A DNA stretch of 55,518 bases, taken from contig CAMYLP010000007.1 in NCBI GenBank assembly GCA_947259245.1, positions 1 through 55,518 of the forward strand. The letters run 5' to 3'. Position numbers and translations under genes: made by a program. Position 1 is the first letter of the stretch. Each line of letters opens with the position of its first letter. This document shows, piece by piece, positions 1 to 55,518 of the stretch. The notes beneath the pieces are model-generated. The model was not told the origin of the DNA. It ran no database searches and saw only the letters and a list, made by a program, of their open reading frames with translations. Source of the DNA: an uncultured Patescibacteria group bacterium (GTDB lineage: Bacteria; Patescibacteriota; Minisyncoccia; Phycocordibacterales; UBA12088).

Positions 1-2
1 CC

Positions 3-3000
3 GGGGCCAGTACACAATCAATCGGAGATGACTTTGAATGGGCAAACCTCAACCGTGACGTAGGGAGTGATGCAATTGCCGTCTGCTATATCGATGAGGA
101 TAATGACATTGGCGTCGTGCACTGGACCGGAGCTGCATGGGCGAACCAGCAAGAACTTGAGACTCTCGGTAACGCTGATACCGATCGTCCTGTTGACTGT
201 GCGTACGAGACAGAGGGTGCACGCAATGGGTACGTCATGGCGGTGTACAGTGATACAACGAACGTACGATACCAATCATGGAACGGAGCGACCTGGTCCG
301 GTGAAGCAAGTGTCTCGACCATTACTGACGCGAGCACTGTCCAAACGGCACGGAGCGACGACGGTCTTATCCTCGCGGTTGCCTTCGACGACGTGAACAG
401 CCAGTATGACTTCTCCTACTGGAACGGCTCTGTGTGGAGCAGCGCGCAGACACTTGAGACGAGTCCGTCGGTGACCGGCTCGCCATACAAGGAGCCGTTC
501 ATGATGGCACCTCGCAATAGTGCAGTTGCCGGTACACTGTATTCGCCCACGATCGATTTTGATGATGGGAACGGGCCGCAGTGGGACCAGGTATCATGGA
601 CCGACAGTGAACCTGGTAACAGTACGACGACCTACCAGGTCGAATACTACGACACCGCCTCCTCGAGTTGGAAGCTCGTGCCCGATGTCGATATACCCAA
701 TAACTCTGTGGGTACCACGACGGGCCCCATAGACATCAACAGCCTCAACACGACCACGTACAATGAGCTTCGCATCAAGGCGTACCTTGAGTGTGACCAG
801 AGCAGCAATTGCCCCGTCATCAATGACTGGACCGTCACGTGGTCTGAGGGTATCAACGTCAGCGGTATCGCACGTGAGTACGATCAGGTGACAAACGTCA
901 CCGCTGGCACCGTTGCCGTAGCAGTGAACGGTGCAGAACAGATAGGCAAGACTGGTTCCATCACCGCTGGCAACTGGACCATCAGCAACGTCACCACCTT
1001 CCCGGGTGACGTGGTCACCGTCTGGATAGACGGTGCTGGTGAGGCAAACGAAGCGGTCGCGGTCACCGTCTACGACGGCTCCGGACCGATCACCGGTATG
1101 ACGCTCTACGAACAGCACCTTAGTATCGGCTCGGACGACAATGCGACCACCACCAACCTAGAACTCGGCAGCTTTGACAACTCCGTCTCCGGTGATGAGG
1201 ATATATTCTTTGATGTCGATGCAAGTAACGACCTCTACGTCTGCGAGAGCGGGCAACCATCGTGCGGCAGTGAGCAGCTCTGGGTGCGTGATGGTTCGAC
1301 ATATGCGCCGAGCACATCGACCGCGGAGGTCATTCACACTCACGATATCGATATTGAGGGAACATTGGTTGCAAGCGGCAACACCTTCGAAGTTTCCGGT
1401 TCGTGGACCAACGACGGCATTTTCCTTGCTGACACCTCGAGCGTCATCTTTGATGCGACGTCCACGCTCGAGAGCATTGACTCCAGTACAGCAACGACAA
1501 GTGCGTTCAATAACGTGACGTTTGGCCAAGGTGCCTCGAACGCAACGTGGACACTTTCCTCGCTTTTGGATATCGATGGAACGCTCACTGCCACCTCCGG
1601 AGTGCTCGCACCGGGTGCAGGGTACGAGATAATGATCGCGGACGACCTTGTCATCGGGCCTACGGGCGTGTTCGTGAAGAGTACCGGCACCACGACCTTC
1701 GATGGTACGGGAACCAGCAACTGGAGTGATGCATCGAGCGGGCTCCAGGACATGGGTCTTGTCGTTGTCGATGGCAACAACAAGACCATTGCGCTCACGT
1801 CGGACGTGAAAGCAACGACTGTACTCGTAGGGGCGGATGACACGCTCGCGCTCGGTGGCTATACGCTCGAGTTGACCGGCAGCTTCGACAACAATGGAAC
1901 ACTCGTACCGCAGAACGGAGAGGTGCTCTTCAGCAGCACCGGTGGTGGCAACACCATCGACGCGGGTGCGTCCTCCTTCTACGACCTTACCTTCACTGGT
2001 GCGGGTGGTGCGTGGTCATTCCCGAGCGGCGAGGTGAGTGCCACAAACGACGTGACCATGACGAGCGGTACGGTGACCATGCCAACCGGCACCACGACCA
2101 TTGGCGGTTCGCTCCTCATTACGGGCGGTACGTTCGTGCACAACAACGGCCTTGTCTACTTCAACGCGGCAACCGCCGAGACCATTACAGCAAGCACGTC
2201 CGCCTTCTTTGACATGACCTTTAATGGCAGCGGCAGCTGGACGATGCAGGACACGGTCGCCACTTCGAGCAACGACGTGAGCCTGACCAGCGGTACCGTG
2301 ACATTCCCGACAGGCACGTTCAACATTGGGGGCTCGCTCACGACAAGTGCAGGTACGTTCGAGCATGCTACCGGCACCGTACGGTTCTACAGTACCGGCA
2401 CGGAGACGGTCAGTACCAACGGTTCCGCGTTCTACAACCTGCTTGTCGACGGGGCGAGTGGTGATATCACGCTCAGTGATACGAACGTTACCGTGGTCAA
2501 TGATGTCATTATACTCGCAGGGAACCTGAACCTACCGACCGGCACGCTCGATATCGCCGGCTCGCTCGACAGCGCGTTTGGTACGTTCTATCACGCTACC
2601 GGCACCGTAGCGTTCACATCGCTCGACACGGGCGAAACGGTTGAGACCGGTGGCTCGAACTTCTACAACGTGACCTTCAATAGTGCGACGGGCGGTTGGA
2701 CGGTTTCTGCGGATGCGACCAGTGAGAACGACTGGTCGCTTCAGAGCGCAGACACGTTCATAGCACCGAGTGGCGGCACCATCGAGGTTCAGGGTGACTT
2801 GACGAATCTTGTGGGCGGGGCGTCCACCACATGGTCCGGCAGCACGCTCTATCTGAACTCGGGGGCAACCTCGACCATCAACACCAAAACACAAGGTGCT
2901 GACAGCTATGCAACGCTACAACTTGGCGCAGACACCGACATCAAGATGTGGAACTCCACCTCAAGTACCTACACGGTCGACACTACGGGCTCGCTCTACT

Positions 3001-6000
3001 CCCAAGACCACGATGGGGTCGACGGAGACCTCTACATCTGGGGTACGTATGTACGCACCTCGGGTACCGAGTATTGGGCGTCCGCGACGGACTTTGACGG
3101 CACGAACCTCTCCGGAGGAAGTGAACGGTCAGTGCAGGTTCGGTTTGCCGATAGTGCGTATGCGACCATTACGGGTGCGACATTAGAGATACAGGGGACA
3201 AGCACCGCGACGACATCCGTTGCACACCAGGGGACGGGTGACTATGGTGTGACCGTCGAGGACGGTACGGTCAACGCACAGTACTACTCCTTCACGAACC
3301 TCGACGCAAACGGCTTCACCATTTCGGGCTCGTCCAGTATCACCTCGCTCGATAACGGACACTTTACGCTGACCCAGAACGGCGGAACGCTCATGCGCGT
3401 GTCCTCGAGTACCATTGACGCAAATCCCACGAAGCAGGTCTTCGTCCTTGGCTTTGCGACCACAAGCGCGATCACCGGCACGAACGTCGCTGTTGTGGGA
3501 ACGGCCCCATCATCGTACTGGACCTTCCGTGACCACTACGGCAACCTCGACGGTGAGGGGTACGACAACGACCCGGGCGGCAATCCGGGAGAACTCCGCT
3601 GGGATGACTCAGCCTTCGTCATTGCCGTCTCCGGTACGGTCTACAGTGGCGAGGGTGCAGGCGTACCAACCTTCTGCGATGGGGCGACACCGGTCGTATA
3701 CTTAAAGGTCGACGGTGCCGGGAGTTACAGTGCGAGCTGTGCGGCAGGCACCGGCGCGTACAGCATACCGAACGTGACCTTTAGCGGTGATGTGGTCTTG
3801 ACCGCGTACTTGAAGACGGCGGGCACTGAGGCGGCCACGGTCTCAAGAACGCCCAACGGCAACATTACCGACTTTGACCTGTACGAACGCCGCATTATTG
3901 TGAGGCATGAGGATGTGACGCCGCTCACCATCGAAGACATGTCCATCTTTGATGACACGGATGACCTTGATGTGCCGTTCATTGCGACGACCACCATCAT
4001 CCATCAGTTGCTCACAGAGCCGGACACCAAGCTCTACGTGTGGCAGAATAAGGAGTTTGCACCAGGTGGAGATGTCACACTGGAGTCCGGCGGCTCTGGG
4101 GCGAGCTATGATGGTTCCATACACTTGGCGGATAATGCGATCTTTACTGCTGCAAGTTCTGAGGAGCATAGCGTCGGAGGCTCATGGACAGCAGCCACCA
4201 GTTCCACGTTTGTACGCGCCGACTCGATCGTGACCTTCACAGCCACCACCAGCGGCAAGACCATTCAGCCGGCATCATCGTTCTTTGATGTTGAGTTCAA
4301 TGGCACCGGAGGCAGCTGGACCATTGCCTCGTCGACGACCATACGCGGCGAGCTGTTGTTGTCGGCAGGCACAGTGACGGGTACTGCCGACCTAACGGTA
4401 TTTGATGGACCAGTGACCGGTGACGGTGTGTTCAATATGACGGGTGGTGCTGTCACTCTACTTCACGGTGACTCCTTTGGTGGCAACAGTGACTGGACGT
4501 TCCATGACATCATCTTTGCGACGTCAACAGCAACCACAACAACCAAGGTGGGAACAGGAGACATCGTCATCGATGGCGAGCTCACGATAGGAGTCAACCA
4601 CACCCTCCAAGCCGGCTCGGTCGAATGGTTCTTCAGCGGGTCGGGTACTGTGCTCACTCACACTGGTACGTGGGCACCGCAAACATCGACCACAACGTAT
4701 AACGGTAACCTCGACACCACCATTGCTGCCGTCAACTACTATACGCTCCAAGCAGCACCAACATCCGGCTCACCAACATACACGGTAGAGACCGGTAATT
4801 TCACGGTGGACAAAGAATTCTTAGTCGGTGCGGGTGCTGCGGTGACTGTACAAGCAAACACCAACGATCCGCTCATCACGGTGCTTGGCGACATGACCAT
4901 AGCCGCAAATGCTACCTACGAGGCGGCAGGTGCAAATGACCTCTTCATTGGTGGGTCCTACGATAACAACGGTACGTTTGCGGCAAATGGCGGCGGTGTC
5001 ATCTTCAACAGCACCGACACCGGTGAGACGGTCTCCGCGGGAGGTAGCACGTTCCACCACATGGACTTCAAGAGTAGCACCGGCGGCTGGACCCTTACCG
5101 AGAGCGCGACGTCGACCGGCAATTTCTCCATAAGCTCCAGCTCGGATTGGACGTTGTCGAGTGGCGAGATACTTGAGGTGCAGGGTATGTTCACCAATCT
5201 CGTTGGTGGTGCATCGACCACGTGGACCGGTAGTACGCTGTACCTGAACTCGGGCACGAGCTACTCGGTCAACACACGAACAGATGCCGGTGACGCGTAT
5301 AGCACGCTCTCGGTTGGCGCGAATACGGACGTGCGCATGTGGTACAGCACAAGCACGAGCTTCAGTGTGAACGGCAGCGGCTCACTCTACTCACAGGACC
5401 ACGACGGTGTCGATGGTGACCTTTACATCTGGGGTGACTATGTAAGGAGCGCCGGCACCGACTATTGGAGTTGGGCGACCGACTTTGATGGTACAGACCT
5501 GTCCGGCGTTAGCGAGCGGGTTGTCGACGTGTACGTTGCAAGTGGCAGCACCATTACGCGCTCCGGTGGCACGCTTGAGATGCTCGGCACCTCGACCGCC
5601 ACCACGACGATACAGAACCAGGGCTCCGGCACGTACAGCTTCAATATCTCAGGCGGCACCATCAGCGCCCAGTACTACGCACTCAGAAACATGGACGCGA
5701 GCGGTCTCAATATCAGCGGCTCGCCTACGGTGACCTCGCTCTCTGATGGTAACCTCGAGCTGTCGGTTGACGCTGGGACACTTATCACCGTTGCCGCAAG
5801 TGTGATAACAGCCAATCCTTTGAAGATCATGTACAACAACCGGTTTGCCACCACGTCAGGTGTTACGACCGGCACGAACGTGACGGCAACGGGCGTGACC
5901 GGAAGCAGCTGGCGCTTCACAAGCCACTATGGCAACTTCGATGGTGAGGCGCTCGATGCTGATCCGGGTGGGGACCCAGGCTACATCATATGGGATGACT

Positions 6001-9000
6001 CAGCTGCGCAGATCACACTGTCTGGCTATGTATACGGCACGGATGAGGCAACGGTCTCGTCGGTCTGCGACGGTTCGACACCGGTCGTGCGGTTCCTCAT
6101 CAATGGTGCGAATCCCACGACCACAAGCTGTAACGCGGGCACCGGCCTCTACCAGTTCACCGGTATTGTGTACAATGTTGGCGACGTCTTTACGGTGTAT
6201 CTGGATACCAACGGCGGTGCGAAGGCAGCGAATGTGACCGTCGATCCGATCACGAACATTAACGACATGAACCTGTACGAGGACCGGCTCATTGTCCGTC
6301 ACGAAGGGGGTGACCCCATTACCATCGACGACCTTGATGCGTACGACGCTGACCAGGACGCTGACATTCTCTTCGACGCAGACGTTGGTAGTCCGGACAC
6401 GCTCACGCTCGATGCGGGAAGCAAGCTCATCGTCTGGGACAGTAAGACACTGGCCCCGGGCGGGGATGTGTCGGTCGCGCCACTCGGCGGCGGCACGAGT
6501 TACGATGGTACGCTCGAGCTTCAGGACGATGCTGGCTTTACCGCGGCGGGAACGGAGAGCCATACCGTTGGGGGAAGTTTTGAGAGCGGTACCGGAAGCT
6601 CACTTACCGCCGCGAATTCCACGTTCACGTTTACGGCGACGACGAGCGGCAAGACCATTGATTCCAATACGAGCGCATTTGCGAATATGGTGTTCAACGG
6701 AAGTGGCGGCGGTTGGACCTTTGTGGAGGGTGATGCGACCACGACAGGTGGTGTGACCATCACGAGCGGCACCGTGACACTTGCAACCAGTACGTTCGCT
6801 GTTGGTGGCTCACTGTCCAATAGTGATACGTTCAATGGCACAACGACCACATTTATCTTCACCGGAAGTGGCACGGAGACGATCACGTTCGGCGGGGATG
6901 ATGCCGGTTCGCTCGTCTTCACTGGATCTGGCTCATGGTCGATGCTCGATACCAACGCCACATCAACCGGGTCGGTCTCGATACAGTCGGGCACCGTCAC
7001 CCTGCCGAGTAGCACGCTTGCGGTACGTACGAGCTTTGACAATACTGGCGGGAGTTTCGTACAGACAGCCGGTACGTTGGAACTCTATGGTATAGAGGCA
7101 GCACAAACACTAACACTCGGTGGCAGCTCACTCGGCTCGCTCCTCGTGACCGGCTCCGGCTCATGGTCGTTTGTCGACACTGCAGCTACCACGACCGGTT
7201 CGGTGACGATTGCAAGCGGCGGGTTGATCGCGCCTGCAGCAGCGCTTGGTATCGGGGGGTCGCTTATTGCGAGCTCCACGTTCAACGCAAATGGCGGCAC
7301 GTTGTACTTCTTTGCGACCACGACCGGCCAGACGGTGGACCCTGGTGGTGCCACACTTGCTACCGTCATCTTTGAGGGCAGTGGAGGAGGATGGACGGTT
7401 GCCACGAGTGCAACATCAACAGGTGATTGGGTCTTACAGACGGGAGCGAGCTACACCATGGCAACAGGCACCGTTCTTGAGGTAGGCGGCATGTTCACAA
7501 ATGAGATAGGTGGAGCAGCGACAGACTGGACCGACAGCACGCTCTTCCTCAACGCATCGGGTACGACCTACAGCATCAACACAAAGACCTCCACCGGAGA
7601 TACGTATGCATTCCTCACTATCGGTGAGAATACCCACCTCTCCATGTGGAACTCGAGCGCGGCGACCACCACGACACAGACCAGCGCCTATCTCTACTCA
7701 CAGGATCACGGCAATAACGACGGCAGTCTGTATATCTATGGAATGTATGAACGAAGTACAGGTACTGAGCACTGGAGCTACGCGACTGACTTTGACGGTA
7801 CTGCGCTCGGTGGGAGCTCACGTGCAGTTGATGTCCGCATCGCCTCAAGCTCATCGGTGGTACTTACGGGTGGTGCGCTGAACATCGTAGGTGCCGTGGG
7901 CAACGTCACCGTTATTGATGTCATTACCTCGGGAGCATACGAGTTTAACGTTGACGGCGGTACGTTCAATGCAGAGCACTATAGCGTGTCAGGTACCGAC
8001 GCGCTGGGACTCAATTTCTCTGGAACACCAACCATTACAAACATGAACAATGGTACGTATACACTTACGACCAATGGTGGCACCATGATGAGAGTATCCT
8101 CCACAACGATAAATGCTAATCCGTCCCGCACTTTTTCAACACTATCGTTCTCCACAAGTACCGGTATCACGTCCGGGTACAACATCACGCGAGTTGGGAC
8201 GACCAGTAATATCTGGCAGTACGTGAACCATGCCGGAAATTATGATGGTGAGGACTTTGACAGTGATGGCGTGGACGCCTGTGGTCAAATACGGTGGAGC
8301 GACAGTGACTGTCTCGAGGTATCGCAGACACACTACCGCTTTAGGAACGATGACGGTGGTGAAGCGGCACCGGATAGCGAGTGGTACAATGCGAGCTGGT
8401 CCAAGCGTAAACCCATCAAGATTTATAATAGTGGAGGACCGGAGCTGACGAACTATGCCTTCGAGGTTGAGATTCCGTACGACAGTGACATGCAGGCAGA
8501 TTTCGACGACCTTCGGTTCACTGATGATTCTGGTACTACCTCGCTTTCGTACTGGTTTGAGGACGTTGCACTGTCTGCTACAGCGACCGCCTGGGTGAAA
8601 GTACCCACGGTAGAAGCGGACGGCGTGACTCGCATCTACGTGTATTACGGCAATGCGCTTGCAACGTCAGACGAGAATGGTGCCAACGTCTTCAGTTTCT
8701 TTGATGACTTCGAGGACAACAACATCACAGAGTACTCTGGCAGTGCGCAAGATATTTCCTACTTTGCTACAAATGCCTCATACAACTGGGAAGGGAGCTA
8801 TGGTTTGTCTGCTTCAGGCGGCAACACTGACAAACAAACCAATGGTGGTATCTATCGCACTGGTGCTGCATCAACCACGCAGGACTCCACCATCAGGTTC
8901 TTCCAAAAAATCACTGCCGGGACCGACGATGAACCGTGCACCCTGTTTGGTGTGCAGGGATCAGGCCAGAACTACGGTGTCTGTCTCGACCAATATACCA

Positions 9001-10604
9001 ACGATACGGTCACAATTTCTGAGAACATTACCAGCAACAGCGACGCGGGCGCCGCGACCGAACTAGCTACTACGTCCGTAACTTGGGCTACTGGGTGGTA
9101 CGAGGTTGAGATAGACTGGCTCTCCGATGACTCTATCAATGTTACCGTCTACGACGATACGGAGTCGGTCTTTGCGACAACGTCAGTGACCGACAGTACG
9201 TACAGTTCGGGAGGCATGGGATTTACGTTCTGGTTCCAGAACGAGGGTTGGGACTTTTACAGCGTTCGTCCATACGTGGCAAACGAGCCATCATACCGAA
9301 TCGGGCTCGAGCAGGGTGACAGTGGAGCAACATGGAAGGTAGCACAAGATACAATGCTCACAGGCCAGCCACCGAACGAGAACTTTCGATTGCGCTTCAT
9401 GGTGGAGAACACAGGTACCCAGATCAGTGGTCAGTACTGGCGCTTGCAGTATGCATCCAAGGGTGCATACGGCGCCTGTGAAGGAGTGCCTGATGTTGAC
9501 TACAACGATGTGCCCAACGCTTCCGGATGCGGAACATCACCCGTCTGTATGACCGCAAGTACACAAGTGACCGACGGGGAAGCGACAACGGAACACCTAT
9601 ATTCGGTACTCGATGGAGATTTTGTCGCAGGTGACGTTGTTGAGTCACCATCAAATCAAAGTGCATCCTCCACACTGGAGCAGAACAACATCACTGAAAT
9701 TGAGTACAGTATGGAGTTCACCGACTATGCGACAGACTCGAATTACTGCATGCGGACAACAAACGGCGGTGTGGAACTTGACACGTACCTACGTGTAGCG
9801 GAGGCTTCCGTCCGGTTTGCACCGGTCATCACGAACTGGAAGCTTAACCAGGATCAGAACATAAGTCTCATTGAAGGACAAACGGTCACGGTCTACGCTA
9901 CCGGTACCGTGAGCGACCTCAACGGTTACACCGACATTCTCTATGCAACCTCAACCATATACCGGAGCGGCGTGACCGACACCTGCAGTGAGGACCTCAA
10001 CAACTGCTACCGTCTGAACTCACTCGAGTGTCCACTCACCGGCTGCTCAGGCAACAGCTGTACCGTCGAATGCAGCGCTGATATTCAATTCTTTGCCGAG
10101 CCAACAGACGTCGGCAGCACCTATGCTGCAGAACATTGGGAAGCATACCTCTACGTCATTGACAGTACCAGCAACGTAGCAACCGATACCTCGGTTGCTG
10201 TGGACCTATACACCCTATGGGCACTCGCGCCTAAGACAGCGGAAATCCAGTATGGGACGCTTGGTGTGGGACAAGACACCGGTGCAGTTAACGCAAGCTC
10301 AACATTCCAAAACACCGGCAACGATACCATTGACATCACGGTTGAGGGTACGGACATGACCGCCGGTCCCAGCACAATTCCTGTTGCGAATCAAAAGTAC
10401 GCAACGTCAAGCTTCACCTACTCTGCATGTGCCATTTGCACAGCCCTTACAGGTACTGCAAGCACATTTGAGGTAGATCTGCCAAAACCTACAAGTACCA
10501 CGACTCCAATAACCGACGACCTGTACTGGGGAGTCTACGTGCCTACCGGGACGGCAGGTGTTGCACACTATGGGCTGAACACATTCTATGCAACAGGAGA
10601 TTAG
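3..10604 (+). CDS. Giant secreted/surface repeat protein, 5' end cut by the window edge (3,533 codons visible)
   Basis: Frame 3 is open from nt 3 to TAG 10602-10604. I translated nt 3-119 by hand and found no stop; the ORF-track start at 117 is an internal GTG. The protein is T/S/G-rich. It contains blade-like W repeats, beta-helix-like tandem repeats, three ~290-aa paralogous modules, a DUF2341-like plus LamG-like pair and a Cys-containing C-terminal module. Confidence 0.9.
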   Translation, partial: GASTQSIGDDFEWANLNRDVGSDAIAVCYIDEDNDIGVVHWTGAAWANQQELETLGNADTDRPVDCAYETEGARNGYVMAVYSDTTNVRYQSWNGATWSGEASVSTITDASTVQTARSDDGLILAVAFDDVNSQYDFSYWNGSVWSSAQTLETSPSVTGSPYKEPFMMAPRNSAVAGTLYSPTIDFDDGNGPQWDQVSWTDSEPGNSTTTYQVEYYDTASSSWKLVPDVDIPNNSVGTTTGPIDINSLNTTTYNELRIKAYLECDQSSNCPVINDWTVTWSEGINVSGIAREYDQVTNVTAGTVAVAVNGAEQIGKTGSITAGNWTISNVTTFPGDVVTVWIDGAGEANEAVAVTVYDGSGPITGMTLYEQHLSIGSDDNATTTNLELGSFDNSVSGDEDIFFDVDASNDLYVCESGQPSCGSEQLWVRDGSTYAPSTSTAEVIHTHDIDIEGTLVASGNTFEVSGSWTNDGIFLADTSSVIFDATSTLESIDSSTATTSAFNNVTFGQGASNATWTLSSLLDIDGTLTATSGVLAPGAGYEIMIADDLVIGPTGVFVKSTGTTTFDGTGTSNWSDASSGLQDMGLVVVDGNNKTIALTSDVKATTVLVGADDTLALGGYTLELTGSFDNNGTLVPQNGEVLFSSTGGGNTIDAGASSFYDLTFTGAGGAWSFPSGEVSATNDVTMTSGTVTMPTGTTTIGGSLLITGGTFVHNNGLVYFNAATAETITASTSAFFDMTFNGSGSWTMQDTVATSSNDVSLTSGTVTFPTGTFNIGGSLTTSAGTFEHATGTVRFYSTGTETVSTNGSAFYNLLVDGASGDITLSDTNVTVVNDVIILAGNLNLPTGTLDIAGSLDSAFGTFYHATGTVAFTSLDTGETVETGGSNFYNVTFNSATGGWTVSADATSENDWSLQSADTFIAPSGGTIEVQGDLTNLVGGASTTWSGSTLYLNSGATSTINTKTQGADSYATLQLGADTDIKMWNSTSSTYTVDTTGSLYSQDHDGVDGDLYIWGTYVRTSGTEYWASATDFDGTNLSGGSERSVQVRFADSAYATITGATLEIQGTSTATTSVAHQGTGDYGVTVEDGTVNAQYYSFTNLDANGFTISGSSSITSLDNGHFTLTQNGGTLMRVSSSTIDANPTKQVFVLGFATTSAITGTNVAVVGTAPSSYWTFRDHYGNLDGEGYDNDPGGNPGELRWDDSAFVIAVSGTVYSGEGAGVPTFCDGATPVVYLKVDGAGSYSASCAAGTGAYSIPNVTFSGDVVLTAYLKTAGTEAATVSRTPNGNITDFDLYERRIIVRHEDVTPLTIEDMSIFDDTDDLDVPFIATTTIIHQLLTEPDTKLYVWQNKEFAPGGDVTLESGGSGASYDGSIHLADNAIFTAASSEEHSVGGSWTAATSSTFVRADSIVTFTATTSGKTIQPASSFFDVEFNGTGGSWTIASSTTIRGELLLSAGTVTGTADLTVFDGPVTGDGVFNMTGGAVTLLHGDSFGGNSDWTFHDIIFATSTATTTTKVGTGDIVIDGELTIGVNHTLQAGSVEWFFSGSGTVLTHTGTWAPQTSTTTYNGNLDTTIAAVNYYTLQAAPTSGSPTYTVETGNFTVDKEFLVGAGAAVTVQANTNDPLITVLGDMTIAANATYEAAGANDLFIGGSYDNNGTFAANGGGVIFNSTDTGETVSAGGSTFHHMDFKSSTGGWTLTESATSTGNFSISSSSDWTLSSGEILEVQGMFTNLVGGASTTWTGSTLYLNSGTSYSVNTRTDAGDAYSTLSVGANTDVRMWYSTSTSFSVNGSGSLYSQDHDGVDGDLYIWGDYVRSAGTDYWSWATDFDGTDLSGVSERVVDVYVASGSTITRSGGTLEMLGTSTATTTIQNQGSGTYSFNISGGTISAQYYALRNMDASGLNISGSPTVTSLSDGNLELSVDAGTLITVAASVITANPLKIMYNNRFATTSGVTTGTNVTATGVTGSSWRFTSHYGNFDGEALDADPGGDPGYIIWDDSAAQITLSGYVYGTDEATVSSVCDGSTPVVRFLINGANPTTTSCNAGTGLYQFTGIVYNVGDVFTVYLDTNGGAKAANVTVDPITNINDMNLYEDRLIVRHEGGDPITIDDLDAYDADQDADILFDADVGSPDTLTLDAGSKLIVWDSKTLAPGGDVSVAPLGGGTSYDGTLELQDDAGFTAAGTESHTVGGSFESGTGSSLTAANSTFTFTATTSGKTIDSNTSAFANMVFNGSGGGWTFVEGDATTTGGVTITSGTVTLATSTFAVGGSLSNSDTFNGTTTTFIFTGSGTETITFGGDDAGSLVFTGSGSWSMLDTNATSTGSVSIQSGTVTLPSSTLAVRTSFDNTGGSFVQTAGTLELYGIEAAQTLTLGGSSLGSLLVTGSGSWSFVDTAATTTGSVTIASGGLIAPAAALGIGGSLIASSTFNANGGTLYFFATTTGQTVDPGGATLATVIFEGSGGGWTVATSATSTGDWVLQTGASYTMATGTVLEVGGMFTNEIGGAATDWTDSTLFLNASGTTYSINTKTSTGDTYAFLTIGENTHLSMWNSSAATTTTQTSAYLYSQDHGNNDGSLYIYGMYERSTGTEHWSYATDFDGTALGGSSRAVDVRIASSSSVVLTGGALNIVGAVGNVTVIDVITSGAYEFNVDGGTFNAEHYSVSGTDALGLNFSGTPTITNMNNGTYTLTTNGGTMMRVSSTTINANPSRTFSTLSFSTSTGITSGYNITRVGTTSNIWQYVNHAGNYDGEDFDSDGVDACGQIRWSDSDCLEVSQTHYRFRNDDGGEAAPDSEWYNASWSKRKPIKIYNSGGPELTNYAFEVEIPYDSDMQADFDDLRFTDDSGTTSLSYWFEDVALSATATAWVKVPTVEADGVTRIYVYYGNALATSDENGANVFSFFDDFEDNNITEYSGSAQDISYFATNASYNWEGSYGLSASGGNTDKQTNGGIYRTGAASTTQDSTIRFFQKITAGTDDEPCTLFGVQGSGQNYGVCLDQYTNDTVTISENITSNSDAGAATELATTSVTWATGWYEVEIDWLSDDSINVTVYDDTESVFATTSVTDSTYSSGGMGFTFWFQNEGWDFYSVRPYVANEPSYRIGLEQGDSGATWKVAQDTMLTGQPPNENFRLRFMVENTGTQISGQYWRLQYASKGAYGACEGVPDVDYNDVPNASGCGTSPVCMTASTQVTDGEATTEHLYSVLDGDFVAGDVVESPSNQSASSTLEQNNITEIEYSMEFTDYATDSNYCMRTTNGGVELDTYLRVAEASVRFAPVITNWKLNQDQNISLIEGQTVTVYATGTVSDLNGYTDILYATSTIYRSGVTDTCSEDLNNCYRLNSLECPLTGCSGNSCTVECSADIQFFAEPTDVGSTYAAEHWEAYLYVIDSTSNVATDTSVAVDLYTLWALAPKTAEIQYGTLGVGQDTGAVNASSTFQNTGNDTIDITVEGTDMTAGPSTIPVANQKYATSSFTYSACAICTALTGTASTFEVDLPKPTSTTTPITDDLYWGVYVPTGTAGVAHYGLNTFYATGD
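75..437 (+). repeat. Three ~50-aa blade-like repeats at the visible N-terminus of the giant protein
   Basis: IAVCYIDEDNDIGVVHWTGAAW / YVMAVYSDTTNVRYQSWNGATW / LILAVAFDDVNSQYDFSYWNGSVW recur about every 150 nt. The pattern runs into the window edge, so further units probably lie upstream. Confidence 0.6.
1500..2729 (+). repeat. Tandem ~76-aa beta-helix-like repeats (about five units) in the giant protein
   Basis: The motif S-[AS]-F-[FYN]-[DN]-[LMV]-T-F-x-G-x-G-x-W...T-S-G-T-V-T-x-P-T-G-T...G-G-S-L recurs at nt ~1500, 1971, 2199, 2427 and 2652. Confidence 0.7.
2730..3611 (+). repeat. Paralogous module A1 (~294 aa) of the giant protein
   Basis: Runs from DWSLQSADTF to ELRWDDS and aligns end to end with A2 and A3. 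It is followed (3612-3980) by a ~120-aa tail (VSGTVYSGEG..CDGATPVV..IVRHEDVTPLTIEDM) that also follows A2. Confidence 0.85.
5145..6002 (+). repeat. Paralogous module A2 (~286 aa) of the giant protein
   Basis: Runs from DWTLSSGEIL to YIIWDDS. By eye more than half of the residues are identical to A1. A tail at 6003-6383 (LSGYVYGTDE..CDGSTPVV..IVRHEGGDPITIDDL) parallels the A1 tail. Confidence 0.85.
6672..7424 (+). repeat. Second block of tandem ~75-aa beta-helix-like repeats (about four units)
   Basis: SAFANMVFNGSGGGW..TSGTVTLATSTFAVGGSL; SLVFTGSGSW..QSGTVTLPSSTLAV; SLLVTGSGSW..IASGGLIAPAAALGIGGSL; TVIFEGSGGGW. Confidence 0.7.
7425..8312 (+). repeat. Paralogous module A3 (~296 aa) of the giant protein
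   Basis: Runs from DWVLQTGASY to QIRWSDSDC. It is colinear with A1 and A2 but more diverged, and it lacks the B tail. Confidence 0.8.
8397..9270 (+). other. DUF2341-like domain followed by a LamG/concanavalin-A-like domain inside the giant protein
   Basis: The DUF2341 signature is WSKRKPIKIYN..LTNYAFEVEIPY..FDDLRFTDDSG..LSYWFE..AWVKVP..RIYVYYGN. It is followed by FFDDFEDNN..GWYEVEIDW..VTVYDD..GGMGFTFW, which has lectin/LamG-like strand patterns. Confidence 0.75.
9825..10601 (+). other. C-terminal ~259-aa Cys-containing module, paralogous to the C-terminus of the 624-aa protein
   Basis: Colinear shared motifs: SDLNGY / TDENGC; RSG; NNCY / NYCY; FAEPTDVGSTYAAEHW / IADPTDVGSEYPGEDW; IQYGTLGVG / IAYGSFQPG; NTGNDTID / NTGLDHYL; DDLYWGVYVP..AG.HYG.N / DDTYWGILVP..AGDYIGRN. 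Confidence 0.75.
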
Positions 10605-10678
10605 TAGACACAGTACGTATGATATGCACTATAAAGAGCAAGGAGACATGAACTCAGAACGTAGCACGACATAAACGT

Positions 10679-10684
10679 TATATA
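10679..10684 (+). promoter_or_regulatory. -10 box TATATA, 6 nt upstream of ATG 10691
   Basis: Read directly from the sequence. No Shine-Dalgarno sequence lies in between. Confidence 0.4.
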
Positions 10685-10690
10685 TATTGT

Positions 10691-11377
10691 ATGCGCGCGG
10701 TACTCACCACCATAATAGTTGCAGCCATCCTTGGTAGTGGGGGTGTGTTCATGTGGCGGTACTATGGGGGATTTGAGGGAGAACAGGCTGCAGCTGTGGC
10801 ATTTATCAATGTCTATGGTGATTACGCCGAGGTTGCCGAGCGTGTTGAGCTGTTGGTCCACCTTCCAAGTGTCGAATCGAACACAGACCGCGCCGAGCTC
10901 TTTGTACTGCTAGAAAGCATGCTTACCGAAGATATGGACGTGACAAGACGAGAGGAGCTTGCACGTCTTGCATTCTCAAATTTGGATTCGTTGAAAAAAG
11001 AAATAGATTCTGCTCAAGCTATGCAAGCAGCGCTGTACGAGTCGCTGCAGAAACTCGACAATGCGGCACGGGTATTTCGTTCGATTGAACTTCAACGGCG
11101 CTCGTCAGAGATCGTTGCCGTCGCGCGCAAGCGTGCAGAACTCTCCGCACGCATCACTTCGGTGCAGAGTGAGATCAACGAGCACGCGTACGCAATCATA
11201 ACCCAAGTGCTGGCGGACGAAGGTGAACTAACCACAGAACACATTAACGCCATAAACAATGCAACGACGCTTGCTGAGGAGCGGTACGATACACTGCGTG
11301 CACTGCATGAAGAACTAATTGCGGATCAAGAGCGCTTGACGCGTTTGTTCAAGGAGTTTGCCGATGCTGCGCTGTGA
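10691..11377 (+). CDS. Membrane-anchored alpha-helical protein of unknown function
   Basis: 228-aa ORF with an N-terminal TM segment (AVLTTIIVAAILGSGGVFMW). The rest is charged and helical. A TATATA box lies 6 nt upstream of the ATG. Confidence 0.7.
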   Translation: MRAVLTTIIVAAILGSGGVFMWRYYGGFEGEQAAAVAFINVYGDYAEVAERVELLVHLPSVESNTDRAELFVLLESMLTEDMDVTRREELARLAFSNLDSLKKEIDSAQAMQAALYESLQKLDNAARVFRSIELQRRSSEIVAVARKRAELSARITSVQSEINEHAYAIITQVLADEGELTTEHINAINNATTLAEERYDTLRALHEELIADQERLTRLFKEFADAAL

Positions 11378-11421
11378 GCATATATCCACATGGCAGGTAC
11401 TCCTGATCGTGAAAAGTACGT

Positions 11422-11427
11422 CATACT
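11422..11427 (+). promoter_or_regulatory. -10 box CATACT, 6 nt upstream of ATG 11434
   Basis: Read directly from the sequence. Confidence 0.4.
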
Positions 11428-11433
11428 GTACCT

Positions 11434-13983
11434 ATGTATAAAAATGGGGTAGCGCTAGCGCTAGCCGGTGGTCTCGCGAGTACCATACTTGGTGCAGGTA
11501 CCATTGTTCTTGACCAGCCGAGCAGTCAATACCTTGCTACGACAATTGAACATGCATCAGATACCGTTGACGTTACTATGTACGACAGTGCATCGGATAC
11601 GCAAGGAGTGTCGAGTGAAGGCGATGTATACGATCCCACGGACGCGTACAGTGTTTTGACGGACGCGATACATGCGGAAGCAACGAACGAAACGCAGAGT
11701 GACACCATGGCGGAGACCACCTACAGTACAGCCCCGACCGTCGGTGAGGACTCCCTCCACATAGAACCAGTTTCCACGGACACGCACTCTGCGGGTTATG
11801 ACATCAGCGCCACTGAGAGTTTTCATCCCGACACAGAATTCTATATCACCTGTCCGTTTCCCGTGGCAGAGGGACGGATACTCATAGATTTCACTGTTGG
11901 TGGCACACACTCTGTTCAGGACCTCGTTGTTGAGGCAAATAGTACACAGCAGGCTGCACAACGAAGGATTTCAACCACAGTACCAGCCGGTACGTACGAA
12001 CTGCGACTTGCGTCATTCTATCCCGAAGCGTCTGTTAATAGTTTTGAAAGACAGCAACAGTGGTACCTTGAACTGTACGGTGACAAGGACGAGGTCGTGG
12101 CACAGAGCACGAAAACGCGTGACATTAATGACGACGAGCAGCTGGTAACGGAACTCGTCCCAACGCTGAACCTCCCCACAAGCATCGTTACGACGATTGC
12201 ACGACACGGGGCATATCCGGACGGTGGCGCTCACCCAGTCGCCCCACTCTGTGTCGCCCTCGATCGTGTGCCCAATCTCACTGGCACAGACGGGGAGGTA
12301 GTGGGAGAACTCGTAAACGTTGTCAGTGAACCAGTTGTAGTCTCCGAATCCACGCATGTATCATGTCCTTTGCCCCCACGGAGTAACAGAACGATCGTAG
12401 ACTTTACCAAGGCAGGTGCGAATAAAGTGGATGATCTGGGGATTCGTGCAAACGGGACACAGTATGACGCACGACGAGGACCGACATCAACGTATATTCC
12501 TGAGGGTCTGTACGAGGTACGGTATGCGAGTCAGAGCGCTGGAGCTGAGACGAGTACAAAGGACCATGAGGAGTGGTTCGTAATTCTGTACGATGCCGAA
12601 GGTTCGATACAGGTTGAAGTTCCTCCGGCTAGAGACATACCCGACTGGGATACTACCTACGTGAGTAAAGTTGACACCCCCATCAGCATAGACAGAGTAG
12701 TGACACGTGTAGATGGTGTACACCACATGTATCCACACAGTAGCTCGTACCTGTTTGTTCCGTTGTGTGTGAGTTTCGACCGTGTTGGTGGACCCGACGA
12801 GCAGGGTGACACGAAGAATGATGCATTTCTTCCGGTCACTGATACGACGGAAGCCGACCTTCCATTGAATGTAACACGCACGATGGAGCGTGTGCCGACC
12901 GCTCTCGAGCAAGAGCCGTATGAAGTATCGCTCACACCCGTACCAGAACCCGCAACGATAGGTCTCGAGACCACAACGAGAGATATCGTGGCACCGGGCG
13001 GAATCATAACGGCACGCCAGGCGGTTGTGGAAGAGATGGGTGACGTTCCGTTCGACGTACTCCGCACCTCTTCGCAGAAGGGCAGGGAGGATTTGGTACA
13101 ACGATTATTTTCCTACCATCCTACCGCGGTACATGGAACTACGGTTCCACCACTGCCATCAAACACACTTGCGCGTACCTCACGCGAAGGCGAACATACT
13201 CCTTCCGATGCACCGACAGGTGATGAGAATTGGAATATTGTATCGTCCGATGGCATGATCAGCACCCAACAGGACAACACGTTCACGGAACGGCGTGGAA
13301 TTATTCGCCTGCGTGATACCGACGGCGACGGCATATCCGACTATGACGAGGAAAACATTTACGGCACCAATCCCGATGATCCATTTACGGGCAGGAGCAT
13401 ACTATCAGACGGTGAGCGGGTGCTGCTCGGTCTTGATCCTAGGACGAATGATACGGAGCCCGTCGTGGTCGAGTCGCCTCGTGTCACCGGGAAGGAAGTT
13501 CCCTGGCTGTTCACGGTAGATACTGTTGAGTTTGCGGGTGAAGCCTCCACTAGTGCTTCTCGCTCGTCCGAAACGTCCGTCCGATTAGCTGGCACTGCTG
13601 AGCCACTTTCATTCGTAACGCTATATATTTACAGTACCCCCGTCATCATCACTGTTCGAGCGGACGCGGCAGGGAGGTACGAATATACCGTCGACCAAAC
13701 ACTAGAAGACGGTACGCATGAGGTATTTGTGGCAAGCGTCGACAACTCGGGTAGGATTCTCGCAAAGAGCGCGGCAGTGCCTTTCGTGAAAACTGCAGAA
13801 GCTATCGAGTTTGTTCCGCTGACCGCGACAGCTGATCCGGTCGAGAACTCCATGCAGATAATGCTACTGTCCGGTTTTGGTCTCGTCCTTCTACTCGCGT
13901 CAGCCGGAATTGTGTGGATTGGTATGCTGAGGTCGCGCCGCGACACGTTCGATAAAGTATCAGAACAGCATGAGGAAACGTAA
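11434..13983 (+). CDS. Surface protein with a duplicated Cys-bracketed domain, a thrombospondin-type-3-like Ca-binding motif, an Ig-like domain and a C-terminal TM anchor
   Basis: 849-aa ORF with an N-terminal hydrophobic segment (VALALAGGLASTILGAGTIVL). It has two ~144-aa paralogous domains, the motif DTDGDGISDYDEENIYGTNPDDP, and a C-terminal TM (LLSGFGLVLLLASAGIVWIGML) followed by RSRRD. Confidence 0.85.
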   Translation: MYKNGVALALAGGLASTILGAGTIVLDQPSSQYLATTIEHASDTVDVTMYDSASDTQGVSSEGDVYDPTDAYSVLTDAIHAEATNETQSDTMAETTYSTAPTVGEDSLHIEPVSTDTHSAGYDISATESFHPDTEFYITCPFPVAEGRILIDFTVGGTHSVQDLVVEANSTQQAAQRRISTTVPAGTYELRLASFYPEASVNSFERQQQWYLELYGDKDEVVAQSTKTRDINDDEQLVTELVPTLNLPTSIVTTIARHGAYPDGGAHPVAPLCVALDRVPNLTGTDGEVVGELVNVVSEPVVVSESTHVSCPLPPRSNRTIVDFTKAGANKVDDLGIRANGTQYDARRGPTSTYIPEGLYEVRYASQSAGAETSTKDHEEWFVILYDAEGSIQVEVPPARDIPDWDTTYVSKVDTPISIDRVVTRVDGVHHMYPHSSSYLFVPLCVSFDRVGGPDEQGDTKNDAFLPVTDTTEADLPLNVTRTMERVPTALEQEPYEVSLTPVPEPATIGLETTTRDIVAPGGIITARQAVVEEMGDVPFDVLRTSSQKGREDLVQRLFSYHPTAVHGTTVPPLPSNTLARTSREGEHTPSDAPTGDENWNIVSSDGMISTQQDNTFTERRGIIRLRDTDGDGISDYDEENIYGTNPDDPFTGRSILSDGERVLLGLDPRTNDTEPVVVESPRVTGKEVPWLFTVDTVEFAGEASTSASRSSETSVRLAGTAEPLSFVTLYIYSTPVIITVRADAAGRYEYTVDQTLEDGTHEVFVASVDNSGRILAKSAAVPFVKTAEAIEFVPLTATADPVENSMQIMLLSGFGLVLLLASAGIVWIGMLRSRRDTFDKVSEQHEET
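11839..12270 (+). repeat. Domain copy 1 of the 849-aa protein
   Basis: FYITCPFPVAEGRILIDFTVGG...YELRLASFY...WYLELYGDKDE...PLCVALDRV. The Cys codons are at 11851 and 12250. Confidence 0.75.
12352..12786 (+). repeat. Domain copy 2 of the 849-aa protein
   Basis: THVSCPLPPRSNRTIVDFTKAG...YEVRYASQS...WFVILYDAEGS...PLCVSFDRV. The Cys codons are at 12364 and 12766, the same spacing as in copy 1. Confidence 0.75.
13315..13386 (+). other. Thrombospondin type 3-like calcium-binding repeat
   Basis: DTDGDGISDYDEENIYGTNPDDPF (D-x-D-x-D-G-x-x-D-x-x-E pattern). Confidence 0.6.
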
Positions 13984-15400
13984 TCTCGGTTACTACTTCA
14001 GCACAGGTTTTCGGTTTCTCGTGGAACATCCACAGGTGTGGTTTACTGCATTCGTCGGCGCCTTCATACTCGGCGCCTTCATACTTACCGTTTTCAATTT
14101 TGCTGCACTTGCACAAGACGCACAGCGTCAACTCTTCAACGACCGTGCTGGCTGGCTCTTAGACAGCTTTGTTCTCTTTGCCCCGGATACGCTCCAAGAC
14201 CAACCACTTATGCGCACGCGCATTCAGTCGCTCATGGAGCAAAATCGCACTATCGAATACATACAAATTCTTGCACCGCACGGCAACGATGCATACAGGA
14301 TATACATATCGCACGACGGAAGCCAAGAAGGAAGTCTGAGTCAAGATCCTCTCCTCGTACGTCAAGCGGACCATGCTTGGGTGGATACGAGGAATGCTAT
14401 CACCACATTTACAGGCGCGGGGGACGATCGACGCATTGTTACAACCCGGGCCATCCTGGATCCGAGCGGGTCACCGCAAGCCGTAGCAGTAGTAGGCATG
14501 AGGTTGTCCGAAGCGGATATGCTGCTACAACAGGAAATACTTCAAAGCACTGTTGTTCTTGGTCTGGTGCTCATCATCATCATGTATTTGTTCGTACGTC
14601 ATGCGCGTATCGTCGACTACGCCTCACTCTACAAAAAGCAGTTGGAAGTTGATGAACTGAAGGACAGTTTCATATCAATGGCGAGTCATGAACTCAAGAG
14701 TCCACTATCTGTCATACGGGGATACATTGAATTTTTAAAGGAAGGCGATACTGAACCCGAGCAACGCAACGAGTACCTGCGACGTATCGACATATCTGCG
14801 ACAGAATTACGGCAGTTGGTGGATGACATACTCGACGTTTCACGTATTGAAATGGGACGCCTACGCTTTTCGCCCGACTACCTTACGCCCGCTGATGTTC
14901 TTGTAGAGGTTAACGACATGTTCAAGGATGCTGCACACGACAAGCACCTCAAACTTGTCCTGGATGTGGACGAAGATGCGCAGAACGCAATAGTCCGTGT
15001 TGACAGAGGGCGCCTCAAACAGGTCATGATCAATCTTGTGTCAAATGCGGTGAAGTACACGTTTGAAGGTACGGTCGTTATTGCACAGAAACGTACATCG
15101 GCCGGTATAGAGCTGTCAGTACGTGACAGTGGTGTTGGTATGACCGCCGAAGAGCAGCACAATCTCTTTGGCAAATTTTACCGTGTGGAGACGACTGAAA
15201 CGAAAGGTGTCTCTGGCACTGGGCTGGGGCTTTGGATAACAAAATATCTCGTTGACCACATGGGTGGCACGATCACAGTAGAGTCGATAAAAGGTGAAGG
15301 TTCGCGCTTTGTGATACTTTTTCCGGAGCGCAAGAATGTTGATACTGTAGATGATCCGACCAACGTTACCGGCAACGAAGCAGCTTCCCGTACACGTTAG
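13970..15400 (+). CDS. Sensor histidine kinase (two TM segments, extracytoplasmic sensor domain, HisKA + HATPase_c)
   Basis: H-box SHELKSPLSVIRGY, N-box NLVSNAVKYT, G1 DSGVGM, F FGKFYR, G2 GTGLGLWITKY. The ATG at 13970 overlaps the last codons of the upstream gene by 14 nt. Confidence 0.9.
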   Translation: MRKRNLGYYFSTGFRFLVEHPQVWFTAFVGAFILGAFILTVFNFAALAQDAQRQLFNDRAGWLLDSFVLFAPDTLQDQPLMRTRIQSLMEQNRTIEYIQILAPHGNDAYRIYISHDGSQEGSLSQDPLLVRQADHAWVDTRNAITTFTGAGDDRRIVTTRAILDPSGSPQAVAVVGMRLSEADMLLQQEILQSTVVLGLVLIIIMYLFVRHARIVDYASLYKKQLEVDELKDSFISMASHELKSPLSVIRGYIEFLKEGDTEPEQRNEYLRRIDISATELRQLVDDILDVSRIEMGRLRFSPDYLTPADVLVEVNDMFKDAAHDKHLKLVLDVDEDAQNAIVRVDRGRLKQVMINLVSNAVKYTFEGTVVIAQKRTSAGIELSVRDSGVGMTAEEQHNLFGKFYRVETTETKGVSGTGLGLWITKYLVDHMGGTITVESIKGEGSRFVILFPERKNVDTVDDPTNVTGNEAASRTR

Positions 15401-15402
15401 TG

Positions 15403-16146
15403 TTACAGCGCTCTCGTATCCGGACTGCCGGGAAGGTCTGTAAGGTCAAGCGTAGGGGTGAGCGCTACAGCCGCAACTCCACGCTCGTCTCTCAGAATTC
15501 CACACGGTGCTTTCAAAGAGGTGACGGCTTGTTCAATGCTCCGTAACGCCACACGGGGAGCAGCATGGAGCACGATCTCCTTCTCGCCGAACAACCAATC
15601 GCCAAGCACTGGTTCAAGGCGCCCGGTGTGCCCACCAGCAGATATCAGACCCTGCTCGACCACACGGTGACTCAGCGTAGCGACGACGCGGGAAAGCTGT
15701 ACTGCAGGCGTTGAGGCAGCTGCATCGTCATGCACAATTATGTCCATTGGCTCATACTTGCGCCGAGGGTGTCCTATCACGCCGTAGTCGACAATACCGT
15801 ACTTCAAACCCAACACGAGTGAGCGCGGCTCTTCACGCTCCTGATGCCGATACCAGGACGACAGGACACTCTCAACTTCATGGGTACTGTGCTGCGGATC
15901 AGCTATCGAACCGAGAAGCCACCGTGCGCGGTTGAACGCTGCTTCGTCGTCAGAAGGAAGCAGTGCCGGTATGTATACGGGCACATAGTGTGGTGTGGAC
16001 ACGCCACCATGCCACGTGTCGTGCAGCAGAGCGTGGAGCTGTCTGCCAAATGCGGGCTGCTCGTCAGCATAGGTGCACAGTGCGGCGGCTAGGTGCGCGT
16101 CATATGTCGTATACAGAAGTGTACGTGTGCTAGATGCGCTCTTCAT
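15403..16146 (-). CDS. Hypothetical cytoplasmic protein
   Basis: 247-aa ORF with normal amino-acid composition and no recognisable motif. It is convergent with the kinase gene, and the two stop codons are only 2 nt apart. Confidence 0.6.
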   Translation of the reverse strand: MKSASSTRTLLYTTYDAHLAAALCTYADEQPAFGRQLHALLHDTWHGGVSTPHYVPVYIPALLPSDDEAAFNRARWLLGSIADPQHSTHEVESVLSSWYRHQEREEPRSLVLGLKYGIVDYGVIGHPRRKYEPMDIIVHDDAAASTPAVQLSRVVATLSHRVVEQGLISAGGHTGRLEPVLGDWLFGEKEIVLHAAPRVALRSIEQAVTSLKAPCGILRDERGVAAVALTPTLDLTDLPGSPDTRAL

Positions 16147-16267
16147 GGTGATGGTGGTTATGGTGCGTAACAGCCACAGTATAGCATATGAGTGCGTACT
16201 CGGTAGACGGAGACACGCAGTGTCCTCGTTTCAAGAAAACGCACTTGTATCGTATACTTGGAGGTAC

Positions 16268-16606
16268 ATGAGAAGAAGGGTACGGAGACGCTCCAGTGCA
16301 AGAGGAGTGGCAGGTTTTGTGAGGCGCGTGATGCTCACCATCGGTGCTTTCGTGTCGCTGGTGTGGCGCAAACTGCGTGGTGACATCCGCGTAGTCGCCC
16401 GTGACGCGAGGATATTCATTGGACTTGGCCTTGTGCTCACAGGACTGTTGTCAGTGGCAAGCGACCGATACTGTGACGGGAACGCGAGTAGCCACTACAC
16501 CTGCACCCGACCGTCTACCTACTATTTCTACCCATGGTGGGCGATCCTCCTTGTCATCGTAGGTTCGTTCCTTATCGTTCTTTGGTACCTCCGTCGTAAA
16601 AAATAG
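16268..16606 (+). CDS. Small basic membrane protein (start moved to an internal ATG)
   Basis: The ORF-track ORF 16073-16606 overlaps the minus-strand gene. The ATG at 16268 is preceded by GGAGG (16260-16264). There are three hydrophobic segments and a basic N-terminus (MRRRVRRRSS). Confidence 0.55.
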   Translation: MRRRVRRRSSARGVAGFVRRVMLTIGAFVSLVWRKLRGDIRVVARDARIFIGLGLVLTGLLSVASDRYCDGNASSHYTCTRPSTYYFYPWWAILLVIVGSFLIVLWYLRRKK

Positions 16607-16626
16607 CACGGGGGGCGACCGCTCGT

Positions 16627-18093
16627 ATGCGTATACAGTTGCACCTTATTCCAGCTTTCACACTACTTCTAGCGCTAGCGTTCGTTATTGGCGGTGAGCG
16701 TCTGCTCGCGGACGATCCACCGGACATCACGAACGTACGCGTTGCGTCCAGTACTAACCATACTGCTACCATAACGTGGGAGACAGACAAGCCGGCTGAC
16801 TCTATTGTGAATTTCGGAAAGCAGCCGCACTACGGCATCATACGTGACCCAGGTACCGATAAGGAGACCCACAGCGTCACTCTTGATGATCTCGACTCGA
16901 GCACGATCTACCACTACCGCGTATCGTCAGCGGATGAACTCGGCAATCAGGCAGTCTCGGGGGACTTCGTTTTCATTACGGGTGGTTTTGAGAACATCGA
17001 CAACATTGAACAGGTGTCGTCCGTTGAACAACAGACACTGGTAGGACAGGCATCCGACGTGATATCCCAGATCACGGACCCGGAGGCACTTGCTATCGTA
17101 CAGACTGAGATACAGGCACAGGCACAAGACCTTTTACGTGCACCGGAGGTAATCGGTCAACCGCGTGCGATAGACATTGAGTCGACGCAAGCGACCATTA
17201 TATGGGCTACAAGCCGTGAGAGTAATTCGATCGTCCGCTACGCACCTGAGTCGCAGTGGAACGGTTCCGACTATGTGCAAACGGTGGCTGTTCTCGAGGA
17301 TGCAACGAAAGACCACCAGGTGATTCTTACGGGGTTAAATCCCGCGACAACCTATCATTTTCAAGTAGAAAGTGAGGACGAGTTCGGACTGTCAGGAGCG
17401 AGTGGCGACAATACATTCACCACTTCCTCACCAGTACCAACGATAGAAGACGTGCAGATAATAAAGATCGAGGAAGATTCAGCCACATTCGCCTGGTCCA
17501 CGGATATTCCAGCGGCAGGCGCTGTCATATATGAGAACACCGCAACTGGTGAAATCCGCTCTGAGGGCAGCCCTGAATTTTTAAGTACTCAAACAGTGCG
17601 TTTGACGGACCTCACGCTAGGCGTTACGTACGTTGCCATTGTGCGTGCCGAGAACGAGCAGGGTGAGGAGCGCGAGAGTGAGCAGATCACATTCACTACG
17701 GTACGCGATGAGGAACCCCCCATCATCAGTCGAGTCAACAATGAGAGCACACTTTTCCCAGGCGCCGAGACACGTATTCAGACCATCGTCTCATGGGGGA
17801 CGGATGAGCCGAGCTACTGCACCATGCGCTACAGTCAGGGATTGGCCCCCGCAGAAGACGCCAACGAGATAGAGGCAAATACAGAACCTACGGTTGACCA
17901 CGTTCGCGTGCTGACAGAGTTTCTACCATCGACAGTATACAAGTTTTGGGTGGTGTGTGAGGACCGTTCGGGCAATGAGGAACGCTCGGAGGACTTTGTG
18001 CTGTTCACACCAGAAAAGGAGAAAAGCATCATTGATATCATTCTGGAAAACTTCGAGGGGACCTTCGGATGGGTAAAGAATATTGGCGGCTAG
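16627..18093 (+). CDS. Secreted protein with four fibronectin-type-III-like modules
   Basis: It has a signal/anchor segment (LIPAFTLLLALAFVIGG). There are four ~90-aa modules of the type ATITWETDKPADSIVNFG...HSVTLDDLDSSTIYHYRVSS.DELGN. Its stop (18091-18093) abuts the ATG of the ABC ATPase gene. Confidence 0.85.
   Translation: MRIQLHLIPAFTLLLALAFVIGGERLLADDPPDITNVRVASSTNHTATITWETDKPADSIVNFGKQPHYGIIRDPGTDKETHSVTLDDLDSSTIYHYRVSSADELGNQAVSGDFVFITGGFENIDNIEQVSSVEQQTLVGQASDVISQITDPEALAIVQTEIQAQAQDLLRAPEVIGQPRAIDIESTQATIIWATSRESNSIVRYAPESQWNGSDYVQTVAVLEDATKDHQVILTGLNPATTYHFQVESEDEFGLSGASGDNTFTTSSPVPTIEDVQIIKIEEDSATFAWSTDIPAAGAVIYENTATGEIRSEGSPEFLSTQTVRLTDLTLGVTYVAIVRAENEQGEERESEQITFTTVRDEEPPIISRVNNESTLFPGAETRIQTIVSWGTDEPSYCTMRYSQGLAPAEDANEIEANTEPTVDHVRVLTEFLPSTVYKFWVVCEDRSGNEERSEDFVLFTPEKEKSIIDIILENFEGTFGWVKNIGG
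16725..18010 (+). repeat. Four tandem Fn3-like modules
   Basis: Module cores: TITWETD..YHYRV; TIIWATS..YHFQV; TFAWSTD..YVAIV; TIVSWGTD..YKFWV. Confidence 0.75.
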
Positions 18094-18094
18094 T

Positions 18095-19537
18095 ATGAGA
18101 AGCATCATCACAACAAGCGATGTGGACGTCACCTACAATAAAGGTCAGACGAACGAGTTCAAAGCGCTGAAGGGCGTCACCTGTGAAATTGCTTCACGCG
18201 AGTACATCATTTTCTTTGGCCCGTCCGGGTGTGGTAAATCGACGTTACTCTATAGTATTTTTGGTGTTCTTGAACCATCGGCAGGAGAAGTGATGGTGAA
18301 GGGTGATTCCATCTATAAGTATGAACCCATGGAGTTGGTGATGTACCAGCGAAAGACGATGGGCATTATGTACCAGTCGTTCAACCTCATACCATCACTG
18401 ACAGTGTTGGATAACGTGCAGCTCCCCCTTATCTTCGCCGGATTTCCACCAGTAACGCGTGAGCGCCGTGCGATGGAGCTCCTTGACCGATTTGGTATTG
18501 CTCACGTCGCACACAAACGACCGGCACTCCTTTCAGGTGGTCAACAGCAACGTGTATCTGTCGCGCGCAGCCTTGTGAATGATCCAGAGATTCTCATTGC
18601 CGATGAACCGGTGGGTAACCTTGACTTCGTTTCTGCGGAAGCCGTTATGAATACACTCGAAGAGATCAATCAGAACGATAAGAAGACCGTGCTTCTGGTT
18701 ACCCACGACGCGAAGTATCTGCCGTACGCGCACCGCGTGTTCTACCTCGACTATGGCAAGATAGATCGCATCGTACCAAATCCTGAGAAGCGACAGATCA
18801 TCAAGGTACGACCGGGTGAGACGATCGTGACCGAGATAGAGCAGCTTGCGCGCATCTATCCCTATGACACACCTGAACAATTGCGAGTGAAGTCACTCAT
18901 CAACTTCCTCACGCAGAGTCTCTCATTTGACCAAATAGTTCGTTTGGAGAAGATGACTCAGCATGTCATTGAAGGTGTCTTGTCCGAGGATCAGTTTCGC
19001 ACATTGTTAACGACAGACTACGAGGAGGGTGGTTGTGGCATCAAGCCAAAACAGGCCGAGGAAATGACACACAAAATGTTCCAGGTACTTGAACAAAGTC
19101 AGGACGTGGTACGTTTTCGTCGCGTGCATCGTGATCAAACAACCATCGATCTGGCGCGCTTTGAGCTCATCAAACACATACACACCCACATGGTAGGTGA
19201 GTATAAGGTCGAACCCGATTCACGTGAACTGGAACAACTCACAAAAATGGTCACCAACAGAGTATACGGGTATATCACGCGTGAAGAATTTCATCGACAA
19301 TTGAGATTACCGTTTGAAGAGGGTGGTGGGGGCTTTGACATCTACCTGGCCGCAGACCTTTCCCGGTACCTCGAAAAGCTCATTGCACAGGGAGTCTCAC
19401 ACTTTGTACAACACCAGGAGTCAAAGCCGGAGTCGACAAACCTGCACGCCAAACAGGCGGAGAAGTTTGAGGAAATAGACAAAGGTCTCTTTGGTCGTCT
19501 GACGCACATCTTGGCAAAAAAGAAACAAAACGCGTAA
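18095..19537 (+). CDS. ABC transporter ATP-binding protein (MacB/LolD-like) with a ~250-aa C-terminal extension
   Basis: Walker A GPSGCGKST, signature LSGGQQQRV, Walker B ILIADEP, H-loop VTHD. I prefer the ATG at 18095 (TAGTATG junction) over the TTG at 18083. The ATPase core ends near aa 235. Confidence 0.9.
   Translation: MRSIITTSDVDVTYNKGQTNEFKALKGVTCEIASREYIIFFGPSGCGKSTLLYSIFGVLEPSAGEVMVKGDSIYKYEPMELVMYQRKTMGIMYQSFNLIPSLTVLDNVQLPLIFAGFPPVTRERRAMELLDRFGIAHVAHKRPALLSGGQQQRVSVARSLVNDPEILIADEPVGNLDFVSAEAVMNTLEEINQNDKKTVLLVTHDAKYLPYAHRVFYLDYGKIDRIVPNPEKRQIIKVRPGETIVTEIEQLARIYPYDTPEQLRVKSLINFLTQSLSFDQIVRLEKMTQHVIEGVLSEDQFRTLLTTDYEEGGCGIKPKQAEEMTHKMFQVLEQSQDVVRFRRVHRDQTTIDLARFELIKHIHTHMVGEYKVEPDSRELEQLTKMVTNRVYGYITREEFHRQLRLPFEEGGGGFDIYLAADLSRYLEKLIAQGVSHFVQHQESKPESTNLHAKQAEKFEEIDKGLFGRLTHILAKKKQNA
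18944..19383 (+). repeat. Internal duplication in the ATPase C-terminal extension
   Basis: LEKMTQHVIEGVLSEDQFRTLLTTDYEEGGCGIKPKQAEEMTHKMFQVLE (from 18944) aligns with LEQLTKMVTNRVYGYITREEFHRQLRLPFEEGGGGFDIYLAADLSRYLEKL (from 19229). The two units start 95 codons apart. Confidence 0.7.
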
Positions 19538-19541
19538 CAGT

Positions 19542-20750
19542 ATGAGGATACAGGATATCGCAAAACTTTCGACTCGAATGTTCAAAACGAATCCAGCCCG
19601 AACGTGGCTCACTATTTTGGGCATGGGTGTCGGTACTGGCGCGGTCGTGACCTTGGTAGGTCTCGGCTTTGGACTGCAGAACATCATCCTTGAGCAGATC
19701 GTCCTCGGTGATACCTTGCTGTCACTCAATGTCACACCACCTCCCGCGCGGGCGGTAACCTTGAACCCACAAACGGTCCAGGAATTCTACGAAATAGAAC
19801 GTGTCCAGGATGTCGCACCCCTTGCGAGCTTCGCGGCACTTGTAACGTTCGATGGATTGACGGGTAACACGTTTCTGCAGGGGGCAAATCCAAACTACTT
19901 TCGGTTTACCGGAACAAAAGAGATATCCGGTAGGCTGTTTACGAGTGAGACAATTGAGGAAGACCGTTCAAGCGTGATACTGACGAGCGCTATGTTAAAA
20001 CTCTTTGAGGTTGAGGACCCAGAGACCGCCATTGGGAAGCAGGTCTCATTCCGAGTGTTCGTGCCACAGGAGGGCACCAACGAGACAATAGAAATGGAAA
20101 TGAAGAAGCGCTACACAATAGTGGGTATCAGTAGTGAGGAAAGCAGACCGGGCGCCATACTGCTTCTCGATGAATTGACAAGCCAGCTGGCGGTCACCGA
20201 GTATGAGCGGGTACAGGTCCGTGTCGAAGAGGTAGAGTTCCTTGATCCTGTCACCGAGTCGATCGTCGAGCGTGGCTTTGGCGTGACTGCACTCTCAAAG
20301 ACCGTCGAACAGGCAAACAAGATCTTCCAGGGCATACAGGCAGTGCTTGCCGTCTTTGGTGGTATCGCACTTGTGGTGTCAGCTATCGGCATGTTCAACA
20401 CCATGACGGTGACACTGCTCGAGCGTACCGGTGAGATCGGTATCATGCGTACGCTGGGTGCCTCGAGCAACGATATCAAGATTCTTTTCGTGTCGGAAGC
20501 AGTTATTGTGGGATTTCTCGGTGGTCTTGTTGGTATTGGCATAGGAGTTGGCATTGGATTCTCACTGAACACGATGGTGAACGTGGCTGCAGCGAACTTT
20601 GGCGGCAAAGCGGTGGCACTGTTCAGCTACCCCATGACCTTCATACTCTTCATTGCGACCTTCTCCGCGGTGGTCGGCTTTCTCACCGGCATATTCCCGG
20701 CGCGACGTGCCGCTGCACTAAACCCTCTTGACGCTATCCGATATAAGTAG
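19542..20750 (+). CDS. ABC transporter permease, FtsX/MacB family
   Basis: 402 aa with an N-terminal TM, a large extracytoplasmic domain and three C-terminal TM segments. It carries the motif GEIGIMRTLGASSNDI. The ATG lies 4 nt after the ATPase stop. Confidence 0.9.
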   Translation: MRIQDIAKLSTRMFKTNPARTWLTILGMGVGTGAVVTLVGLGFGLQNIILEQIVLGDTLLSLNVTPPPARAVTLNPQTVQEFYEIERVQDVAPLASFAALVTFDGLTGNTFLQGANPNYFRFTGTKEISGRLFTSETIEEDRSSVILTSAMLKLFEVEDPETAIGKQVSFRVFVPQEGTNETIEMEMKKRYTIVGISSEESRPGAILLLDELTSQLAVTEYERVQVRVEEVEFLDPVTESIVERGFGVTALSKTVEQANKIFQGIQAVLAVFGGIALVVSAIGMFNTMTVTLLERTGEIGIMRTLGASSNDIKILFVSEAVIVGFLGGLVGIGIGVGIGFSLNTMVNVAAANFGGKAVALFSYPMTFILFIATFSAVVGFLTGIFPARRAAALNPLDAIRYK

Positions 20751-20882
20751 CATAAGTCGGCCTACGTACGGTTTTTATCTATTTTTCCACGCTAGAGGCA
20801 CAAGATGTCCCCTTATCCACACACAACTTGTACACGCGTAATCCACTGTGTTGTACACTGGTAAGTAACAGGGACGCACCTT

Positions 20883-22757
20883 ATGAGTATCAGCCCCACA
20901 TACACAAAAGGTCATATTGTTTTGACAATGGCATTAGCGCTGCTTTTCGTGGTGGCACTTTCGTTTCTCATAGATGCGAGACCAGGCGGAAGTACTTTGA
21001 GCGCTCAAGCAACTTCCACTGCAACCACAACAGTGACCGTGCTCAACACGCCGCCAGCCTGGACAGTAACCGCGCGCGAGTCCGTAGCGTCAGCGACATC
21101 AACGCCCACCAACTCAGGTGACACGGTAACTTGGACTGCCGTAGGGACCGACAGCAACGGCGAGGACTACTATCTCCTTATCTGTAAATCTAGCTCCACA
21201 CCTACACCAAGTGCAGGTCCACCCGTATGTGGCGGTGGTACCACCGATATCTGGGCTGTTTCTACCTCTACGCTCAGCGGCAGTGTTGCAAGCGTGAGTA
21301 CGACAACAGCCGAGTCATGGGCTGAGACAAATGCATGGTACGGGTACATTTGTGATAATAATCCTGGCTCTGCGGAATGTAACCCCACAATGTACAACGG
21401 GTTGCATGAAGGCGGTGCGAGTGCAACAAGCTCACCGTTCATGGTGAACCACAGGCCAACCATAACCACTGTCGCCGACGACTCACCACAGCTGCCGGGT
21501 GATATTGTCACGTGGACTTCTACTGCCGGTGACACAGACATCGCGGGCGGAGACGATACCGTGCAGCTCCACGTCTGTCAGACAGCTGGCTTTGATGCGG
21601 GTATACCTGCCTGTACAGGTACACAGTGGGCAACCTCGACCTTCATAGCGGACAATCCAAGCGCGACAACGTCCATCCCAGTACCATACCAGGACGGAGA
21701 CCACGATGCGTTCGTCTACCTCATCGATGAGCATGGTCATGTGTCCGTAAGTGCATGGCAAGGCTCAAGCACTGTGCTTACTGTAGCGAATGCCGCACCA
21801 TACGTAGCGTCTAGTTCGATACAACTCTACGATGTGTTTGGTTCAACCACCATAGACACAACGTTAGCGCTTACTGAGCCGGAGGGGGAGACACAAAATT
21901 ATGTAGTCGTATTTGATGTGACTGATGAAAACGGATGCCAAAATCTCTCCGCAGGGAATGAAGTTACCGATGTCGATATAAATGTGTTCCGTTCCGGCGC
22001 AGGTGGTCCAACGGGACTTCTCTGCGACGCGTCGGGTGAGTACAATGCGAACTACTGTTACACGCATACAAATTCCTTTTGGACACCTGTTTGCGTCCAG
22101 ACAGCCGCTAGCTGTACGGCAAGTGATTGGAACAACATTACCTGGGAATGCACGTTCCCACTCTGGTATATTGCGGATCCTACCGACGTAGGTAGCGAGT
22201 ATCCTGGTGAGGACTGGCGCGCGAGTGCACGTGCGACTGACGACGATGCCTCCACCGGAAACTACAGTACGGAGGATGAGGCAGCGGATGCGGGAGCAGA
22301 AATGACACAGTTCCTTTCATTCCGTGCGACTGGCAGCCCGATTGCATACGGTTCGTTCCAACCGGGATTTGGTAACGCAGAACACCCAGGCACGACAACG
22401 GTCTTTGCCACAGGAAACACCGGACTTGACCACTACCTATCAGGAGATGAGATGTGTACTACGTATCCTACATGTACCGGTAACGCAACGAGTACTATAT
22501 ATGTACCGTATCAGCACTATTCGACCACTTCGTCTCACGCGTACGGCTTTGACCTCGGCAACCAAACCTTTGAACTTGCAACAAGCAGCTCTCCGGTGCT
22601 CGTCGATGTAGACATCCTCAAAACAACGAGCACATCAAGCCCTTCGGAAGATGACACGTACTGGGGCATACTGGTTCCGGGTAGCATCGCGCTTGCCGGT
22701 GACTACATAGGCAGAAACTACATCGATGCTGCAATAGCACCGAGTTCTGCCTGGTAG
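20883..22757 (+). CDS. Secreted Cys-containing protein sharing its C-terminal module with the giant protein
   Basis: 624-aa ORF with an N-terminal anchor (IVLTMALALLFVVALSFL). It has two paralogous N-terminal domains (GDTVTWTAVGTDSNGEDYYLLIC / GDIVTWTSTAGDTDIAGGDDTVQLHVC). The C-terminal module is at 21804-22754. Confidence 0.85.
   Translation: MSISPTYTKGHIVLTMALALLFVVALSFLIDARPGGSTLSAQATSTATTTVTVLNTPPAWTVTARESVASATSTPTNSGDTVTWTAVGTDSNGEDYYLLICKSSSTPTPSAGPPVCGGGTTDIWAVSTSTLSGSVASVSTTTAESWAETNAWYGYICDNNPGSAECNPTMYNGLHEGGASATSSPFMVNHRPTITTVADDSPQLPGDIVTWTSTAGDTDIAGGDDTVQLHVCQTAGFDAGIPACTGTQWATSTFIADNPSATTSIPVPYQDGDHDAFVYLIDEHGHVSVSAWQGSSTVLTVANAAPYVASSSIQLYDVFGSTTIDTTLALTEPEGETQNYVVVFDVTDENGCQNLSAGNEVTDVDINVFRSGAGGPTGLLCDASGEYNANYCYTHTNSFWTPVCVQTAASCTASDWNNITWECTFPLWYIADPTDVGSEYPGEDWRASARATDDDASTGNYSTEDEAADAGAEMTQFLSFRATGSPIAYGSFQPGFGNAEHPGTTTVFATGNTGLDHYLSGDEMCTTYPTCTGNATSTIYVPYQHYSTTSSHAYGFDLGNQTFELATSSSPVLVDVDILKTTSTSSPSEDDTYWGILVPGSIALAGDYIGRNYIDAAIAPSSAW
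21804..22754 (+). other. C-terminal module paralogous to giant-protein residues encoded at 9825-10601
   Basis: See the motif list under feature 9825-10601. The motifs occur in the same order. Confidence 0.75.
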
Positions 22758-22783
22758 TACGTATATAACATCGTAATGTAAAG

Positions 22784-22804
22784 AAACCGTTTTGGCGGTT
22801 TTTT
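22784..22804 (+). terminator. Putative rho-independent terminator
   Basis: AAACCG (22784-22789) pairs with CGGTTT (22796-22801) around a 6-nt loop, followed by TTT. The stem is short. Confidence 0.4.
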
Positions 22805-22939
22805 GCTATTCCAAAGCAAAAAACTTGTGTTGTATGGTCTTAACCCACAGTTTTTCTACATAAATAAGTATCTTTCAAGTTGTTTTCCCGATACAATCTA
22901 TGGTACGGGCTCAAGCTCGGTACTGGGATTACAGAAATA

Positions 22940-24028
22940 ATGAGTAGACCACAGATACAAACGTGGGCACTGTTGCTATTTGGTATAGTGGCTGTTTTTG
23001 TGTTGGATGTCGCAACCGTCCATGCGGGATTTGGCATTACCCCTCCGTATGTGCGAAACGACAAACTAACACAGGGTTCCACGTACACACAGGAGATCAT
23101 TCTTGTGAGAGGAGATCCTGTGGAGGACCTCAAGGCAGAGATCACGCTTAATGTGCCCGGCATAGAAGACTGGATAACTATCGACCGAGGAAATGAGTTC
23201 CTCCTTCCGGCAGGTGAGAAGCAGGTTCCCATGCAGGTAACCATACGAGTACCCCAAGATGCACCATACGAACGATATCAGGGAAGCATACGCATTCGCA
23301 CACTTAGCCCGGACCCGGCTTCGGGCGTATCGATAGCATTGGGTGCACAGATAGACGTTGACCTGCGTGTGGTTGATGAGATACGTGACTTCGAGGTTAA
23401 GAGGGTGCGTATCAGTGAAACCGAGGAACCGCGCCGGTTTTGGTGGTTGGAGTATCCCGGCAGGATAACATTTACTATGGGTGTGGAAAATACAGGAAAT
23501 GCACCAACTGCTCCCTCACGTGTACAGCTCGATATCTATGATAAGCGCGGGAATGTCGTACTTGAAACAACCGTAAACACTAACACCATTGACGAGATAC
23601 TGCCGTTCGAAACACGCGAGGTGACAGCATACCTACCCACACGGCTACCACCGGGCGCCTACTTGGTACAATACTCCATCTTCCGATTTGAAGATGACGT
23701 AAAGCGTTCGGGCGAGCTCACGTTATCCGTGCTACCTATGGGTACACTCTCAGCGTACGCCGGCTACGGCCTGGAGGGGCTCTCCACGAGTGACCTTATG
23801 TCGATAATACTACCTATTGCGCTCGTACTGCTGCTTCTCCTTCTGTTTATATATCTCATGCATGCACGACGCGGCAACAATGGTGGGCGACCACGCAAGC
23901 CGCGCAAGCGTCGTTCTGGTGGGGGTAACGACAATATGCAGAGTCCACAAGAACGGCCACGGCCACCGCGTCGTGCCACGCATACGCAGGGTGTGGTCGA
24001 TCTCTCAGGGCGACGGCGCTCTCGATAG
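22940..24028 (+). CDS. Surface protein with signal peptide and C-terminal TM anchor plus Arg/Pro-rich tail
   Basis: The start is moved to the ATG at 22940, which gives the signal peptide MSRPQIQTWALLLFGIVAVFVLDVATVHA. Ig-like ectodomains follow, then the TM segment IILPIALVLLLLLLFIYLM and RRGNNGGRPRKPRKRRSGGG. Confidence 0.8.
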   Translation: MSRPQIQTWALLLFGIVAVFVLDVATVHAGFGITPPYVRNDKLTQGSTYTQEIILVRGDPVEDLKAEITLNVPGIEDWITIDRGNEFLLPAGEKQVPMQVTIRVPQDAPYERYQGSIRIRTLSPDPASGVSIALGAQIDVDLRVVDEIRDFEVKRVRISETEEPRRFWWLEYPGRITFTMGVENTGNAPTAPSRVQLDIYDKRGNVVLETTVNTNTIDEILPFETREVTAYLPTRLPPGAYLVQYSIFRFEDDVKRSGELTLSVLPMGTLSAYAGYGLEGLSTSDLMSIILPIALVLLLLLLFIYLMHARRGNNGGRPRKPRKRRSGGGNDNMQSPQERPRPPRRATHTQGVVDLSGRRRSR

Positions 24029-24029
24029 T

Positions 24030-25205
24030 ATGGTGTACATAGAGCGTGTGGGCTGGAGAGCACCAAAGACCCTGTTCGTTCTCATTGTAGCGTGTCTCGT
24101 AGTGCCTGTGTCGATAGTGCATTCGCAGTATGCGGCCACAACAACAGTATCGCTGTCAGTATGTGGCGACGCGCTAGTCGCACCAAGCGAATTCTGTGAT
24201 GATGGCACCAACACCGGCGCCTACTCGACCAGCACCACAGGAAGGAACTGCAATCCACTCTGCAGCGCGTGGGGACCGTACTGCGGGGATAGCGTGACGC
24301 AGGTATTTAATGGTGAGGAGTGCGACGATGGCAATAATGTTGCGGGTGATCTCTGCGACGCATTGTGCCAGAATGAATCACCACCTGTGACCGAAGGGGG
24401 AGGGGGCGGTGGAAGTTCCGGCGGCGGCGGCGGTCGTAGTAGCGGTAACAACGGTATTCCAGGCGCTTCCACAGACGGTGAAATTGACTATGAAGGTGAC
24501 ACAGATGTCAGAATCAGCGGACGCGCTTGTCCGGGCGCGACAGTGACCGTATTACGGGATGGGGATATTGAACGTTTAGTCGAAACTGACGGCAATGCAG
24601 AATTCAATTTTACACTTGCGGACCAGGTACCCGGCATAACCACCTTCGGATTCTGGGCCCTCGACGGTGCCGACAGGCGCTCCATCACCTACTCAGCAAC
24701 GTTCCAGATAGTCGAGAACGCGGTGACCACCCTTTCCGGCGTGCTCATCCCACCAACCCTTGCTGTCATACCGGAGCGGGTAGCACCCGGAGGCACCGTG
24801 TCATTTGAGGGGTGCGCACTACCCAGCACCAACGTACAAGCATACATTGATGATGGCGAGCGACCTGAAATTACAGTTGCAGCCAATAATGGAGACTGGG
24901 CTATTTCGTACGATACTACGCAGCTTGCAGCGGAGGTATTTCACACAGTAAAAGCAAACTACATCGATCCTCTCAATAGTGAGCTGAAGAGCGGCTTCAG
25001 TCAGATAAACAACTTCTACGTTGGCAACAGAGACGTTGACACGAACCTCACCGCTGACCTTAACTTTGACGGGTTCGTCAACCTGACAGATTTCTCCATA
25101 CTTTTGTTCAATTGGAACACGCAGAACACCAATGCGGATATCAATCAAGACGGAACTGTCTCACTGCCTGACTTCTCCATCATGCTGTTCTACTGGACGG
25201 GCTAA
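24030..25205 (+). CDS. Secreted protein: Cys-rich repeats (myxococcal/DUF4215 type) + Gly-rich linker + Ig-like domains + C-terminal dockerin
   Basis: The ATG at 24030 lies 1 nt after the upstream stop, and the ORF-track extension to 23817 overlaps the upstream gene. The protein has a signal anchor (LFVLIVACLVVPVSIV). CGD..EFCDDG..C..LC and CGD..EECDDGNN..GDLCDALC are the Cys-rich repeats. The dockerin is at the C-terminus. Confidence 0.85.
   Translation: MVYIERVGWRAPKTLFVLIVACLVVPVSIVHSQYAATTTVSLSVCGDALVAPSEFCDDGTNTGAYSTSTTGRNCNPLCSAWGPYCGDSVTQVFNGEECDDGNNVAGDLCDALCQNESPPVTEGGGGGGSSGGGGGRSSGNNGIPGASTDGEIDYEGDTDVRISGRACPGATVTVLRDGDIERLVETDGNAEFNFTLADQVPGITTFGFWALDGADRRSITYSATFQIVENAVTTLSGVLIPPTLAVIPERVAPGGTVSFEGCALPSTNVQAYIDDGERPEITVAANNGDWAISYDTTQLAAEVFHTVKANYIDPLNSELKSGFSQINNFYVGNRDVDTNLTADLNFDGFVNLTDFSILLFNWNTQNTNADINQDGTVSLPDFSIMLFYWTG
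24162..24377 (+). repeat. Two Cys-rich repeats of the CGDG..E.CDDGN type
   Basis: CGDALVAPSEFCDDGTNTG...CNPLC and CGDSVTQVFNGEECDDGNNVAGDLCDALC. Confidence 0.7.
25056..25199 (+). other. Dockerin-like module (two EF-hand-like segments)
   Basis: DLNFDGFVNLTDFSILLFNW ... DINQDGTVSLPDFSIMLFYW. Confidence 0.75.
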
Positions 25206-25218
25206 GGGTACGAGTATC

Positions 25219-26322
25219 ATGTCAAACATCCGTCACTATCCACTTCGTCATCGCCTCATCTCCCGTGGGCTACGGTATACTGGTAGTATGCGAATACTAC
25301 GTGTGCTGGCGTTATTTGTCGTAGCAGGAGGTCTTCCTGGTGCGCTACATGCGGCACAAATATACATAGACCTTGAATCGTCAAGCTATAGTCGTGCCGA
25401 TACTTTCTACGCTCCGGTACGTATCGACACACAGGGAGAATGTATCAATGCGGTATCGGTAGTGGTAGCATACGATCCGGAAGTCCTACATGTTCAAGAC
25501 GTCTCACTGGGGGATTCGATCATTACCCTCTGGACAGAACAGCCCACCATCGATCGGGAAAACGGCAGAGTCAGCTTCTCCGGCGGTGTACCCGGTGGAT
25601 TTTGTGGGCGCCTGATGGGCGATCCCGGCCTCACGAACACACTGGTTAAGTTGGTCGTGACCGGTGCGCCGCAAGCACGCGAGGTGACGCTCGGAGCCAC
25701 GACGTCACTCATCATCGAGCCAGGTACCAGTGTCTTCCTGCACGATGGGGCGGGTGGTGTGGCACCCCTCACAGTGCTTGGTGCCGAGGTGCATATGGTG
25801 TCCACCACCACCACACCGGTAAATGCATGGCTCGGTGATGTCGGTACAGACAGCACGGCACCCGAACTGTTCGAAGTTACACTGGTCAAGGGACCATCAC
25901 CCGGAAACAAACTGCACTACATCACGTTTAATACCACGGATAAGCAGAGCGGCATCGACCACTATGAGGTTTTAGAAACAGATCCCGATAAGTTTGGATT
26001 TCTTACGTGGGTACCACGCGAAGCATACTGGGTCCCGGCAAACAGTCCATCATATGTGCTGCGTGACCAGAAACTCCGCAGCAAAATAATGGTGAAAGCG
26101 GTCGACAAGAACGGTAACGAGCGAGTAGTAACGTATACGCCACCCATGAGTCCGCTTGCCACGTTTACACGCGCAAGCTTTCTCATACCGCTAGCAATCA
26201 TCATCGTTGTTCTTGGTGCACTGACCGTGCTTGCTGTACGGCTGATGCGCGTACGGCGTCGCCTCGAAGCGCACACAGACGCTGACTCGGACACAACAGA
26301 ACATGAACATGAAGAGAATTAG
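25219..26322 (+). CDS. Cohesin-like domain protein with C-terminal TM anchor
   Basis: The start is moved to the ATG at 25219, 14 nt after the upstream stop. It has a signal segment (ILRVLALFVVAGGLPGALHA) and a cohesin-like region. The TM segment FLIPLAIIIVVLGALTVLAV is followed by RLMRVRRR and an acidic tail. Confidence 0.8.
   Translation: MSNIRHYPLRHRLISRGLRYTGSMRILRVLALFVVAGGLPGALHAAQIYIDLESSSYSRADTFYAPVRIDTQGECINAVSVVVAYDPEVLHVQDVSLGDSIITLWTEQPTIDRENGRVSFSGGVPGGFCGRLMGDPGLTNTLVKLVVTGAPQAREVTLGATTSLIIEPGTSVFLHDGAGGVAPLTVLGAEVHMVSTTTTPVNAWLGDVGTDSTAPELFEVTLVKGPSPGNKLHYITFNTTDKQSGIDHYEVLETDPDKFGFLTWVPREAYWVPANSPSYVLRDQKLRSKIMVKAVDKNGNERVVTYTPPMSPLATFTRASFLIPLAIIIVVLGALTVLAVRLMRVRRRLEAHTDADSDTTEHEHEEN
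25351..25670 (+). other. Cohesin-like module 1 (approximate borders)
   Basis: IYIDLESSSYSRADTFYAPVRIDTQGECINAVSVVVAYDPEVLHVQDVSLGDSIITLWTEQPTIDRENGRVSFSGGVPGG. Confidence 0.6.
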
Positions 26323-28126
26323 TTTGATAGTAGCACTGGTTGTCCTACACATGATCGGTACCACGCCGAACGTTGACGCTGCTGAGGCCGCGCTTTCACT
26401 GACGCCGTCCAATGGCATTTACCCTATTGGGGAGGCCTTTGAGGTTGACGTGCGCATCGATACCGGGGGCAGTGATATCGGAAGTGCTGATATGAGCTTG
26501 GTGTATGACCCGGCGGACATGGAGTATGTTGCAGTATCGGATGAAGGATCGATATTTTCTACACTCCTCGTGGACAGTGACACGTCCCCTGGGCGTATTG
26601 AGTTATCTGGTTTTATTGCACGCGGTCGCGCTACGTACAGTGGAAGTGACGGGCACGTAGCACAGTTGACCTTCGTGCCGCTAAGAAATGTGGCGACGGA
26701 GGTACGATTCGCCTCGGGCTCTGCGACACCACCACTCTCACTCACGGCGTCAGTTGGCGACCTCACCAATGTACTCACCAATCTACGTGCTGCCACCTAC
26801 ACGCTCGTGCCGCGTGAAAGTGTTGCACCGGCCGCCGTCGTATACGCTCAGGAAGCAGAGGGCTTTGAGATAACACCACTCCCGGTACCTGATCATGAGT
26901 GGTTTGCGACGACGAGCGTGAAGTTATCGTGGACACTCCCGGACAGTGTCGTAGAAATGCGCACCACGGTGTCCGATGACCCGAATGCGACACCTGATAC
27001 GAACTACCCCATACCGCTCACCTCTGTAGAGTTGACCGAGCTTGCCGAAGGACAACAATTTTTTATGCTGCAATTCAAATACGGAGATAGCTGGGGCAAT
27101 GCTATCCGTTACCCGATAGCCATTGATAGTACGGGACCAAGTCACATAGTGCTCAAGGAAGAAGAGCGTCAGGATGAGAGTGATCCGCGTGTAGGCATTG
27201 CCATCGAAGCGAGTGATGAGCTTTCGGGCATCGGGTACTACGAGATCGGTATAGATGGTGCCCAGGCGACGTTATGGGAGCGTCCAGCAAACGGTATCTA
27301 TATTCCCGATGACCTCAGTCCAGGTGAACACGTACTGACGGTGACGGCATATGATCGAGCAGGGAACAGCACTTCGACCGACCTCCTCTTTCTCGTGAGG
27401 TCACTCGATCCCCCGGTGCTCGTAGATGCACCGGACCATGTTCTCACGGGTGATAGTATTACTGTGCGCGGTACCACGTACCCCAATGCGGAAGTTACTG
27501 TCTACACTTCGTACGATGATGGGGAGGCGTCGGAACATGTTGTACGTAGCGATGATGCGGGCGGATTTGTGGCAACCTTAACCGAAGGTGCGCGTGCAGG
27601 CAAGTATACTGTTTCCTTCAAGGTCACGGACGAACGAGGTGCCGCAAGTCCGGTTTCCATCAAACGTTCCATCAACGTGAAACAGCCGTACATTATGCTA
27701 TACGGAAACGTTGCGGTAACATACCTCTCTGTCCTAGTACCGCTCCTAGCACTCATCGTACTGCTAGTGCTCACGCTGTGGCTCAGTTTCGTGTTCGTAC
27801 GAAGTTACAAACGACGTATCGGTCGGGAGACAAATGAAGTGTACCACGTCGTTCATGATGAGTTCAAAGAACTCCGCAAATACTTGATACAACAGATAGG
27901 CACGCTGGAAAAAGCGAACCAGTCGCGGGAGCTGACCCGTGAAGAAATGCAAATTTTTACTGAGCTCTCAAAACGTCTCGACCATATTGAGCGCCACATC
28001 CAAGAGGAGGTTGATGACATCACGACTGTTGAACCCGAGGTAGATGGAGAAGTAAGACGCCGTAGCACTCGCACCGCGGACGTCTCTACACCGAAGAAGC
28101 ACACAATTACCATCGAGCGAACATAA
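26303..28126 (+). CDS. Cohesin-like domain protein with Ig-like domains, TM segments and a ~110-aa charged cytoplasmic tail
   Basis: 607 aa, overlapping the upstream gene by 20 nt. It has a signal peptide (ISLIVALVVLHMIGTTPNVDA) and an N-terminal cohesin-like region. The hydrophobic block VAVTYLSVLVPLLALIVLLVLTLWLSFVFV is followed by a helical K/E/R-rich tail. Confidence 0.85.
   Translation: MNMKRISLIVALVVLHMIGTTPNVDAAEAALSLTPSNGIYPIGEAFEVDVRIDTGGSDIGSADMSLVYDPADMEYVAVSDEGSIFSTLLVDSDTSPGRIELSGFIARGRATYSGSDGHVAQLTFVPLRNVATEVRFASGSATPPLSLTASVGDLTNVLTNLRAATYTLVPRESVAPAAVVYAQEAEGFEITPLPVPDHEWFATTSVKLSWTLPDSVVEMRTTVSDDPNATPDTNYPIPLTSVELTELAEGQQFFMLQFKYGDSWGNAIRYPIAIDSTGPSHIVLKEEERQDESDPRVGIAIEASDELSGIGYYEIGIDGAQATLWERPANGIYIPDDLSPGEHVLTVTAYDRAGNSTSTDLLFLVRSLDPPVLVDAPDHVLTGDSITVRGTTYPNAEVTVYTSYDDGEASEHVVRSDDAGGFVATLTEGARAGKYTVSFKVTDERGAASPVSIKRSINVKQPYIMLYGNVAVTYLSVLVPLLALIVLLVLTLWLSFVFVRSYKRRIGRETNEVYHVVHDEFKELRKYLIQQIGTLEKANQSRELTREEMQIFTELSKRLDHIERHIQEEVDDITTVEPEVDGEVRRRSTRTADVSTPKKHTITIERT
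26390..26720 (+). other. Cohesin-like module 2 (approximate borders)
   Basis: LSLTPSNGIYPIGEAFEVDVRIDTGGSDIGSADMSLVYDPADMEYVAVSDEGSIFSTLLVDSDTSPGRIELSGFI...AQLTFVPL. Confidence 0.65.
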
Positions 28127-28128
28127 AT

Positions 28129-28160
28129 ACAGGGTTGGTACCGAGAGGTACCAACCCTGT
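28129..28160. terminator. Perfect 14-bp inverted repeat between convergent genes (probable bidirectional terminator)
   Basis: ACAGGGTTGGTACC-gaga-GGTACCAACCCTGT. It lies 3 nt after the stop at 28126 and 12 nt before the stop of the minus-strand gene. The flanks are only weakly T-rich. Confidence 0.55.
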
Positions 28161-28171
28161 TGAAAGAAACA

Positions 28172-28663
28172 TCAGTGGCCGCGTGTACGCTTAATGCATG
28201 CCCAGATCTCACCGTGCGTATGGTCGACCTGCACGGTATGCATGCGCTGAATAGCCGCACCGGAACCTGCCACACCTGCGCCGAGCAGAACGGCGGGTGA
28301 CGCAAGGAGACCAAGCGCCAGGGAACCGCCTACGACTGCAGATGCTTTCGTTGCCGCGTGTGGGTCGGCGGGGCGTTCACCTAACACGATCTGTGGTTTG
28401 CCGTTCTGCGACCGCTCAGTATTGAGCTCAGTGACGCAGCTATCCAGGGCTTCCTTCGTTGGTTCGTCCAAGCCGATTGGTGGCTTGTAATAGTAGGGCT
28501 TCGGCTTGGTTTTACGCATACTCGACACTTTGTCCGAGGCAGCTGATGCGCCGTTGCTAATGCTCTCTTTAACAGAGGCGAGCGTTGTACCTGTTGTCTG
28601 ACACCCACTGCTTATAGCGAGGGTAAGCACAGCGACCATGCAGGTCGTGATAGTTCGTTTCAT
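28172..28663 (-). CDS. Lipoprotein of unknown function with a Gly-zipper-like C-terminal region
   Basis: Lipobox LAISSGC after a basic/hydrophobic N-terminus (MKRTITTCMVAVLT). GGAGG (28670-28674) lies 6 nt upstream of the ATG. The C-terminus has AVVGGSLALGLLASPAVLLGAGVAGSGAA. Confidence 0.8.
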   Translation of the reverse strand: MKRTITTCMVAVLTLAISSGCQTTGTTLASVKESISNGASAASDKVSSMRKTKPKPYYYKPPIGLDEPTKEALDSCVTELNTERSQNGKPQIVLGERPADPHAATKASAVVGGSLALGLLASPAVLLGAGVAGSGAAIQRMHTVQVDHTHGEIWACIKRTRGH

Positions 28664-28759
28664 TTTTGACCTCCCGAGGTCGTCACGGTGACAGTATTGT
28701 CTACCACAAGAGTACTGAACGGTGTCGTTCTGTCAACATCTTGTATGTGTGGACTGAAC

Positions 28760-29470
28760 CTAGCGGAAGAGGAGCGCGAGCGAACGCTGCTCGCCACTTG
28801 TTGCCATGTTTGAAATGACGATGCCAATATCGGCGAGTGTTATCTTACCGTCCTGATTCAAGTCGTAGCCACGCTGATAGGAGAGGAATAAGCGTGCGGA
28901 AACCAGACCGAAGTCAAGCAAGTTGACCGTGCTATCCCCGTTTACATCTGGAGATGGGTGCGTGGCAGGGCGTATGGAGAGCGTGATAGGTTTGGCTTCG
29001 CAGTCAACTTGTCTGCCGGTACCGTCATGAGCAAGCAATTGGATATCAGTGACGTCAATTGTTGCTGTACCTTCCTTCAACGGTGTTGCGGTAACTGAAA
29101 GTACGATGCCTGTCCCCAGGAAGCCAGAATCACTCACAATACCACCTGAGAAATGTACGCGGTGACCGTCCTCAACAGATGGTTCTTCAGACCACAAGTC
29201 GATAATGGACAGGGAACGGTCGGTACCGACTATTTCGACGTACTCTTTTGGAGCGATGAGCGTTGCTCCAATGACGTTTATCGGTTCATCGGTCTTAGCG
29301 GTTAGGTGTAGCGTTACGGTCTCCCCCACTTCCACAAAACGGTTATCCTCGGGCACCAAACAAACTTCGTCCGGGTTCCGCACGAGGGAGAGTGAAGAAG
29401 CGAGCAGCAGCGCCATAGGCACTCCCACTACAATTTTGTATCTATGCTGTTGTAGTCGGTACCTCACCAT
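28760..29470 (-). CDS. Secreted protein carrying both a cohesin-like and a dockerin-like module
   Basis: 236 aa with a signal segment (IVVGVPMALLLASSLSL). The cohesin-like core is at 29036-29335 and the dockerin at 28805-28948. Confidence 0.8.
   Translation of the reverse strand: MVRYRLQQHRYKIVVGVPMALLLASSLSLVRNPDEVCLVPEDNRFVEVGETVTLHLTAKTDEPINVIGATLIAPKEYVEIVGTDRSLSIIDLWSEEPSVEDGHRVHFSGGIVSDSGFLGTGIVLSVTATPLKEGTATIDVTDIQLLAHDGTGRQVDCEAKPITLSIRPATHPSPDVNGDSTVNLLDFGLVSARLFLSYQRGYDLNQDGKITLADIGIVISNMATSGEQRSLALLFR
28805..28948 (-). other. Dockerin-like module
   Basis: DVNGDSTVNLLDFGLVSARL ... DLNQDGKITLADIGIVISNM. Confidence 0.75.
29036..29335 (-). other. Cohesin-like module 3 (approximate borders)
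   Basis: VEVGETVTLHLTAKTDEPINVIGATLIAPKEYVEIVGTDRSLSIIDLWSEEPSVEDGHRVHFSGGIV..GIVLSVTATPLKEGTATIDV. Confidence 0.6.
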
Positions 29471-29606
29471 ACGACATTACATATATTGTAGCAAAATAAC
29501 GCTATTGTGATGCTTAGAGCTGTAGATAACGTAGAGTGAGGTACCAAGTGACACGGCATGGAAGGTCTATCCACCGCGTGCTCGTCAAATGTATCCCGGA
29601 GGGGGT

Positions 29607-29612
29607 TATACT
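29607..29612 (+). promoter_or_regulatory. -10 box TATACT, 7 nt upstream of ATG 29620
   Basis: Read directly from the sequence. Confidence 0.45.
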
Positions 29613-29619
29613 GAAGGAC

Positions 29620-30108
29620 ATGGAAGTATTCAGATTCATACATCGCAGGAAACACGCGGTGGTATCAGGAGCTGCCGGTGCCACCTTGGGTGGTGAGACG
29701 GTCGTGATACTCGGCATAGCGAACCTCATCGCCGATGGTTTCTCCATGGGCGCTTCAAGCTTTCTCTCCATCCGTACAGAAGAGGATGTCCGTCGGACGA
29801 ATGGTCTGCTACGCCGCAGGCGTCAAAAGAACTTGAAGGCACTTCGACGCTCACTTGTTACATTTGGTGCATTCGTCGTTGCAGGTGCTATGCCCCTTGC
29901 ACCGTTTGTGTACGACGTCACGGGGAGTAGCGTCTTCCTCGTCTCGGCTGTTGCTGCTGGCTGTACTTTCTTTGTCGTTGGGGGTGCTCGCACTATCGTA
30001 ACGAAACGAGGTTTCTTTACATCTGGTCTCGAGATGCTTACAATTGGCGGCATTGCTGCAACACTGGCCTACAGCATAGGGTACGGCGTGCACGCACTAA
30101 TATCATAA
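29620..30108 (+). CDS. VIT1/CCC1-family (iron/manganese) transporter-like membrane protein
   Basis: Matches the VIT-family membrane core: ILGIANLIADGFSMGASSFLSIRTEED, AGAMPLAPF, GGARTIVTKRGFFTSGLEMLTIGGIAATLAY. I chose the ATG at 29620 because TATACT (29607-29612) lies 7 nt upstream. The ORF-track start at 29536 is the alternative. Confidence 0.75.
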   Translation: MEVFRFIHRRKHAVVSGAAGATLGGETVVILGIANLIADGFSMGASSFLSIRTEEDVRRTNGLLRRRRQKNLKALRRSLVTFGAFVVAGAMPLAPFVYDVTGSSVFLVSAVAAGCTFFVVGGARTIVTKRGFFTSGLEMLTIGGIAATLAYSIGYGVHALIS

Positions 30109-30117
30109 CCATACGCC

Positions 30118-31350
30118 ATGCTGGACACATTTCGTACCACATTTGTATACGTCGCGATCGTCGTGGTCCTTGGCACCGTGTTTGTGCTTGCCCCCGACAG
30201 CAGAGCTCAGGAAACCTCTGATGCACTACCACTCAGTGAGCTTATGGCTGCGCCCGGTCCAGAAGCGGTAGAAAAGGCAACACTGTACTTCTTTCATAGC
30301 CCAACGTGTCCGCACTGTCGGGAAGAGCAAGTGTTTCTGGACCGAATGCAAGATAAGTACCCTGAGCTCGAGATACATCGTTATGAAGCGGCAGACACAA
30401 CGTACCAACCACTGATGGTACAGCTTGCTCGTGATCATGGTGCCGAACAGTACCTTGGTCTGGTACCACTTACGTTCGTGAACGGACAGTACTTCACTGG
30501 GTATGACAGTCACACGACCACGGGCGTTGAGATAGAACGAGCAATACGTGAGCTACTCAAACTACCGCCGATGGAAGAGCACAGCGAACCCGTGCGAGAA
30601 GGCATCCATGTACCCATTGTGGGCACCGTCTACCCAGAAGACTATTCATTGGGAGCGCTTGCTATAACCCTCGGCTTTCTCGACGGCTTCAATGTGTGTT
30701 CGCTCGGGGCACTGATACTCATCATCGGCCTTTCGTTGAAGCTGCAGCGACGCCGTGCCATTGTCCTCTTTGGCGGCCTGTTCATCCTTACCACAGCACT
30801 CGTCTACGGTGGGCTCATTGTCGCGTGGTACAAGATATTTGACCTTTTCACCCAGTACATCACCCTCATGAAGGTCGGTGTCGCGTTCCTCGCGCTCGGA
30901 GGAGGACTGTATTTCCTCAAAGAGTACCTCCGTATGCGGAAAGTCGGCGCGGTATGCGAGCTAACACAGTCGCCTTTCATCAACAAGCTTATGGAGCGCA
31001 CCGGCAATGCCTTTGAGGACAATGGCAAGCTCCTCACGATACTCGGTGCCGTCTTTTTGTTCGCGGCGGTGGTGACCGTCGTGGAGTTCCCGTGCTCTGC
31101 CGCGGTCCCGGTCGTGTTTGCGGGAATCCTCGCGGAAGCCGGACTCTCGACCGCAGGTTACCTCGGCTACATTGGCCTCTTCGTACTCTTCTACATGCTC
31201 GATGAGCTCATCATCTTCAGCATTGCCGCGTACCGCTTGAAGCTTTGGATGATGAACGGTACATTCACAAAATATGCGGTGCTTGCTGAAGCACTCATTT
31301 TGACCGCTATTGGGGCGTGGTACCTTGGCGCGGCGACAGGAATCTTCTAG
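30118..31350 (+). CDS. Thioredoxin-fold (CPHC) domain fused to a DsbD/CcdA-like multi-pass membrane domain
   Basis: N-terminal anchor, then LYFFHSPTCPHCREEQVFL (a thioredoxin-type CxxC). At least six hydrophobic helices follow, with conserved-looking Cys in DGFNVCSLGALIL and VVEFPCSAAVPVVF. Confidence 0.75.
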   Translation: MLDTFRTTFVYVAIVVVLGTVFVLAPDSRAQETSDALPLSELMAAPGPEAVEKATLYFFHSPTCPHCREEQVFLDRMQDKYPELEIHRYEAADTTYQPLMVQLARDHGAEQYLGLVPLTFVNGQYFTGYDSHTTTGVEIERAIRELLKLPPMEEHSEPVREGIHVPIVGTVYPEDYSLGALAITLGFLDGFNVCSLGALILIIGLSLKLQRRRAIVLFGGLFILTTALVYGGLIVAWYKIFDLFTQYITLMKVGVAFLALGGGLYFLKEYLRMRKVGAVCELTQSPFINKLMERTGNAFEDNGKLLTILGAVFLFAAVVTVVEFPCSAAVPVVFAGILAEAGLSTAGYLGYIGLFVLFYMLDELIIFSIAAYRLKLWMMNGTFTKYAVLAEALILTAIGAWYLGAATGIF

Positions 31351-31461
31351 TGGGTACGTTACCGCAACGTGTGGAAAACTATACTGCGACCTCATCAAAC
31401 TCTGTTAGCATGTAATATACCATCTTGCGCTGTGCGTAATTGTTACTAACAATCAGTTTTT

Positions 31462-32946
31462 ATGATACCAGCCATAATTGCTGCGCTGGTGGTCCTCGCG
31501 GGTGGGACCACTGTTGTAGTCGCAGACGATGCAACACCCGGTGATGCGCTGTACGGTGTAGACCGTGCTACCGAGCGCGTGCGTCTCGTACTTGCGAGCG
31601 ATGAACGTGAGGACGAGCTTCGGCTGCGCTTTGCTGAAGAGCGCCTTGACGAACTTGAGGAGGTCATTGAAGAAGAATCTGACGATAGCGACGATAGTGA
31701 TGACGGGGGCGATAGTGCTGAGGGTCTGACGGAAGCCGAAGCAAAAGTATTCACCAATGATACCGTTGTGAAGGTGGAGCTCAACGACATGAAGCAAATA
31801 TTGGTCGACGAAAACACAAGTACCGAACGCACTGATATTGTAATGTTTGTTGCAGAGAGTCTTGGTCTTGAGACTGACGTCGTGGATGCAGTACTGACCA
31901 TTGAGGTCAAAAATCGTGCAAGTACCGAGGAGGATAAACAGGTAAAGCGCATTAAGGACAAGGTGCGCGTCGAAACAGCACTTGAGAATGCCACCGTATC
32001 GCTTGCGGAAGTTGCAGCGAAGCTTGATGAAAAGGGGAACGAAGAAGCAAATGAAGCTGTCCAAGCAGTACTCGACCGCTTGATGTTGCGAATAGAGACG
32101 CTTCCGGACGAGGTGAAGACACGTGTTGAATACGAGGTTCATGACGATGGCGAGGAGACGCTGCGGCTAAAGGTTGACGAGGGCGGCAACACCCAGCCTA
32201 TCGAGATAAAGCGTCGTATAGACGAAGATGGCGAGTATCGCTACGAGTGGCGCGGCGAAGGGGTGCGCACACGTATTGATGTCGATGAAGATGGTGAGGT
32301 GGAGATTGAGGTACGTCCAGATAATCGAGGTAAGGGAAACAACAATCCAGACGATGATGAAGGCGAGGAACGCGAAGACCCTATCGATGATGACAAACAA
32401 GGCCTGACCGAGGCAGAGATCCGTATTGGCGAGACGACGACGTCAGCAGAGGTTGAGTTCAACGATCAAGACTTTGACCTCACCTTCGAGACGACTGACA
32501 TTGAGGTGGTGAAAGCACGTATCGCCGCTGAGTTCGGCACAACTGTTGCGGAAGTTGAGGCAGTGTTGAAACTTGAAGACAGCGATGACGATATGGACGA
32601 CGCTGACGATGTCGACGAAGATGCAGACGATGAGTCAGAAGAGAGTGATACTGACGATGAGTCCGAGCTTCGGATAGAGGCACGTGTGCAAGACGGGAAG
32701 ACCGACGTGCATGTAAAGAACGGCGATGAAGAAGATGAGTACACGTCGACAGCAGCAAGCCGAGGTGCGCTCATCATGGAGCTTGCGTCAAAGTATAGCC
32801 TCACGACAAGTGCAGTTGACGAAGCGCTTGACTATGAGGTGGAGGAGTCCAAGGACGATGACGAGCCTGACAGTGACGAGGATGACCCGTCGGAGGACTC
32901 GCTCGATGACAGCGACGATGTTGATGACGTGGACGACGACGAGTAG
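31462..32946 (+). CDS. Membrane-anchored hyper-acidic (D/E-rich) repeat protein
   Basis: 494 aa with an N-terminal TM (IPAIIAALVVLAGGTTVVVA). It carries long D/E runs (DDSDDSDDGGD, DDDMDDADDVDEDADDESEESDTDDE, DDSDDVDDVDDDE) and three ~60-aa related modules. Confidence 0.85.
   Translation: MIPAIIAALVVLAGGTTVVVADDATPGDALYGVDRATERVRLVLASDEREDELRLRFAEERLDELEEVIEEESDDSDDSDDGGDSAEGLTEAEAKVFTNDTVVKVELNDMKQILVDENTSTERTDIVMFVAESLGLETDVVDAVLTIEVKNRASTEEDKQVKRIKDKVRVETALENATVSLAEVAAKLDEKGNEEANEAVQAVLDRLMLRIETLPDEVKTRVEYEVHDDGEETLRLKVDEGGNTQPIEIKRRIDEDGEYRYEWRGEGVRTRIDVDEDGEVEIEVRPDNRGKGNNNPDDDEGEEREDPIDDDKQGLTEAEIRIGETTTSAEVEFNDQDFDLTFETTDIEVVKARIAAEFGTTVAEVEAVLKLEDSDDDMDDADDVDEDADDESEESDTDDESELRIEARVQDGKTDVHVKNGDEEDEYTSTAASRGALIMELASKYSLTTSAVDEALDYEVEESKDDDEPDSDEDDPSEDSLDDSDDVDDVDDDE
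31726..32847 (+). repeat. Three dispersed ~60-aa modules in the acidic protein
   Basis: LTEAEAKVFTNDTVVKVELND...IVMFVAESLGLETDVVDAVLTIEV (31726-31910). LTEAEIRIGETTTSAEVEFND...VVKARIAAEFGTTVAEVEAVLKLE (32404-32580). ELRIEARVQDGKTDVHVKNGD...LIMELASKYSLTTSAVDEALDYEVE (32665-32847). Confidence 0.65.
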
Positions 32947-32967
32947 CACGTACCCTCGAGAGAGCAC

Positions 32968-33000
32968 AAAACGCCAGACATAATCTGGCGTTTTGTTTTG
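32968..33000 (+). terminator. Rho-independent terminator
   Basis: AAAACGCCAGA-cataa-TCTGGCGTTTT followed by GTTTTG, 22 nt after the stop at 32946. Confidence 0.8.
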
Positions 33001-33068
33001 CCGCGGTGGGAGTCTGTAAGCATCGAAGTCTGCTATCCTCCTTCAGGCTACAGGCTTAGCTCGCTGTC

Positions 33069-33097
33069 TTGACATATGTAAGGTGTGTGGTTAGCTT
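33069..33097 (+). promoter_or_regulatory. Sigma70-type promoter candidate TTGACA-17-TAGCTT
   Basis: A perfect -35 at 33069-33074, a 17-nt spacer and a weak -10 at 33092-33097. GGAGG at 33117-33121 lies 8 nt before the ATG at 33130. Confidence 0.4.
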
Positions 33098-33129
33098 TGT
33101 GCAGAGACACTGACACGGAGGAACAATGA

Positions 33130-33828
33130 ATGAACACCACATACGACCTAAGCTGGAACCACAGCACGTTTCGTGCAAAAGGCACACTGTTTATGATGAC
33201 AGCACGCGCCGCCTGGGACACACGGCACGATGGCGCAGAAGCATATGCCGGAGCGTGCACAGGATTTTCCAGCACGTGCTACAGCATTGCCGGTACCTCG
33301 GCAGCGCAACTGCGTGCCATCTTTCACGGAGAGCACACAACTCCAAAAAAGCTGTTGAGCGTTTTACTGTGGTCTGTCACCTGGCTGCCCCTTGGCACCT
33401 TGTGTTACCTCCTGATGTTGCCCGCATCAAACCATGTTGTTAAACTCATCGGATACGAGGAGATGACAGCTGATCAGTGTGACGTGCGCCAGAGCATCTT
33501 GCGCCGGTGGTACAAACGAAACGAAGCAACCGCATGTTGTTTGTTGGGACTGGAAAAAGAACCAAAGGTCCACACTCGTGGTTTGCTTTTGGTCGGACTG
33601 GCAAGCGTGCTGCCGAGACGTATGCATGACACAAAACAACATCGGCTGAACTTTGCTATCAAGGCTGCCGAGGAAGTTGAAGAGGACGATCCGCGACAAG
33701 CACTTCGGATCTACCGCGCTGCAGCAAAGCTCTATGATGACGAAACGCTACGTGAGAGATATCTGATAAAAGCCAAAGATCTCGCAGAACAAACAGACGC
33801 TCATGACCAAGCACTAAAGATATCATGA
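33130..33828 (+). CDS. Hypothetical protein with one central hydrophobic segment
   Basis: 232-aa ORF with a Shine-Dalgarno sequence (GGAGG) at good spacing. The hydrophobic stretch is LLSVLLWSVTWLPLGTLCYLLMLPA. No family was recognised. Confidence 0.55.
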   Translation: MNTTYDLSWNHSTFRAKGTLFMMTARAAWDTRHDGAEAYAGACTGFSSTCYSIAGTSAAQLRAIFHGEHTTPKKLLSVLLWSVTWLPLGTLCYLLMLPASNHVVKLIGYEEMTADQCDVRQSILRRWYKRNEATACCLLGLEKEPKVHTRGLLLVGLASVLPRRMHDTKQHRLNFAIKAAEEVEEDDPRQALRIYRAAAKLYDDETLRERYLIKAKDLAEQTDAHDQALKIS

Positions 33829-33835
33829 ACATCTG

Positions 33836-33867
33836 AACCCCCGCATACGTCATGCGGGGTTCTTTCT
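33836..33867. terminator. Hairpin between convergent genes (bidirectional terminator candidate)
   Basis: AACCCCCGCAT-acgtc-ATGCGGGGTT with one bulged C, followed by CTTTCT on the plus strand. Confidence 0.6.
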
Positions 33868-34594
33868 ATTGTGTATCAATACAGAGTTTCTCCAGAAGGG
33901 TCTCCAGCTCCGCACCCTTGATGTGTCGAAAGGTGTTTGGGCGCAGCTGACCGAGGCGGATGTTCATGATACGCGTGCGGTGCAGGGTGTTCACGGTGTA
34001 TCCGAGAGCATTCGTCATGCGCTTTATCTGGTGGTTCTTGCCCTCAGTGAGCGTGATGCGGAAGGTATGTTTGTCGAGTCGTTTTACCACGCAAGGCTTG
34101 GTGACGTAACCGCCTATGTCGACACCGTTACTCATCTGCTCTACAAAATCGCTCCGAAGGCGTTCGTTCACGGTCACCTTGTACTCCTTCTCATGCGGTT
34201 TGTCAGGAGAGAGCAGTGGCTCAACGATACGCCCGTCGTCGGTAAGGAGGATAAGGCCGGTAGAGTTCTTGTCGAGGCGACCGACGGGGAAGACATCGAG
34301 CGAATTGTCTAGCTTATGGATATGGTCTGCTATTTCACGCTCGTTGCCTTGTGCACCGTGTGTGACAGTACCTTTAGTTTTGTGGTAGGCGAGGTAGACA
34401 CATGAGTCTTTCTGACGAGCCCCATGCACCTCGACGGTGTCGTGCTCATCCACCTTACTACCAAGCACAGCAGGCACGCCGTTTATGAGTACCTTGCCTT
34501 CAGCGACCAAGCCATCAGCGGCCCGTCGCGTGCTGTAACCTTTGTGCGCAAGGTACTTGTTTATGCGCATCGGCCACATAGTGTTGCTTGACAT
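33866..34594 (-). CDS. Pseudouridine synthase, RsuA/RluB family (S4 domain + catalytic domain)
   Basis: MRINKYLAHKGYSTRRAADGLVAEGKVLINGV is the S4 domain and FPVGRLDKNSTGLILLTDDG is the catalytic Asp motif. An alternative start is the ATG at 34570. Confidence 0.9.
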   Translation of the reverse strand: MSSNTMWPMRINKYLAHKGYSTRRAADGLVAEGKVLINGVPAVLGSKVDEHDTVEVHGARQKDSCVYLAYHKTKGTVTHGAQGNEREIADHIHKLDNSLDVFPVGRLDKNSTGLILLTDDGRIVEPLLSPDKPHEKEYKVTVNERLRSDFVEQMSNGVDIGGYVTKPCVVKRLDKHTFRITLTEGKNHQIKRMTNALGYTVNTLHRTRIMNIRLGQLRPNTFRHIKGAELETLLEKLCIDTQ

Positions 34595-34600
34595 AAGTGC

Positions 34601-34629
34601 ATGTTATGCCATAATAACAATTAAATCAA
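34601..34629 (-). promoter_or_regulatory. Promoter TTGATT-17-TAACAT ending 6 nt before the ATG (leaderless type)
   Basis: On the minus strand, TTGATT is at 34629-34624, followed by a 17-nt spacer, TAACAT at 34606-34601, the 6 nt gcactt, and the ATG at 34594. Confidence 0.5.
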
Positions 34630-34720
34630 GTTCTGCCAGGAGGAGTGCACATGCTGCCGTTCTATTAAATATGATCCGGTCACCAAGAGGTCTCGTCCGC
34701 CTCATGTCTGCGGCCGGCAG

Positions 34721-34754
34721 ACAAACAAGCCCCGAGAGCTACTGCTCTCGGGGC
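34721..34754 (-). terminator. Rho-independent terminator of the VOC gene
   Basis: GCCCCGAGAGC-tact-GCTCTCGGGGC (34729-34754). On the minus strand it is followed by TTGTTTGT. Confidence 0.7.
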
Positions 34755-34778
34755 GTCTCAGTGTGGGTCGAATACACA

Positions 34779-35171
34779 TCACTTGCGTGTGTGTAGAGCG
34801 ATGTGATTACCCTCCGTGTCCTCAACACCAGCGATGTAGCCATGTTCACCGATATCCTTCTTGGGAAAGATGATCTTGCAGCCTGCTTCCTCAACGCGAG
34901 CAAGCGCGTTGTCAAAGTCAGGTGTCGTGAAGTAGATGATGACACCTGCCCCATTTTGAGACGGCGTGTACATGTCGTGTTTCACCAATGAGCCCGATGT
35001 TCCTTTGCCGCTCTCGTGCATGGGGAACCAGCTCATGGTCATACCATCCTTTTCGGGCTGACGTATTAGTGCGATTCCCAACAGCGTCTCGTAAAACGTT
35101 TCTGCTCGGTCAAGATCCACAACAGGGATCTCAAACCAGCCTACCGGATTGTAGTCTTCCATAGATATCAT
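34779..35171 (-). CDS. VOC-family protein (glyoxalase/bleomycin-resistance fold)
   Basis: 130 aa. GWFEIPVVDLDRAETFYETLLG and GYIAGVEDTEGNHIALH are typical of small VOC proteins. Confidence 0.8.
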   Translation of the reverse strand: MISMEDYNPVGWFEIPVVDLDRAETFYETLLGIALIRQPEKDGMTMSWFPMHESGKGTSGSLVKHDMYTPSQNGAGVIIYFTTPDFDNALARVEEAGCKIIFPKKDIGEHGYIAGVEDTEGNHIALHTRK

Positions 35172-35256
35172 GTCTAAAGAGTAACGACACGGTCAGTATA
35201 GCATGGTACGTATACCCGATAAGAATACCGCCCTCGAAGGAGGGCGGTGGCATGCA

Positions 35257-35709
35257 CTAGTGTCGTGTGGCAGTGTCTTCTTGTTGGGACACGATAGTTT
35301 CTGCTGAATAAGCATCGTGATTGACAAGCGCAACGCGGTTTCCGCGTAGTATACGGAGACGTTTCCGTGTATGGAATTGTGACTGCGGATATTCTCGCGC
35401 CAGCTTGCTATAGAACACATCACGCGCCAGTCGCCAATACCGGTACTCAGTGCGGAATGTCTGACTGGCGAGTGCGCCCTCATGCGTACTATCCGACTGG
35501 AATAATGACTCCATGAGAGCCTGCTCCGCCACCTTTCCTTGTTGGTACTGTAGGATGTAAAGGTTTGCCATGCTCGGCGAGAGTTCACCCAGAAGCGTGA
35601 TGTGTCTTTCATCAACCTCAACGTACGCATCAGGCATCGTCTCAGGTAGCTCATTGCAACGTAATGCGTCATGTATTCGCCACACGATATGGTCCCTATC
35701 GTAAGTCAT
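35257..35709 (-). CDS. Hypothetical protein
   Basis: 150-aa ORF preceded by GAGGAGG (GGAGG at 35718-35714 on the minus strand, 4 nt before the ATG). I prefer it to the overlapping alternative frame 35193-35672. Confidence 0.6.
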   Translation of the reverse strand: MTYDRDHIVWRIHDALRCNELPETMPDAYVEVDERHITLLGELSPSMANLYILQYQQGKVAEQALMESLFQSDSTHEGALASQTFRTEYRYWRLARDVFYSKLAREYPQSQFHTRKRLRILRGNRVALVNHDAYSAETIVSQQEDTATRH

Positions 35710-35786
35710 GTTTCCTCCTCATTGTAGGCATGGTGTGTACTGTTCTTCCACAACCGTACCACCCACATGCACATTTTCAAAGTTAG

Positions 35787-36206
35787 CTAGAGACACTTAC
35801 GGCAGCGGCACCCGTGAGGTTTTATAAACTCATCAACGTACTCCTCACCGTAGTCATACACCAGCTCGGTGCCCGGCCTAATGTGTTGTATGGCCTTAAT
35901 AAAAATGCGCTTGCCTCGTTGTATGGATTCACAGTTAGGTACACACGAGTGATTGATGTAACGGGCTATGTTATGACGGGTAGCACCGTTGATTGTCCAT
36001 CTACCGTTTATCTCAAATAGGTAGCGTGCTCGGGTGAGTTCATTTGCCTCCTCGTTCGTAATGATCGGGCCCACGTACTCAATGTACATCCCCGGCTTTA
36101 TCTTCTTGGTTGCATAGAGGCCCAGGCCAGCACTGGAGCGGCCTATACGAAGGGAAGTGTGTGGAATGGGATTCGTTCTACGCATGTGAGGGCTATTAAA
36201 ACACAT
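35787..36206 (-). CDS. SET-domain protein (putative protein lysine methyltransferase)
   Basis: SAGLGLYATKKIKPGMYIEYVGPII, RYINHSCVPNC, GTELVYDYG and a C-terminal Cys cluster (HGCRCRKC). The start is uncertain: ATGs at 36206, 36185 and 36266 are all in frame. Confidence 0.85.
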   Translation of the reverse strand: MCFNSPHMRRTNPIPHTSLRIGRSSAGLGLYATKKIKPGMYIEYVGPIITNEEANELTRARYLFEINGRWTINGATRHNIARYINHSCVPNCESIQRGKRIFIKAIQHIRPGTELVYDYGEEYVDEFIKPHGCRCRKCL

Positions 36207-36231
36207 ATGTATGTATATGTCTAGAACAACG

Positions 36232-36259
36232 TTGACATCTATATAATCTATGTTAAAAT
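36232..36259 (+). promoter_or_regulatory. Promoter TTGACA-16-(TGt)TAAAAT
   Basis: A perfect -35 at 36232-36237 and an extended -10 (TGTTAAAAT) at 36251-36259. An AGGGGAG Shine-Dalgarno-like tract precedes the ATG at 36293. Confidence 0.55.
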
Positions 36260-36292
36260 ACATCACGAACTACGTCATAGGGGAGATACGCA

Positions 36293-36541
36293 ATGTTTCT
36301 GAAACTTTGGTGGTTGTGGTTATTGTGCACGGTCATCTCCTTTACCATCGCCGTGGTAGGTGTGATGAGCCCGCTGTATGACATGGCTGTAATCAGCCTG
36401 GAGCAGAACCTCACAAGCCAACAGGCGTTCACTGAGTTTGTTCGGATGATGTGGGTGTCCTGGTTGGGGTCAATCGGTACCATCGTTTTCGGATTGATGA
36501 CGATCGCCGCGCTGTTGCTGCCCTTGTCAGGCTCCAAATAA
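36293..36541 (+). CDS. Small two-TM membrane protein
   Basis: 82 aa with two clear hydrophobic helices. It has its own promoter and a downstream terminator. Confidence 0.6.
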   Translation: MFLKLWWLWLLCTVISFTIAVVGVMSPLYDMAVISLEQNLTSQQAFTEFVRMMWVSWLGSIGTIVFGLMTIAALLLPLSGSK

Positions 36542-36570
36542 AGCGATCGTAGGAACTGCGAAATGTACAA

Positions 36571-36596
36571 AGGCCACCCTCTTGGGTGGCTTTTTC
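36571..36596 (+). terminator. Rho-independent terminator
   Basis: GCCACCC-tctt-GGGTGGC (36573-36590) followed by TTTTT. Confidence 0.7.
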
Positions 36597-36786
36597 TAAG
36601 ATTCTCCATACCCGTTTAGACTACCCGCAGTATCACGAGGGCACTTCATATATAACAACTATCAGTTTCGTGACAACACCTGTAAGATGTGCAATCACTC
36701 AGCGTACATCAACAAGAAAGCATGCTCAGAGCATCGAGAGTAAGATGCGTACGTGCATAGAGGAAAGACGACCCATAGCAGCTCCA

Positions 36787-36795
36787 TGCTATACT
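36787..36795 (+). promoter_or_regulatory. Extended -10 TGcTATACT, 6 nt upstream of ATG 36802
   Basis: Read directly from the sequence. Confidence 0.5.
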
Positions 36796-36801
36796 CTGGC
36801 T

Positions 36802-38109
36802 ATGCCAGAGATAGAGGGTCATGTGATACAGAACTTCGATTCACTTGCGGTGACGCCAGCACGCACATCCCTCCTCTCCATTGCTGAGGCTGGCTTTCAG
36901 GCAATTCAAACACCCACGGTCGTGCGAAACGCTGTGCGATTGAGCGGCAATAAGCTCATGGTGCATGGTGCCGAGTTTGACCTTTCGGAATATGAGCACC
37001 TGTACATTCTCGGTGTGGGAAAGTGTTCCATCGATGCAGCACTGGAACTCGAGGCAATACTGGGAGAACGTATCACGGAAGGTGTGGTTCTCGATGTGCG
37101 TGGTACCGATGCACTCACCCGCATCAAGGCGCTGGAGGGTAGTCACCCATATCCGACCAATGAGAATGCACAACATACTGCAGAGCTTCTTACGCTAGCA
37201 AAAAAAGCCACCGAGCACGATCTGGTCCTTGCCGTAATATCTGGAGGTGGCTCGACACTGCTGTGCCAGCCTGAGACACATACGTGCGCCGATGAGGCAT
37301 CGCTCGTACGGCACCTTTTCAAGAAGGGAGCGACCATTGAGGAGCTCAACACGGTACGCAAGCACCTCTCCCGTGCGCGCGGTGGTCACATTGCCGCAGC
37401 AACACACCCAGCACAACTGGTGACCATGATATTCTCGGATGTACCGGGCGACGATTTGCACACCATAGCGAGTGCCCCGACCGTCCTTGATGAAAGCACG
37501 CTAGAAGATGCAAAACGTGTCTTCGACATGTACGGAGCATCGGCGAGTTTCTCTGTCGAGCATCTTTTTGAGACACCCAAGGATACAGAGAAGTTTAGCC
37601 GAGTGCGTAACGAGCTCGTGGTCACAAACAGAACGGCGCTTGACGCCATGAAGGCTCGTGCCGAGGAGCTTGGCTACACTGCGGAAATATGTGACACCGA
37701 GCTTCAAGGTGAAGCAAAAGAGGTGGCAGACATGATCGTTAAAAAGCTGCACGATTCTAAAGAAAGAAGTGTACTCTTGTACGGCGGGGAAACCACCGTG
37801 ACCATCACCGGCCCCGGCAAGGGCGGTCGCAATGAGGAACTTTCTGCTGCTGCGCTGCCGCTCATCAATGACGATGAGCTGGTGCTTTCTATTGCAAGCG
37901 ATGGACGTGACAATACAGACGTGGCGGGAGGCATAGCGGATGCCCACACACGCGAACAAGCGCACGTACGTGGCTTGAATGCAGAGGACTTCCTTTTCAC
38001 TAACGACACGTTTTCCTTTTTCCACACTTTACAGCAGGGTGTGGAGACGGGGTATACTGGAGCTAACGTAGCCGATCTGGTGATCGCGATGAAACACGGG
38101 TCGAGCTAG
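36802..38109 (+). CDS. Glycerate kinase, MOFRL family (glycerate 2-kinase / TtuD-like)
   Basis: ILGVGKCSIDAA, SGGGSTLL, RKHLSRARGGH, GGETTVTITGPGKGGRNEE, SDGRDNTDVAGG, TGANVADL. I chose the ATG at 36802 because TG-c-TATACT (36787-36795) ends 6 nt upstream and a terminator lies at 36571-36596, inside the ORF-track extension. Confidence 0.85.
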   Translation: MPEIEGHVIQNFDSLAVTPARTSLLSIAEAGFQAIQTPTVVRNAVRLSGNKLMVHGAEFDLSEYEHLYILGVGKCSIDAALELEAILGERITEGVVLDVRGTDALTRIKALEGSHPYPTNENAQHTAELLTLAKKATEHDLVLAVISGGGSTLLCQPETHTCADEASLVRHLFKKGATIEELNTVRKHLSRARGGHIAAATHPAQLVTMIFSDVPGDDLHTIASAPTVLDESTLEDAKRVFDMYGASASFSVEHLFETPKDTEKFSRVRNELVVTNRTALDAMKARAEELGYTAEICDTELQGEAKEVADMIVKKLHDSKERSVLLYGGETTVTITGPGKGGRNEELSAAALPLINDDELVLSIASDGRDNTDVAGGIADAHTREQAHVRGLNAEDFLFTNDTFSFFHTLQQGVETGYTGANVADLVIAMKHGSS

Positions 38110-38170
38110 AGGAGGCGCCAGTGCTGGCGGCTTCCTGTGTGTATGTACATTAGCGGCAAATGTTCTTCGT

Positions 38171-40588
38171 ATGAATCAAAATAATCCGTTCGTTATCTGG
38201 TACAAAGACCTCACAATAGAGGACGTACCGCGCGTAGGTGGAAAGAATGCTGCACTGGGTGAGATGGTGCGTGAGCTGCTACCCCTTGGCGTGCGGGTTC
38301 CGAATGGGTTTGCGATAACTGCTGAGGCGTACAACCATTTTTTAGATACGACCAACCTCCGATCTAGAATAAATGACACTCTCGAAGGGCTCGACACACA
38401 CGACGTGCGAGAGCTCCAGCACCGCGGCAAAACAGTGCGTGAGCTTATACTTGCAGAAGAGCTTCCAGAGGACTTGAAGTCCGCTGTCGTTTCCGCGTAC
38501 CAGGAGCTCGTTGATCTTGAGGGTACCGAAGACGTTGCAGTGCGAAGTAGTGCCACAGCGGAGGACCTACCGGGCGCCTCCTTCGCAGGTCAGCAGGAAA
38601 CGTACCTGAATGTGGTGGGTGACGAAGATGTACTCATTGCCACAAAGAAATGCATAGCAAGTCTCTTTACCGACCGGGCTATCAGCTACCGTGCTGACAA
38701 GGGATTCTCGCATACCGATGCTGCGCTGTCTGTCGGTGTACAGAAGATGGTTCGCTCGGATATGGCAACCTCCGGTGTGATGTTCTCTATTGACACGGAG
38801 ACGGGCTTCGACAAGGTGGTCATTATCGACGCTGCCTACGGCCTTGGAGAGATGGTTGTGCAGGGAAAGGTTACGCCAGACAGCTTTACGGTCTTTAAAC
38901 CTTCACTTGAGAAAGGTTTGCATGGTGTTATTGGGCGAGACATCGGAAGCAAAGAGGTGAAAATGATATACGGTGAGAAAGGCGGCGAGATAGTCGACGT
39001 GCCCGAAGAGGACCGCGCTCGCTACTGCATTAGCGACGAAGAGCTCGAGACACTCTCACGCTGGGCGCTCACCATCGAAAAGCATTTCAGTACGAAACAT
39101 GGCCACTACCAGCCGATGGATATGGAGTGGGCAAAGGATGGTCTCAATAACGAACTCTACATCGTACAGGCACGTCCTGAGACGGTCATTTCCATGCGCG
39201 ATAAGAATGTGTTCAGTGAGTATAAACTCAAGGGCGATGGCGAGGTACTCACGAAGGGCACATCGGTCGGCACCAAGATAGCACACGGCAACGTGCATGT
39301 GATACGCGACGTCGAGAACATACACGACTTCAAAGAAGGCGAGGTACTCGTGACCGAGATAACCGACCCAGACTGGGAGCCTATCATGAAGATTGCAAGC
39401 GCTATAGTAACTGACAAGGGTGGCCGCACGAGCCACGCAGCCATTGTCTCCCGAGAGCTCGGCATACCCTGCATCGTGGGCACTGAAAATGCAACGAACG
39501 TACTTACAGACGGTACCCCGGTGACGGTGGATTGTTCGGGAGGGGCGGGGCGCGTGCTCAAGGGCAACATCGACTTCGAGCAGATAGATCACCACCTCGA
39601 CAAGCTACCGGAACTCAAGACCAAGGTGATGGTGAATGTCGGTTCACCCGACGAAGCTTTCAAGAACACATACCTGCCGGTACAGGGTGTTGGTCTTGGC
39701 CGCTTGGAGTTCATCATCATGAGCCACATCCGAGTGCATCCGAACGCGCTTGTAGAGTACGACAAGATAAAGTGGTGGGCAGGTGAGGGGCAAGAGGACA
39801 AACGCGAGCTCATGGAGGACATAGACAAACTCACGTACGGCTACGAAGACAAGACTCGCTACTACGTTGATGAACTTGCGGAGGGTATCGCAAAGATAGC
39901 TGCTGCATTCTATCCAAATGACGTCATCATCCGCTTTAGTGACTTCAAGACAAACGAGTACCGCACACTCCTCGGTGGGTACCTGTACGAGCCAGAGGAG
40001 GAGAATCCGATGATAGGATGGCGCGGGACGAGCAGGTACTATGATGAGAAGTTCAAAACAGCATTCGGCTTCGAGTGTGAAGCTATGAATAAAGTTCGAA
40101 CCGAGTATGGACTCGACAACGTCATTCCGATGGTACCGTTCTGCCGGACCCTTGAGGAAGCAGATCTGGTTCTCGAGGTCATGAAGGGGTACGGGCTTGA
40201 TAGAGACAAGGGTTTGAAAGTGTACGTGATGTGTGAGATTCCATCGAATGTACTCCTCGCAGACGAATTCCTTGACCGCTTCGACGGCATGTCAGTAGGA
40301 AGCAACGACCTTACACAGCTCACCCTTGGTATGGACCGCGACAACAACGTCATCGCACACATTGCCAACGAGAACAATGAGGCGGTAAAGCGCATGATAG
40401 CGCCCGCCATAGAGGCATGTAACAAACGCGACAAGTACATCGGTATTTGCGGTCAGGCGCCGAGTGACTTCCCTGAGTTTGCACAGTTCTTGGTAAGTCT
40501 CGGTATCTCAAGCCTCTCCTTCACGCCGGACACTGTCATAAAGACGTTGCCAAAGATAGCTGAGGCAGAGCAGGCACGAAAAAAATAG
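38171..40588 (+). CDS. ppsA: Phosphoenolpyruvate synthase (pyruvate, water dikinase)
   Basis: VGGKNAALGEM, VRSSATAEDLPGASFAGQQETYLNV, GGRTSHAAIVSRELGIPCIVG (phospho-His motif) and ICGQAPSD. It is colinear with E. coli PpsA along its whole length. Confidence 0.95.
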   Translation: MNQNNPFVIWYKDLTIEDVPRVGGKNAALGEMVRELLPLGVRVPNGFAITAEAYNHFLDTTNLRSRINDTLEGLDTHDVRELQHRGKTVRELILAEELPEDLKSAVVSAYQELVDLEGTEDVAVRSSATAEDLPGASFAGQQETYLNVVGDEDVLIATKKCIASLFTDRAISYRADKGFSHTDAALSVGVQKMVRSDMATSGVMFSIDTETGFDKVVIIDAAYGLGEMVVQGKVTPDSFTVFKPSLEKGLHGVIGRDIGSKEVKMIYGEKGGEIVDVPEEDRARYCISDEELETLSRWALTIEKHFSTKHGHYQPMDMEWAKDGLNNELYIVQARPETVISMRDKNVFSEYKLKGDGEVLTKGTSVGTKIAHGNVHVIRDVENIHDFKEGEVLVTEITDPDWEPIMKIASAIVTDKGGRTSHAAIVSRELGIPCIVGTENATNVLTDGTPVTVDCSGGAGRVLKGNIDFEQIDHHLDKLPELKTKVMVNVGSPDEAFKNTYLPVQGVGLGRLEFIIMSHIRVHPNALVEYDKIKWWAGEGQEDKRELMEDIDKLTYGYEDKTRYYVDELAEGIAKIAAAFYPNDVIIRFSDFKTNEYRTLLGGYLYEPEEENPMIGWRGTSRYYDEKFKTAFGFECEAMNKVRTEYGLDNVIPMVPFCRTLEEADLVLEVMKGYGLDRDKGLKVYVMCEIPSNVLLADEFLDRFDGMSVGSNDLTQLTLGMDRDNNVIAHIANENNEAVKRMIAPAIEACNKRDKYIGICGQAPSDFPEFAQFLVSLGISSLSFTPDTVIKTLPKIAEAEQARKK

Positions 40589-40610
40589 AACATACTCATA
40601 AAGCATCAGA

Positions 40611-40640
40611 AAAACCGCCGTGAGGCGGTTTTCAGTTTGA
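40611..40640 (+). terminator. Rho-independent terminator
   Basis: AAAACCGCC-gtga-GGCGGTTTT followed by CAGTTTG. It lies between convergent genes. Confidence 0.75.
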
Positions 40641-40641
40641 G

Positions 40642-40845
40642 CTACTTGTCTTTTGGAACAAGCATAATTTTTTTTACGATACGACCACTTCGCTCACGCA
40701 CGCGAACCGCGCACTCAAGAAGTTCTGAGGTAGATTCCTCACACCCTATGATACGAATGAGCTCGGCGCACTCGCGTGGCTCTGTCTCTGCGCATCCGTA
40801 GGCAAAAATAGTCAGCAGCAATACCATTGGGGCTATAACTTTCAT
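40642..40845 (-). CDS. Small lipoprotein
   Basis: AGGAGG (40857-40852 on the minus strand) lies 6 nt before the ATG at 40845. The protein starts MKVIAPMVLLLTIFAYGC (a lipobox). The ORF-track start at 40863 is unlikely. Confidence 0.6.
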   Translation of the reverse strand: MKVIAPMVLLLTIFAYGCAETEPRECAELIRIIGCEESTSELLECAVRVRERSGRIVKKIMLVPKDK

Positions 40846-41002
40846 TGCCATCCTCCTGTACATTTTGAAAACCTGATCGTATCATGCCACAATATGGTCA
40901 TGTGTCAACAGATGCAAGCACGTCGCATTGTGCAGTCTATAGCGGTAGCCTCTGTCATGGGAGCCTGCTACTATACATTTATTGTTACCAAAAGATATCC
41001 GT

Positions 41003-42286
41003 ATGGCTACTATCACACAAATCTACGCACGACAAATACTTGATTCCCGGGGCAATCCCACAGTAGAAGCAGATGTCCTACTCGAAGACGGCTCGCTAGG
41101 CCGGGCAGCTGTACCGAGTGGTGCGTCGACCGGTTCATTTGAGGCACACGAGCTGCGGGATGGTGGCGAAGCATACATGGGAAGGGGCGTGCAGACAGCA
41201 ATTGCAAATGTGAATGGGGAGATACGCGAAGCGCTTGTCGGTATACAGGCCTCTGAGCAAGCAACGATTGACCAAACACTGCGTGACCTGGATGGAACGG
41301 ACAACAAAGAACGTTTGGGCGCCAATGCCATGCTCGCCGTTTCCCTTGCCGCAGCAAAAGCGGAGGCGCGTTCGCGCGGCTTGTTCCTCTACGACTACTT
41401 CGGGCAGTTGTCCACGCTTGAGCGCTCACCACTCATGCCGGTACCGATGTGCAACCTCATCAATGGAGGCAGGCACGCAGTACAGAGCACAGACATACAA
41501 GAGTTCATGGTCTTACCGGTCGGTGCACGTTCATTCACGGAAGCGGTACGCATGACAGTAGAAGTGTTTCACACCCTGAAAGATATTCTTATGGAGGTAG
41601 GTTACGGTACGACAGTCGGTGATGAAGGTGGCTTCGCACCACGTGTTGCGCAGGGGAATCGAGAGGCGCTTGACCTGCTCATGAAGTCAATCGAATCTGC
41701 CGGCTACGTACCCGGTGAGGACATCGCGCTCGGCATCGATGTTGCAGCATCAGAGTTGCTGCAAGAAGATGATACCTATTTGCTTGCGAGCGAGGAGCGC
41801 TCACTCAACGCGCATGAACTGATAGAAATGTATGCATCGCTTGCGCATGACTTTCCACTAGTCTCGGTGGAGGACGGTCTTGCTGAAGGTGACTGGCCCA
41901 ACTGGGTGAATCTCAACAAAGCACTCGGCTCACGTCTACAGCTTGTGGGTGATGATCTTCTGGTCACGAACGTCTCATTTTTACGGAGGGCGGTTGAAGA
42001 ACAGGCAGCAAATGCAATCCTCATTAAACCGAACCAAATAGGTACCTTGAGTGAAACCATTATTGCAGTTGATATCGCCCATGAAGCGGGGTGGAACGCC
42101 ATCATCAGCCACCGGTCCGGTGAGACTGAGGATACGACCATCGCACACCTTGCGGTGGGACTCGGCACTGGACAGATAAAGGCAGGTTCTATGAGTCGCA
42201 CCGACCGCGTAGCGAAGTACAACGAGCTCCTTCGTATAGAAGAAGCGCTCGGTGATGATGCCATATACGCACGCTGGGGCCAGTGA
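41003..42286 (+). CDS. eno: Enolase
   Basis: MATITQIYARQILDSRGNPTVEADV and SHRSGETEDTTIA. The similarity covers the full length. The TTG at 40982 in the ORF track adds 7 non-conserved residues. Confidence 0.95.
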   Translation: MATITQIYARQILDSRGNPTVEADVLLEDGSLGRAAVPSGASTGSFEAHELRDGGEAYMGRGVQTAIANVNGEIREALVGIQASEQATIDQTLRDLDGTDNKERLGANAMLAVSLAAAKAEARSRGLFLYDYFGQLSTLERSPLMPVPMCNLINGGRHAVQSTDIQEFMVLPVGARSFTEAVRMTVEVFHTLKDILMEVGYGTTVGDEGGFAPRVAQGNREALDLLMKSIESAGYVPGEDIALGIDVAASELLQEDDTYLLASEERSLNAHELIEMYASLAHDFPLVSVEDGLAEGDWPNWVNLNKALGSRLQLVGDDLLVTNVSFLRRAVEEQAANAILIKPNQIGTLSETIIAVDIAHEAGWNAIISHRSGETEDTTIAHLAVGLGTGQIKAGSMSRTDRVAKYNELLRIEEALGDDAIYARWGQ

Positions 42287-42563
42287 TGCATTGTTCCGGT
42301 TGACTGGCCTTCTGCTGCGCACACTACGTTGAAGGTACCTCGCACCCCGATGCAGGTCGAAGTTTTCTCGTCAATAGGTGGAGCAGTGTATAGTGAAAAA
42401 TGTAGGAAAATCAACATTTTTAATTACTAAATATAGGCAGAATAAGGAAAATGTTTCGCTGTAAAAAAATGGTGGACTTCTCCACACAGACACACAGTAA
42501 ACAGGAGTACAATACAGGTATCACCTTCACGAGCCCGTGAATTTTTTTATCAGCAGTTCTAGC

Positions 42564-42569
42564 TATAAT
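42564..42569 (+). promoter_or_regulatory. -10 box TATAAT, 6 nt upstream of ATG 42576 (nrdJ)
   Basis: Read directly from the sequence. The upstream region is T-rich (ATTTTTTT). Confidence 0.5.
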
Positions 42570-42575
42570 ACGCCT

Positions 42576-44984
42576 ATGGCCACATCCAGTTCACGCACAA
42601 AAGCCACAAAGAAAAGCAGCCCCCGCGAAACTATTGACAAGATTTTTGAACCTGATGCTGAACAGAGTGATGCTGAGCACAAAGCGTTGCACAAGGGCTC
42701 GTACTACAGCAAGTTCGTGCCACAGATACAGAAGCGCGACGGTAGCATAGTATCCTTTGATTTTCATAAGATAGTACGTGCTATCTCCATGGCGATGGAG
42801 CAAGTGGGTGAAGGCTCACCGGAAGAGGCTGAAATGGTAGCGCACAAGGTCGTGGCCGACGTTGTGCGTATTGCTAAAAAGTATAAAAACTTTTTACCGA
42901 CAGTGGAGGGAATCCAAGATGAGGTCGAACGCCAACTGATTCTGAGTGAGTACGTGAAGGTTGCGAAGCACTACATTCTCTACCGTGAAGAACGTGCACG
43001 TCTACGCAAACACTCAATCTCGGTACCGGAGAAAGTACGCAAGTTGGCGATAGAGAGCAGCAAATACTACGAGGGCAATCCACTCGGTGAATTTGTGTAC
43101 CTACGCACGTATGCACGCTGGATCGAAACTGAAAATCGAAGAGAGACCTGGATAGAGACAGTCGACCGCTACATGTCGTTCATGAAGAAGAACCTTGGCG
43201 ACAAACTCACAGACACCGAGTACGGGGAAGTACGTGAAGCGATACTCAAGCAGGAGGCAATGCCTTCGATGCGGCTCCTTCAGTTCTCCGGTGCACCGGC
43301 AGAACGCTGTAACGCTGTTGCATACAATTGCAGCTACATCGCACCTACAAAGCTCGACGACTTTGGCGAGGTGCTATACCTCAGTGCATCCGGCTGTGGC
43401 GTCGGTTTTTCTGCCGAGAGCAAGAACATAGAGCAACTTCCACAGATAAAAGAGCAGGGTGGCACCATACTCAAGACCCATGTCGTAGAAGACTCAAAAG
43501 AAGGGTGGGCGAAGGCATTGGTACACGGCATGAAGACCTGGTACGACGGCAAGGATGTGCAGTTTGATTACAGCATGGTACGGCCGGCAGGTGCACGTCT
43601 GAAGACCATGGGCGGTAAGGCTTCCGGCCCTGAACCACTACGGTCACTCCTCGACTTCACGCGCTCAACCATACTCTCCCGCCAGAACAGGCGCCTACGA
43701 AACATAGACGCGCACGACATCCTCTGTAAGATAGGCGAAGCTATCGTCTCAGGCGGCGTACGTCGTACAGCCATGATCTCACTCTCGGACCTTGATGACG
43801 ATAACATACGGCATGCGAAAGATGGTGCATTTTATAACACCGATCCGCACCGCATGATGGCGAATAACAGCGCCGTGTACGAGGTGAAGCCTTCCAGTGA
43901 AGAATTTATGGATGAATGGATGGCACTCATGAAAGGTCGTAGTGGTGAGCGCGGTGTCTTCAACCGCGGCAGCTTGCTCTCTCAGATACCAAAGCGCCGT
44001 GTAGCTCTCTGGAAGAAGAAAGGACTCGTGAAGAACGGCAAGATAACAGAACCGGTTGGTACCAATCCATGTGGTGAGATCATTCTCCAGAGCAAACAGT
44101 TCTGTAACCTCTCTGAAGTGATTGCACGACGCAATGACACACCGGAGAGCCTCAAGAAGAAGATACGCATTGCAGCAATACTTGGCACGTACCAAAGTTC
44201 ACTCACCAAGTTTGGTTATCTCTCAAAGGAGTGGACCAAAAACTGTGAAGCAGAGCGCCTGCTCGGTGTTTCAGTCACTGGACAGTGGGACTCTCCTGAG
44301 GCTCGAAAGCCTGAGGTCTTGCGAAGCTTACGAGATGAGGCAGTGGCAGTAAACAAGAAGTACGCAAAACGCTTCGGTATCCCTGCGAGCACCTCAGTCA
44401 CCGCCGTGAAGCCGTCTGGCACCGTGTCCCAAACTGTGAACTGTGCAAGTGGCATGCACCCACGCCACAGCGAGTACTACATCCGCCGCATCCGCATCGC
44501 GTCGACCGACTCGCTCTTCAAGATGCTTAAGGATCAGGGACTCCCGCATCAGACGGAGGTGGGGCAAACCTTGGAAAACGCAAACACCTTTGTGCTGGAG
44601 TTTCCCGTCAAGAGTCCGAAGAGCTCTGTCTACAACAACGACCTTTCTGCTATCGAGCAGCTTGAGTACTGGAAGGTCGTCAAGACAAACTACACCGAGC
44701 ACAACCCTTCAGTCACCATCTCCATCGGTGAGGATGAGTGGGTTGGCGTTGCAAACTGGCTCTACGAGAACTGGGACATGATCGGCGGTCTTTCCTTCCT
44801 ACCACGAAGCAATCACAGCTATCGCTTGGCACCATATGAGGCTATCGACAAGGAGAAGTATGAGAAGCTCGTGAAAGCATTTGAGAACCTGGACTACAGC
44901 AAACTGGTAACGTACGAGCTCCAGGATGAGACAGAGCAAGCCAAAGAGCTTGCGTGTGCAGGTAACACCTGCGAAATAAATTAG
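42576..44984 (+). CDS. nrdJ: Class II (adenosylcobalamin-dependent) ribonucleotide reductase with N-terminal ATP-cone
   Basis: The ATP-cone is IQKRDGSIVSFDFHKIVRAI and the active-site motif is GTNPCGEIIL. The protein is ~800 aa. I chose the ATG at 42576 because a consensus TATAAT (42564-42569) ends 6 nt upstream. Confidence 0.9.
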   Translation: MATSSSRTKATKKSSPRETIDKIFEPDAEQSDAEHKALHKGSYYSKFVPQIQKRDGSIVSFDFHKIVRAISMAMEQVGEGSPEEAEMVAHKVVADVVRIAKKYKNFLPTVEGIQDEVERQLILSEYVKVAKHYILYREERARLRKHSISVPEKVRKLAIESSKYYEGNPLGEFVYLRTYARWIETENRRETWIETVDRYMSFMKKNLGDKLTDTEYGEVREAILKQEAMPSMRLLQFSGAPAERCNAVAYNCSYIAPTKLDDFGEVLYLSASGCGVGFSAESKNIEQLPQIKEQGGTILKTHVVEDSKEGWAKALVHGMKTWYDGKDVQFDYSMVRPAGARLKTMGGKASGPEPLRSLLDFTRSTILSRQNRRLRNIDAHDILCKIGEAIVSGGVRRTAMISLSDLDDDNIRHAKDGAFYNTDPHRMMANNSAVYEVKPSSEEFMDEWMALMKGRSGERGVFNRGSLLSQIPKRRVALWKKKGLVKNGKITEPVGTNPCGEIILQSKQFCNLSEVIARRNDTPESLKKKIRIAAILGTYQSSLTKFGYLSKEWTKNCEAERLLGVSVTGQWDSPEARKPEVLRSLRDEAVAVNKKYAKRFGIPASTSVTAVKPSGTVSQTVNCASGMHPRHSEYYIRRIRIASTDSLFKMLKDQGLPHQTEVGQTLENANTFVLEFPVKSPKSSVYNNDLSAIEQLEYWKVVKTNYTEHNPSVTISIGEDEWVGVANWLYENWDMIGGLSFLPRSNHSYRLAPYEAIDKEKYEKLVKAFENLDYSKLVTYELQDETEQAKELACAGNTCEIN

Positions 44985-45004
44985 CGCCCGAATCCGGAAC
45001 ACTA

Positions 45005-45036
45005 AAACAAGCCGCCGTAAGCGGCTTGTTTGTATC
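45005..45036 (+). terminator. Rho-independent terminator
   Basis: AAACAAGCCGC-cgtaa-GCGGCTTGTTT followed by GTATCT. Confidence 0.7.
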
Positions 45037-45090
45037 TCGTATACACAACGCTACGCACATGGTGAGCATAGCAGAACAATCTGCAGTGAC

Positions 45091-45118
45091 TTGCCATTAA
45101 AAACTAGTACGGTACAAT
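45091..45118 (+). promoter_or_regulatory. Promoter TTGCCA-16-TACAAT
   Basis: The -35 is at 45091-45096 and the -10 at 45113-45118. The -10 overlaps the ORF-track ATG at 45117, which argues for the downstream start at 45192. Confidence 0.5.
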
Positions 45119-45191
45119 GACGCGTGGAGTTTTCTGGTCCACTCGGATGTTCGGTCAAAGAGCTAGTGCGATATCAATATGGAGGAGAGCA

Positions 45192-45482
45192 ATGGAACGA
45201 GAGTTCAATAGCCATGATGAGATCATGGACGCAATGCAGAACGGCGGCACACTATGGCCCGCGTGCAACAGTGACGACTCAAAAGGAGTACGCGGACCGA
45301 TCGATGTGATAGGCACGACAATGTGTAAGACGTTTGCACGTCAGAACGACCCACCCCTACCAGCACTAGTGTGCAAATCGCATAAATCCACTCGTGTAGT
45401 ATTTCTCTACACGCTGCACGATAACAATAACTCCCTCTTTACCGAAGCGCATGTTGCACGTCGGTGGGCGTATGCTGGGTAG
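45192..45482 (+). CDS. Hypothetical small protein (96 aa)
   Basis: GGAGG (45181-45185) lies 6 nt before the ATG at 45192. The gene is flanked by its own promoter and terminator. No family was recognised. Confidence 0.5.
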   Translation: MEREFNSHDEIMDAMQNGGTLWPACNSDDSKGVRGPIDVIGTTMCKTFARQNDPPLPALVCKSHKSTRVVFLYTLHDNNNSLFTEAHVARRWAYAG

Positions 45483-45515
45483 CACTACCTGTCCCTCCTC
45501 GTCTCGAGGAATGCA

Positions 45516-45551
45516 CAGAGCATGGTACGTACGTACATGCTCTGTTTTTTT
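45516..45551 (+). terminator. Rho-independent terminator
   Basis: CAGAGCATG (45516-45524) pairs with CATGCTCTG (45536-45544) across a GTACGTACGTA loop, followed by TTTTTTT. Confidence 0.75.
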
Positions 45552-45602
45552 ACAGCGTGACCATCCGCACACTACGCATGCAGTGGCGCTAAGTGCAGTA
45601 CT

Positions 45603-45631
45603 TTGTTACCAACGGCCAAGTACCGTATACT
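45603..45631 (+). promoter_or_regulatory. Promoter TTGTTA-17-TATACT ending 6 nt before the ATG (leaderless type)
   Basis: The -35 is at 45603-45608 and the -10 at 45626-45631. The ATG is at 45638. Confidence 0.55.
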
Positions 45632-45637
45632 TTGTAT

Positions 45638-47899
45638 ATGTATCTCAAATCGCTTGAACTGATCGGTTTTAAGTCGTTCGGAAAAAAAAGTGAGCTGGAG
45701 TTCTCGACGCCAATTACGGCAATTGTAGGTCCGAATGGTTCCGGGAAGAGTAATGCCGCAGAAGCGTTCCGCTTTGTTCTTGGAGAACAGTCAATGAAGA
45801 GCTTGCGCGGAAAGCGCGGTGAAGATCTCATATGGGGTGGCACCAGCGAGGTGCCGCGTAGCAACCGTGCGTCTGTGAAGGCAGCGTTCGACAACAGTAA
45901 ACGCCTGCTGGATATTGATTTTGACGAGGTGGTCATAGAGAGAGTTGTCTACAGAGATGGGGCGAACGAGTACTTCATAAATAGTTCAAAAGTCCGTCTC
46001 AAGGACGTAGTGGAACTGCTCGCAGGGGCAAATATCGGCTCAAGCGGTCATCACATTATCAGCCAGGGTGAGGCAGACAGAGTGCTCGCAGCAAGTCCGA
46101 AGGAGCGAAAACATATGATAGAGGATGCACTTGGATTACGAATATATCAATACAAGAAAGAAGAAAGTCTACGCAAGCTTGAGAAGACGGAGGAGAACAA
46201 GGCGCAGGTTGAAGCCCTTCGTAAAGAAAATGCCCCACACCTCGCTTTTCTTGAACGGCAAGTGAAAAAGATGGAGAAAGCCCGTGCAATGAGAGAAACG
46301 CTCGTAGGTACCTACCACGAGTATCTAAAACGGGAAGAAAACTACCTCACGTACGAACGTGAGTCGCTCTCAGGTCTTCGTGCTGAGCCCACCACACAGC
46401 TCGAACGCATCACCGGACGCATCAACACCCTTCGACATCAACTTGAAAAGGTAAAAAAGGGAGATGCGGAACGGGAGCACCTGCTCGACCTCGAGCGACA
46501 GCTCGTGGACCTGCGACACAAGCTTGGGGAGCATACACGTATCGTTGGTCGCATCGAGGGACAACTCGCATTTGAAGAACAGCGACTTGCGAACGAGCGT
46601 GAGAAGGCGGAAGGACAGGAGGGAGCGCCGGTTCCGTATAAAGAGGCACGCAAATTCTGGGAGGAACTTACTCGTATACTGGATCATGCACATAGGGAGG
46701 GCGAGGTGAAGCCTCTCCGTGATGCCGTGAAGGCAGCACAAACGTTGGTCAGAAAGTTTGTGGTACGACACAAAGCAGGTGGAAAGGGGTACGAACTGGA
46801 CACGGACACGCTCGATCGACTACGCTTGGAAAAGACACAAACAGAGTCTGAGATTGCTAGTGTTACGGCGCGTATCGCAGAGCATGAGGAGGACATGCAT
46901 ACGTTGAGCAACGAGCTCGAGCTGCGGAAGGACGAGAACAGAGAGCAAGAGCGCGAGCTGTTCACGCTTATTGCCGAAGAGAGCGCACTTCGCAACACGC
47001 TAGGCCAGCTGGATGCCCGCGCCACATCACTTGCGCGAGAGGAGGAGGACTTCAAACGTGAGATAGGTGAGGGAATTGCTCTCATTGGACGTGATGTGGC
47101 AGCTTACAAAGCGTATGATCTTACCGAAGCAGGGGTGGTTGACTTTGACGTTGAGGAGGACCGTAGCGAACAGTTGAAACGACGTCGTGAACTTGAAAAG
47201 ATGAAAATACGGCTGGAAGAGATGGGTGGTGGCAATGCTGATGATATCACGAAAGAGTACGGAGAAGTAAAGGAACGGGATGAGTTCCTTGAACACGAAC
47301 TACGTGACCTTGAGTCGTCGGAACAAAAGTTGCATGAATTGCTAACGGAGCTCGACCGTGAGCTCAATGAGAAGTTCGAGGCGGGTGTCGCAGCTATTGG
47401 GGAACAGTTCAATGAGTTTTTCACACTGATGTTCGGTGGTGGCTCAGCAAAGCTCACGGTGGTGCAGCAAAGGAAAAGAGGTAAGATCGCCACCGCGTTA
47501 TTTGGTGATGATGTACCTGCGGAAGAGGAGGACATAGAGCAGGAGAGTGGCGTTGATGTTGAAGTGTCGCTACCTAGAAAACGAGTGCAGAGTCTCATGG
47601 TACTCTCGGGTGGCGAACGGGCGCTTACGAGCATTGCACTTATCTTCGCGATGAGTCAGGTGAATCCGCCCCCGTTCTTGATACTTGATGAAACAGACGC
47701 GGCGCTTGATGAGGCCAACTCACGGCGGTACGGGGACATGATAGAAAACCTGGCAAAGAAAAGTCAGCTCATCCTCATTACACACAATCGGGAAACAATG
47801 AGTCGTGCGGGCGTACTGTACGGCGTGACCATGGGAGTGGATGGTGTCTCACGAATACTATCTGTAAAATTTGACGAAGCGGCTGCGGTCGCAAAATAA
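45638..47899 (+). CDS. smc: SMC-family ATPase, unusually short (753 aa)
   Basis: The N-terminal head is LKSLELIGFKSFGKK..AIVGPNGSGKSN. The C-terminal head is LSGGERALTSIALIFAM..PFLILDETDAALD. Heptad-like charged sequence lies between them. The start is set by the promoter geometry. Confidence 0.85.
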   Translation: MYLKSLELIGFKSFGKKSELEFSTPITAIVGPNGSGKSNAAEAFRFVLGEQSMKSLRGKRGEDLIWGGTSEVPRSNRASVKAAFDNSKRLLDIDFDEVVIERVVYRDGANEYFINSSKVRLKDVVELLAGANIGSSGHHIISQGEADRVLAASPKERKHMIEDALGLRIYQYKKEESLRKLEKTEENKAQVEALRKENAPHLAFLERQVKKMEKARAMRETLVGTYHEYLKREENYLTYERESLSGLRAEPTTQLERITGRINTLRHQLEKVKKGDAEREHLLDLERQLVDLRHKLGEHTRIVGRIEGQLAFEEQRLANEREKAEGQEGAPVPYKEARKFWEELTRILDHAHREGEVKPLRDAVKAAQTLVRKFVVRHKAGGKGYELDTDTLDRLRLEKTQTESEIASVTARIAEHEEDMHTLSNELELRKDENREQERELFTLIAEESALRNTLGQLDARATSLAREEEDFKREIGEGIALIGRDVAAYKAYDLTEAGVVDFDVEEDRSEQLKRRRELEKMKIRLEEMGGGNADDITKEYGEVKERDEFLEHELRDLESSEQKLHELLTELDRELNEKFEAGVAAIGEQFNEFFTLMFGGGSAKLTVVQQRKRGKIATALFGDDVPAEEEDIEQESGVDVEVSLPRKRVQSLMVLSGGERALTSIALIFAMSQVNPPPFLILDETDAALDEANSRRYGDMIENLAKKSQLILITHNRETMSRAGVLYGVTMGVDGVSRILSVKFDEAAAVAK

Positions 47900-48040
47900 T
47901 AGCTAGTATGGACTCGGCGGTGTGGAGCCATATATAATTTCTCTAACGTTGTTGTTTGTGGCAGTGTGTATGAGTACCTCAGACGATACACAGCGCACAG
48001 TCGTATATATTAGACAACATGAATATGACCATGCAAGGTT

Positions 48041-48069
48041 TTGATTCAAGCGCTCGGTAACGATATACT
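48041..48069 (+). promoter_or_regulatory. Promoter TTGATT-17-TATACT
   Basis: The -35 is at 48041-48046 and the -10 at 48064-48069, 39 nt upstream of the ATG at 48109. Confidence 0.55.
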
Positions 48070-48108
48070 GGGACACAGCATTTATTCGCATTCCTAACGT
48101 GCCACCAC

Positions 48109-48816
48109 ATGAAGCAACTCTATATCATAGGTATACTTGTAGCGATCTCACTGCTCATACTATTGGGACTCAACAAACTGGGTACAGCACCGGTCCCCAC
48201 AAACGAAGAGTCCACAGAGTCGGCTACTGCAGCGCTGGAGGCTGCAAGTGGTGTAACGGATCCACAAGAGTTTACTAACGAAAATATTCCTATGCCAGAA
48301 CCAGAACAAAGTGAGAACGCCACCGTGGTCATGAAGACCAACCAAGGTGACATTGTGATTGAGCTCTTCACTAAAGATGCGCCCATTACTGCTGGCAACT
48401 TCCTGCAGTTGGCACAAGCTGATTACTACGACGGCATTAAGTTTCACCGTGTCATTGACGGTTTCATGATACAGGGCGGCGACCCGCTCACGAAAGATGA
48501 CTCCATGGCAGCTCGTTGGGGTACCGGTGGTCCTGGCTACGCCATAGAGGACGAGTTCATACCTGGCCTCTCAAACGTCCGCGGTACGCTGAGCATGGCA
48601 AACAGTGGTCCCGATACAGGTGGGAGCCAGTTCTTCATCAACACTGTCGACAACACGAACCTTGATTACGATAAGCAGCCGCTATCAAGCAAACATCCGG
48701 TGTTCGGTCGCGTCGTGCAGGGCATGGACGTGATAGATAGTATATCCAAGGTACAGACAGGACCAGGCGATGTACCCATTGAACCTGTGGTAATTGAGGA
48801 TATCCTGATGCAGTAG
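48109..48816 (+). CDS. Membrane-anchored cyclophilin-type peptidyl-prolyl cis-trans isomerase
   Basis: The N-terminal TM is LYIIGILVAISLLILLGL. Cyclophilin motifs: FHRVIDGFMIQGGDP, GTLSMANSGPDTGGSQFFIN, HPVFGRVVQGMDV. Confidence 0.9.
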   Translation: MKQLYIIGILVAISLLILLGLNKLGTAPVPTNEESTESATAALEAASGVTDPQEFTNENIPMPEPEQSENATVVMKTNQGDIVIELFTKDAPITAGNFLQLAQADYYDGIKFHRVIDGFMIQGGDPLTKDDSMAARWGTGGPGYAIEDEFIPGLSNVRGTLSMANSGPDTGGSQFFINTVDNTNLDYDKQPLSSKHPVFGRVVQGMDVIDSISKVQTGPGDVPIEPVVIEDILMQ

Positions 48817-48820
48817 GTGT

Positions 48821-49135
48821 ATGGCACTGTTCGGTGGACATAGACAGAAAGGCATCACAGAGCACGAGCTTACGGCGCACCACAACCGTTTGCTCAACCG
48901 TTTGCACGGCTCGTTCCACGGCTCACGTGCGACAAGAAAGCGCAAGCAGCAGATTCTCGATGTTGCTCTTTCCATGAGCAGTGACAAAGACTACGGTGCA
49001 GCTCGTAATCAGAAGGGTGTCATCACTCCGGATGAGTTCGATACAATAGTTGATTCGTACACGAAGGAGGGTGTTTTTCGTGAGAGCGAGGCAAAGGAAC
49101 TGCGCGACGCAGCACGTGACGCGTTGGACGATTAG
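48821..49135 (+). CDS. Hypothetical small protein (104 aa)
   Basis: The ORF starts 4 nt after the PPIase stop. It is basic and helical, with no recognised motif. Confidence 0.45.
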   Translation: MALFGGHRQKGITEHELTAHHNRLLNRLHGSFHGSRATRKRKQQILDVALSMSSDKDYGAARNQKGVITPDEFDTIVDSYTKEGVFRESEAKELRDAARDALDD

Positions 49136-51117
49136 CCGATCTTATCTTTCAACTCCCAGTCGATCTGTTTACGCTCGATATCGACACCCGTTAGTTTCAC
49201 TTGCACCGTGTCGCCCAAAGAGAGTGTCTTGCCGGTGCGGCTGCCTATCAAACGGTAGCCGTGCGCACCGAGCTCATAAAAATCGTCCTTCATGGTACTG
49301 ACGCGTACAAGACCCTCTGCGAGAGTTTCCGTTTCTTCCACAAAGAGGCCGTAGTCACTAATACCACTCACGACACCTTTGAATACTTCGCCGATGTGTC
49401 CTGCCATGTATTCAACCTGCTTCAGTTTTATCGAGTCGCGCTCAGCTTCTGCTGCCGCTATCTCTCTCTCAGAACTTTGTGTGCACATGCGATCGTACCA
49501 GGGAAAATCCTTACCGGTGGGAGGTGTACCACCCGCCCACGCCTTCACGATTCGGTGGACCATAAGGTCAGGATAGCGCCGAATGGGCGAGGTGAAGTGG
49601 GTGTAGTGTGTAAATGCTAGCCCGAAATGACCAATATTCTTCGTGCTGTATATTGCTTTTGCCATCGTACGTATGGCTGCCGTTTCTATCATGTCTGCTT
49701 CGGTCGTGCCCCCTATTTCATCAAACAGTCTGTTCAGCGCTTTTGCGGTCACAATCCCATCTTTATGTGGGAGCTCATACCCCAGTACTTTGAGGAACAA
49801 CGCTAACTCTTCAACGCGCTCAACCTTCGGTGTGTCATGGATGCGCCAAACAAATACACACTTACCTTTTCGCTGCTCACACTGCTGCGCGACCCAAGTG
49901 GCCACCTCTCTATTTGCGAGCAGCATCAGGTCCTCGATCATCATCATCGTCTCCAGACGCTCCTTACGGAACGCGCGTATCGGTCTCCCTTTCTCGTCAA
50001 GCTCAAACTTTATCTCGTCGGTCTCGAAGCCAATAGAGCCGTTTTTGAAACGTTCTTTACGAAGGACACGCGATATACTGTCTGCAATAGAAAGCTCAGT
50101 GAAGAGGTCGCCCTCACCTTTATCAAGGATGTCCTGCGCCTCCTGATAGCTGAAGCGTCTTGTACTTTTGATAACAGTCTCACCGAACCACCGTTCGTGT
50201 ACGGTACCGTCCGGTGACATGACGAAGACAGCGCTCATGGCGAGACGCTCTTCATTGGGTACGAGTGAGCAGAGGTCGTTAGAGAGTGCTTCAGGAAGCA
50301 TGGGGATGGTGCGGTCCACGAGGTATATTGAGGTGCCGCGTTCACCAGCTTCCTTATCAAGCGGCGTGTCCGGTCGCACGTAGGCGGAGACGTCTGCAAT
50401 ATGTACACCTAGTTCGACTGATCCGTCATCGAGTGTACGTACTGAAATTGCATCATCAAAGTCCTTGGCGTCAGCGGGGTCGATCGTAAAAGTAGTGACG
50501 TCACGAAAGTCACGACGCCTTGGTATCTCAGTAGCGAACATTTCATCCTTGTCTACGCGGAGCTGCTCCGCTTCATGCTCGACGTCGGTGGGGAAGTGCC
50601 AATCAAAACCCTGACCGGCGACAATACTGCGCATTTCAGTCTCATGTTCGCCTGCAGGACCAAGTACACTTACGATACGGACAAGCGGATTCTTCTTTGC
50701 TGTACTCCATCGCACCAGTTCAACGGCTACCTTCTGACCCAAAGGGGCCCCACTTGTATCACCTCGCTCGACTATGAAGTCTGTATATATGCGGTGATCA
50801 TCCGGACGCACAAAGTGGTATCCATCCTCTTCTTCAAGCGTACCGACAAAACGCGTCTTGGCTCGTTCGATCACTTCCACCACCTCACCCCGTATGCGTC
50901 CGTTGCGTCTCTTCGGGTGTGGCGCGACGCGGACAGTATCTCTGTGTAGAGCAGTGTTTAAGAGTTCGGGCGGCACTTCGATATCCTCTTCGAACTCGGG
51001 CACATCTACGTAACCGAAACCGCGCGATGTAAGACGTATCATGCCTGAGAGCTCCTCCTTGGCTATCTGACCACGCGTGTGTTTACGGGACGCGTGTTTA
51101 CGGCTTCTTTTATTCAT
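49132..51117 (-). CDS. rnr: Ribonuclease R (RNB catalytic domain + C-terminal S1 domain)
   Basis: IDPADAKDFDDAISV, HFGLAFTHYTHFTSPIRRYPDLMVHR, and a C-terminal S1-like GEVFKGVVSGISDYGLFVE. Confidence 0.92.
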   Translation of the reverse strand: MNKRSRKHASRKHTRGQIAKEELSGMIRLTSRGFGYVDVPEFEEDIEVPPELLNTALHRDTVRVAPHPKRRNGRIRGEVVEVIERAKTRFVGTLEEEDGYHFVRPDDHRIYTDFIVERGDTSGAPLGQKVAVELVRWSTAKKNPLVRIVSVLGPAGEHETEMRSIVAGQGFDWHFPTDVEHEAEQLRVDKDEMFATEIPRRRDFRDVTTFTIDPADAKDFDDAISVRTLDDGSVELGVHIADVSAYVRPDTPLDKEAGERGTSIYLVDRTIPMLPEALSNDLCSLVPNEERLAMSAVFVMSPDGTVHERWFGETVIKSTRRFSYQEAQDILDKGEGDLFTELSIADSISRVLRKERFKNGSIGFETDEIKFELDEKGRPIRAFRKERLETMMMIEDLMLLANREVATWVAQQCEQRKGKCVFVWRIHDTPKVERVEELALFLKVLGYELPHKDGIVTAKALNRLFDEIGGTTEADMIETAAIRTMAKAIYSTKNIGHFGLAFTHYTHFTSPIRRYPDLMVHRIVKAWAGGTPPTGKDFPWYDRMCTQSSEREIAAAEAERDSIKLKQVEYMAGHIGEVFKGVVSGISDYGLFVEETETLAEGLVRVSTMKDDFYELGAHGYRLIGSRTGKTLSLGDTVQVKLTGVDIERKQIDWELKDKIG

Positions 51118-51124
51118 GTACTCG

Positions 51125-51130
51125 AGTATA
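51125..51130 (-). promoter_or_regulatory. -10 box TATACT, 7 nt upstream of ATG 51117 (rnr)
   Basis: Reverse complement of 51125-51130. Confidence 0.45.
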
Positions 51131-51194
51131 GCAGTCGTGCGTCATATTACCACCAGTACACCTAGTATTGTACAAAACAATATTGGCATTACTG

Positions 51195-51223
51195 TTGTCA
51201 ACAGAACTATTCTTCTGCATACT
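51195..51223 (+). promoter_or_regulatory. Promoter candidate TTGTCA-17-CATACT
   Basis: The -35 is at 51195-51200 and the -10 at 51218-51223. A GAGAGGA Shine-Dalgarno-like tract precedes the ATG at 51257. Confidence 0.4.
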
Positions 51224-51256
51224 CCTGCCGACGTTCATTATTGAGAGGATTGACCA

Positions 51257-51604
51257 ATGAATGAAGAGAAAGAGGGAAGTGTTGCATTAGTGCAACACCC
51301 TGTTGTACGAGTCGCCCATTACGTAACAACTCTTGAAGAGCATAAGGGTGATGAGTATCTCGTAACAACAATGTGCACTCCACACCTATGGCATGTGCAG
51401 ATGAAAATGTGTAACCAGATTGCAGGTAAGATATTTGGGAAACGGTTGGTCGCTGTTCAAGATATGCGCATGCGAGGAACCAGCATAGAAAATCCAGGTC
51501 CGATCGTGCTTAGAGTATGCGAGCGCCCCAGTCGAAGTAAACGGAAAAAATTTGCCCAGCGGCTTGAGTCGCACATCGCATTTAGAAGGCTGATGGCATC
51601 ATGA
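51257..51604 (+). CDS. Hypothetical small protein (115 aa)
   Basis: The ORF has a promoter, a Shine-Dalgarno-like tract and a downstream terminator. No family was recognised. Confidence 0.45.
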   Translation: MNEEKEGSVALVQHPVVRVAHYVTTLEEHKGDEYLVTTMCTPHLWHVQMKMCNQIAGKIFGKRLVAVQDMRMRGTSIENPGPIVLRVCERPSRSKRKKFAQRLESHIAFRRLMAS

Positions 51605-51638
51605 AGGAGCTAGAAGCACATAGAGCGGTATCTTCTAC

Positions 51639-51667
51639 AAAAAAAGCCGGCAGTGCCGGCTTTTTTC
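51639..51667. terminator. Bidirectional rho-independent terminator
   Basis: An A-run, then GCCGGC-agt-GCCGGC, then a T-run (AAAAAAAGCCGGCAGTGCCGGCTTTTTT), between convergent genes. Confidence 0.75.
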
Positions 51668-51694
51668 TTTGAGTACTTACTATTGGGGAATCGG

Positions 51695-52285
51695 TTAGAT
51701 CTTACCAACAAGTTCGAGGTCTGGCTTGAGTGTATCTTTACCAGGCTCCCACGATGCGGGACACACTTGGCCGCCGTGCTCAGCAACGAACTTTGCTGCT
51801 TGAAACTTGCGGTAGAGCTCTGTTGCCGACCGTCCTACGCCATCAGCATGCACCTCCATGGCCTGAATGACCCCGTCGGGATCTATGATGAATGAACCAC
51901 GTAGGTCGACCCCCTCCTCCTCGATGTAAACACCGAATGCACGTGAAAGTGATCCGGTAGGGTCAGCCAGCATCGGAAATTCAATTTTCTTTATTGCCTC
52001 AGAATCATTGTGCCAGGCCTTGTGTACCCAGTGTGTGTCGGTTGAGATGGACATGACCTCAGCATCCTCCTTCACAAAATCTTTGTAGAGCTTGGCCATC
52101 TCCTCTAACTCAGTGGGACACACGAACGTGAAATCTGCAGGGTAGAAGAAGAGAATTAACCACTTACCGCGTGCGTCCTTCAGTGAAATATCCTGGATCT
52201 TATCCTTATGATATGCCTTGAGCGTGTAGTTGGGTATCTCCTCACCAACTTTCACGGCGCAGGTATACTGTGTATCGTCTGCCAT
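51695..52285 (-). CDS. Peroxiredoxin, typical 2-Cys (AhpC/Prx1 type)
   Basis: FFYPADFTFVCPTE carries the peroxidatic Cys and VCPASW the resolving Cys. Confidence 0.92.
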   Translation of the reverse strand: MADDTQYTCAVKVGEEIPNYTLKAYHKDKIQDISLKDARGKWLILFFYPADFTFVCPTELEEMAKLYKDFVKEDAEVMSISTDTHWVHKAWHNDSEAIKKIEFPMLADPTGSLSRAFGVYIEEEGVDLRGSFIIDPDGVIQAMEVHADGVGRSATELYRKFQAAKFVAEHGGQVCPASWEPGKDTLKPDLELVGKI

Positions 52286-52347
52286 AAGCGCTTATGTTAG
52301 TTACTCATCACTGGCGCAGTATACCATACGTGAGTGCATCCCTACAG

Positions 52348-52953
52348 CTACTCCTCTATGAGCGGAACAAATGCGAAACCCTCGAACTTCTGTATGAGTG
52401 GTTGATGCTCGACACGTTCTATCCGCCAAATCGCTTCACGCACCGGTACCACCAGTACACCCCCCTCTCGCACCTGGCTCACAAGCTCATGCGGGAAAGC
52501 GTGTGCTGCTGCTGAGACGAGGATACGGTCGAACGGGGCTTCACTCGGCCGTCCGAGTTCGGTACCGGCGCGTTCGATTCGCGCCTGTGAAAACTGAAAG
52601 GGGGCGATGTTGCTCTGGCCATATGCCACGAGTTCCTCTACCCGCTCAAGACCCAAGACACTGCCATGTTCGCCGACAATGTACGCCAGCAGTGCTGTGG
52701 TCCAACCTGAGCCCGCACCAATGTCGAGTACGCTCTCCGCCTGTTGCGGTTGGAGCAACTCAAGCATAAATGCGACCGTAGTCGGTTGGGAAATTGTTTG
52801 TTGATAGCCGATACGGAGCGGATAATCTGCGTGTGCATGAGCTTTTTCCTCATCAGGCACGAATTTGGCACGATCGACAGCACGAAATGCGTCGATTATA
52901 TGCGGGGTGCGCAGAGTACCCTCATCCACAAGCATGTCTACCAACTCGTCCAT
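52348..52953 (-). CDS. pcm: Protein-L-isoaspartate O-methyltransferase
   Basis: QTISQPTTVAFMLELL, VLDIGAGSGWTTALLA, RILVSAAA. Confidence 0.9.
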   Translation of the reverse strand: MDELVDMLVDEGTLRTPHIIDAFRAVDRAKFVPDEEKAHAHADYPLRIGYQQTISQPTTVAFMLELLQPQQAESVLDIGAGSGWTTALLAYIVGEHGSVLGLERVEELVAYGQSNIAPFQFSQARIERAGTELGRPSEAPFDRILVSAAAHAFPHELVSQVREGGVLVVPVREAIWRIERVEHQPLIQKFEGFAFVPLIEE

Positions 52954-52959
52954 ACGTCC

Positions 52960-52987
52960 AGTATAGATAAGAACGACAGAATGTGAA
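52960..52987 (-). promoter_or_regulatory. Promoter TTCACA-16-TATACT ending 6 nt before the ATG (leaderless type)
   Basis: On the minus strand, TTCACA is at 52987-52982 and TATACT at 52965-52960. The ATG is at 52953. Confidence 0.55.
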
Positions 52988-53019
52988 AGGTGTCTCTATG
53001 CATGGGCGACGTACATTGG

Positions 53020-53025
53020 TACACT
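53020..53025 (+). promoter_or_regulatory. -10 box TACACT, 7 nt upstream of ATG 53033
   Basis: Read directly from the sequence. Confidence 0.4.
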
Positions 53026-53032
53026 ATAGGTC

Positions 53033-53800
53033 ATGAAAAAGTCCCTAACATCACTCGTATTTCTTGCCGTTATGGGGACATTTGTTGTTTCGCACACACC
53101 CACGTACGCAGCGTACCCAACCATTAACGCGGTCAGCGTTCTAGCCCACACAAACGCGCAGCGATACCGTAACGGCATGACACTCTTGGACAGTGATGGT
53201 GAGCTGTCGCACGCGGCTGCTATGAAGATGCAGGACTTATTTGCACATCAGTACTTTGCTCACGTATCACCTTCCGGAGAATCTATATCAGACCTCGCAC
53301 GTCGTGTCGGATACACGTACCTTGCAGTAGGTGAAAATTTGGCACTTGGTGATTTCGCATCGAGCAAGGAGGTTGTCGAGGCATGGATGAAAAGTCCAGG
53401 TCACCGTAAGAACATTCTCTCACGTACATACAGTGAAATTGGCATCGCAGCTGGCCGAGGACGGTATGATGGAAGGAACACGTGGATAGTGGTACAGGCG
53501 TTTGGATTGCCCAAGAGCACCTGCCCAGACCTCAATGAGAACCTTGGTCAAAAGATCGATGTGCTTGAGAACAGACTGGAACTACTCGAGATTATTACGG
53601 GAATACGTCAGGGAAGGGTCGAGGAAGAGGGCATTTCGCAAGCCATCTATAGAGACCGGGTCTCCTCGTACAATACAGCCGCTGAACTATACAACAGCAC
53701 GGCAGAGACGTATCGCGCGCTAATCGAACGATACAATGAAGGCGTCGAAAGCTACAATGACTGTGTAACAACGCGTGTGGCAGAGATGTCCGACTCGTAA
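53033..53800 (+). CDS. Secreted CAP/SCP (YkwD-like) domain protein with a helical C-terminal extension
   Basis: The signal peptide is SLVFLAVMGTFVVSHTPTYA. CAP motifs: NAQR, YFAHVSPSG, GENLA, AWMKSPGHRKNIL, IGIA. Confidence 0.85.
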   Translation: MKKSLTSLVFLAVMGTFVVSHTPTYAAYPTINAVSVLAHTNAQRYRNGMTLLDSDGELSHAAAMKMQDLFAHQYFAHVSPSGESISDLARRVGYTYLAVGENLALGDFASSKEVVEAWMKSPGHRKNILSRTYSEIGIAAGRGRYDGRNTWIVVQAFGLPKSTCPDLNENLGQKIDVLENRLELLEIITGIRQGRVEEEGISQAIYRDRVSSYNTAAELYNSTAETYRALIERYNEGVESYNDCVTTRVAEMSDS

Positions 53801-53867
53801 ACACCGTCGTATGTAGGATGGTTGCCTGGTCATGTGGCGCCACCACCAAACGGGGTATGGTGCGCGG

Positions 53868-54632
53868 TTACAGCGTCGTTGTGGCTTCGCGCACATCCAA
53901 CGGACTGTCCGCCGAAAACGGTGAGGAAGCGTCTGACCGCTCCCGTTCGGCGTCTGTGCCCGTGTCTGGGGACGATGGTGCACGATAATTGAGTCGCATC
54001 ACACCTGTCCAATCCATCCCGTACGTTGCACTTGCAGTGATGACACCGCCCTCGATCTTGACAGTATCGTCTGTCGTACGCAGGACCGTGGCGTCAGATC
54101 GTGTTTCGGTTTGTATAACAGGCAAGTAGACAAGTGCGTTGTTTTGGACATGCAGGGCTTGGAACGTTTCTATACCGAGTATGATAACTGTGGTTTCCTC
54201 CTCGCGTACGTTGTATGGCACGTTCAGCGAAATTGCTTCATTCTGCAACACCACGGCAGCAGCTGTCTGCTCGCTTTCCGGGTGATCACGTATCTCCGGG
54301 CTTCTCAATGTCATGTTGATGCCATTGTATGCGCCGACCGGAACACGTGTTTCAAGCAGCACCGTATGAGCTGTCGAATCGTGCGACAGGAGTATCCGTC
54401 GCACACGGATGCTCACTTGTTCATCGTCACCATTCACGGAGGTCAAGTGGACGTTGTCTACGCCGATACCAAACGTACGAGATTCATCAACACCGGGGCT
54501 TGGTACCGCTCGTGCGACCAATACAACACGACCTGACGGTTCCCACGGATTCGCAGGTCCATCACGAAGCGCGAACACCACCAAAAGGGCAATGAAGAGC
54601 GCGACCAGAGTGATGGACAATAGTCGTACCAT
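53868..54632 (-). CDS. Membrane-anchored hypothetical protein (possibly DUF4382-like)
   Basis: 254 aa with an N-terminal TM (LLSITLVALFIALLVVFAL). The ectodomain is beta-rich. The family call is tentative. Confidence 0.6.
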   Translation of the reverse strand: MVRLLSITLVALFIALLVVFALRDGPANPWEPSGRVVLVARAVPSPGVDESRTFGIGVDNVHLTSVNGDDEQVSIRVRRILLSHDSTAHTVLLETRVPVGAYNGINMTLRSPEIRDHPESEQTAAAVVLQNEAISLNVPYNVREEETTVIILGIETFQALHVQNNALVYLPVIQTETRSDATVLRTTDDTVKIEGGVITASATYGMDWTGVMRLNYRAPSSPDTGTDAERERSDASSPFSADSPLDVREATTTL

Positions 54633-54638
54633 GCTATC

Positions 54639-54644
54639 ACTATA
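54639..54644 (-). promoter_or_regulatory. -10 box TATAGT, 6 nt upstream of ATG 54632
   Basis: Reverse complement of 54639-54644. Confidence 0.45.
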
Positions 54645-54680
54645 GCACCTAAATACACACTGCGGGGTGATCCGTGAATT

Positions 54681-54709
54681 TTGCAGGTCAGGGGCGCTGG
54701 CGGTATACT
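54681..54709 (+). promoter_or_regulatory. Promoter TTGCAG-17-TATACT ending 6 nt before ATG 54716
   Basis: The -35 is at 54681-54686 and the -10 at 54704-54709. Confidence 0.5.
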
Positions 54710-54715
54710 AAAGGC

Positions 54716-55105
54716 ATGGATATGAGCGAAGTGCTGAAAATGGATATATTTTTCGTCGTGACCACAATTGTGGTTGTAATGGCGGGGCTGCTTGCGATAC
54801 TCATCTTCTACTACCTCGTGAGAATACTGAGGGACATTCGTGACATTACACACTTAGTGAAAAATGAGGCGGAGGAGTTTGCGCACGATTTCAAGGTAGT
54901 ACGTACCGACATAAAAGAAGGGGTACATGAAGTACGCGAGAACGTTGGAAAAGGCGTAAAGTCAGCACAGACTGCCGGAAAGGCGGTTGCGGGTGCGGGC
55001 ATCGTAAAAGCATTGTCCGGACTACTCGATGCATTTGGTGAAGAGAAAGCCGAGAGCAAAAAGCGCCGCAGTACTCGAAAACGTAAAAAAGTTACGAAAA
55101 AATAA
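54716..55105 (+). CDS. Membrane-anchored helical protein, DUF948/YtxG-like (tentative)
   Basis: I chose the ATG at 54716, which is preceded by TTGCAG-17-TATACT-N6. The TM segment is IFFVVTTIVVVMAGLLAILIFYYL. A charged helical region and a K/R tail follow. Confidence 0.65.
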   Translation: MDMSEVLKMDIFFVVTTIVVVMAGLLAILIFYYLVRILRDIRDITHLVKNEAEEFAHDFKVVRTDIKEGVHEVRENVGKGVKSAQTAGKAVAGAGIVKALSGLLDAFGEEKAESKKRRSTRKRKKVTKK

Positions 55106-55121
55106 AGGTACACGCAGTGTT

Positions 55122-55478
55122 ATGGCAAAAAAAAGTACACGTAAAAAGAAAGGTACACTCGGACTCAAAGCGACACTCATAGGTGCCGCTGCTGCAGGAT
55201 ACTACCTGTATGGACCAAAGGGTGCGGCAAATCGAAAAAAGGTTAAGGCATGGACACTCAAGGCCAAAGGAGAAGTGTTAGAGCGCTTCGAAAAGGTTAA
55301 GGAAGTGAGCGACGACTCGTACGCTGAAACCGTCGACAAGGTAACAACGAAGTACGGAAAGATGAAGTCAGTCGGCGAGGTTGAAGCAGCAAAGTTGAAT
55401 CGTGAATTGAAGCGCCACTGGAAGGCCATCAAGAAGGCAGCGGAAGAGAAACCTACATCGCGTAAGAAACGAAAGTAA
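55122..55478 (+). CDS. YtxH-like protein (tentative)
   Basis: The ATG at 55122 lies 16 nt after the upstream stop. LIGAAAAGYYLYGPKGAANRKK is followed by a K/E-rich helical region. Confidence 0.6.
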   Translation: MAKKSTRKKKGTLGLKATLIGAAAAGYYLYGPKGAANRKKVKAWTLKAKGEVLERFEKVKEVSDDSYAETVDKVTTKYGKMKSVGEVEAAKLNRELKRHWKAIKKAAEEKPTSRKKRK

Positions 55479-55518
55479 CACAGTACAAAGCTGCACTCTG
55501 CATGCTACATACCCTGTG

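Follow-up and report, generated by a model that had tools for sequence, protein, structure and literature searches.

CPR bacteria (Patescibacteria) represent a large share of bacterial diversity, have genomes of roughly 1 Mb, and seem to live attached to other cells. To our knowledge, the contact molecules are known only from a few cultivated Saccharibacteria, and we know of no cultivated representative of the class Paceibacteria other than Minisyncoccus. A 55,518-nucleotide stretch of DNA from an uncultured Patescibacteria group bacterium (here called the window) begins inside a very long reading frame, which an initial annotation, made from the sequence alone, described as a truncated modular surface protein of at least 3,533 aa. 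The locus raises the questions of whether this frame belongs to a real and intact gene, how long the whole protein is, and what it may do at the cell surface.

Reading frame, integrity, and size

Forward frame 3 runs without interruption from nt 3 to 10601; its 3,533 sense codons are followed by a double stop (translation of nt 3 to 10607); the other two forward frames contain 102 and 185 stops across the same interval. The chance of an open frame of 3,533 codons, estimated from base composition, is approximately 1e-60. The frame is thus open from the first in-frame codon, as first described. Its 5′ end has neither a start codon nor an N-terminal signal, which means that the window edge truncates the gene. 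This, too, had been proposed, with the signal sequence placed upstream; orthologous frames run 2,100 to 3,100 aa further upstream and begin with a Sec-type N terminus. The visible frame is the last 3,533 residues of a real gene and is intact within the window.

Intact orthologues are 4,851 aa (locus L007), 6,431 aa (L009), and 6,569 aa (protein P0139, locus L015) long. By alignment, residue 1 of the visible protein maps to residue 2,892 of the L009 protein and approximately to residue 2,895 of P0139. In full, the protein probably comprises about 6,400 aa, with about 2,900 aa lying upstream and the window covering the C-terminal ~55%. The initial annotation was right to call the protein giant, but its minimum of 3,533 aa is almost two-fold too low.

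That the frame is an assembly chimera of repeats, or a pseudogene with a merely intact look, is barely credible. The orthologue is indeed broken by frameshifts or stops near module A3 (described below) in three relatives, L001 to L003. The window frame, however, has no stop, and DNA copies of its repeats are only 70 to 75% identical to each other (72 to 73% for repeats D2/D3, in the second beta-helix-like block), which argues against a collapsed or chimeric repeat assembly. The protein is also collinear with several independently assembled intact orthologues, and its module copies mostly group with same-position copies from other genomes. Collapsed repeats and an interrupted frame, the two hazards named in the initial annotation, therefore do not apply to the window. 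The frameshifts in L001 to L003 have the appearance of sequencing indels or of recent decay. In L003 they are two isolated 1-nt shifts, and L002 is fragmented throughout, its MacB gene included; for both assemblies this points to indel errors. We also rejected the idea that module A3 holds a conserved split or programmed frameshift, since the breakpoints differ among the three loci, two of which are affected as just described, and at least 7 other orthologues are intact across this region. Foreign origin was likewise rejected. The GC content of the gene is 56% versus approximately 52% elsewhere, and its GC3 of 0.647 is slightly above the range of other genes (0.51 to 0.62), but the excess comes mainly from second-position GC, reflecting a Thr/Gly/Ser/Ala-rich composition.

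Domain architecture and family

The visible gene contains the following features, all on the + strand:

3..512, +, W-rich beta-propeller-like array, C-terminal blades (aa 1-170; the window begins inside this domain)
528..1202, +, two beta-rich domains (aa 176-290, weak fn3-like signal; aa 291-400, Ig-like)
1350..2702, +, first beta-helix-like block (76-aa repeats of approximately three rungs each; aa ~450-900)
2700..4382, +, module A1, core aa 900-1214 plus tail aa 1215-1460 (self-BLAST, AF2)
4383..5090, +, spacer with further beta-helix-like units (aa 1461-1696)
5091..6779, +, module A2, core aa 1697-2011 plus tail aa 2012-2259 (self-BLAST)
6648..7397, +, second beta-helix-like block (76-aa repeats; aa ~2216-2465; self-BLAST)
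7398..8354, +, module A3, core only, without tail (aa 2466-2784)
8397..8726, +, DUF2341 beta-sandwich (aa ~2799-2908; AF2 pLDDT >90)
8727..9275, +, ConA/LamG-type lectin-fold domain (aa ~2909-3091; invariant Cys 2979 and Cys 2994)
9291..9767, +, middle Ig-like beta-sandwich (aa ~3097-3255; AF2 strands at cassette residues 318-476)
9795..10601, +, C-terminal module, two Ig-like sandwiches (aa 3265-3533; AF2)
10602..10607, +, tandem stop codons ending the gene (translation)

The module order first reported was correct. Comparison with relatives, as the initial annotation had suggested, found it kept segment by segment in collinear matches from L004 to L013 and in P0134, P0135, P0139, and P0140. 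The family order is propeller, fn3-like, Ig, beta-helix, two or three copies of module A, DUF2341, LamG-like, Ig, and C-terminal module. For homology searches, the C-terminal cassette (the last 754 aa) and module A were queried separately. Named homologues covering the cassette all come from CPR lineages except P0070, a partial protein labelled Bacteroidota, and the loci found with the N-terminal region (L004 to L014) belong to Paceibacterota, Kaiserbacteria, or MAGs labelled Saccharibacteria. A search of representatives returned proteins of up to 7,622 aa ending in the same C-terminal module. Judged by sequence comparison, the giant is a member of a conserved, uncharacterized family of 4.8- to 7.6-kaa secreted surface proteins of Paceibacteria/Kaiserbacteria.

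The closest giants are P0139 (6,569 aa; ENA contig, L015), to which the visible protein is 61% identical, the L009 open reading frame (ORF) (Ca. Paceibacterota Gw_Eff_bin_92), P0134 (7,456 aa), P0140 (6,835 aa), and a protein of at least 6,810 aa from Kaiserbacteria RIFCSPLOWO2_01_FULL_45_25 (L011). They share the domain order over all 3,533 visible residues at 51 to 61% identity, as well as the C-terminal cassette and the downstream island. Module A is present in two copies in L007 and three in the others, P0139 has an additional DUF2341+LamG unit inserted within module A1, and the N-terminal halves differ in unit number. A cluster look-up of the best giant orthologues returned no names or described functions.

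The visible protein has no transmembrane segment, is Thr/Gly/Ser-rich, and shows the extracytoplasmic traits of a very acidic pI (4.05) and invariant cysteines. Pfam and NCBIfam scans recognized no enzyme domain in it, and NCBIfam gave no match at all. Pfam run per segment at an E value of ≤10 gave only noise (fn3, 0.007; RskA_C, 0.004), and Pfam found no catalytic, TPS, pilin, or SLH domain in the visible protein or in the N-terminal halves of two orthologues. Orthologue N termini consist of a basic stretch, a hydrophobic stretch, and an AXA-like site, a Sec-type arrangement followed by a conserved IHVFPT motif. The AXA-like sites suggest that this N-terminal signal is cleaved.

These N termini bear on the idea of a type IV pilus tip adhesin (PilY1-like) or a pilin-like protein, which is very improbable overall; pilin-like identity is largely refuted. 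DUF2341 has been linked to pilus-tip adhesins (PMC4858521), such a role has been proposed for large DUF2341 proteins in archaeal T4P loci, and several shorter DUF2341 homologues (P0080, P0083, and P0087), one of them from Minisyncoccus, carry a prepilin N-methylation motif. The orthologues, however, lack the N_methyl motif PF07963 (Pfam) in their Sec-type N termini, the pilin-bearing matches share the DUF2341 segment only (13 to 15% coverage), and no pilus assembly genes are found in the 55-kb window or in syntenic loci.

W-containing repeats of approximately 50 aa, initially placed at nt 75 to 437, are present, with autocorrelation peaks at lags 99 and 52 in aa 1-170. This segment matches no Pfam family in the per-segment scan and is 41 to 55% identical to the orthologue segment; orthologues carry more blades upstream, so that aa 1-170 is the C-terminal part of a longer propeller-like array. 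The next two domains (aa 176-290 and 291-400) occur in all orthologues at 45 to 65% identity. The fn3 signal of the first is weak (E = 0.007, Pfam per segment); the second is related to the module A tail, with aa 304-394 resembling aa 1232-1319 in self-BLAST.

Self-comparison by fragment-based BLAST also recovered both blocks of ~76-aa repeats noted in the initial annotation. In block 1, successive units match with E values down to 5e-34, show lag-76 autocorrelation, and are in register on an F[YF][ND][LMV] motif. The second block lies at approximately aa 2189-2503 (lag-76 peak, 0.44). The spacer between modules A1 and A2 likewise holds such units, as had been reported, since aa 1547-1700 aligns to the block 1 repeats. 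Short-strand rungs are seen in the flanks of module A in the AF2 model.

Module A is present in the three copies initially named, 45 to 62% identical to each other, with E values down to 1e-55 in fragment self-BLAST: aa 826-1459 matches aa 1622-2259, and the core recurs at aa 2392-2784. A1 carries a conserved SLYSQDH...DGDLYIWG...ATDFDG motif in its core and has a tail made of an Ig-like sandwich, one helix, and then beta-helix rungs. A2 is 50 to 62% identical to A1 over approximately 635 aa and groups with second-position copies of L012 and L011; A3 is 45 to 55% identical to the A1 and A2 cores and groups with last-position copies of L012, L011, and L007. Among 23 module A homologues, all those with a named organism come from CPR. 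The AF2 model of aa 826-1460 is confident (pLDDT 90.5, pTM 0.80), but Foldseek against PDB and BFVD gave no match at an E value of ≤1e-3, and profile searches of the cassette and module A alignments against PDB sequences found nothing. Module A is a family-specific knob that interrupts the beta-helix-like repeats three times. Its core has an invariant acidic/His motif, SQDH...DFDG...R, whose Asp and His residues could be catalytic or metal binding.

C-terminal cassette and surrounding island

The C-terminal 754 aa are modelled by AF2 (pLDDT 93.9) as five beta-sandwiches: DUF2341, a ConA/LamG fold, and three Ig-like domains. The per-domain structure prediction advised in the initial annotation is thus confident for both the cassette and module A. 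The cassette has cysteines that are invariant in an alignment of 51 homologues, including C380, C397, C403, and C470 (cassette numbering) in the middle Ig-like domain. PF10102 (DUF2341) matches aa 2833-2908 with an E value of 1.1e-22 and 80.7 bits against a gathering cut-off of 23.4. Of the DUF2341-like plus LamG-like pair first proposed, DUF2341 is therefore upheld by Pfam, and the LamG-like partner by fold and not by sequence family. No Pfam LamG or ConA-like model matches the whole protein (E ≤ 0.1) or aa 2931-3100 alone (E ≤ 10), so the LamG-like call rests on fold. The domain is a curved two-sheet beta-sandwich of jelly-roll type (AF2 pLDDT >90) superposable on known members, with a Foldseek probability of 1.00 both to CBM66 (4b1m; TM on target, 0.58 to 0.65) and to 1ux6, 3fby, and 5z5d (thrombospondin/COMP C-terminal domains and a GH43 accessory sandwich). 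Single-domain matches only were used for this assignment; whole-cassette Foldseek ranked generic multi-sandwich chains first (alpha-2-macroglobulin, complement, integrin, and mastigoneme), which were treated as uninformative.

These likenesses allow an enzymatic reading, in which the beta-helix and module A act like a tailspike depolymerase or pectate-lyase and DUF2341/LamG serve as carbohydrate-binding modules. We consider it quite improbable. The top structural neighbours of module A, all non-significant, are tailspikes and pectate-lyase-superfamily proteins, its core motif is invariant, the LamG-like domain resembles CBM66 and GH43 accessory domains, and in some homologues DUF2341 is joined with GH43 or BNR sialidase-like domains in one protein. 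However, no catalytic Pfam or NCBIfam family appears even at an E value of ≤10 on segments, nor any in the N-terminal halves of orthologues; every module A Foldseek match has an E value of >1e-3 and low probability; and three divergent catalytic copies in one shaft would be unusual.

The Cys-containing C-terminal module (the last 269 aa) that the initial annotation described is real and conserved, although no Pfam model exists for it and no real Pfam match was obtained. Six cysteines at aa 3328-3357 form an invariant cluster in it, and its CxxC at aa 3476-3479 is likewise invariant. Conservation is 60 to 70% in the C-terminal cassette versus 45 to 50% in the N-terminal pieces. The module occurs in 1,280 representative clusters at an E value of ≤1e-3 and is terminal in approximately 139 (~93%) of the best 150 of these, in proteins of 263 to 7,622 aa with unrelated N-terminal parts. 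Another copy is encoded in the window, next to conserved neighbours:

16627..20750, +, secreted fn3-repeat protein (16627-18093), ABC ATPase, and MacB/FtsX-type (type VII ABC) permease (19542-20750) (Pfam, NCBIfam)
20883..22757, +, 624-aa paralogue with an N-terminal hydrophobic signal/anchor and the same C-terminal module (BLASTP)

The C terminus of this paralogue matches aa ~3265-3523 of the giant (BLASTP, E = 7e-17). The gene adjoins the ABC/MacB pair and has the same position in L001, L002, L003, and L015; in L016, a 613-aa module-bearing protein is encoded directly upstream of fn3-ABC-MacB. The fn3-ABC-MacB order itself is syntenic in L001 to L003, L007, L015, and L016. Compared with L001, L002, L003, and L015, the neighbourhood shares the fn3 protein, ABC ATPase, MacB/FtsX permease, ~620-aa paralogue, and DUF4215/dockerin genes, and the window has four additional genes between the giant and the fn3 gene. 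The conserved island as a whole holds cohesin, dockerin, fn3, Ig, and ABC/MacB genes, among them membrane-anchored cohesin-like proteins and Dockerin_1 proteins at 23817-25205 and 28760-29470; cohesin-like proteins are encoded at 25132-26322 and 26303-28126. The giant was first said to head a ~31-kb surface island, but relatives have cohesin/dockerin genes upstream as well, placing it inside the island. Targeting by a DGR was rejected: the 55.5-kb window has no direct repeat of >75% identity, and no RT is found among the scanned ORFs. Scans for tRNAs, Rfam families, and terminators added nothing.

The terminal position and company of this module suit a self-anchored envelope fibre, which we regard as possible, if on the unlikely side. 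Here, the 269-aa module would be a sorting or anchoring tag to the cell's own surface, targeting a wall polymer, cohesin-like membrane proteins, or the MacB-type ABC; the rest would be coat or spacer, with any binding elsewhere, e.g., in the N-terminal half with its propeller and LamG units. Besides the module's terminal position in proteins of unrelated N-terminal parts, its place among the most conserved segments of the giant, and the nearby cohesin-like proteins, a second module-bearing protein adjoins ABC/MacB in every orthologous locus, and cleavage at the AXA-like site, which is possible, would remove the proposed N-terminal anchor. However, no known anchoring motif (LPXTG, SLH, LysM, or dockerin) is present: Dockerin_1 (Pfam) and a C-terminal LPXTG with transmembrane segment are absent from the giant, and SLH is absent from it and from orthologue N-terminal halves. 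The receptor-binding tips of phage fibres and of pilus adhesins are typically terminal as well, a lectin-fold head directly before the module suits a distal binding end, and the synteny comes from few independent arrangements.

A stricter version, distinctly unlikely, takes the last 269 aa as an undescribed C-terminal sorting/anchoring domain, possibly CPR-specific, recognized by a co-encoded apparatus. Candidate recognizers would be the type VII (MacB/FtsX-like) ABC with the fn3 protein, the membrane-anchored cohesin-like proteins, or both. If so, the domain would mark a whole class of surface proteins (>1,000 clusters, 263 to 7,622 aa) as the monoderm ultra-small counterpart of LPXTG/sortase or the T9SS C-terminal domain, and module A would be a new fold class of shaft knob.

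The C terminus and its neighbourhood also bear on a two-partner-secretion FhaB-CdiA-like exoprotein or SPEARE-like effector conduit. FhaB domains occur in other giant Patescibacteria proteins (PMC11809585), and a secretion-conduit role has been suggested for giant proteins of DPANN (PMC10266531). For the giant, such a role is extremely unlikely: no TPS, FhaB, toxin, or ATPase domain is found in the visible protein or the N-terminal ~2,800 to 2,900 aa of two orthologues, the C terminus is a conserved Ig-like tandem and not a variable toxin tip, and the gene lists show no immunity-like small-gene pattern, the next gene encoding a conserved 228-aa protein.

Proposed function and comparison with known systems

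A host-specific binding tip is often where an adhesin varies most. In the giant, no part is more conserved than the cassette, and the last module of the cassette is almost always strictly C-terminal, a pattern that suits a tag for anchoring, sorting, or assembly no less than a host-specific tip. Even so, the whole is probably best explained as a host- or glycan-binding adhesin fibre on the cell surface, most likely used to attach to other cells. The protein would be exported by Sec, held at or near the surface by its N terminus or via neighbouring cohesin/dockerin-type proteins, and extend outward as a shaft of some tens of nanometres. At its far end, the lectin-type head and disulfide-rich terminal module would bind a glycan or surface structure of a host or partner, tethering the episymbiont to that cell. 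The fn3 protein, type VII ABC transporter, and 624-aa paralogue probably work together with the giant in one surface apparatus.

The family offers a conserved, easily recognized gene of approximately 20 kb in a roughly 1-Mb genome. It supplies expressible pieces: a confidently modelled lectin-type head, a C-terminal domain of >1,000 clusters, and module A, which has no structural relative. If the head's ligand or the terminal module's partner were defined, host recognition or surface display in Paceibacteria could be tested directly. Many database entries of the type "~1,000-aa DUF2341 protein, partial" are fragments of 5- to 7-kaa genes.

Analogy supports an adhesin role. In a Saccharibacterium, epibiotic growth requires lectin-like and dockerin-containing envelope proteins (PMC10633639), and host attachment is the role generally inferred for giant CPR surface proteins (PMC8080830, PMC11809585). 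The initial annotation held that giant DUF2341/LamG proteins are a known feature of small-genome bacteria and archaea with undefined function, which matches the literature (PMC11809585, PMC8080830, PMC10266531). The Patescibacterium danicum paper counts giant (>4,000 aa) DUF2341 and/or FhaB proteins in Patescibacteria (PMC11809585). These share phylum, size class, DUF2341, and an inferred adhesion or host-interaction role with the giant; the paper gives a count and no defined family, and the FhaB domains of its focal proteins are absent from the giant.

Among more distant systems, CBM66 and the thrombospondin/COMP C-terminal L-type lectin share the fold of aa ~2909-3091 (probability 1.00), but at 15 to 17% sequence identity and with no Pfam LamG/CBM match. 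Beta-helical adhesins and tailspikes (Ag43, Fap2, CBA120 TSP1, and the colanidase tailspike) are the nearest, weak and non-significant, neighbours of module A (E ≥ 0.002, low probability). The giant has no autotransporter beta-barrel and no evidence of trimerization, and its organism is presumably monoderm; the layout of a beta-solenoid shaft with a terminal binding region is shared. Giant membrane proteins are described in the CPR predator Vampirococcus (PMC8080830), and giant LamG/ConA-like surface proteins of the nanohaloarchaeal SPEARE type in DPANN archaea (PMC10266531). SPEARE proteins have a VirB4-like ATPase that the giant's family lacks, and no sequence relationship to the DPANN or Vampirococcus giants was detected beyond shared domain superfamilies. 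In all of them, however, ultra-small episymbionts commit a large share of the genome to giant Sec-exported lectin/Ig surface proteins that are presumed to bind the host.

Reading frame and full-length relatives

The frame-3 gene studied here (the giant; nt 3-10601, forward strand) yields 3,533 sense codons and then a double stop when translated from nt 3 to 10607. Stops number 102 and 185 in the other two forward frames of this stretch, and the chance of an open frame this long, from base composition, is about 1e-60. Because the frame is already open at its first full codon, the window edge cuts the gene short, as the initial annotation had stated; a mechanical ORF list begins it at a GTG at nt 117 solely because ORFs running off the source go unlisted. 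The visible product (369 kDa, pI 4.05), numbered here from its first visible residue, consists of 14.9% Thr, 11.5% Gly, and 10.8% Ser, with 11.3% Asp plus Glu versus 2.7% Lys plus Arg. It contains 26 cysteines, mostly paired or clustered, and no membrane-helix-like stretch in 19-residue windows. The GC content is 56%, versus about 50 to 53% in neighbors. Foreign origin is not indicated, since the excess lies mainly at codon position 2 (0.52 versus 0.34 to 0.46 in most other genes), an effect of amino acid composition, and GC3 is barely raised (0.647 versus 0.51 to 0.62).

The last 754 aa (the cassette, comprising DUF2341, LamG-like, and Ig-like domains and a C-terminal module) matched 73 proteins at E values of ≤1e-140, with 55 to 100% cassette coverage and 39 to 72% identity. 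The named homologues belong to Minisyncoccia, Paceibacterota/Pacebacteria, Parcubacteria, and Kaiserbacteria (CPR), the one exception being P0070, an incomplete protein with a Bacteroidota label. Numerous matches of ~800 to 1,300 aa are marked "partial" and represent contig-end fragments. Database records of the type "DUF2341 domain-containing protein, ~1,000 aa" (P0034, P0036, and P0059) are C-terminal pieces of giant genes. The same search recovered a complete short relative (P0057; 1,291 aa) that contains a signal peptide, DUF3494 (an ice-binding-like beta-helix), an Ig-like stretch, the second half of the module A core (module A being the giant's repeated knob unit), and the full cassette; the DUF2341-to-C-terminus cassette is thus portable and used on different shafts.

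With the first 330 aa as the query and one genome per species scanned, 11 loci (L004 to L014) were found at 37 to 52% identity. The five loci listed below all have the segment order of the giant.

Stop-to-stop frame lengths at five loci in other genomes
L009: 6,431 aa, intact
L007: 4,851 aa, intact
L011 (Kaiserbacteria RIFCSPLOWO2_01_FULL_45_25): at least 6,810 aa, runs off the locus
L012: at least 6,180 aa, runs off the locus
L013: at least 5,560 aa, runs off the locus

Giant residues 1 to 3,533 correspond, segment by segment, to residues 2,892 to 6,431 of L009. Searching the whole library by HMMER, with the last 269 aa as the query, added further full-length proteins (5,354 to 7,622 aa). The closest of them, P0139 (locus L015; 6,569 aa, 61% identity), is collinear, with giant residue 1 near its residue 2,895; its gene is uninterrupted and lies on a 112-kb contig. 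Because giant residue 1 aligns with approximately residue 2,892 to 2,895 of its orthologues, about 2,900 residues lie upstream of the window, and these alignments indicate that the whole protein is probably ~6,400 aa long.

In the orthologues, a basic N-terminal segment leads into about 20 hydrophobic residues and an AXA-like site, after which comes the conserved motif E-(E/Q)-R-x-IHVFPT-x-V-x(3)-GW; this N terminus may be a Sec signal peptide or signal anchor. Their N-terminal halves contain acidic linkers, more DUF2341/LamG-type and fn3-like units, and W-rich propeller-like arrays, the last of which is where the window begins. Pfam detected Ig/fn3-type domains alone in these halves and no TPS/FhaB, prepilin, SLH, or enzyme family, leaving the pilin and TPS/toxin readings unsupported.

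Repeated modules and predicted folds

Fragment-wise self-BLAST revealed a ~635-aa unit at aa 826 to 1459 that recurs at aa 1622 to 2259 with 43 to 62% identity, and a third copy, of the ~390-aa core alone, at aa 2392 to 2784 (modules A1, A2, and A3, the tail being present on A1 and A2 only). Self-BLAST also placed 76-aa periodic repeats, matched by an autocorrelation peak at lag 76, at aa ~450 to 900, at aa ~2189 to 2503, and in the A1-A2 spacer, and it showed that aa 304 to 394 resemble the Ig-like portion of the module A tail. DUF2341 is the sole Pfam match (aa 2833 to 2908; E value, 1e-22). Pfam searches with each segment alone (E value, ≤10) gave noise beyond DUF2341, and an NCBIfam scan gave no match. 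Self-BLAST, autocorrelation, and Pfam agree with the module anatomy initially described. The repeat copies are only 70 to 75% identical in DNA, with no closer repeat anywhere in the 55.5-kb window, so the collapsed or chimeric assembly raised initially as a concern is unlikely. With the frame intact and the repeats diverged, an artefact reading is unsupported, as is a DGR-target reading, given that the repeat search of the window found nothing closer.

In a neighbor-joining tree of module A cores, A1, A2, and A3 of the giant mostly lie beside the same-position copies of L012, L011, and L007, which indicates that the triplication is old. The L009 and L010 cores show some within-genome grouping and L007 has two copies rather than three, so copy number and content change over time. 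P0139 carries an extra DUF2341 plus LamG-like unit inside module A1 (by eye, protein residues about 3,990 to 4,290); this inserted unit and the L007 copy number are evidence of domain insertion and loss in the family.

Orthologues of the giant are called as several ORFs in three MAGs (L001 to L003). L002 is fragmented genome-wide, with its MacB gene also split; L003 contains two isolated single-nucleotide frameshifts (8670 and 9930) in otherwise collinear coding sequence; and in L001 (9540 to 10000) the frame changes once and, over ~260 nt, no frame is free of stops. The breaks in L001, L002 (1 to 10000), and L003 lie just before the last module A. A conserved split is rejected because the breakpoints differ and at least seven other orthologues are intact; the breaks are read as probable indel errors or lineage-specific decay. 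ORF interruption, the other concern raised initially, thus affects these three loci but not the giant in the window.

The module A model (aa 826 to 1460; 24 sequences) has a pLDDT of 90.5 and a pTM of 0.80 and is ordered as beta-helix rungs, a large beta core, an Ig-like sandwich, one helix, and rungs again. Foldseek searches of PDB and BFVD gave no match at E values of ≤1e-3; the nearest, nonsignificant neighbors were tailspikes, pectate-lyase-type helices, Ag43/Fap2 adhesins, and cohesin/X-module-like sandwiches. An enzyme reading is unsupported, given these nonsignificant matches and no catalytic Pfam or NCBIfam match.

The cassette model, built from a 51-sequence alignment, is all-beta (mean pLDDT, 93.9; pTM, 0.74), and its strand pattern resolves five beta-sandwiches.

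Beta-sandwiches of the cassette model
aa ~2799-2908: DUF2341 (Pfam PF10102)
aa ~2909-3091: ConA/LamG-type, 13 strands
aa ~3097-3255: Ig-like, invariant cysteines
aa 3266-3397: C-terminal module, sandwich 1, invariant six-Cys cluster
aa 3408-3533: C-terminal module, sandwich 2, invariant CxxC

Foldseek of the whole cassette against PDB returned generic sandwich strings and nothing else, and sequence profiles of the cassette and module A gave no PDB match. Single domains matched CBM66 (TM 0.65 on target), thrombospondin/COMP C-terminal lectin domains, and GH43 accessory sandwiches at a probability of 1.00. The predicted structure confirms the ConA/LamG-type lectin fold that sequence models miss, bearing out the LamG-like domain first proposed beside DUF2341. 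By alignment position (alignment A1), the invariant cysteines comprise two in the LamG-like domain, four in the middle Ig-like domain, the six-Cys cluster (C-x6-C-x7-C-x4-C-x4-C-x3-C), and the CxxC, a pattern as expected for disulfide-stabilized extracytoplasmic domains.

Gene neighborhood and the C-terminal module

Genes following the giant
10691-11377: 228-aa protein
11434-13983: 849-aa Big_13/TSP3 protein, C-terminal membrane helix
13970-15400: histidine kinase
16627-18093: secreted fn3-repeat protein
18083-19537, forward: ABC ATPase
19542-20750, forward: MacB/FtsX-type (type VII ABC) permease
20883-22757, forward: 624-aa paralogue of the giant's terminal module
22880-24028, forward: 382-aa membrane protein
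23817-25205, forward: DUF4215/Big_6/dockerin protein
25132-26322 and 26303-28126: two cohesin-like proteins, C-terminal membrane helices
28760-29470, reverse: dockerin protein
30118-31350, forward: CPHC thioredoxin-like membrane protein

From about 34 kb onward, the genes are housekeeping genes. L001, L002, L003, and L015 share the core order giant, fn3, ABC, MacB, ~620-aa paralogue, ~310-aa protein, and DUF4215/dockerin, and in L007 the fn3 gene directly follows the giant. The initial annotation placed the giant at the head of a surface island; in relatives, a cohesin-like gene directly precedes the giant, with dockerin and HSP20 genes farther upstream, so the giant lies inside the island. 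The cohesin/dockerin set (23817-29470) suggests a membrane-anchored display scaffold in a CPR genome; family members in L015 and L017 have comparable genes beside them.

The ABC ATPase has a ~250-aa C-terminal extension past the ABC domain with, by eye, two similar (Y/F)EEGG(C/G)G motifs, and the ABC/MacB pair (18083-20750) has no equivalog-level family match. With its mechanical TTG start, the 462-aa ORF at 23817-25205 would reach about 210 nt into the gene before it; the true start is probably an internal Met ahead of the hydrophobic stretch MVYIERVGWRAPKTLFVLIVACLVV. The 410-aa protein at 30118-31350 has a signal-like N terminus, a CPHC motif, a multihelix membrane domain, and faint family matches, and could be an extracytoplasmic disulfide system beside an island rich in invariant-cysteine proteins. 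The gene at 31462-32946 (forward), overlapped by spurious antisense ORFs, encodes a protein of 494 aa that is extremely acidic (rich in Asp and Glu) and has a hydrophobic segment at its N terminus. The block at 36586-51117 encodes a DUF4147/MOFRL-domain protein, pyruvate phosphate dikinase, enolase, SMC, RNase R, and a ribonucleotide reductase with ATP-cone and B12-dependent (class II-type) insertion domains. Scans of the whole 55.5 kb for tRNA genes and Rfam families were negative.

The C-terminal module (aa 3265 to 3533), covered by no Pfam model, matched 1,280 representative clusters (50% identity level) at E values of ≤1e-3, 941 at ≤1e-10, and 249 at ≤1e-30, in proteins of 263 to 7,622 aa. 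Among the best 150 of the 1,280 clusters, the match ends a few residues from the protein C terminus in about 139. The 624-aa paralogue, which has an N-terminal hydrophobic segment, is a second copy in the window (C-terminal ~300 aa, 28% identity to the giant's end; E value, 7e-17); it directly follows the ABC/MacB pair in L001 to L003 and occurs as split ORFs in L015. Distant short members include a 613-aa protein immediately 5′ of fn3, ABC, and MacB/FtsX (L016), an 866-aa protein adjoining dockerin, HSP20, and cohesin plus Big_13 genes (L017), and a 1,117-aa protein followed by a DUF2341 plus BNR protein (L018). In comparisons with the four full-length giants, conservation is highest in the cassette and terminal module (up to 70%, versus 38 to 51% for the first two pieces). 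This high conservation, the strictly terminal place on >1,000 otherwise unrelated proteins, and the linkage to ABC/MacB and cohesin genes favor the main rival to a binding-tip reading, namely, that the module could be an anchoring or sorting tag.

Proposed role and comparison with known systems

The giant gene is conserved and intact. Its very large product is acidic, all-beta, and cysteine-paired, bears no enzyme signature, and combines a repetitive solenoid-like shaft with three knobs specific to the family, a head of lectin fold, and a conserved module at its end. The orthologues have Sec-type N termini, and the giant lies among exported cohesin/dockerin/fn3/Ig-type genes and a type VII ABC transporter. 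From the fold, the context, and knowledge of episymbiotic CPR bacteria, we propose that it is probably a cell-surface fiber tethering the bacterium to a partner cell, in which the DUF2341/LamG-type head and terminal module would bind glycans. A beta-helix rises about 0.48 nm per rung; at three rungs per 76 aa and about 4 nm per sandwich, the visible protein could, as a rough estimate, span some tens of nanometers.

The family is common in public metagenomes and nameless in every source queried, and no description of its architecture was found in the literature searched. Of modest novelty are the full ~6.4-kaa architecture with its conserved island, a repeated module predicted confidently to fold without a structural relative, and a widespread, unnamed, strictly C-terminal domain. 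The literature agrees with the initial statement that giant lectin-domain surface proteins of ultrasmall symbionts are a known feature of undefined function. In a Saccharibacterium, Tn-seq identified lectin-like and dockerin-containing envelope proteins as essential for epibiotic growth (PMC10633639). Giant surface proteins of Vampirococcus were proposed as attachment factors (PMC8080830), as were giant DUF2341/FhaB proteins across Patescibacteria (PMC11809585), and archaeal DUF2341 proteins are proposed pilus-tip adhesins (PMC4858521).

Follow-up and report, generated by a model that had tools for sequence, protein, structure and literature searches.

A Conserved Patescibacteria Gene Block with Three Cohesins and Two Dockerins: A Probable Membrane-Anchored Surface Complex

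Introduction

The locus described here raises the question of what cohesin and dockerin modules do in a gene cluster without enzymes. The window, which is the whole 55,518-nucleotide stretch analysed, contains at positions 22940–29470 six adjacent open reading frames, g1 to g6, with g1–g4 on the plus strand and g5 and g6 on the minus strand. The initial annotation described these as six genes with three cohesin and two dockerin modules, and the open reading frame listing and the profile and structure matches agree with it, at coordinates near those first proposed. Its statement that none of them carries a glycoside hydrolase or a carbohydrate-binding module also holds in the Pfam search, in which no such family was found in any of the six proteins.

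Organization of the Gene Block

The four plus-strand genes were proposed to be translationally coupled. The gap of 1 nt between g1 and g2 and the 20-nt overlap of g3 and g4 are confirmed, but the gap between g2 and g3 is 13 nt rather than 14 with the g3 start at 25219, and tight coupling of g2 to g3 is uncertain. In an alignment of 41 homologues, Met24 of g3 is almost invariant, which makes 25288 the likelier start and widens the gap to 82 nt; position 25288 is thus probably the true start. Two candidate termination signals flank the plus-strand genes. Overlapping hairpins followed by a T-run lie just past the g0 stop (22784–22825, plus strand; detected by a consensus scan only), and they are possibly a terminator or an attenuator upstream of g1. 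A hairpin scan also located, in the space separating the convergent g4 and g5 (28129–28160), a perfect palindrome whose stem is 14 bp long; it is probably a bidirectional terminator.

The six genes are real, but the conserved unit is larger and includes g0 and a MacB-type ABC transporter (18083–20750), which lie directly upstream of g1. The ATPase (18083–19537, plus strand; 484 aa with a C-terminal extension of about 250 aa) matches Pfam ABC_tran with an E-value of 9e-31, and its best partial NCBIfam matches are LolD, FtsE, and MacB, each under the equivalog cut-off. The permease (19542–20750, plus strand; 402 aa) consists of the MacB_PCD and FtsX families of Pfam, and its LolCE and MacB matches in NCBIfam are likewise under the cut-off. 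The g0 gene (20883–22757, plus strand), which synteny marks as the conserved first gene of the block, encodes a protein of 624 aa. It has a hydrophobic helix at its N-terminus, and 12 of its 14 cysteines are invariant in the homologue alignment. Searches of Pfam, NCBIfam, and PDB returned no match to g0.

The g1 protein (22940–24028, plus strand; present in 22 loci) has a signal peptide, an ectodomain of about 250 aa, a transmembrane helix at aa 286–304, and a long basic tail. It had been read as an anchored Ig-like protein. The signal peptide and the transmembrane helix are borne out, whereas the Ig-like part depends on sub-threshold matches to beta-sandwich families (Wzt_C, E-value 8e-4; FxLYD, 21.4 against 23 bits), and the ectodomain is probably a beta-sandwich. 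A cohesin assignment of g1 was rejected at an hhalign probability of just 24%.

The minus-strand g5 (28172–28663) encodes a small probable lipoprotein. A plausible lipobox agrees with the lipoprotein claim, and its Cys21 is kept in two close relatives, L001 and L003, despite just 20–27% identity. However, g5 is poorly conserved and fast-evolving, with no tblastn match at 1e-5 in any related locus, and in clade B its position is taken by a different 223-aa protein without detectable similarity. The membership of g5 in the system is doubtful.

Three Cohesins on Proteins with Membrane-Anchor Features

The g3 protein (25219–26322, plus strand) is composed of a signal peptide, a cohesin, an FN3-like domain, a transmembrane helix, and a short charged tail, and its homologues form 1767 representative clusters at E ≤ 1e-30. 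Its cohesin (25348–25812) scores 17.9 bits against Pfam Cohesin, under the gathering score, and is identified by hhalign and by the AlphaFold2 (AF2) model, which has a mean pLDDT of 86. All 50 of the Foldseek PDB matches listed for this model are cohesins, the top one being 2w1n, a cohesin and FN3 construct (E-value 5e-10). The g4 protein (26303–28126, plus strand) has a signal peptide, a cohesin, an Ig-like stalk (Big_13), a transmembrane helix at aa 481–499, and a charged tail of about 110 aa, predicted to be cytoplasmic. Its cohesin (26375–26818) scores 33.9 bits against a Pfam gathering score of 24.1. Proteins in which g3 and g4 are fused were found elsewhere. Both carriers had been described as type-I membrane proteins, and the hydrophobicity analysis supports this, with a C-terminal transmembrane helix followed by a basic stretch in each.

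The third cohesin belongs to g6 (28958–29371, minus strand). The window protein has no match to Pfam Cohesin, and one of its homologues does carry PF00963. The core of the g6 AF2 model has a pLDDT above 90, and again all 50 of the Foldseek PDB matches listed are cohesins, with E-values down to 7e-8. The models cover the single chains of g3 and g6, and both reach a target TM-score of about 0.7 against solved cohesins. Such structural likeness is accompanied by sequence homology. The cohesin regions of g6 and g3 align in hhalign with a probability of 99.4% (E-value 2.7e-21), a common sequence skeleton runs through all three families, and a single HMM built from them scores every copy at 84–182 bits. 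The modules first placed at about 25351–25670, 26390–26720, and 29036–29335 are real cohesins by profile or structure match, but those intervals cover only roughly 70% of each module as delimited by the HMM.

Two Dockerins and Their Carriers

The two dockerins had first been placed at 25056–25199 and 28805–28948; the HMM limits are 25056–25202 and 28802–28948, and both pass the Pfam Dockerin_1 cut-off. At the DNA level, a pattern of the DxNxDGx[V/I]xxxD type matches only in g2 and g6 within the 55.5 kb (0 expected by chance). All four Ca2+ loops are canonical, with the ligands D1, N3, D5, and D12 intact and kept in orthologues.

The g2 protein (24030–25205, plus strand) consists of a signal peptide, Cys-rich repeats, a Gly-rich linker, Big_6 Ig-like domains, and a C-terminal dockerin. 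It was proposed as a Cys-rich repeat protein carrying a dockerin, and the profile search agrees, with 41 bits for DUF4215 and 38 bits for TIGR02232. Among the cluster proteins, g2 is secreted and is the only one without any membrane anchor in the hydrophobicity analysis. Its homologues form at least 1875 clusters at 90% identity; the 120 among the matches listed are 302–438 aa long, nearly all with DUF4215 and most with Dockerin_1 and/or Big_6. The dockerin (25056–25202; Dockerin_1 at aa 342–385, 30.5 bits against a gathering score of 22.9) is formed by two near-identical segments, DLNFDGFVNLTDFSILLFNW and DINQDGTVSLPDFSIMLFYW. No other module of the operon is as conserved: its mean p-distance is 0.27, compared with 0.56 for the remainder of g2, and divergence at half the rate of the surrounding protein is what would be expected of a binding interface.

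The g6 protein (28760–29470, minus strand) combines an N-terminal transmembrane helix (aa 12–30, 29381–29437), the cohesin, a 7-residue Pro-rich linker, and a dockerin (28802–28948; Dockerin_1 at aa 175–221, 29.8 bits, above the gathering score). The dockerin segments begin with DVNGDSTVNLLD and DLNQDGKITLAD, and the family profile matches solved dockerins with an E-value of 1.4e-4. The conservation of the N-terminal helix (0.72) equals that of the folded domains, compared with 0.36 for the signal peptide of g3 and 0.32 for that of g1, which argues for a retained membrane anchor, and g6 is probably held in the membrane through this helix. The adaptor topology assigned to g6 stands as a cohesin and a dockerin on one protein, but g6 is probably not a free adaptor.

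Conservation Among Related Lineages

The names of homologues and of related loci place the source among the MAGs of Patescibacteria/Parcubacteria, ultra-small bacteria of the CPR. Conservation was surveyed with tblastn and HMMs in 28 GTDB loci belonging to Parcubacteria-type MAGs and in JGI and Logan contigs. The order FtsX-g0-g1-g2-(gX)-g3-g4-(g5)-g6 recurs in the 28 GTDB loci, and it is held while the identity of g6 drops to 25–30%. Both the module set and the gene order are kept across distant Parcubacteria lineages. One clade has g6 in the same orientation as g0–g4. The g0 gene and the transporter are found upstream in 13/13 related loci that reach far enough, with the permease adjoining g0. 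In each complete locus the count is exactly three for cohesins and two for dockerins, and no further copy of either module was found within ±10 kb of the 28 related loci. The new element is that the cluster belongs to a larger conserved block of the MacB-type ABC transporter, g0, g1, g2, g3, g4, and g6; no description of such an operon was found in the literature searched.

A Proposed Surface Complex and Its Alternatives

Because related lineages preserve both the gene set and its order, a fixed surface complex is the most likely explanation, rather than a cellulose-degrading machine. We consider it fairly probable that the cluster encodes a membrane-anchored surface complex of fixed composition, held together by non-cellulosomal cohesin–dockerin pairing. 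Its base would be three single-cohesin proteins with anchor features, the C-terminal helices of g3 and g4 and the conserved N-terminal helix of g6. As read from the domain layouts, the cohesins would stand at three heights: g6 close to the membrane, g3 on one FN3-like domain, and g4 on an Ig-like stalk of roughly 300 residues. The g2 protein would be held on the cell only by its internally symmetric, conserved dockerin, bound in one of the cohesins. The dockerin of g6 would join g6 to g3 or g4, since the 7-residue linker makes binding of its own cohesin unlikely. The outcome would be a membrane-anchored hetero-oligomer with the Cys-rich repeats of g2 pointing outward. The g0 and g1 proteins and the transporter, always encoded alongside, may share the same envelope function, and our guess is that this function concerns the architecture of the envelope or contacts with a partner cell or a surface, and not the breakdown of polymers.

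Several observations count against the complex. The g0 and g1 proteins account for a third of the block and show no known fold in profile and structure searches, the transporter appears tied to the cluster by synteny alone, and the g4 cohesin in the subclade of the window has lost two motifs, LWxEP and LAxDGxG, that are present in all other copies. Others also favour a rather unlikely alternative, in which the proteins are independent surface proteins whose real cohesin and dockerin folds do not pair with each other. In this scenario, the cohesin-like beta-sandwiches would be stalks or glycan-binding modules, the dockerins would be Ca2+-stabilised tags for, e.g., the cell wall, S-layer, or host surface, and the gene order would be kept only through shared regulation as envelope genes. 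Two of the three cohesins (g3 and g6) fail the Pfam threshold, and three cohesins to two dockerins leave one socket over. The mirror-tree test singled out no partners (partial correlations of 0.29–0.58, with the g4 cohesin, Coh4, at the top for both dockerins), and the 8-3-6-5 sheet, which canonically binds dockerins, shows no significant concentration of conservation (p 0.13 and 0.48). Non-cellulosomal cohesins and dockerins, moreover, occur widely, and for most of them no role is known (PMC9012536). Independence is, however, difficult to reconcile with the same strict module counts in every complete locus and none elsewhere nearby, with a g2 that has no other means of retention, and with a g2 dockerin far more constrained than the rest of the protein. 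In the one tested archaeal case, the cognate partners are also encoded side by side: ORF2375 and ORF2376 of Archaeoglobus fulgidus form a strong and specific non-cellulosomal pair (PMC9705933), a precedent for the complex.

Less probable still is a non-covalent fibre, in which g6 units would be joined head to tail, each dockerin inserted into the cohesin of the following unit, on a base of g3 or g4, and capped by the g2 dockerin carrying the Cys-rich tip; extraction or extrusion of the subunits might be the task of the MacB-type transporter. The fibre would account for the 3:2 ratio. It is also favoured by the presence of both modules on g6 with a linker disfavouring self-docking and by the invariably adjacent transporter, and CPR bacteria do make unusual filaments in which Ig-like subunits are assisted by membrane-anchored proteins (bioRxiv 10.64898/2026.03.03.709456). 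However, the anchor-like helix of g6 would tie each unit to the membrane, self-binding of g6 is without evidence, and the Pam pilus families of NCBIfam do not fit (the sole match, to PamR, scores 15.7 bits where the cut-off is 300). Cohesins and dockerins are the hallmark of cellulosomes and amylosomes, which suggests a minimal cellulosome-like system that degrades polysaccharide with enzymes encoded elsewhere in the genome. This reading is, however, close to refuted by the lack of GH, CBM, CE, or PL domains in or adjoining the cluster and of any other dockerin in the window or within ±10 kb of the 28 related loci, by never more than one cohesin per protein, and by anchoring through transmembrane helices, with no SLH domain detected by Pfam.

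Comparison with Known Systems

Among the closest known counterparts of the membrane-anchored complex proposed here is the A. fulgidus pair ORF2375/ORF2376 (2xdh), whose structure ranks second among the matches of the g6 model (E-value 1.1e-7). In both cases there is no cellulose degradation, the genes are adjacent, and each protein has one cohesin and no enzyme. In contrast to that pair, the present operon has a fixed set of three cohesins and two dockerins with putative pairing and is conserved throughout a whole CPR lineage. Its cohesin carriers have predicted transmembrane anchors, one of its subunits is a Cys-rich DUF4215 protein, and a MacB-type ABC transporter is encoded next to it.

OlpA and OlpC of the Clostridium thermocellum cellulosome anchor to the cell wall via SLH domains and serve enzyme display. 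As single-cohesin surface proteins that retain a dockerin partner (3ul4, 4dh2), they resemble the proposed role of the cohesin carriers described here, and their structures reach a target TM-score of 0.67–0.75 with the g3 and g6 models. The present proteins differ in their transmembrane anchors and in having neither enzymes nor a multi-cohesin scaffoldin. Also non-cellulosomal are the Clostridium perfringens modules (2w1n, 2vo8, 2jh2, 2ozn), of which 2w1n has the same order of cohesin and FN3 as the g3 ectodomain; they are borne by large secreted glycoside hydrolases and toxins, whereas the proteins here are small membrane proteins without a catalytic domain.

Two further systems come from uncultivated or CPR lineages. 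The extracellular proteins of ANME archaea rich in dockerins and cohesins, for which a role in cell–cell interaction was proposed (PMC9012536), likewise belong to uncultivated, partner-dependent microbes with no cellulose link, but they are numerous and vary among close relatives, in contrast to a single operon of fixed content and order. The Pam pilus operon of Saccharimonadia and Microgenomatia, whose components are all reported to carry a predicted signal sequence at the N-terminus (bioRxiv 10.64898/2026.03.03.709456), is similarly a CPR-specific beta-sandwich envelope operon, and several of its components have C-terminal transmembrane anchors, as do g1, g3, and g4. The Pam system is reported from different CPR classes and uses donor-strand exchange with PapD-like chaperones and no cohesin or dockerin, whereas assembly of the complex proposed here would proceed through cohesin–dockerin pairing.

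Cohesin and dockerin modules

The block at 22940-29470 contains six genes, as the initial annotation had proposed. The ORF listing and the translation place g1 (22940-24028), g2 (24030-25205), g3 (from 25219, or 25288, to 26322) and g4 (26303-28126) on the plus strand, followed by g5 (28172-28663) and g6 (28760-29470) on the minus strand. The products of g2 and g6 carry a C-terminal Dockerin_1 domain (PF00404), with Pfam scores of 30.5 and 29.8 bits, respectively, and a gathering score of 22.9 bits. The family profile of g6 additionally matches solved dockerins in the PDB by sequence (E 1.4e-4). Dockerins of type I are defined by two duplicated EF-hand-like segments of loop and helix, and such segments are found in both modules, here called Doc2 and Doc6. 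Asp1, Asn3, Asp5 and Asp12 are kept in all four of their calcium loops and also in the orthologues, and the dockerin helices span residues 184-195 and 212-223 in the AlphaFold2 model of g6. At the DNA level, a degenerate pattern of the calcium loop occurs within the 55.5 kb window only in g2 and g6, with zero occurrences expected by chance. Among the modules, conservation is by far the strongest in Doc2, with a mean p-distance of 0.27; the remaining part of g2 has 0.56, and the cohesins have 0.57-0.66. The two halves of Doc2 are nearly identical, and DFSILLFxW is present twice. Near-identical halves are a feature associated with dockerins of a dual binding mode.

The Pfam cohesin family PF00963 (gathering score 24.1 bits) passes its threshold in g4 (33.9 bits) and falls short of it in g3 (17.9 bits). 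The g6 protein of the window has no PF00963 match in Pfam; the domain is carried by some of the g3 homologues and some of the g6 homologues. AlphaFold2 models were compared with solved structures for g3 and for g6, the latter modelled from an alignment of 37 of 82 homologues, each of about 236 aa. The mean pLDDT of the g3 model is 86, and that of the beta-sandwich core in g6 lies above 90. Both models match the cohesin fold, a nine-stranded beta-jelly-roll, in comparison with solved structures: all 50 of the 50 PDB matches listed by Foldseek for each of them are cohesins, with a probability of 1.00 and a target TM-score of about 0.7. Those of g6 include 2xdh, a non-cellulosomal cohesin from Archaeoglobus fulgidus (E about 1e-7, target TM-score about 0.7), and the best match of g3 among those listed is 2w1n, a construct of a cohesin and FN3. 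The cohesin regions of g6 and g3 (Coh6 and Coh3) are homologous to each other according to hhalign (probability 99.4%, E 2.7e-21), and they have a skeleton in common with Coh4, the cohesin of g4, formed by ...INA..., S-I-x-x-LW-x-E-P, FSGG and LAxDGxG. Because of the Foldseek matches, the homology of Coh6 and Coh3 and the common skeleton, in addition to the Pfam domains, the count of three cohesins and two dockerins made in the initial annotation is correct. Its positions were right for the dockerins and, measured against the HMM limits, covered roughly 70% of each cohesin module.

In the subclade which comprises the window and the related loci L001 and L003, the LWxEP and LAxDGxG motifs of Coh4 (26375-26818) are replaced, and they are kept in g3, in g6 and in the g4 proteins of other clades. 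With this replacement, binding specificity may have changed or been lost.

Apart from its dockerin, g2 contains DUF4215 and Big_6 (Pfam) as well as the TIGR02232 Cys-rich repeat (NCBIfam), so that both repeat families expected for this protein are present, and g4 contains Big_13 (Pfam). The expected absence of enzymes also held: no carbohydrate-active family was detected by Pfam in the six proteins, and GH, CBM, CE and PL domains are absent from both dockerin proteins and from their neighbours. The family profiles of g1 and of g0, the gene of a 624-aa Cys-rich protein (20883-22757, plus strand), gave nothing usable against the PDB or in Pfam scans of every family member; the matches were weak only, to Wzt_C for g1 and to Tad for g0. 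As hidden cohesins, g0 and g1 were rejected at hhalign probabilities of 1% and 24%, respectively.

Topology and membrane anchoring

The topology of the cluster proteins was derived from a hydropathy scan. The proteins g1, g3 and g4 have a signal-like segment at the N-terminus and, towards the C-terminus, one TM helix with basic residues after it; g4 has an additional charged tail of 110 aa. A signal-like segment without a membrane anchor is found in g2, and the one hydrophobic segment of g6 is N-terminal. The conservation of this g6 segment is 0.72, compared with 0.62 for the g6 cohesin and 0.71 for the g6 dockerin, and the same measure gives 0.36 for the signal peptide of g3 and 0.32 for that of g1. 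Because the segment is as conserved as the folded domains, unlike these two signal peptides, g6 is probably a signal-anchored membrane protein rather than a soluble adaptor. If g6 is anchored in this manner, all three cohesins would be tethered to the membrane at differing heights, and g2 alone would depend on its dockerin for retention.

Extent, synteny and conservation

The block extends further upstream than the initial annotation had assumed. Its description of the domains and of the topology stands; its limits have to be revised, as the genes of an ABC transporter and g0 adjoin the block, and so does its adaptor reading, given the conserved g6 helix. The upstream pair, an ATPase (18083-19537, plus strand) and a permease (19542-20750, plus strand), matches ABC_tran, MacB_PCD and FtsX above the Pfam cut-offs, which identifies a MacB-type (type VII) ABC transporter; in NCBIfam, none of the equivalog cut-offs (LolCDE, MacB, FtsEX) is reached, so the classification stays at the level of this type.

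A scan of GTDB yielded 28 loci, in MAGs labelled as Parcubacteria group, Paceibacterota, Kaiserbacteria, Lloydbacteria, Patescibacteria group, uncultured Candidatus Saccharibacteria or simply "bacterium". Contigs bearing g6 homologues show the same neighbourhood, and the order of FtsX-type permease, g0, g1, g2, g3, g4 and g6 is kept at g6 identities down to 25-30% (tblastn, 28 loci). Directly upstream of g0, the window and each of the 13 loci which reach that far (13/13) encode the MacB-type permease. Every complete locus has exactly three cohesins and two dockerins, and the module HMMs detect no others within 10 kb on either side; each cohesin carrier, whether of the window or of any related locus, has a single cohesin. 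One clade, clade B, has g6 in the same orientation as the remaining genes and a different protein of 223 aa in the place of g5. The conservation of g5 is weak and confined to close relatives.

When clustered at 90% identity, the g2 family comprises at least 1875 clusters. Nearly all of the 120 listed members have about 370-440 aa and contain DUF4215, and most also contain Dockerin_1 and/or Big_6. For g3, 1767 clusters at 50% identity were counted (E<=1e-30), a few of them being fusions of g3 and g4. Because the g3 and g2 families are so widespread, the set looks like core envelope equipment rather than a strain-specific adhesin.

Several variations accompany this arrangement. Parts resembling g3 and g4 are joined in the representative proteins P0323, P0324, P0327, P0398, P0404 and P0462 (735-968 aa), and in P0323 the two parts meet where a TM helix of g3 and a signal peptide of g4 would be expected. 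The six may be genuine fusions, or gene calls may have been merged across the 20-nt overlap. Clade B encodes an additional secreted protein of 383 aa between g2 and g3 (5125-6276 in locus L016; also L017-L032). In nine of its loci, a weaker second match to the C-terminal half of this protein is found about 12 kb further on. A conserved protein of 572 aa (10722-12440 in L016) follows g6 in clade B. The 383-aa and 572-aa proteins are both absent from the window.

Neighbouring features

A giant ORF of 3495 aa (117-10604, plus strand) has DUF2341, near residues 2795-2870, as its sole Pfam match and probably encodes another large surface protein. Directly upstream of the ABC transporter, with an 11-nt overlap, lies the gene of a 488-aa protein (16627-18093, plus strand), in which a purple-acid-phosphatase N-terminal domain and fibronectin type III domains were found and a catalytic domain was not detected. 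The ABC ATPase (18083-19537) is unusual in being extended at its C-terminus by about 250 aa, which include two similar segments around EEGG(C/G)G motifs. Overlapping hairpins and a T-run (22784-22825) are located directly after the stop codon of g0, about 110 nt before g1. Transcription of g0, or its attenuation, may be separate from that of g1-g4. The convergent g4 and g5 have between them, at 28129-28160, a perfect palindrome whose stem measures 14 bp (ACAGGGTTGGTACC-GAGA-GGTACCAACCCTGT).

Beyond g6, a 410-aa membrane protein (30118-31350, plus strand) shows a CPHC motif and weak thioredoxin matches (E about 0.2). It lies near g6 in the window, with a VIT1-family gene intervening, and directly adjoins g6 in L003. 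This protein may handle extracytoplasmic thiol-disulfide chemistry, and it is encoded near two Cys-rich proteins, g0 with 14 Cys and g2 with 11. Further downstream, the window encodes a DUF5667 protein whose long tail is extremely acidic (31462-32946, plus strand) and a small bacterial SET-domain protein (35787-36266, minus strand).

Partner assignment

The distance matrices of Doc2 and Doc6 were compared with those of Coh3, Coh4 and Coh6 by the mirror-tree approach in 21 operons, with the effect of g1 controlled for. All correlations are positive, and Coh4 gives the highest value with both Doc2 and Doc6, so the partners are not discriminated. The conservation of the 8-3-6-5 sheet, the face on which cohesins bind dockerins, does not differ significantly from that of the opposite sheet, either in g6 (p 0.13) or in g3 (p 0.48). 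Doc6 and the motifs of Coh4 vary between clades, and Doc2 and the motifs of Coh3 and Coh6 are constant. This pattern hints, as a lead only, at a pairing of Doc6 with Coh4 and of Doc2 with Coh3 or Coh6.

Proposed complex

The modules, the predicted anchors and their conservation form the basis of the following proposal. In A. fulgidus, the adjacent genes ORF2375/2376 encode a strong and specific non-cellulosomal cohesin-dockerin pair (PMC9705933), a tested precedent for the pairing of cohesins and dockerins which we infer within the operon. On balance, we favour the reading that the block builds a surface complex assembled through cohesins and dockerins. Such a complex would be fixed and membrane-anchored, with its cohesins displayed at different heights: that of g6 proximal, that of g3 one FN3-like domain up, and that of g4 on an Ig-like stalk. 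With its dockerin, g6 would join an adjacent carrier, and the secreted, Cys-rich g2 would likewise be plugged onto the assembly by its own dockerin. Going by synteny only, g0, g1 and the MacB-type transporter presumably take part in the complex. Its role would be, as a guess, in the architecture of the envelope or in contact with a partner.

A more elaborate reading, which we find improbable, is that the genes from the ABC transporter to g6 encode a surface organelle common to Parcubacteria. Here, g6 would form a head-to-tail chain on a membrane base of g3 and g4, with the Cys-rich g2 at the tip; the subunits would be loaded or extruded by MacB-type mechanotransmission, and the organelle would let these ultra-small cells grip a partner. 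If true, non-covalent cohesin-dockerin polymerisation would represent a principle of filament assembly that differs from those of sortase, chaperone-usher, type IV and Pam pili.

Among uncultivated bacteria, Parcubacteria belong to the most abundant. To our knowledge, the organisation of their envelope, and their cell contact, if any, is largely unexplained. Under the favoured reading of a fixed surface complex, the inventory of the operon is small and defined: three sockets with anchors, two plugs, a single Cys-rich subunit that is secreted, and an adjacent transporter. The predicted interactions can be studied with short recombinant modules, without culturing the organism. If the pairs bind, cohesin-dockerin assembly would extend to a membrane-anchored, enzyme-free and lineage-conserved complex; the modules would also supply handles to label or pull down CPR cells, and protein engineering would gain new orthogonal pairs of binding modules.

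Comparison with known systems

Several known systems were considered as counterparts. An essential dockerin-domain protein, SEML1_0315, has been reported in the cultivated Saccharibacterium Southlakia (PMC10633639); with roughly 927 aa and an unrelated gene neighbourhood, it does not correspond to this operon. The Pam pilus system of CPR was likewise rejected: among the NCBIfam CPR_pilus_* models, the single match in the cluster is PamR in g4, at 15.7 bits versus a cut-off of 300, and PamA, PamB, PamC and PamD have no matches there. The Pam pilus also differs in being assembled by donor-strand exchange and in belonging to other CPR classes. A cellulosome or amylosome was rejected as well: the block and the related loci have no multi-cohesin scaffoldin, the dockerins are not borne by carbohydrate-active enzymes, Pfam detected no SLH domain, and the predicted anchors are TM helices. 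The adjacent-gene type of A. fulgidus has both the adjacency and the absence of enzymes in common with this cluster, whose pairing is predicted.

A search of the literature on cohesins and dockerins in CPR, Patescibacteria and Parcubacteria, with subscription journals outside its coverage, found no account of this operon. The general kind is already known, because non-cellulosomal cohesins and dockerins have long been recognised in bacteria and archaea, for which PMC9012536 cites Peer et al. 2009. What is new is an enzyme-free set with predicted TM-helix anchors and a fixed stoichiometry of three cohesins to two dockerins, which is conserved across a major CPR lineage and has a MacB-type ABC transporter adjacent to it in every locus extending far enough.
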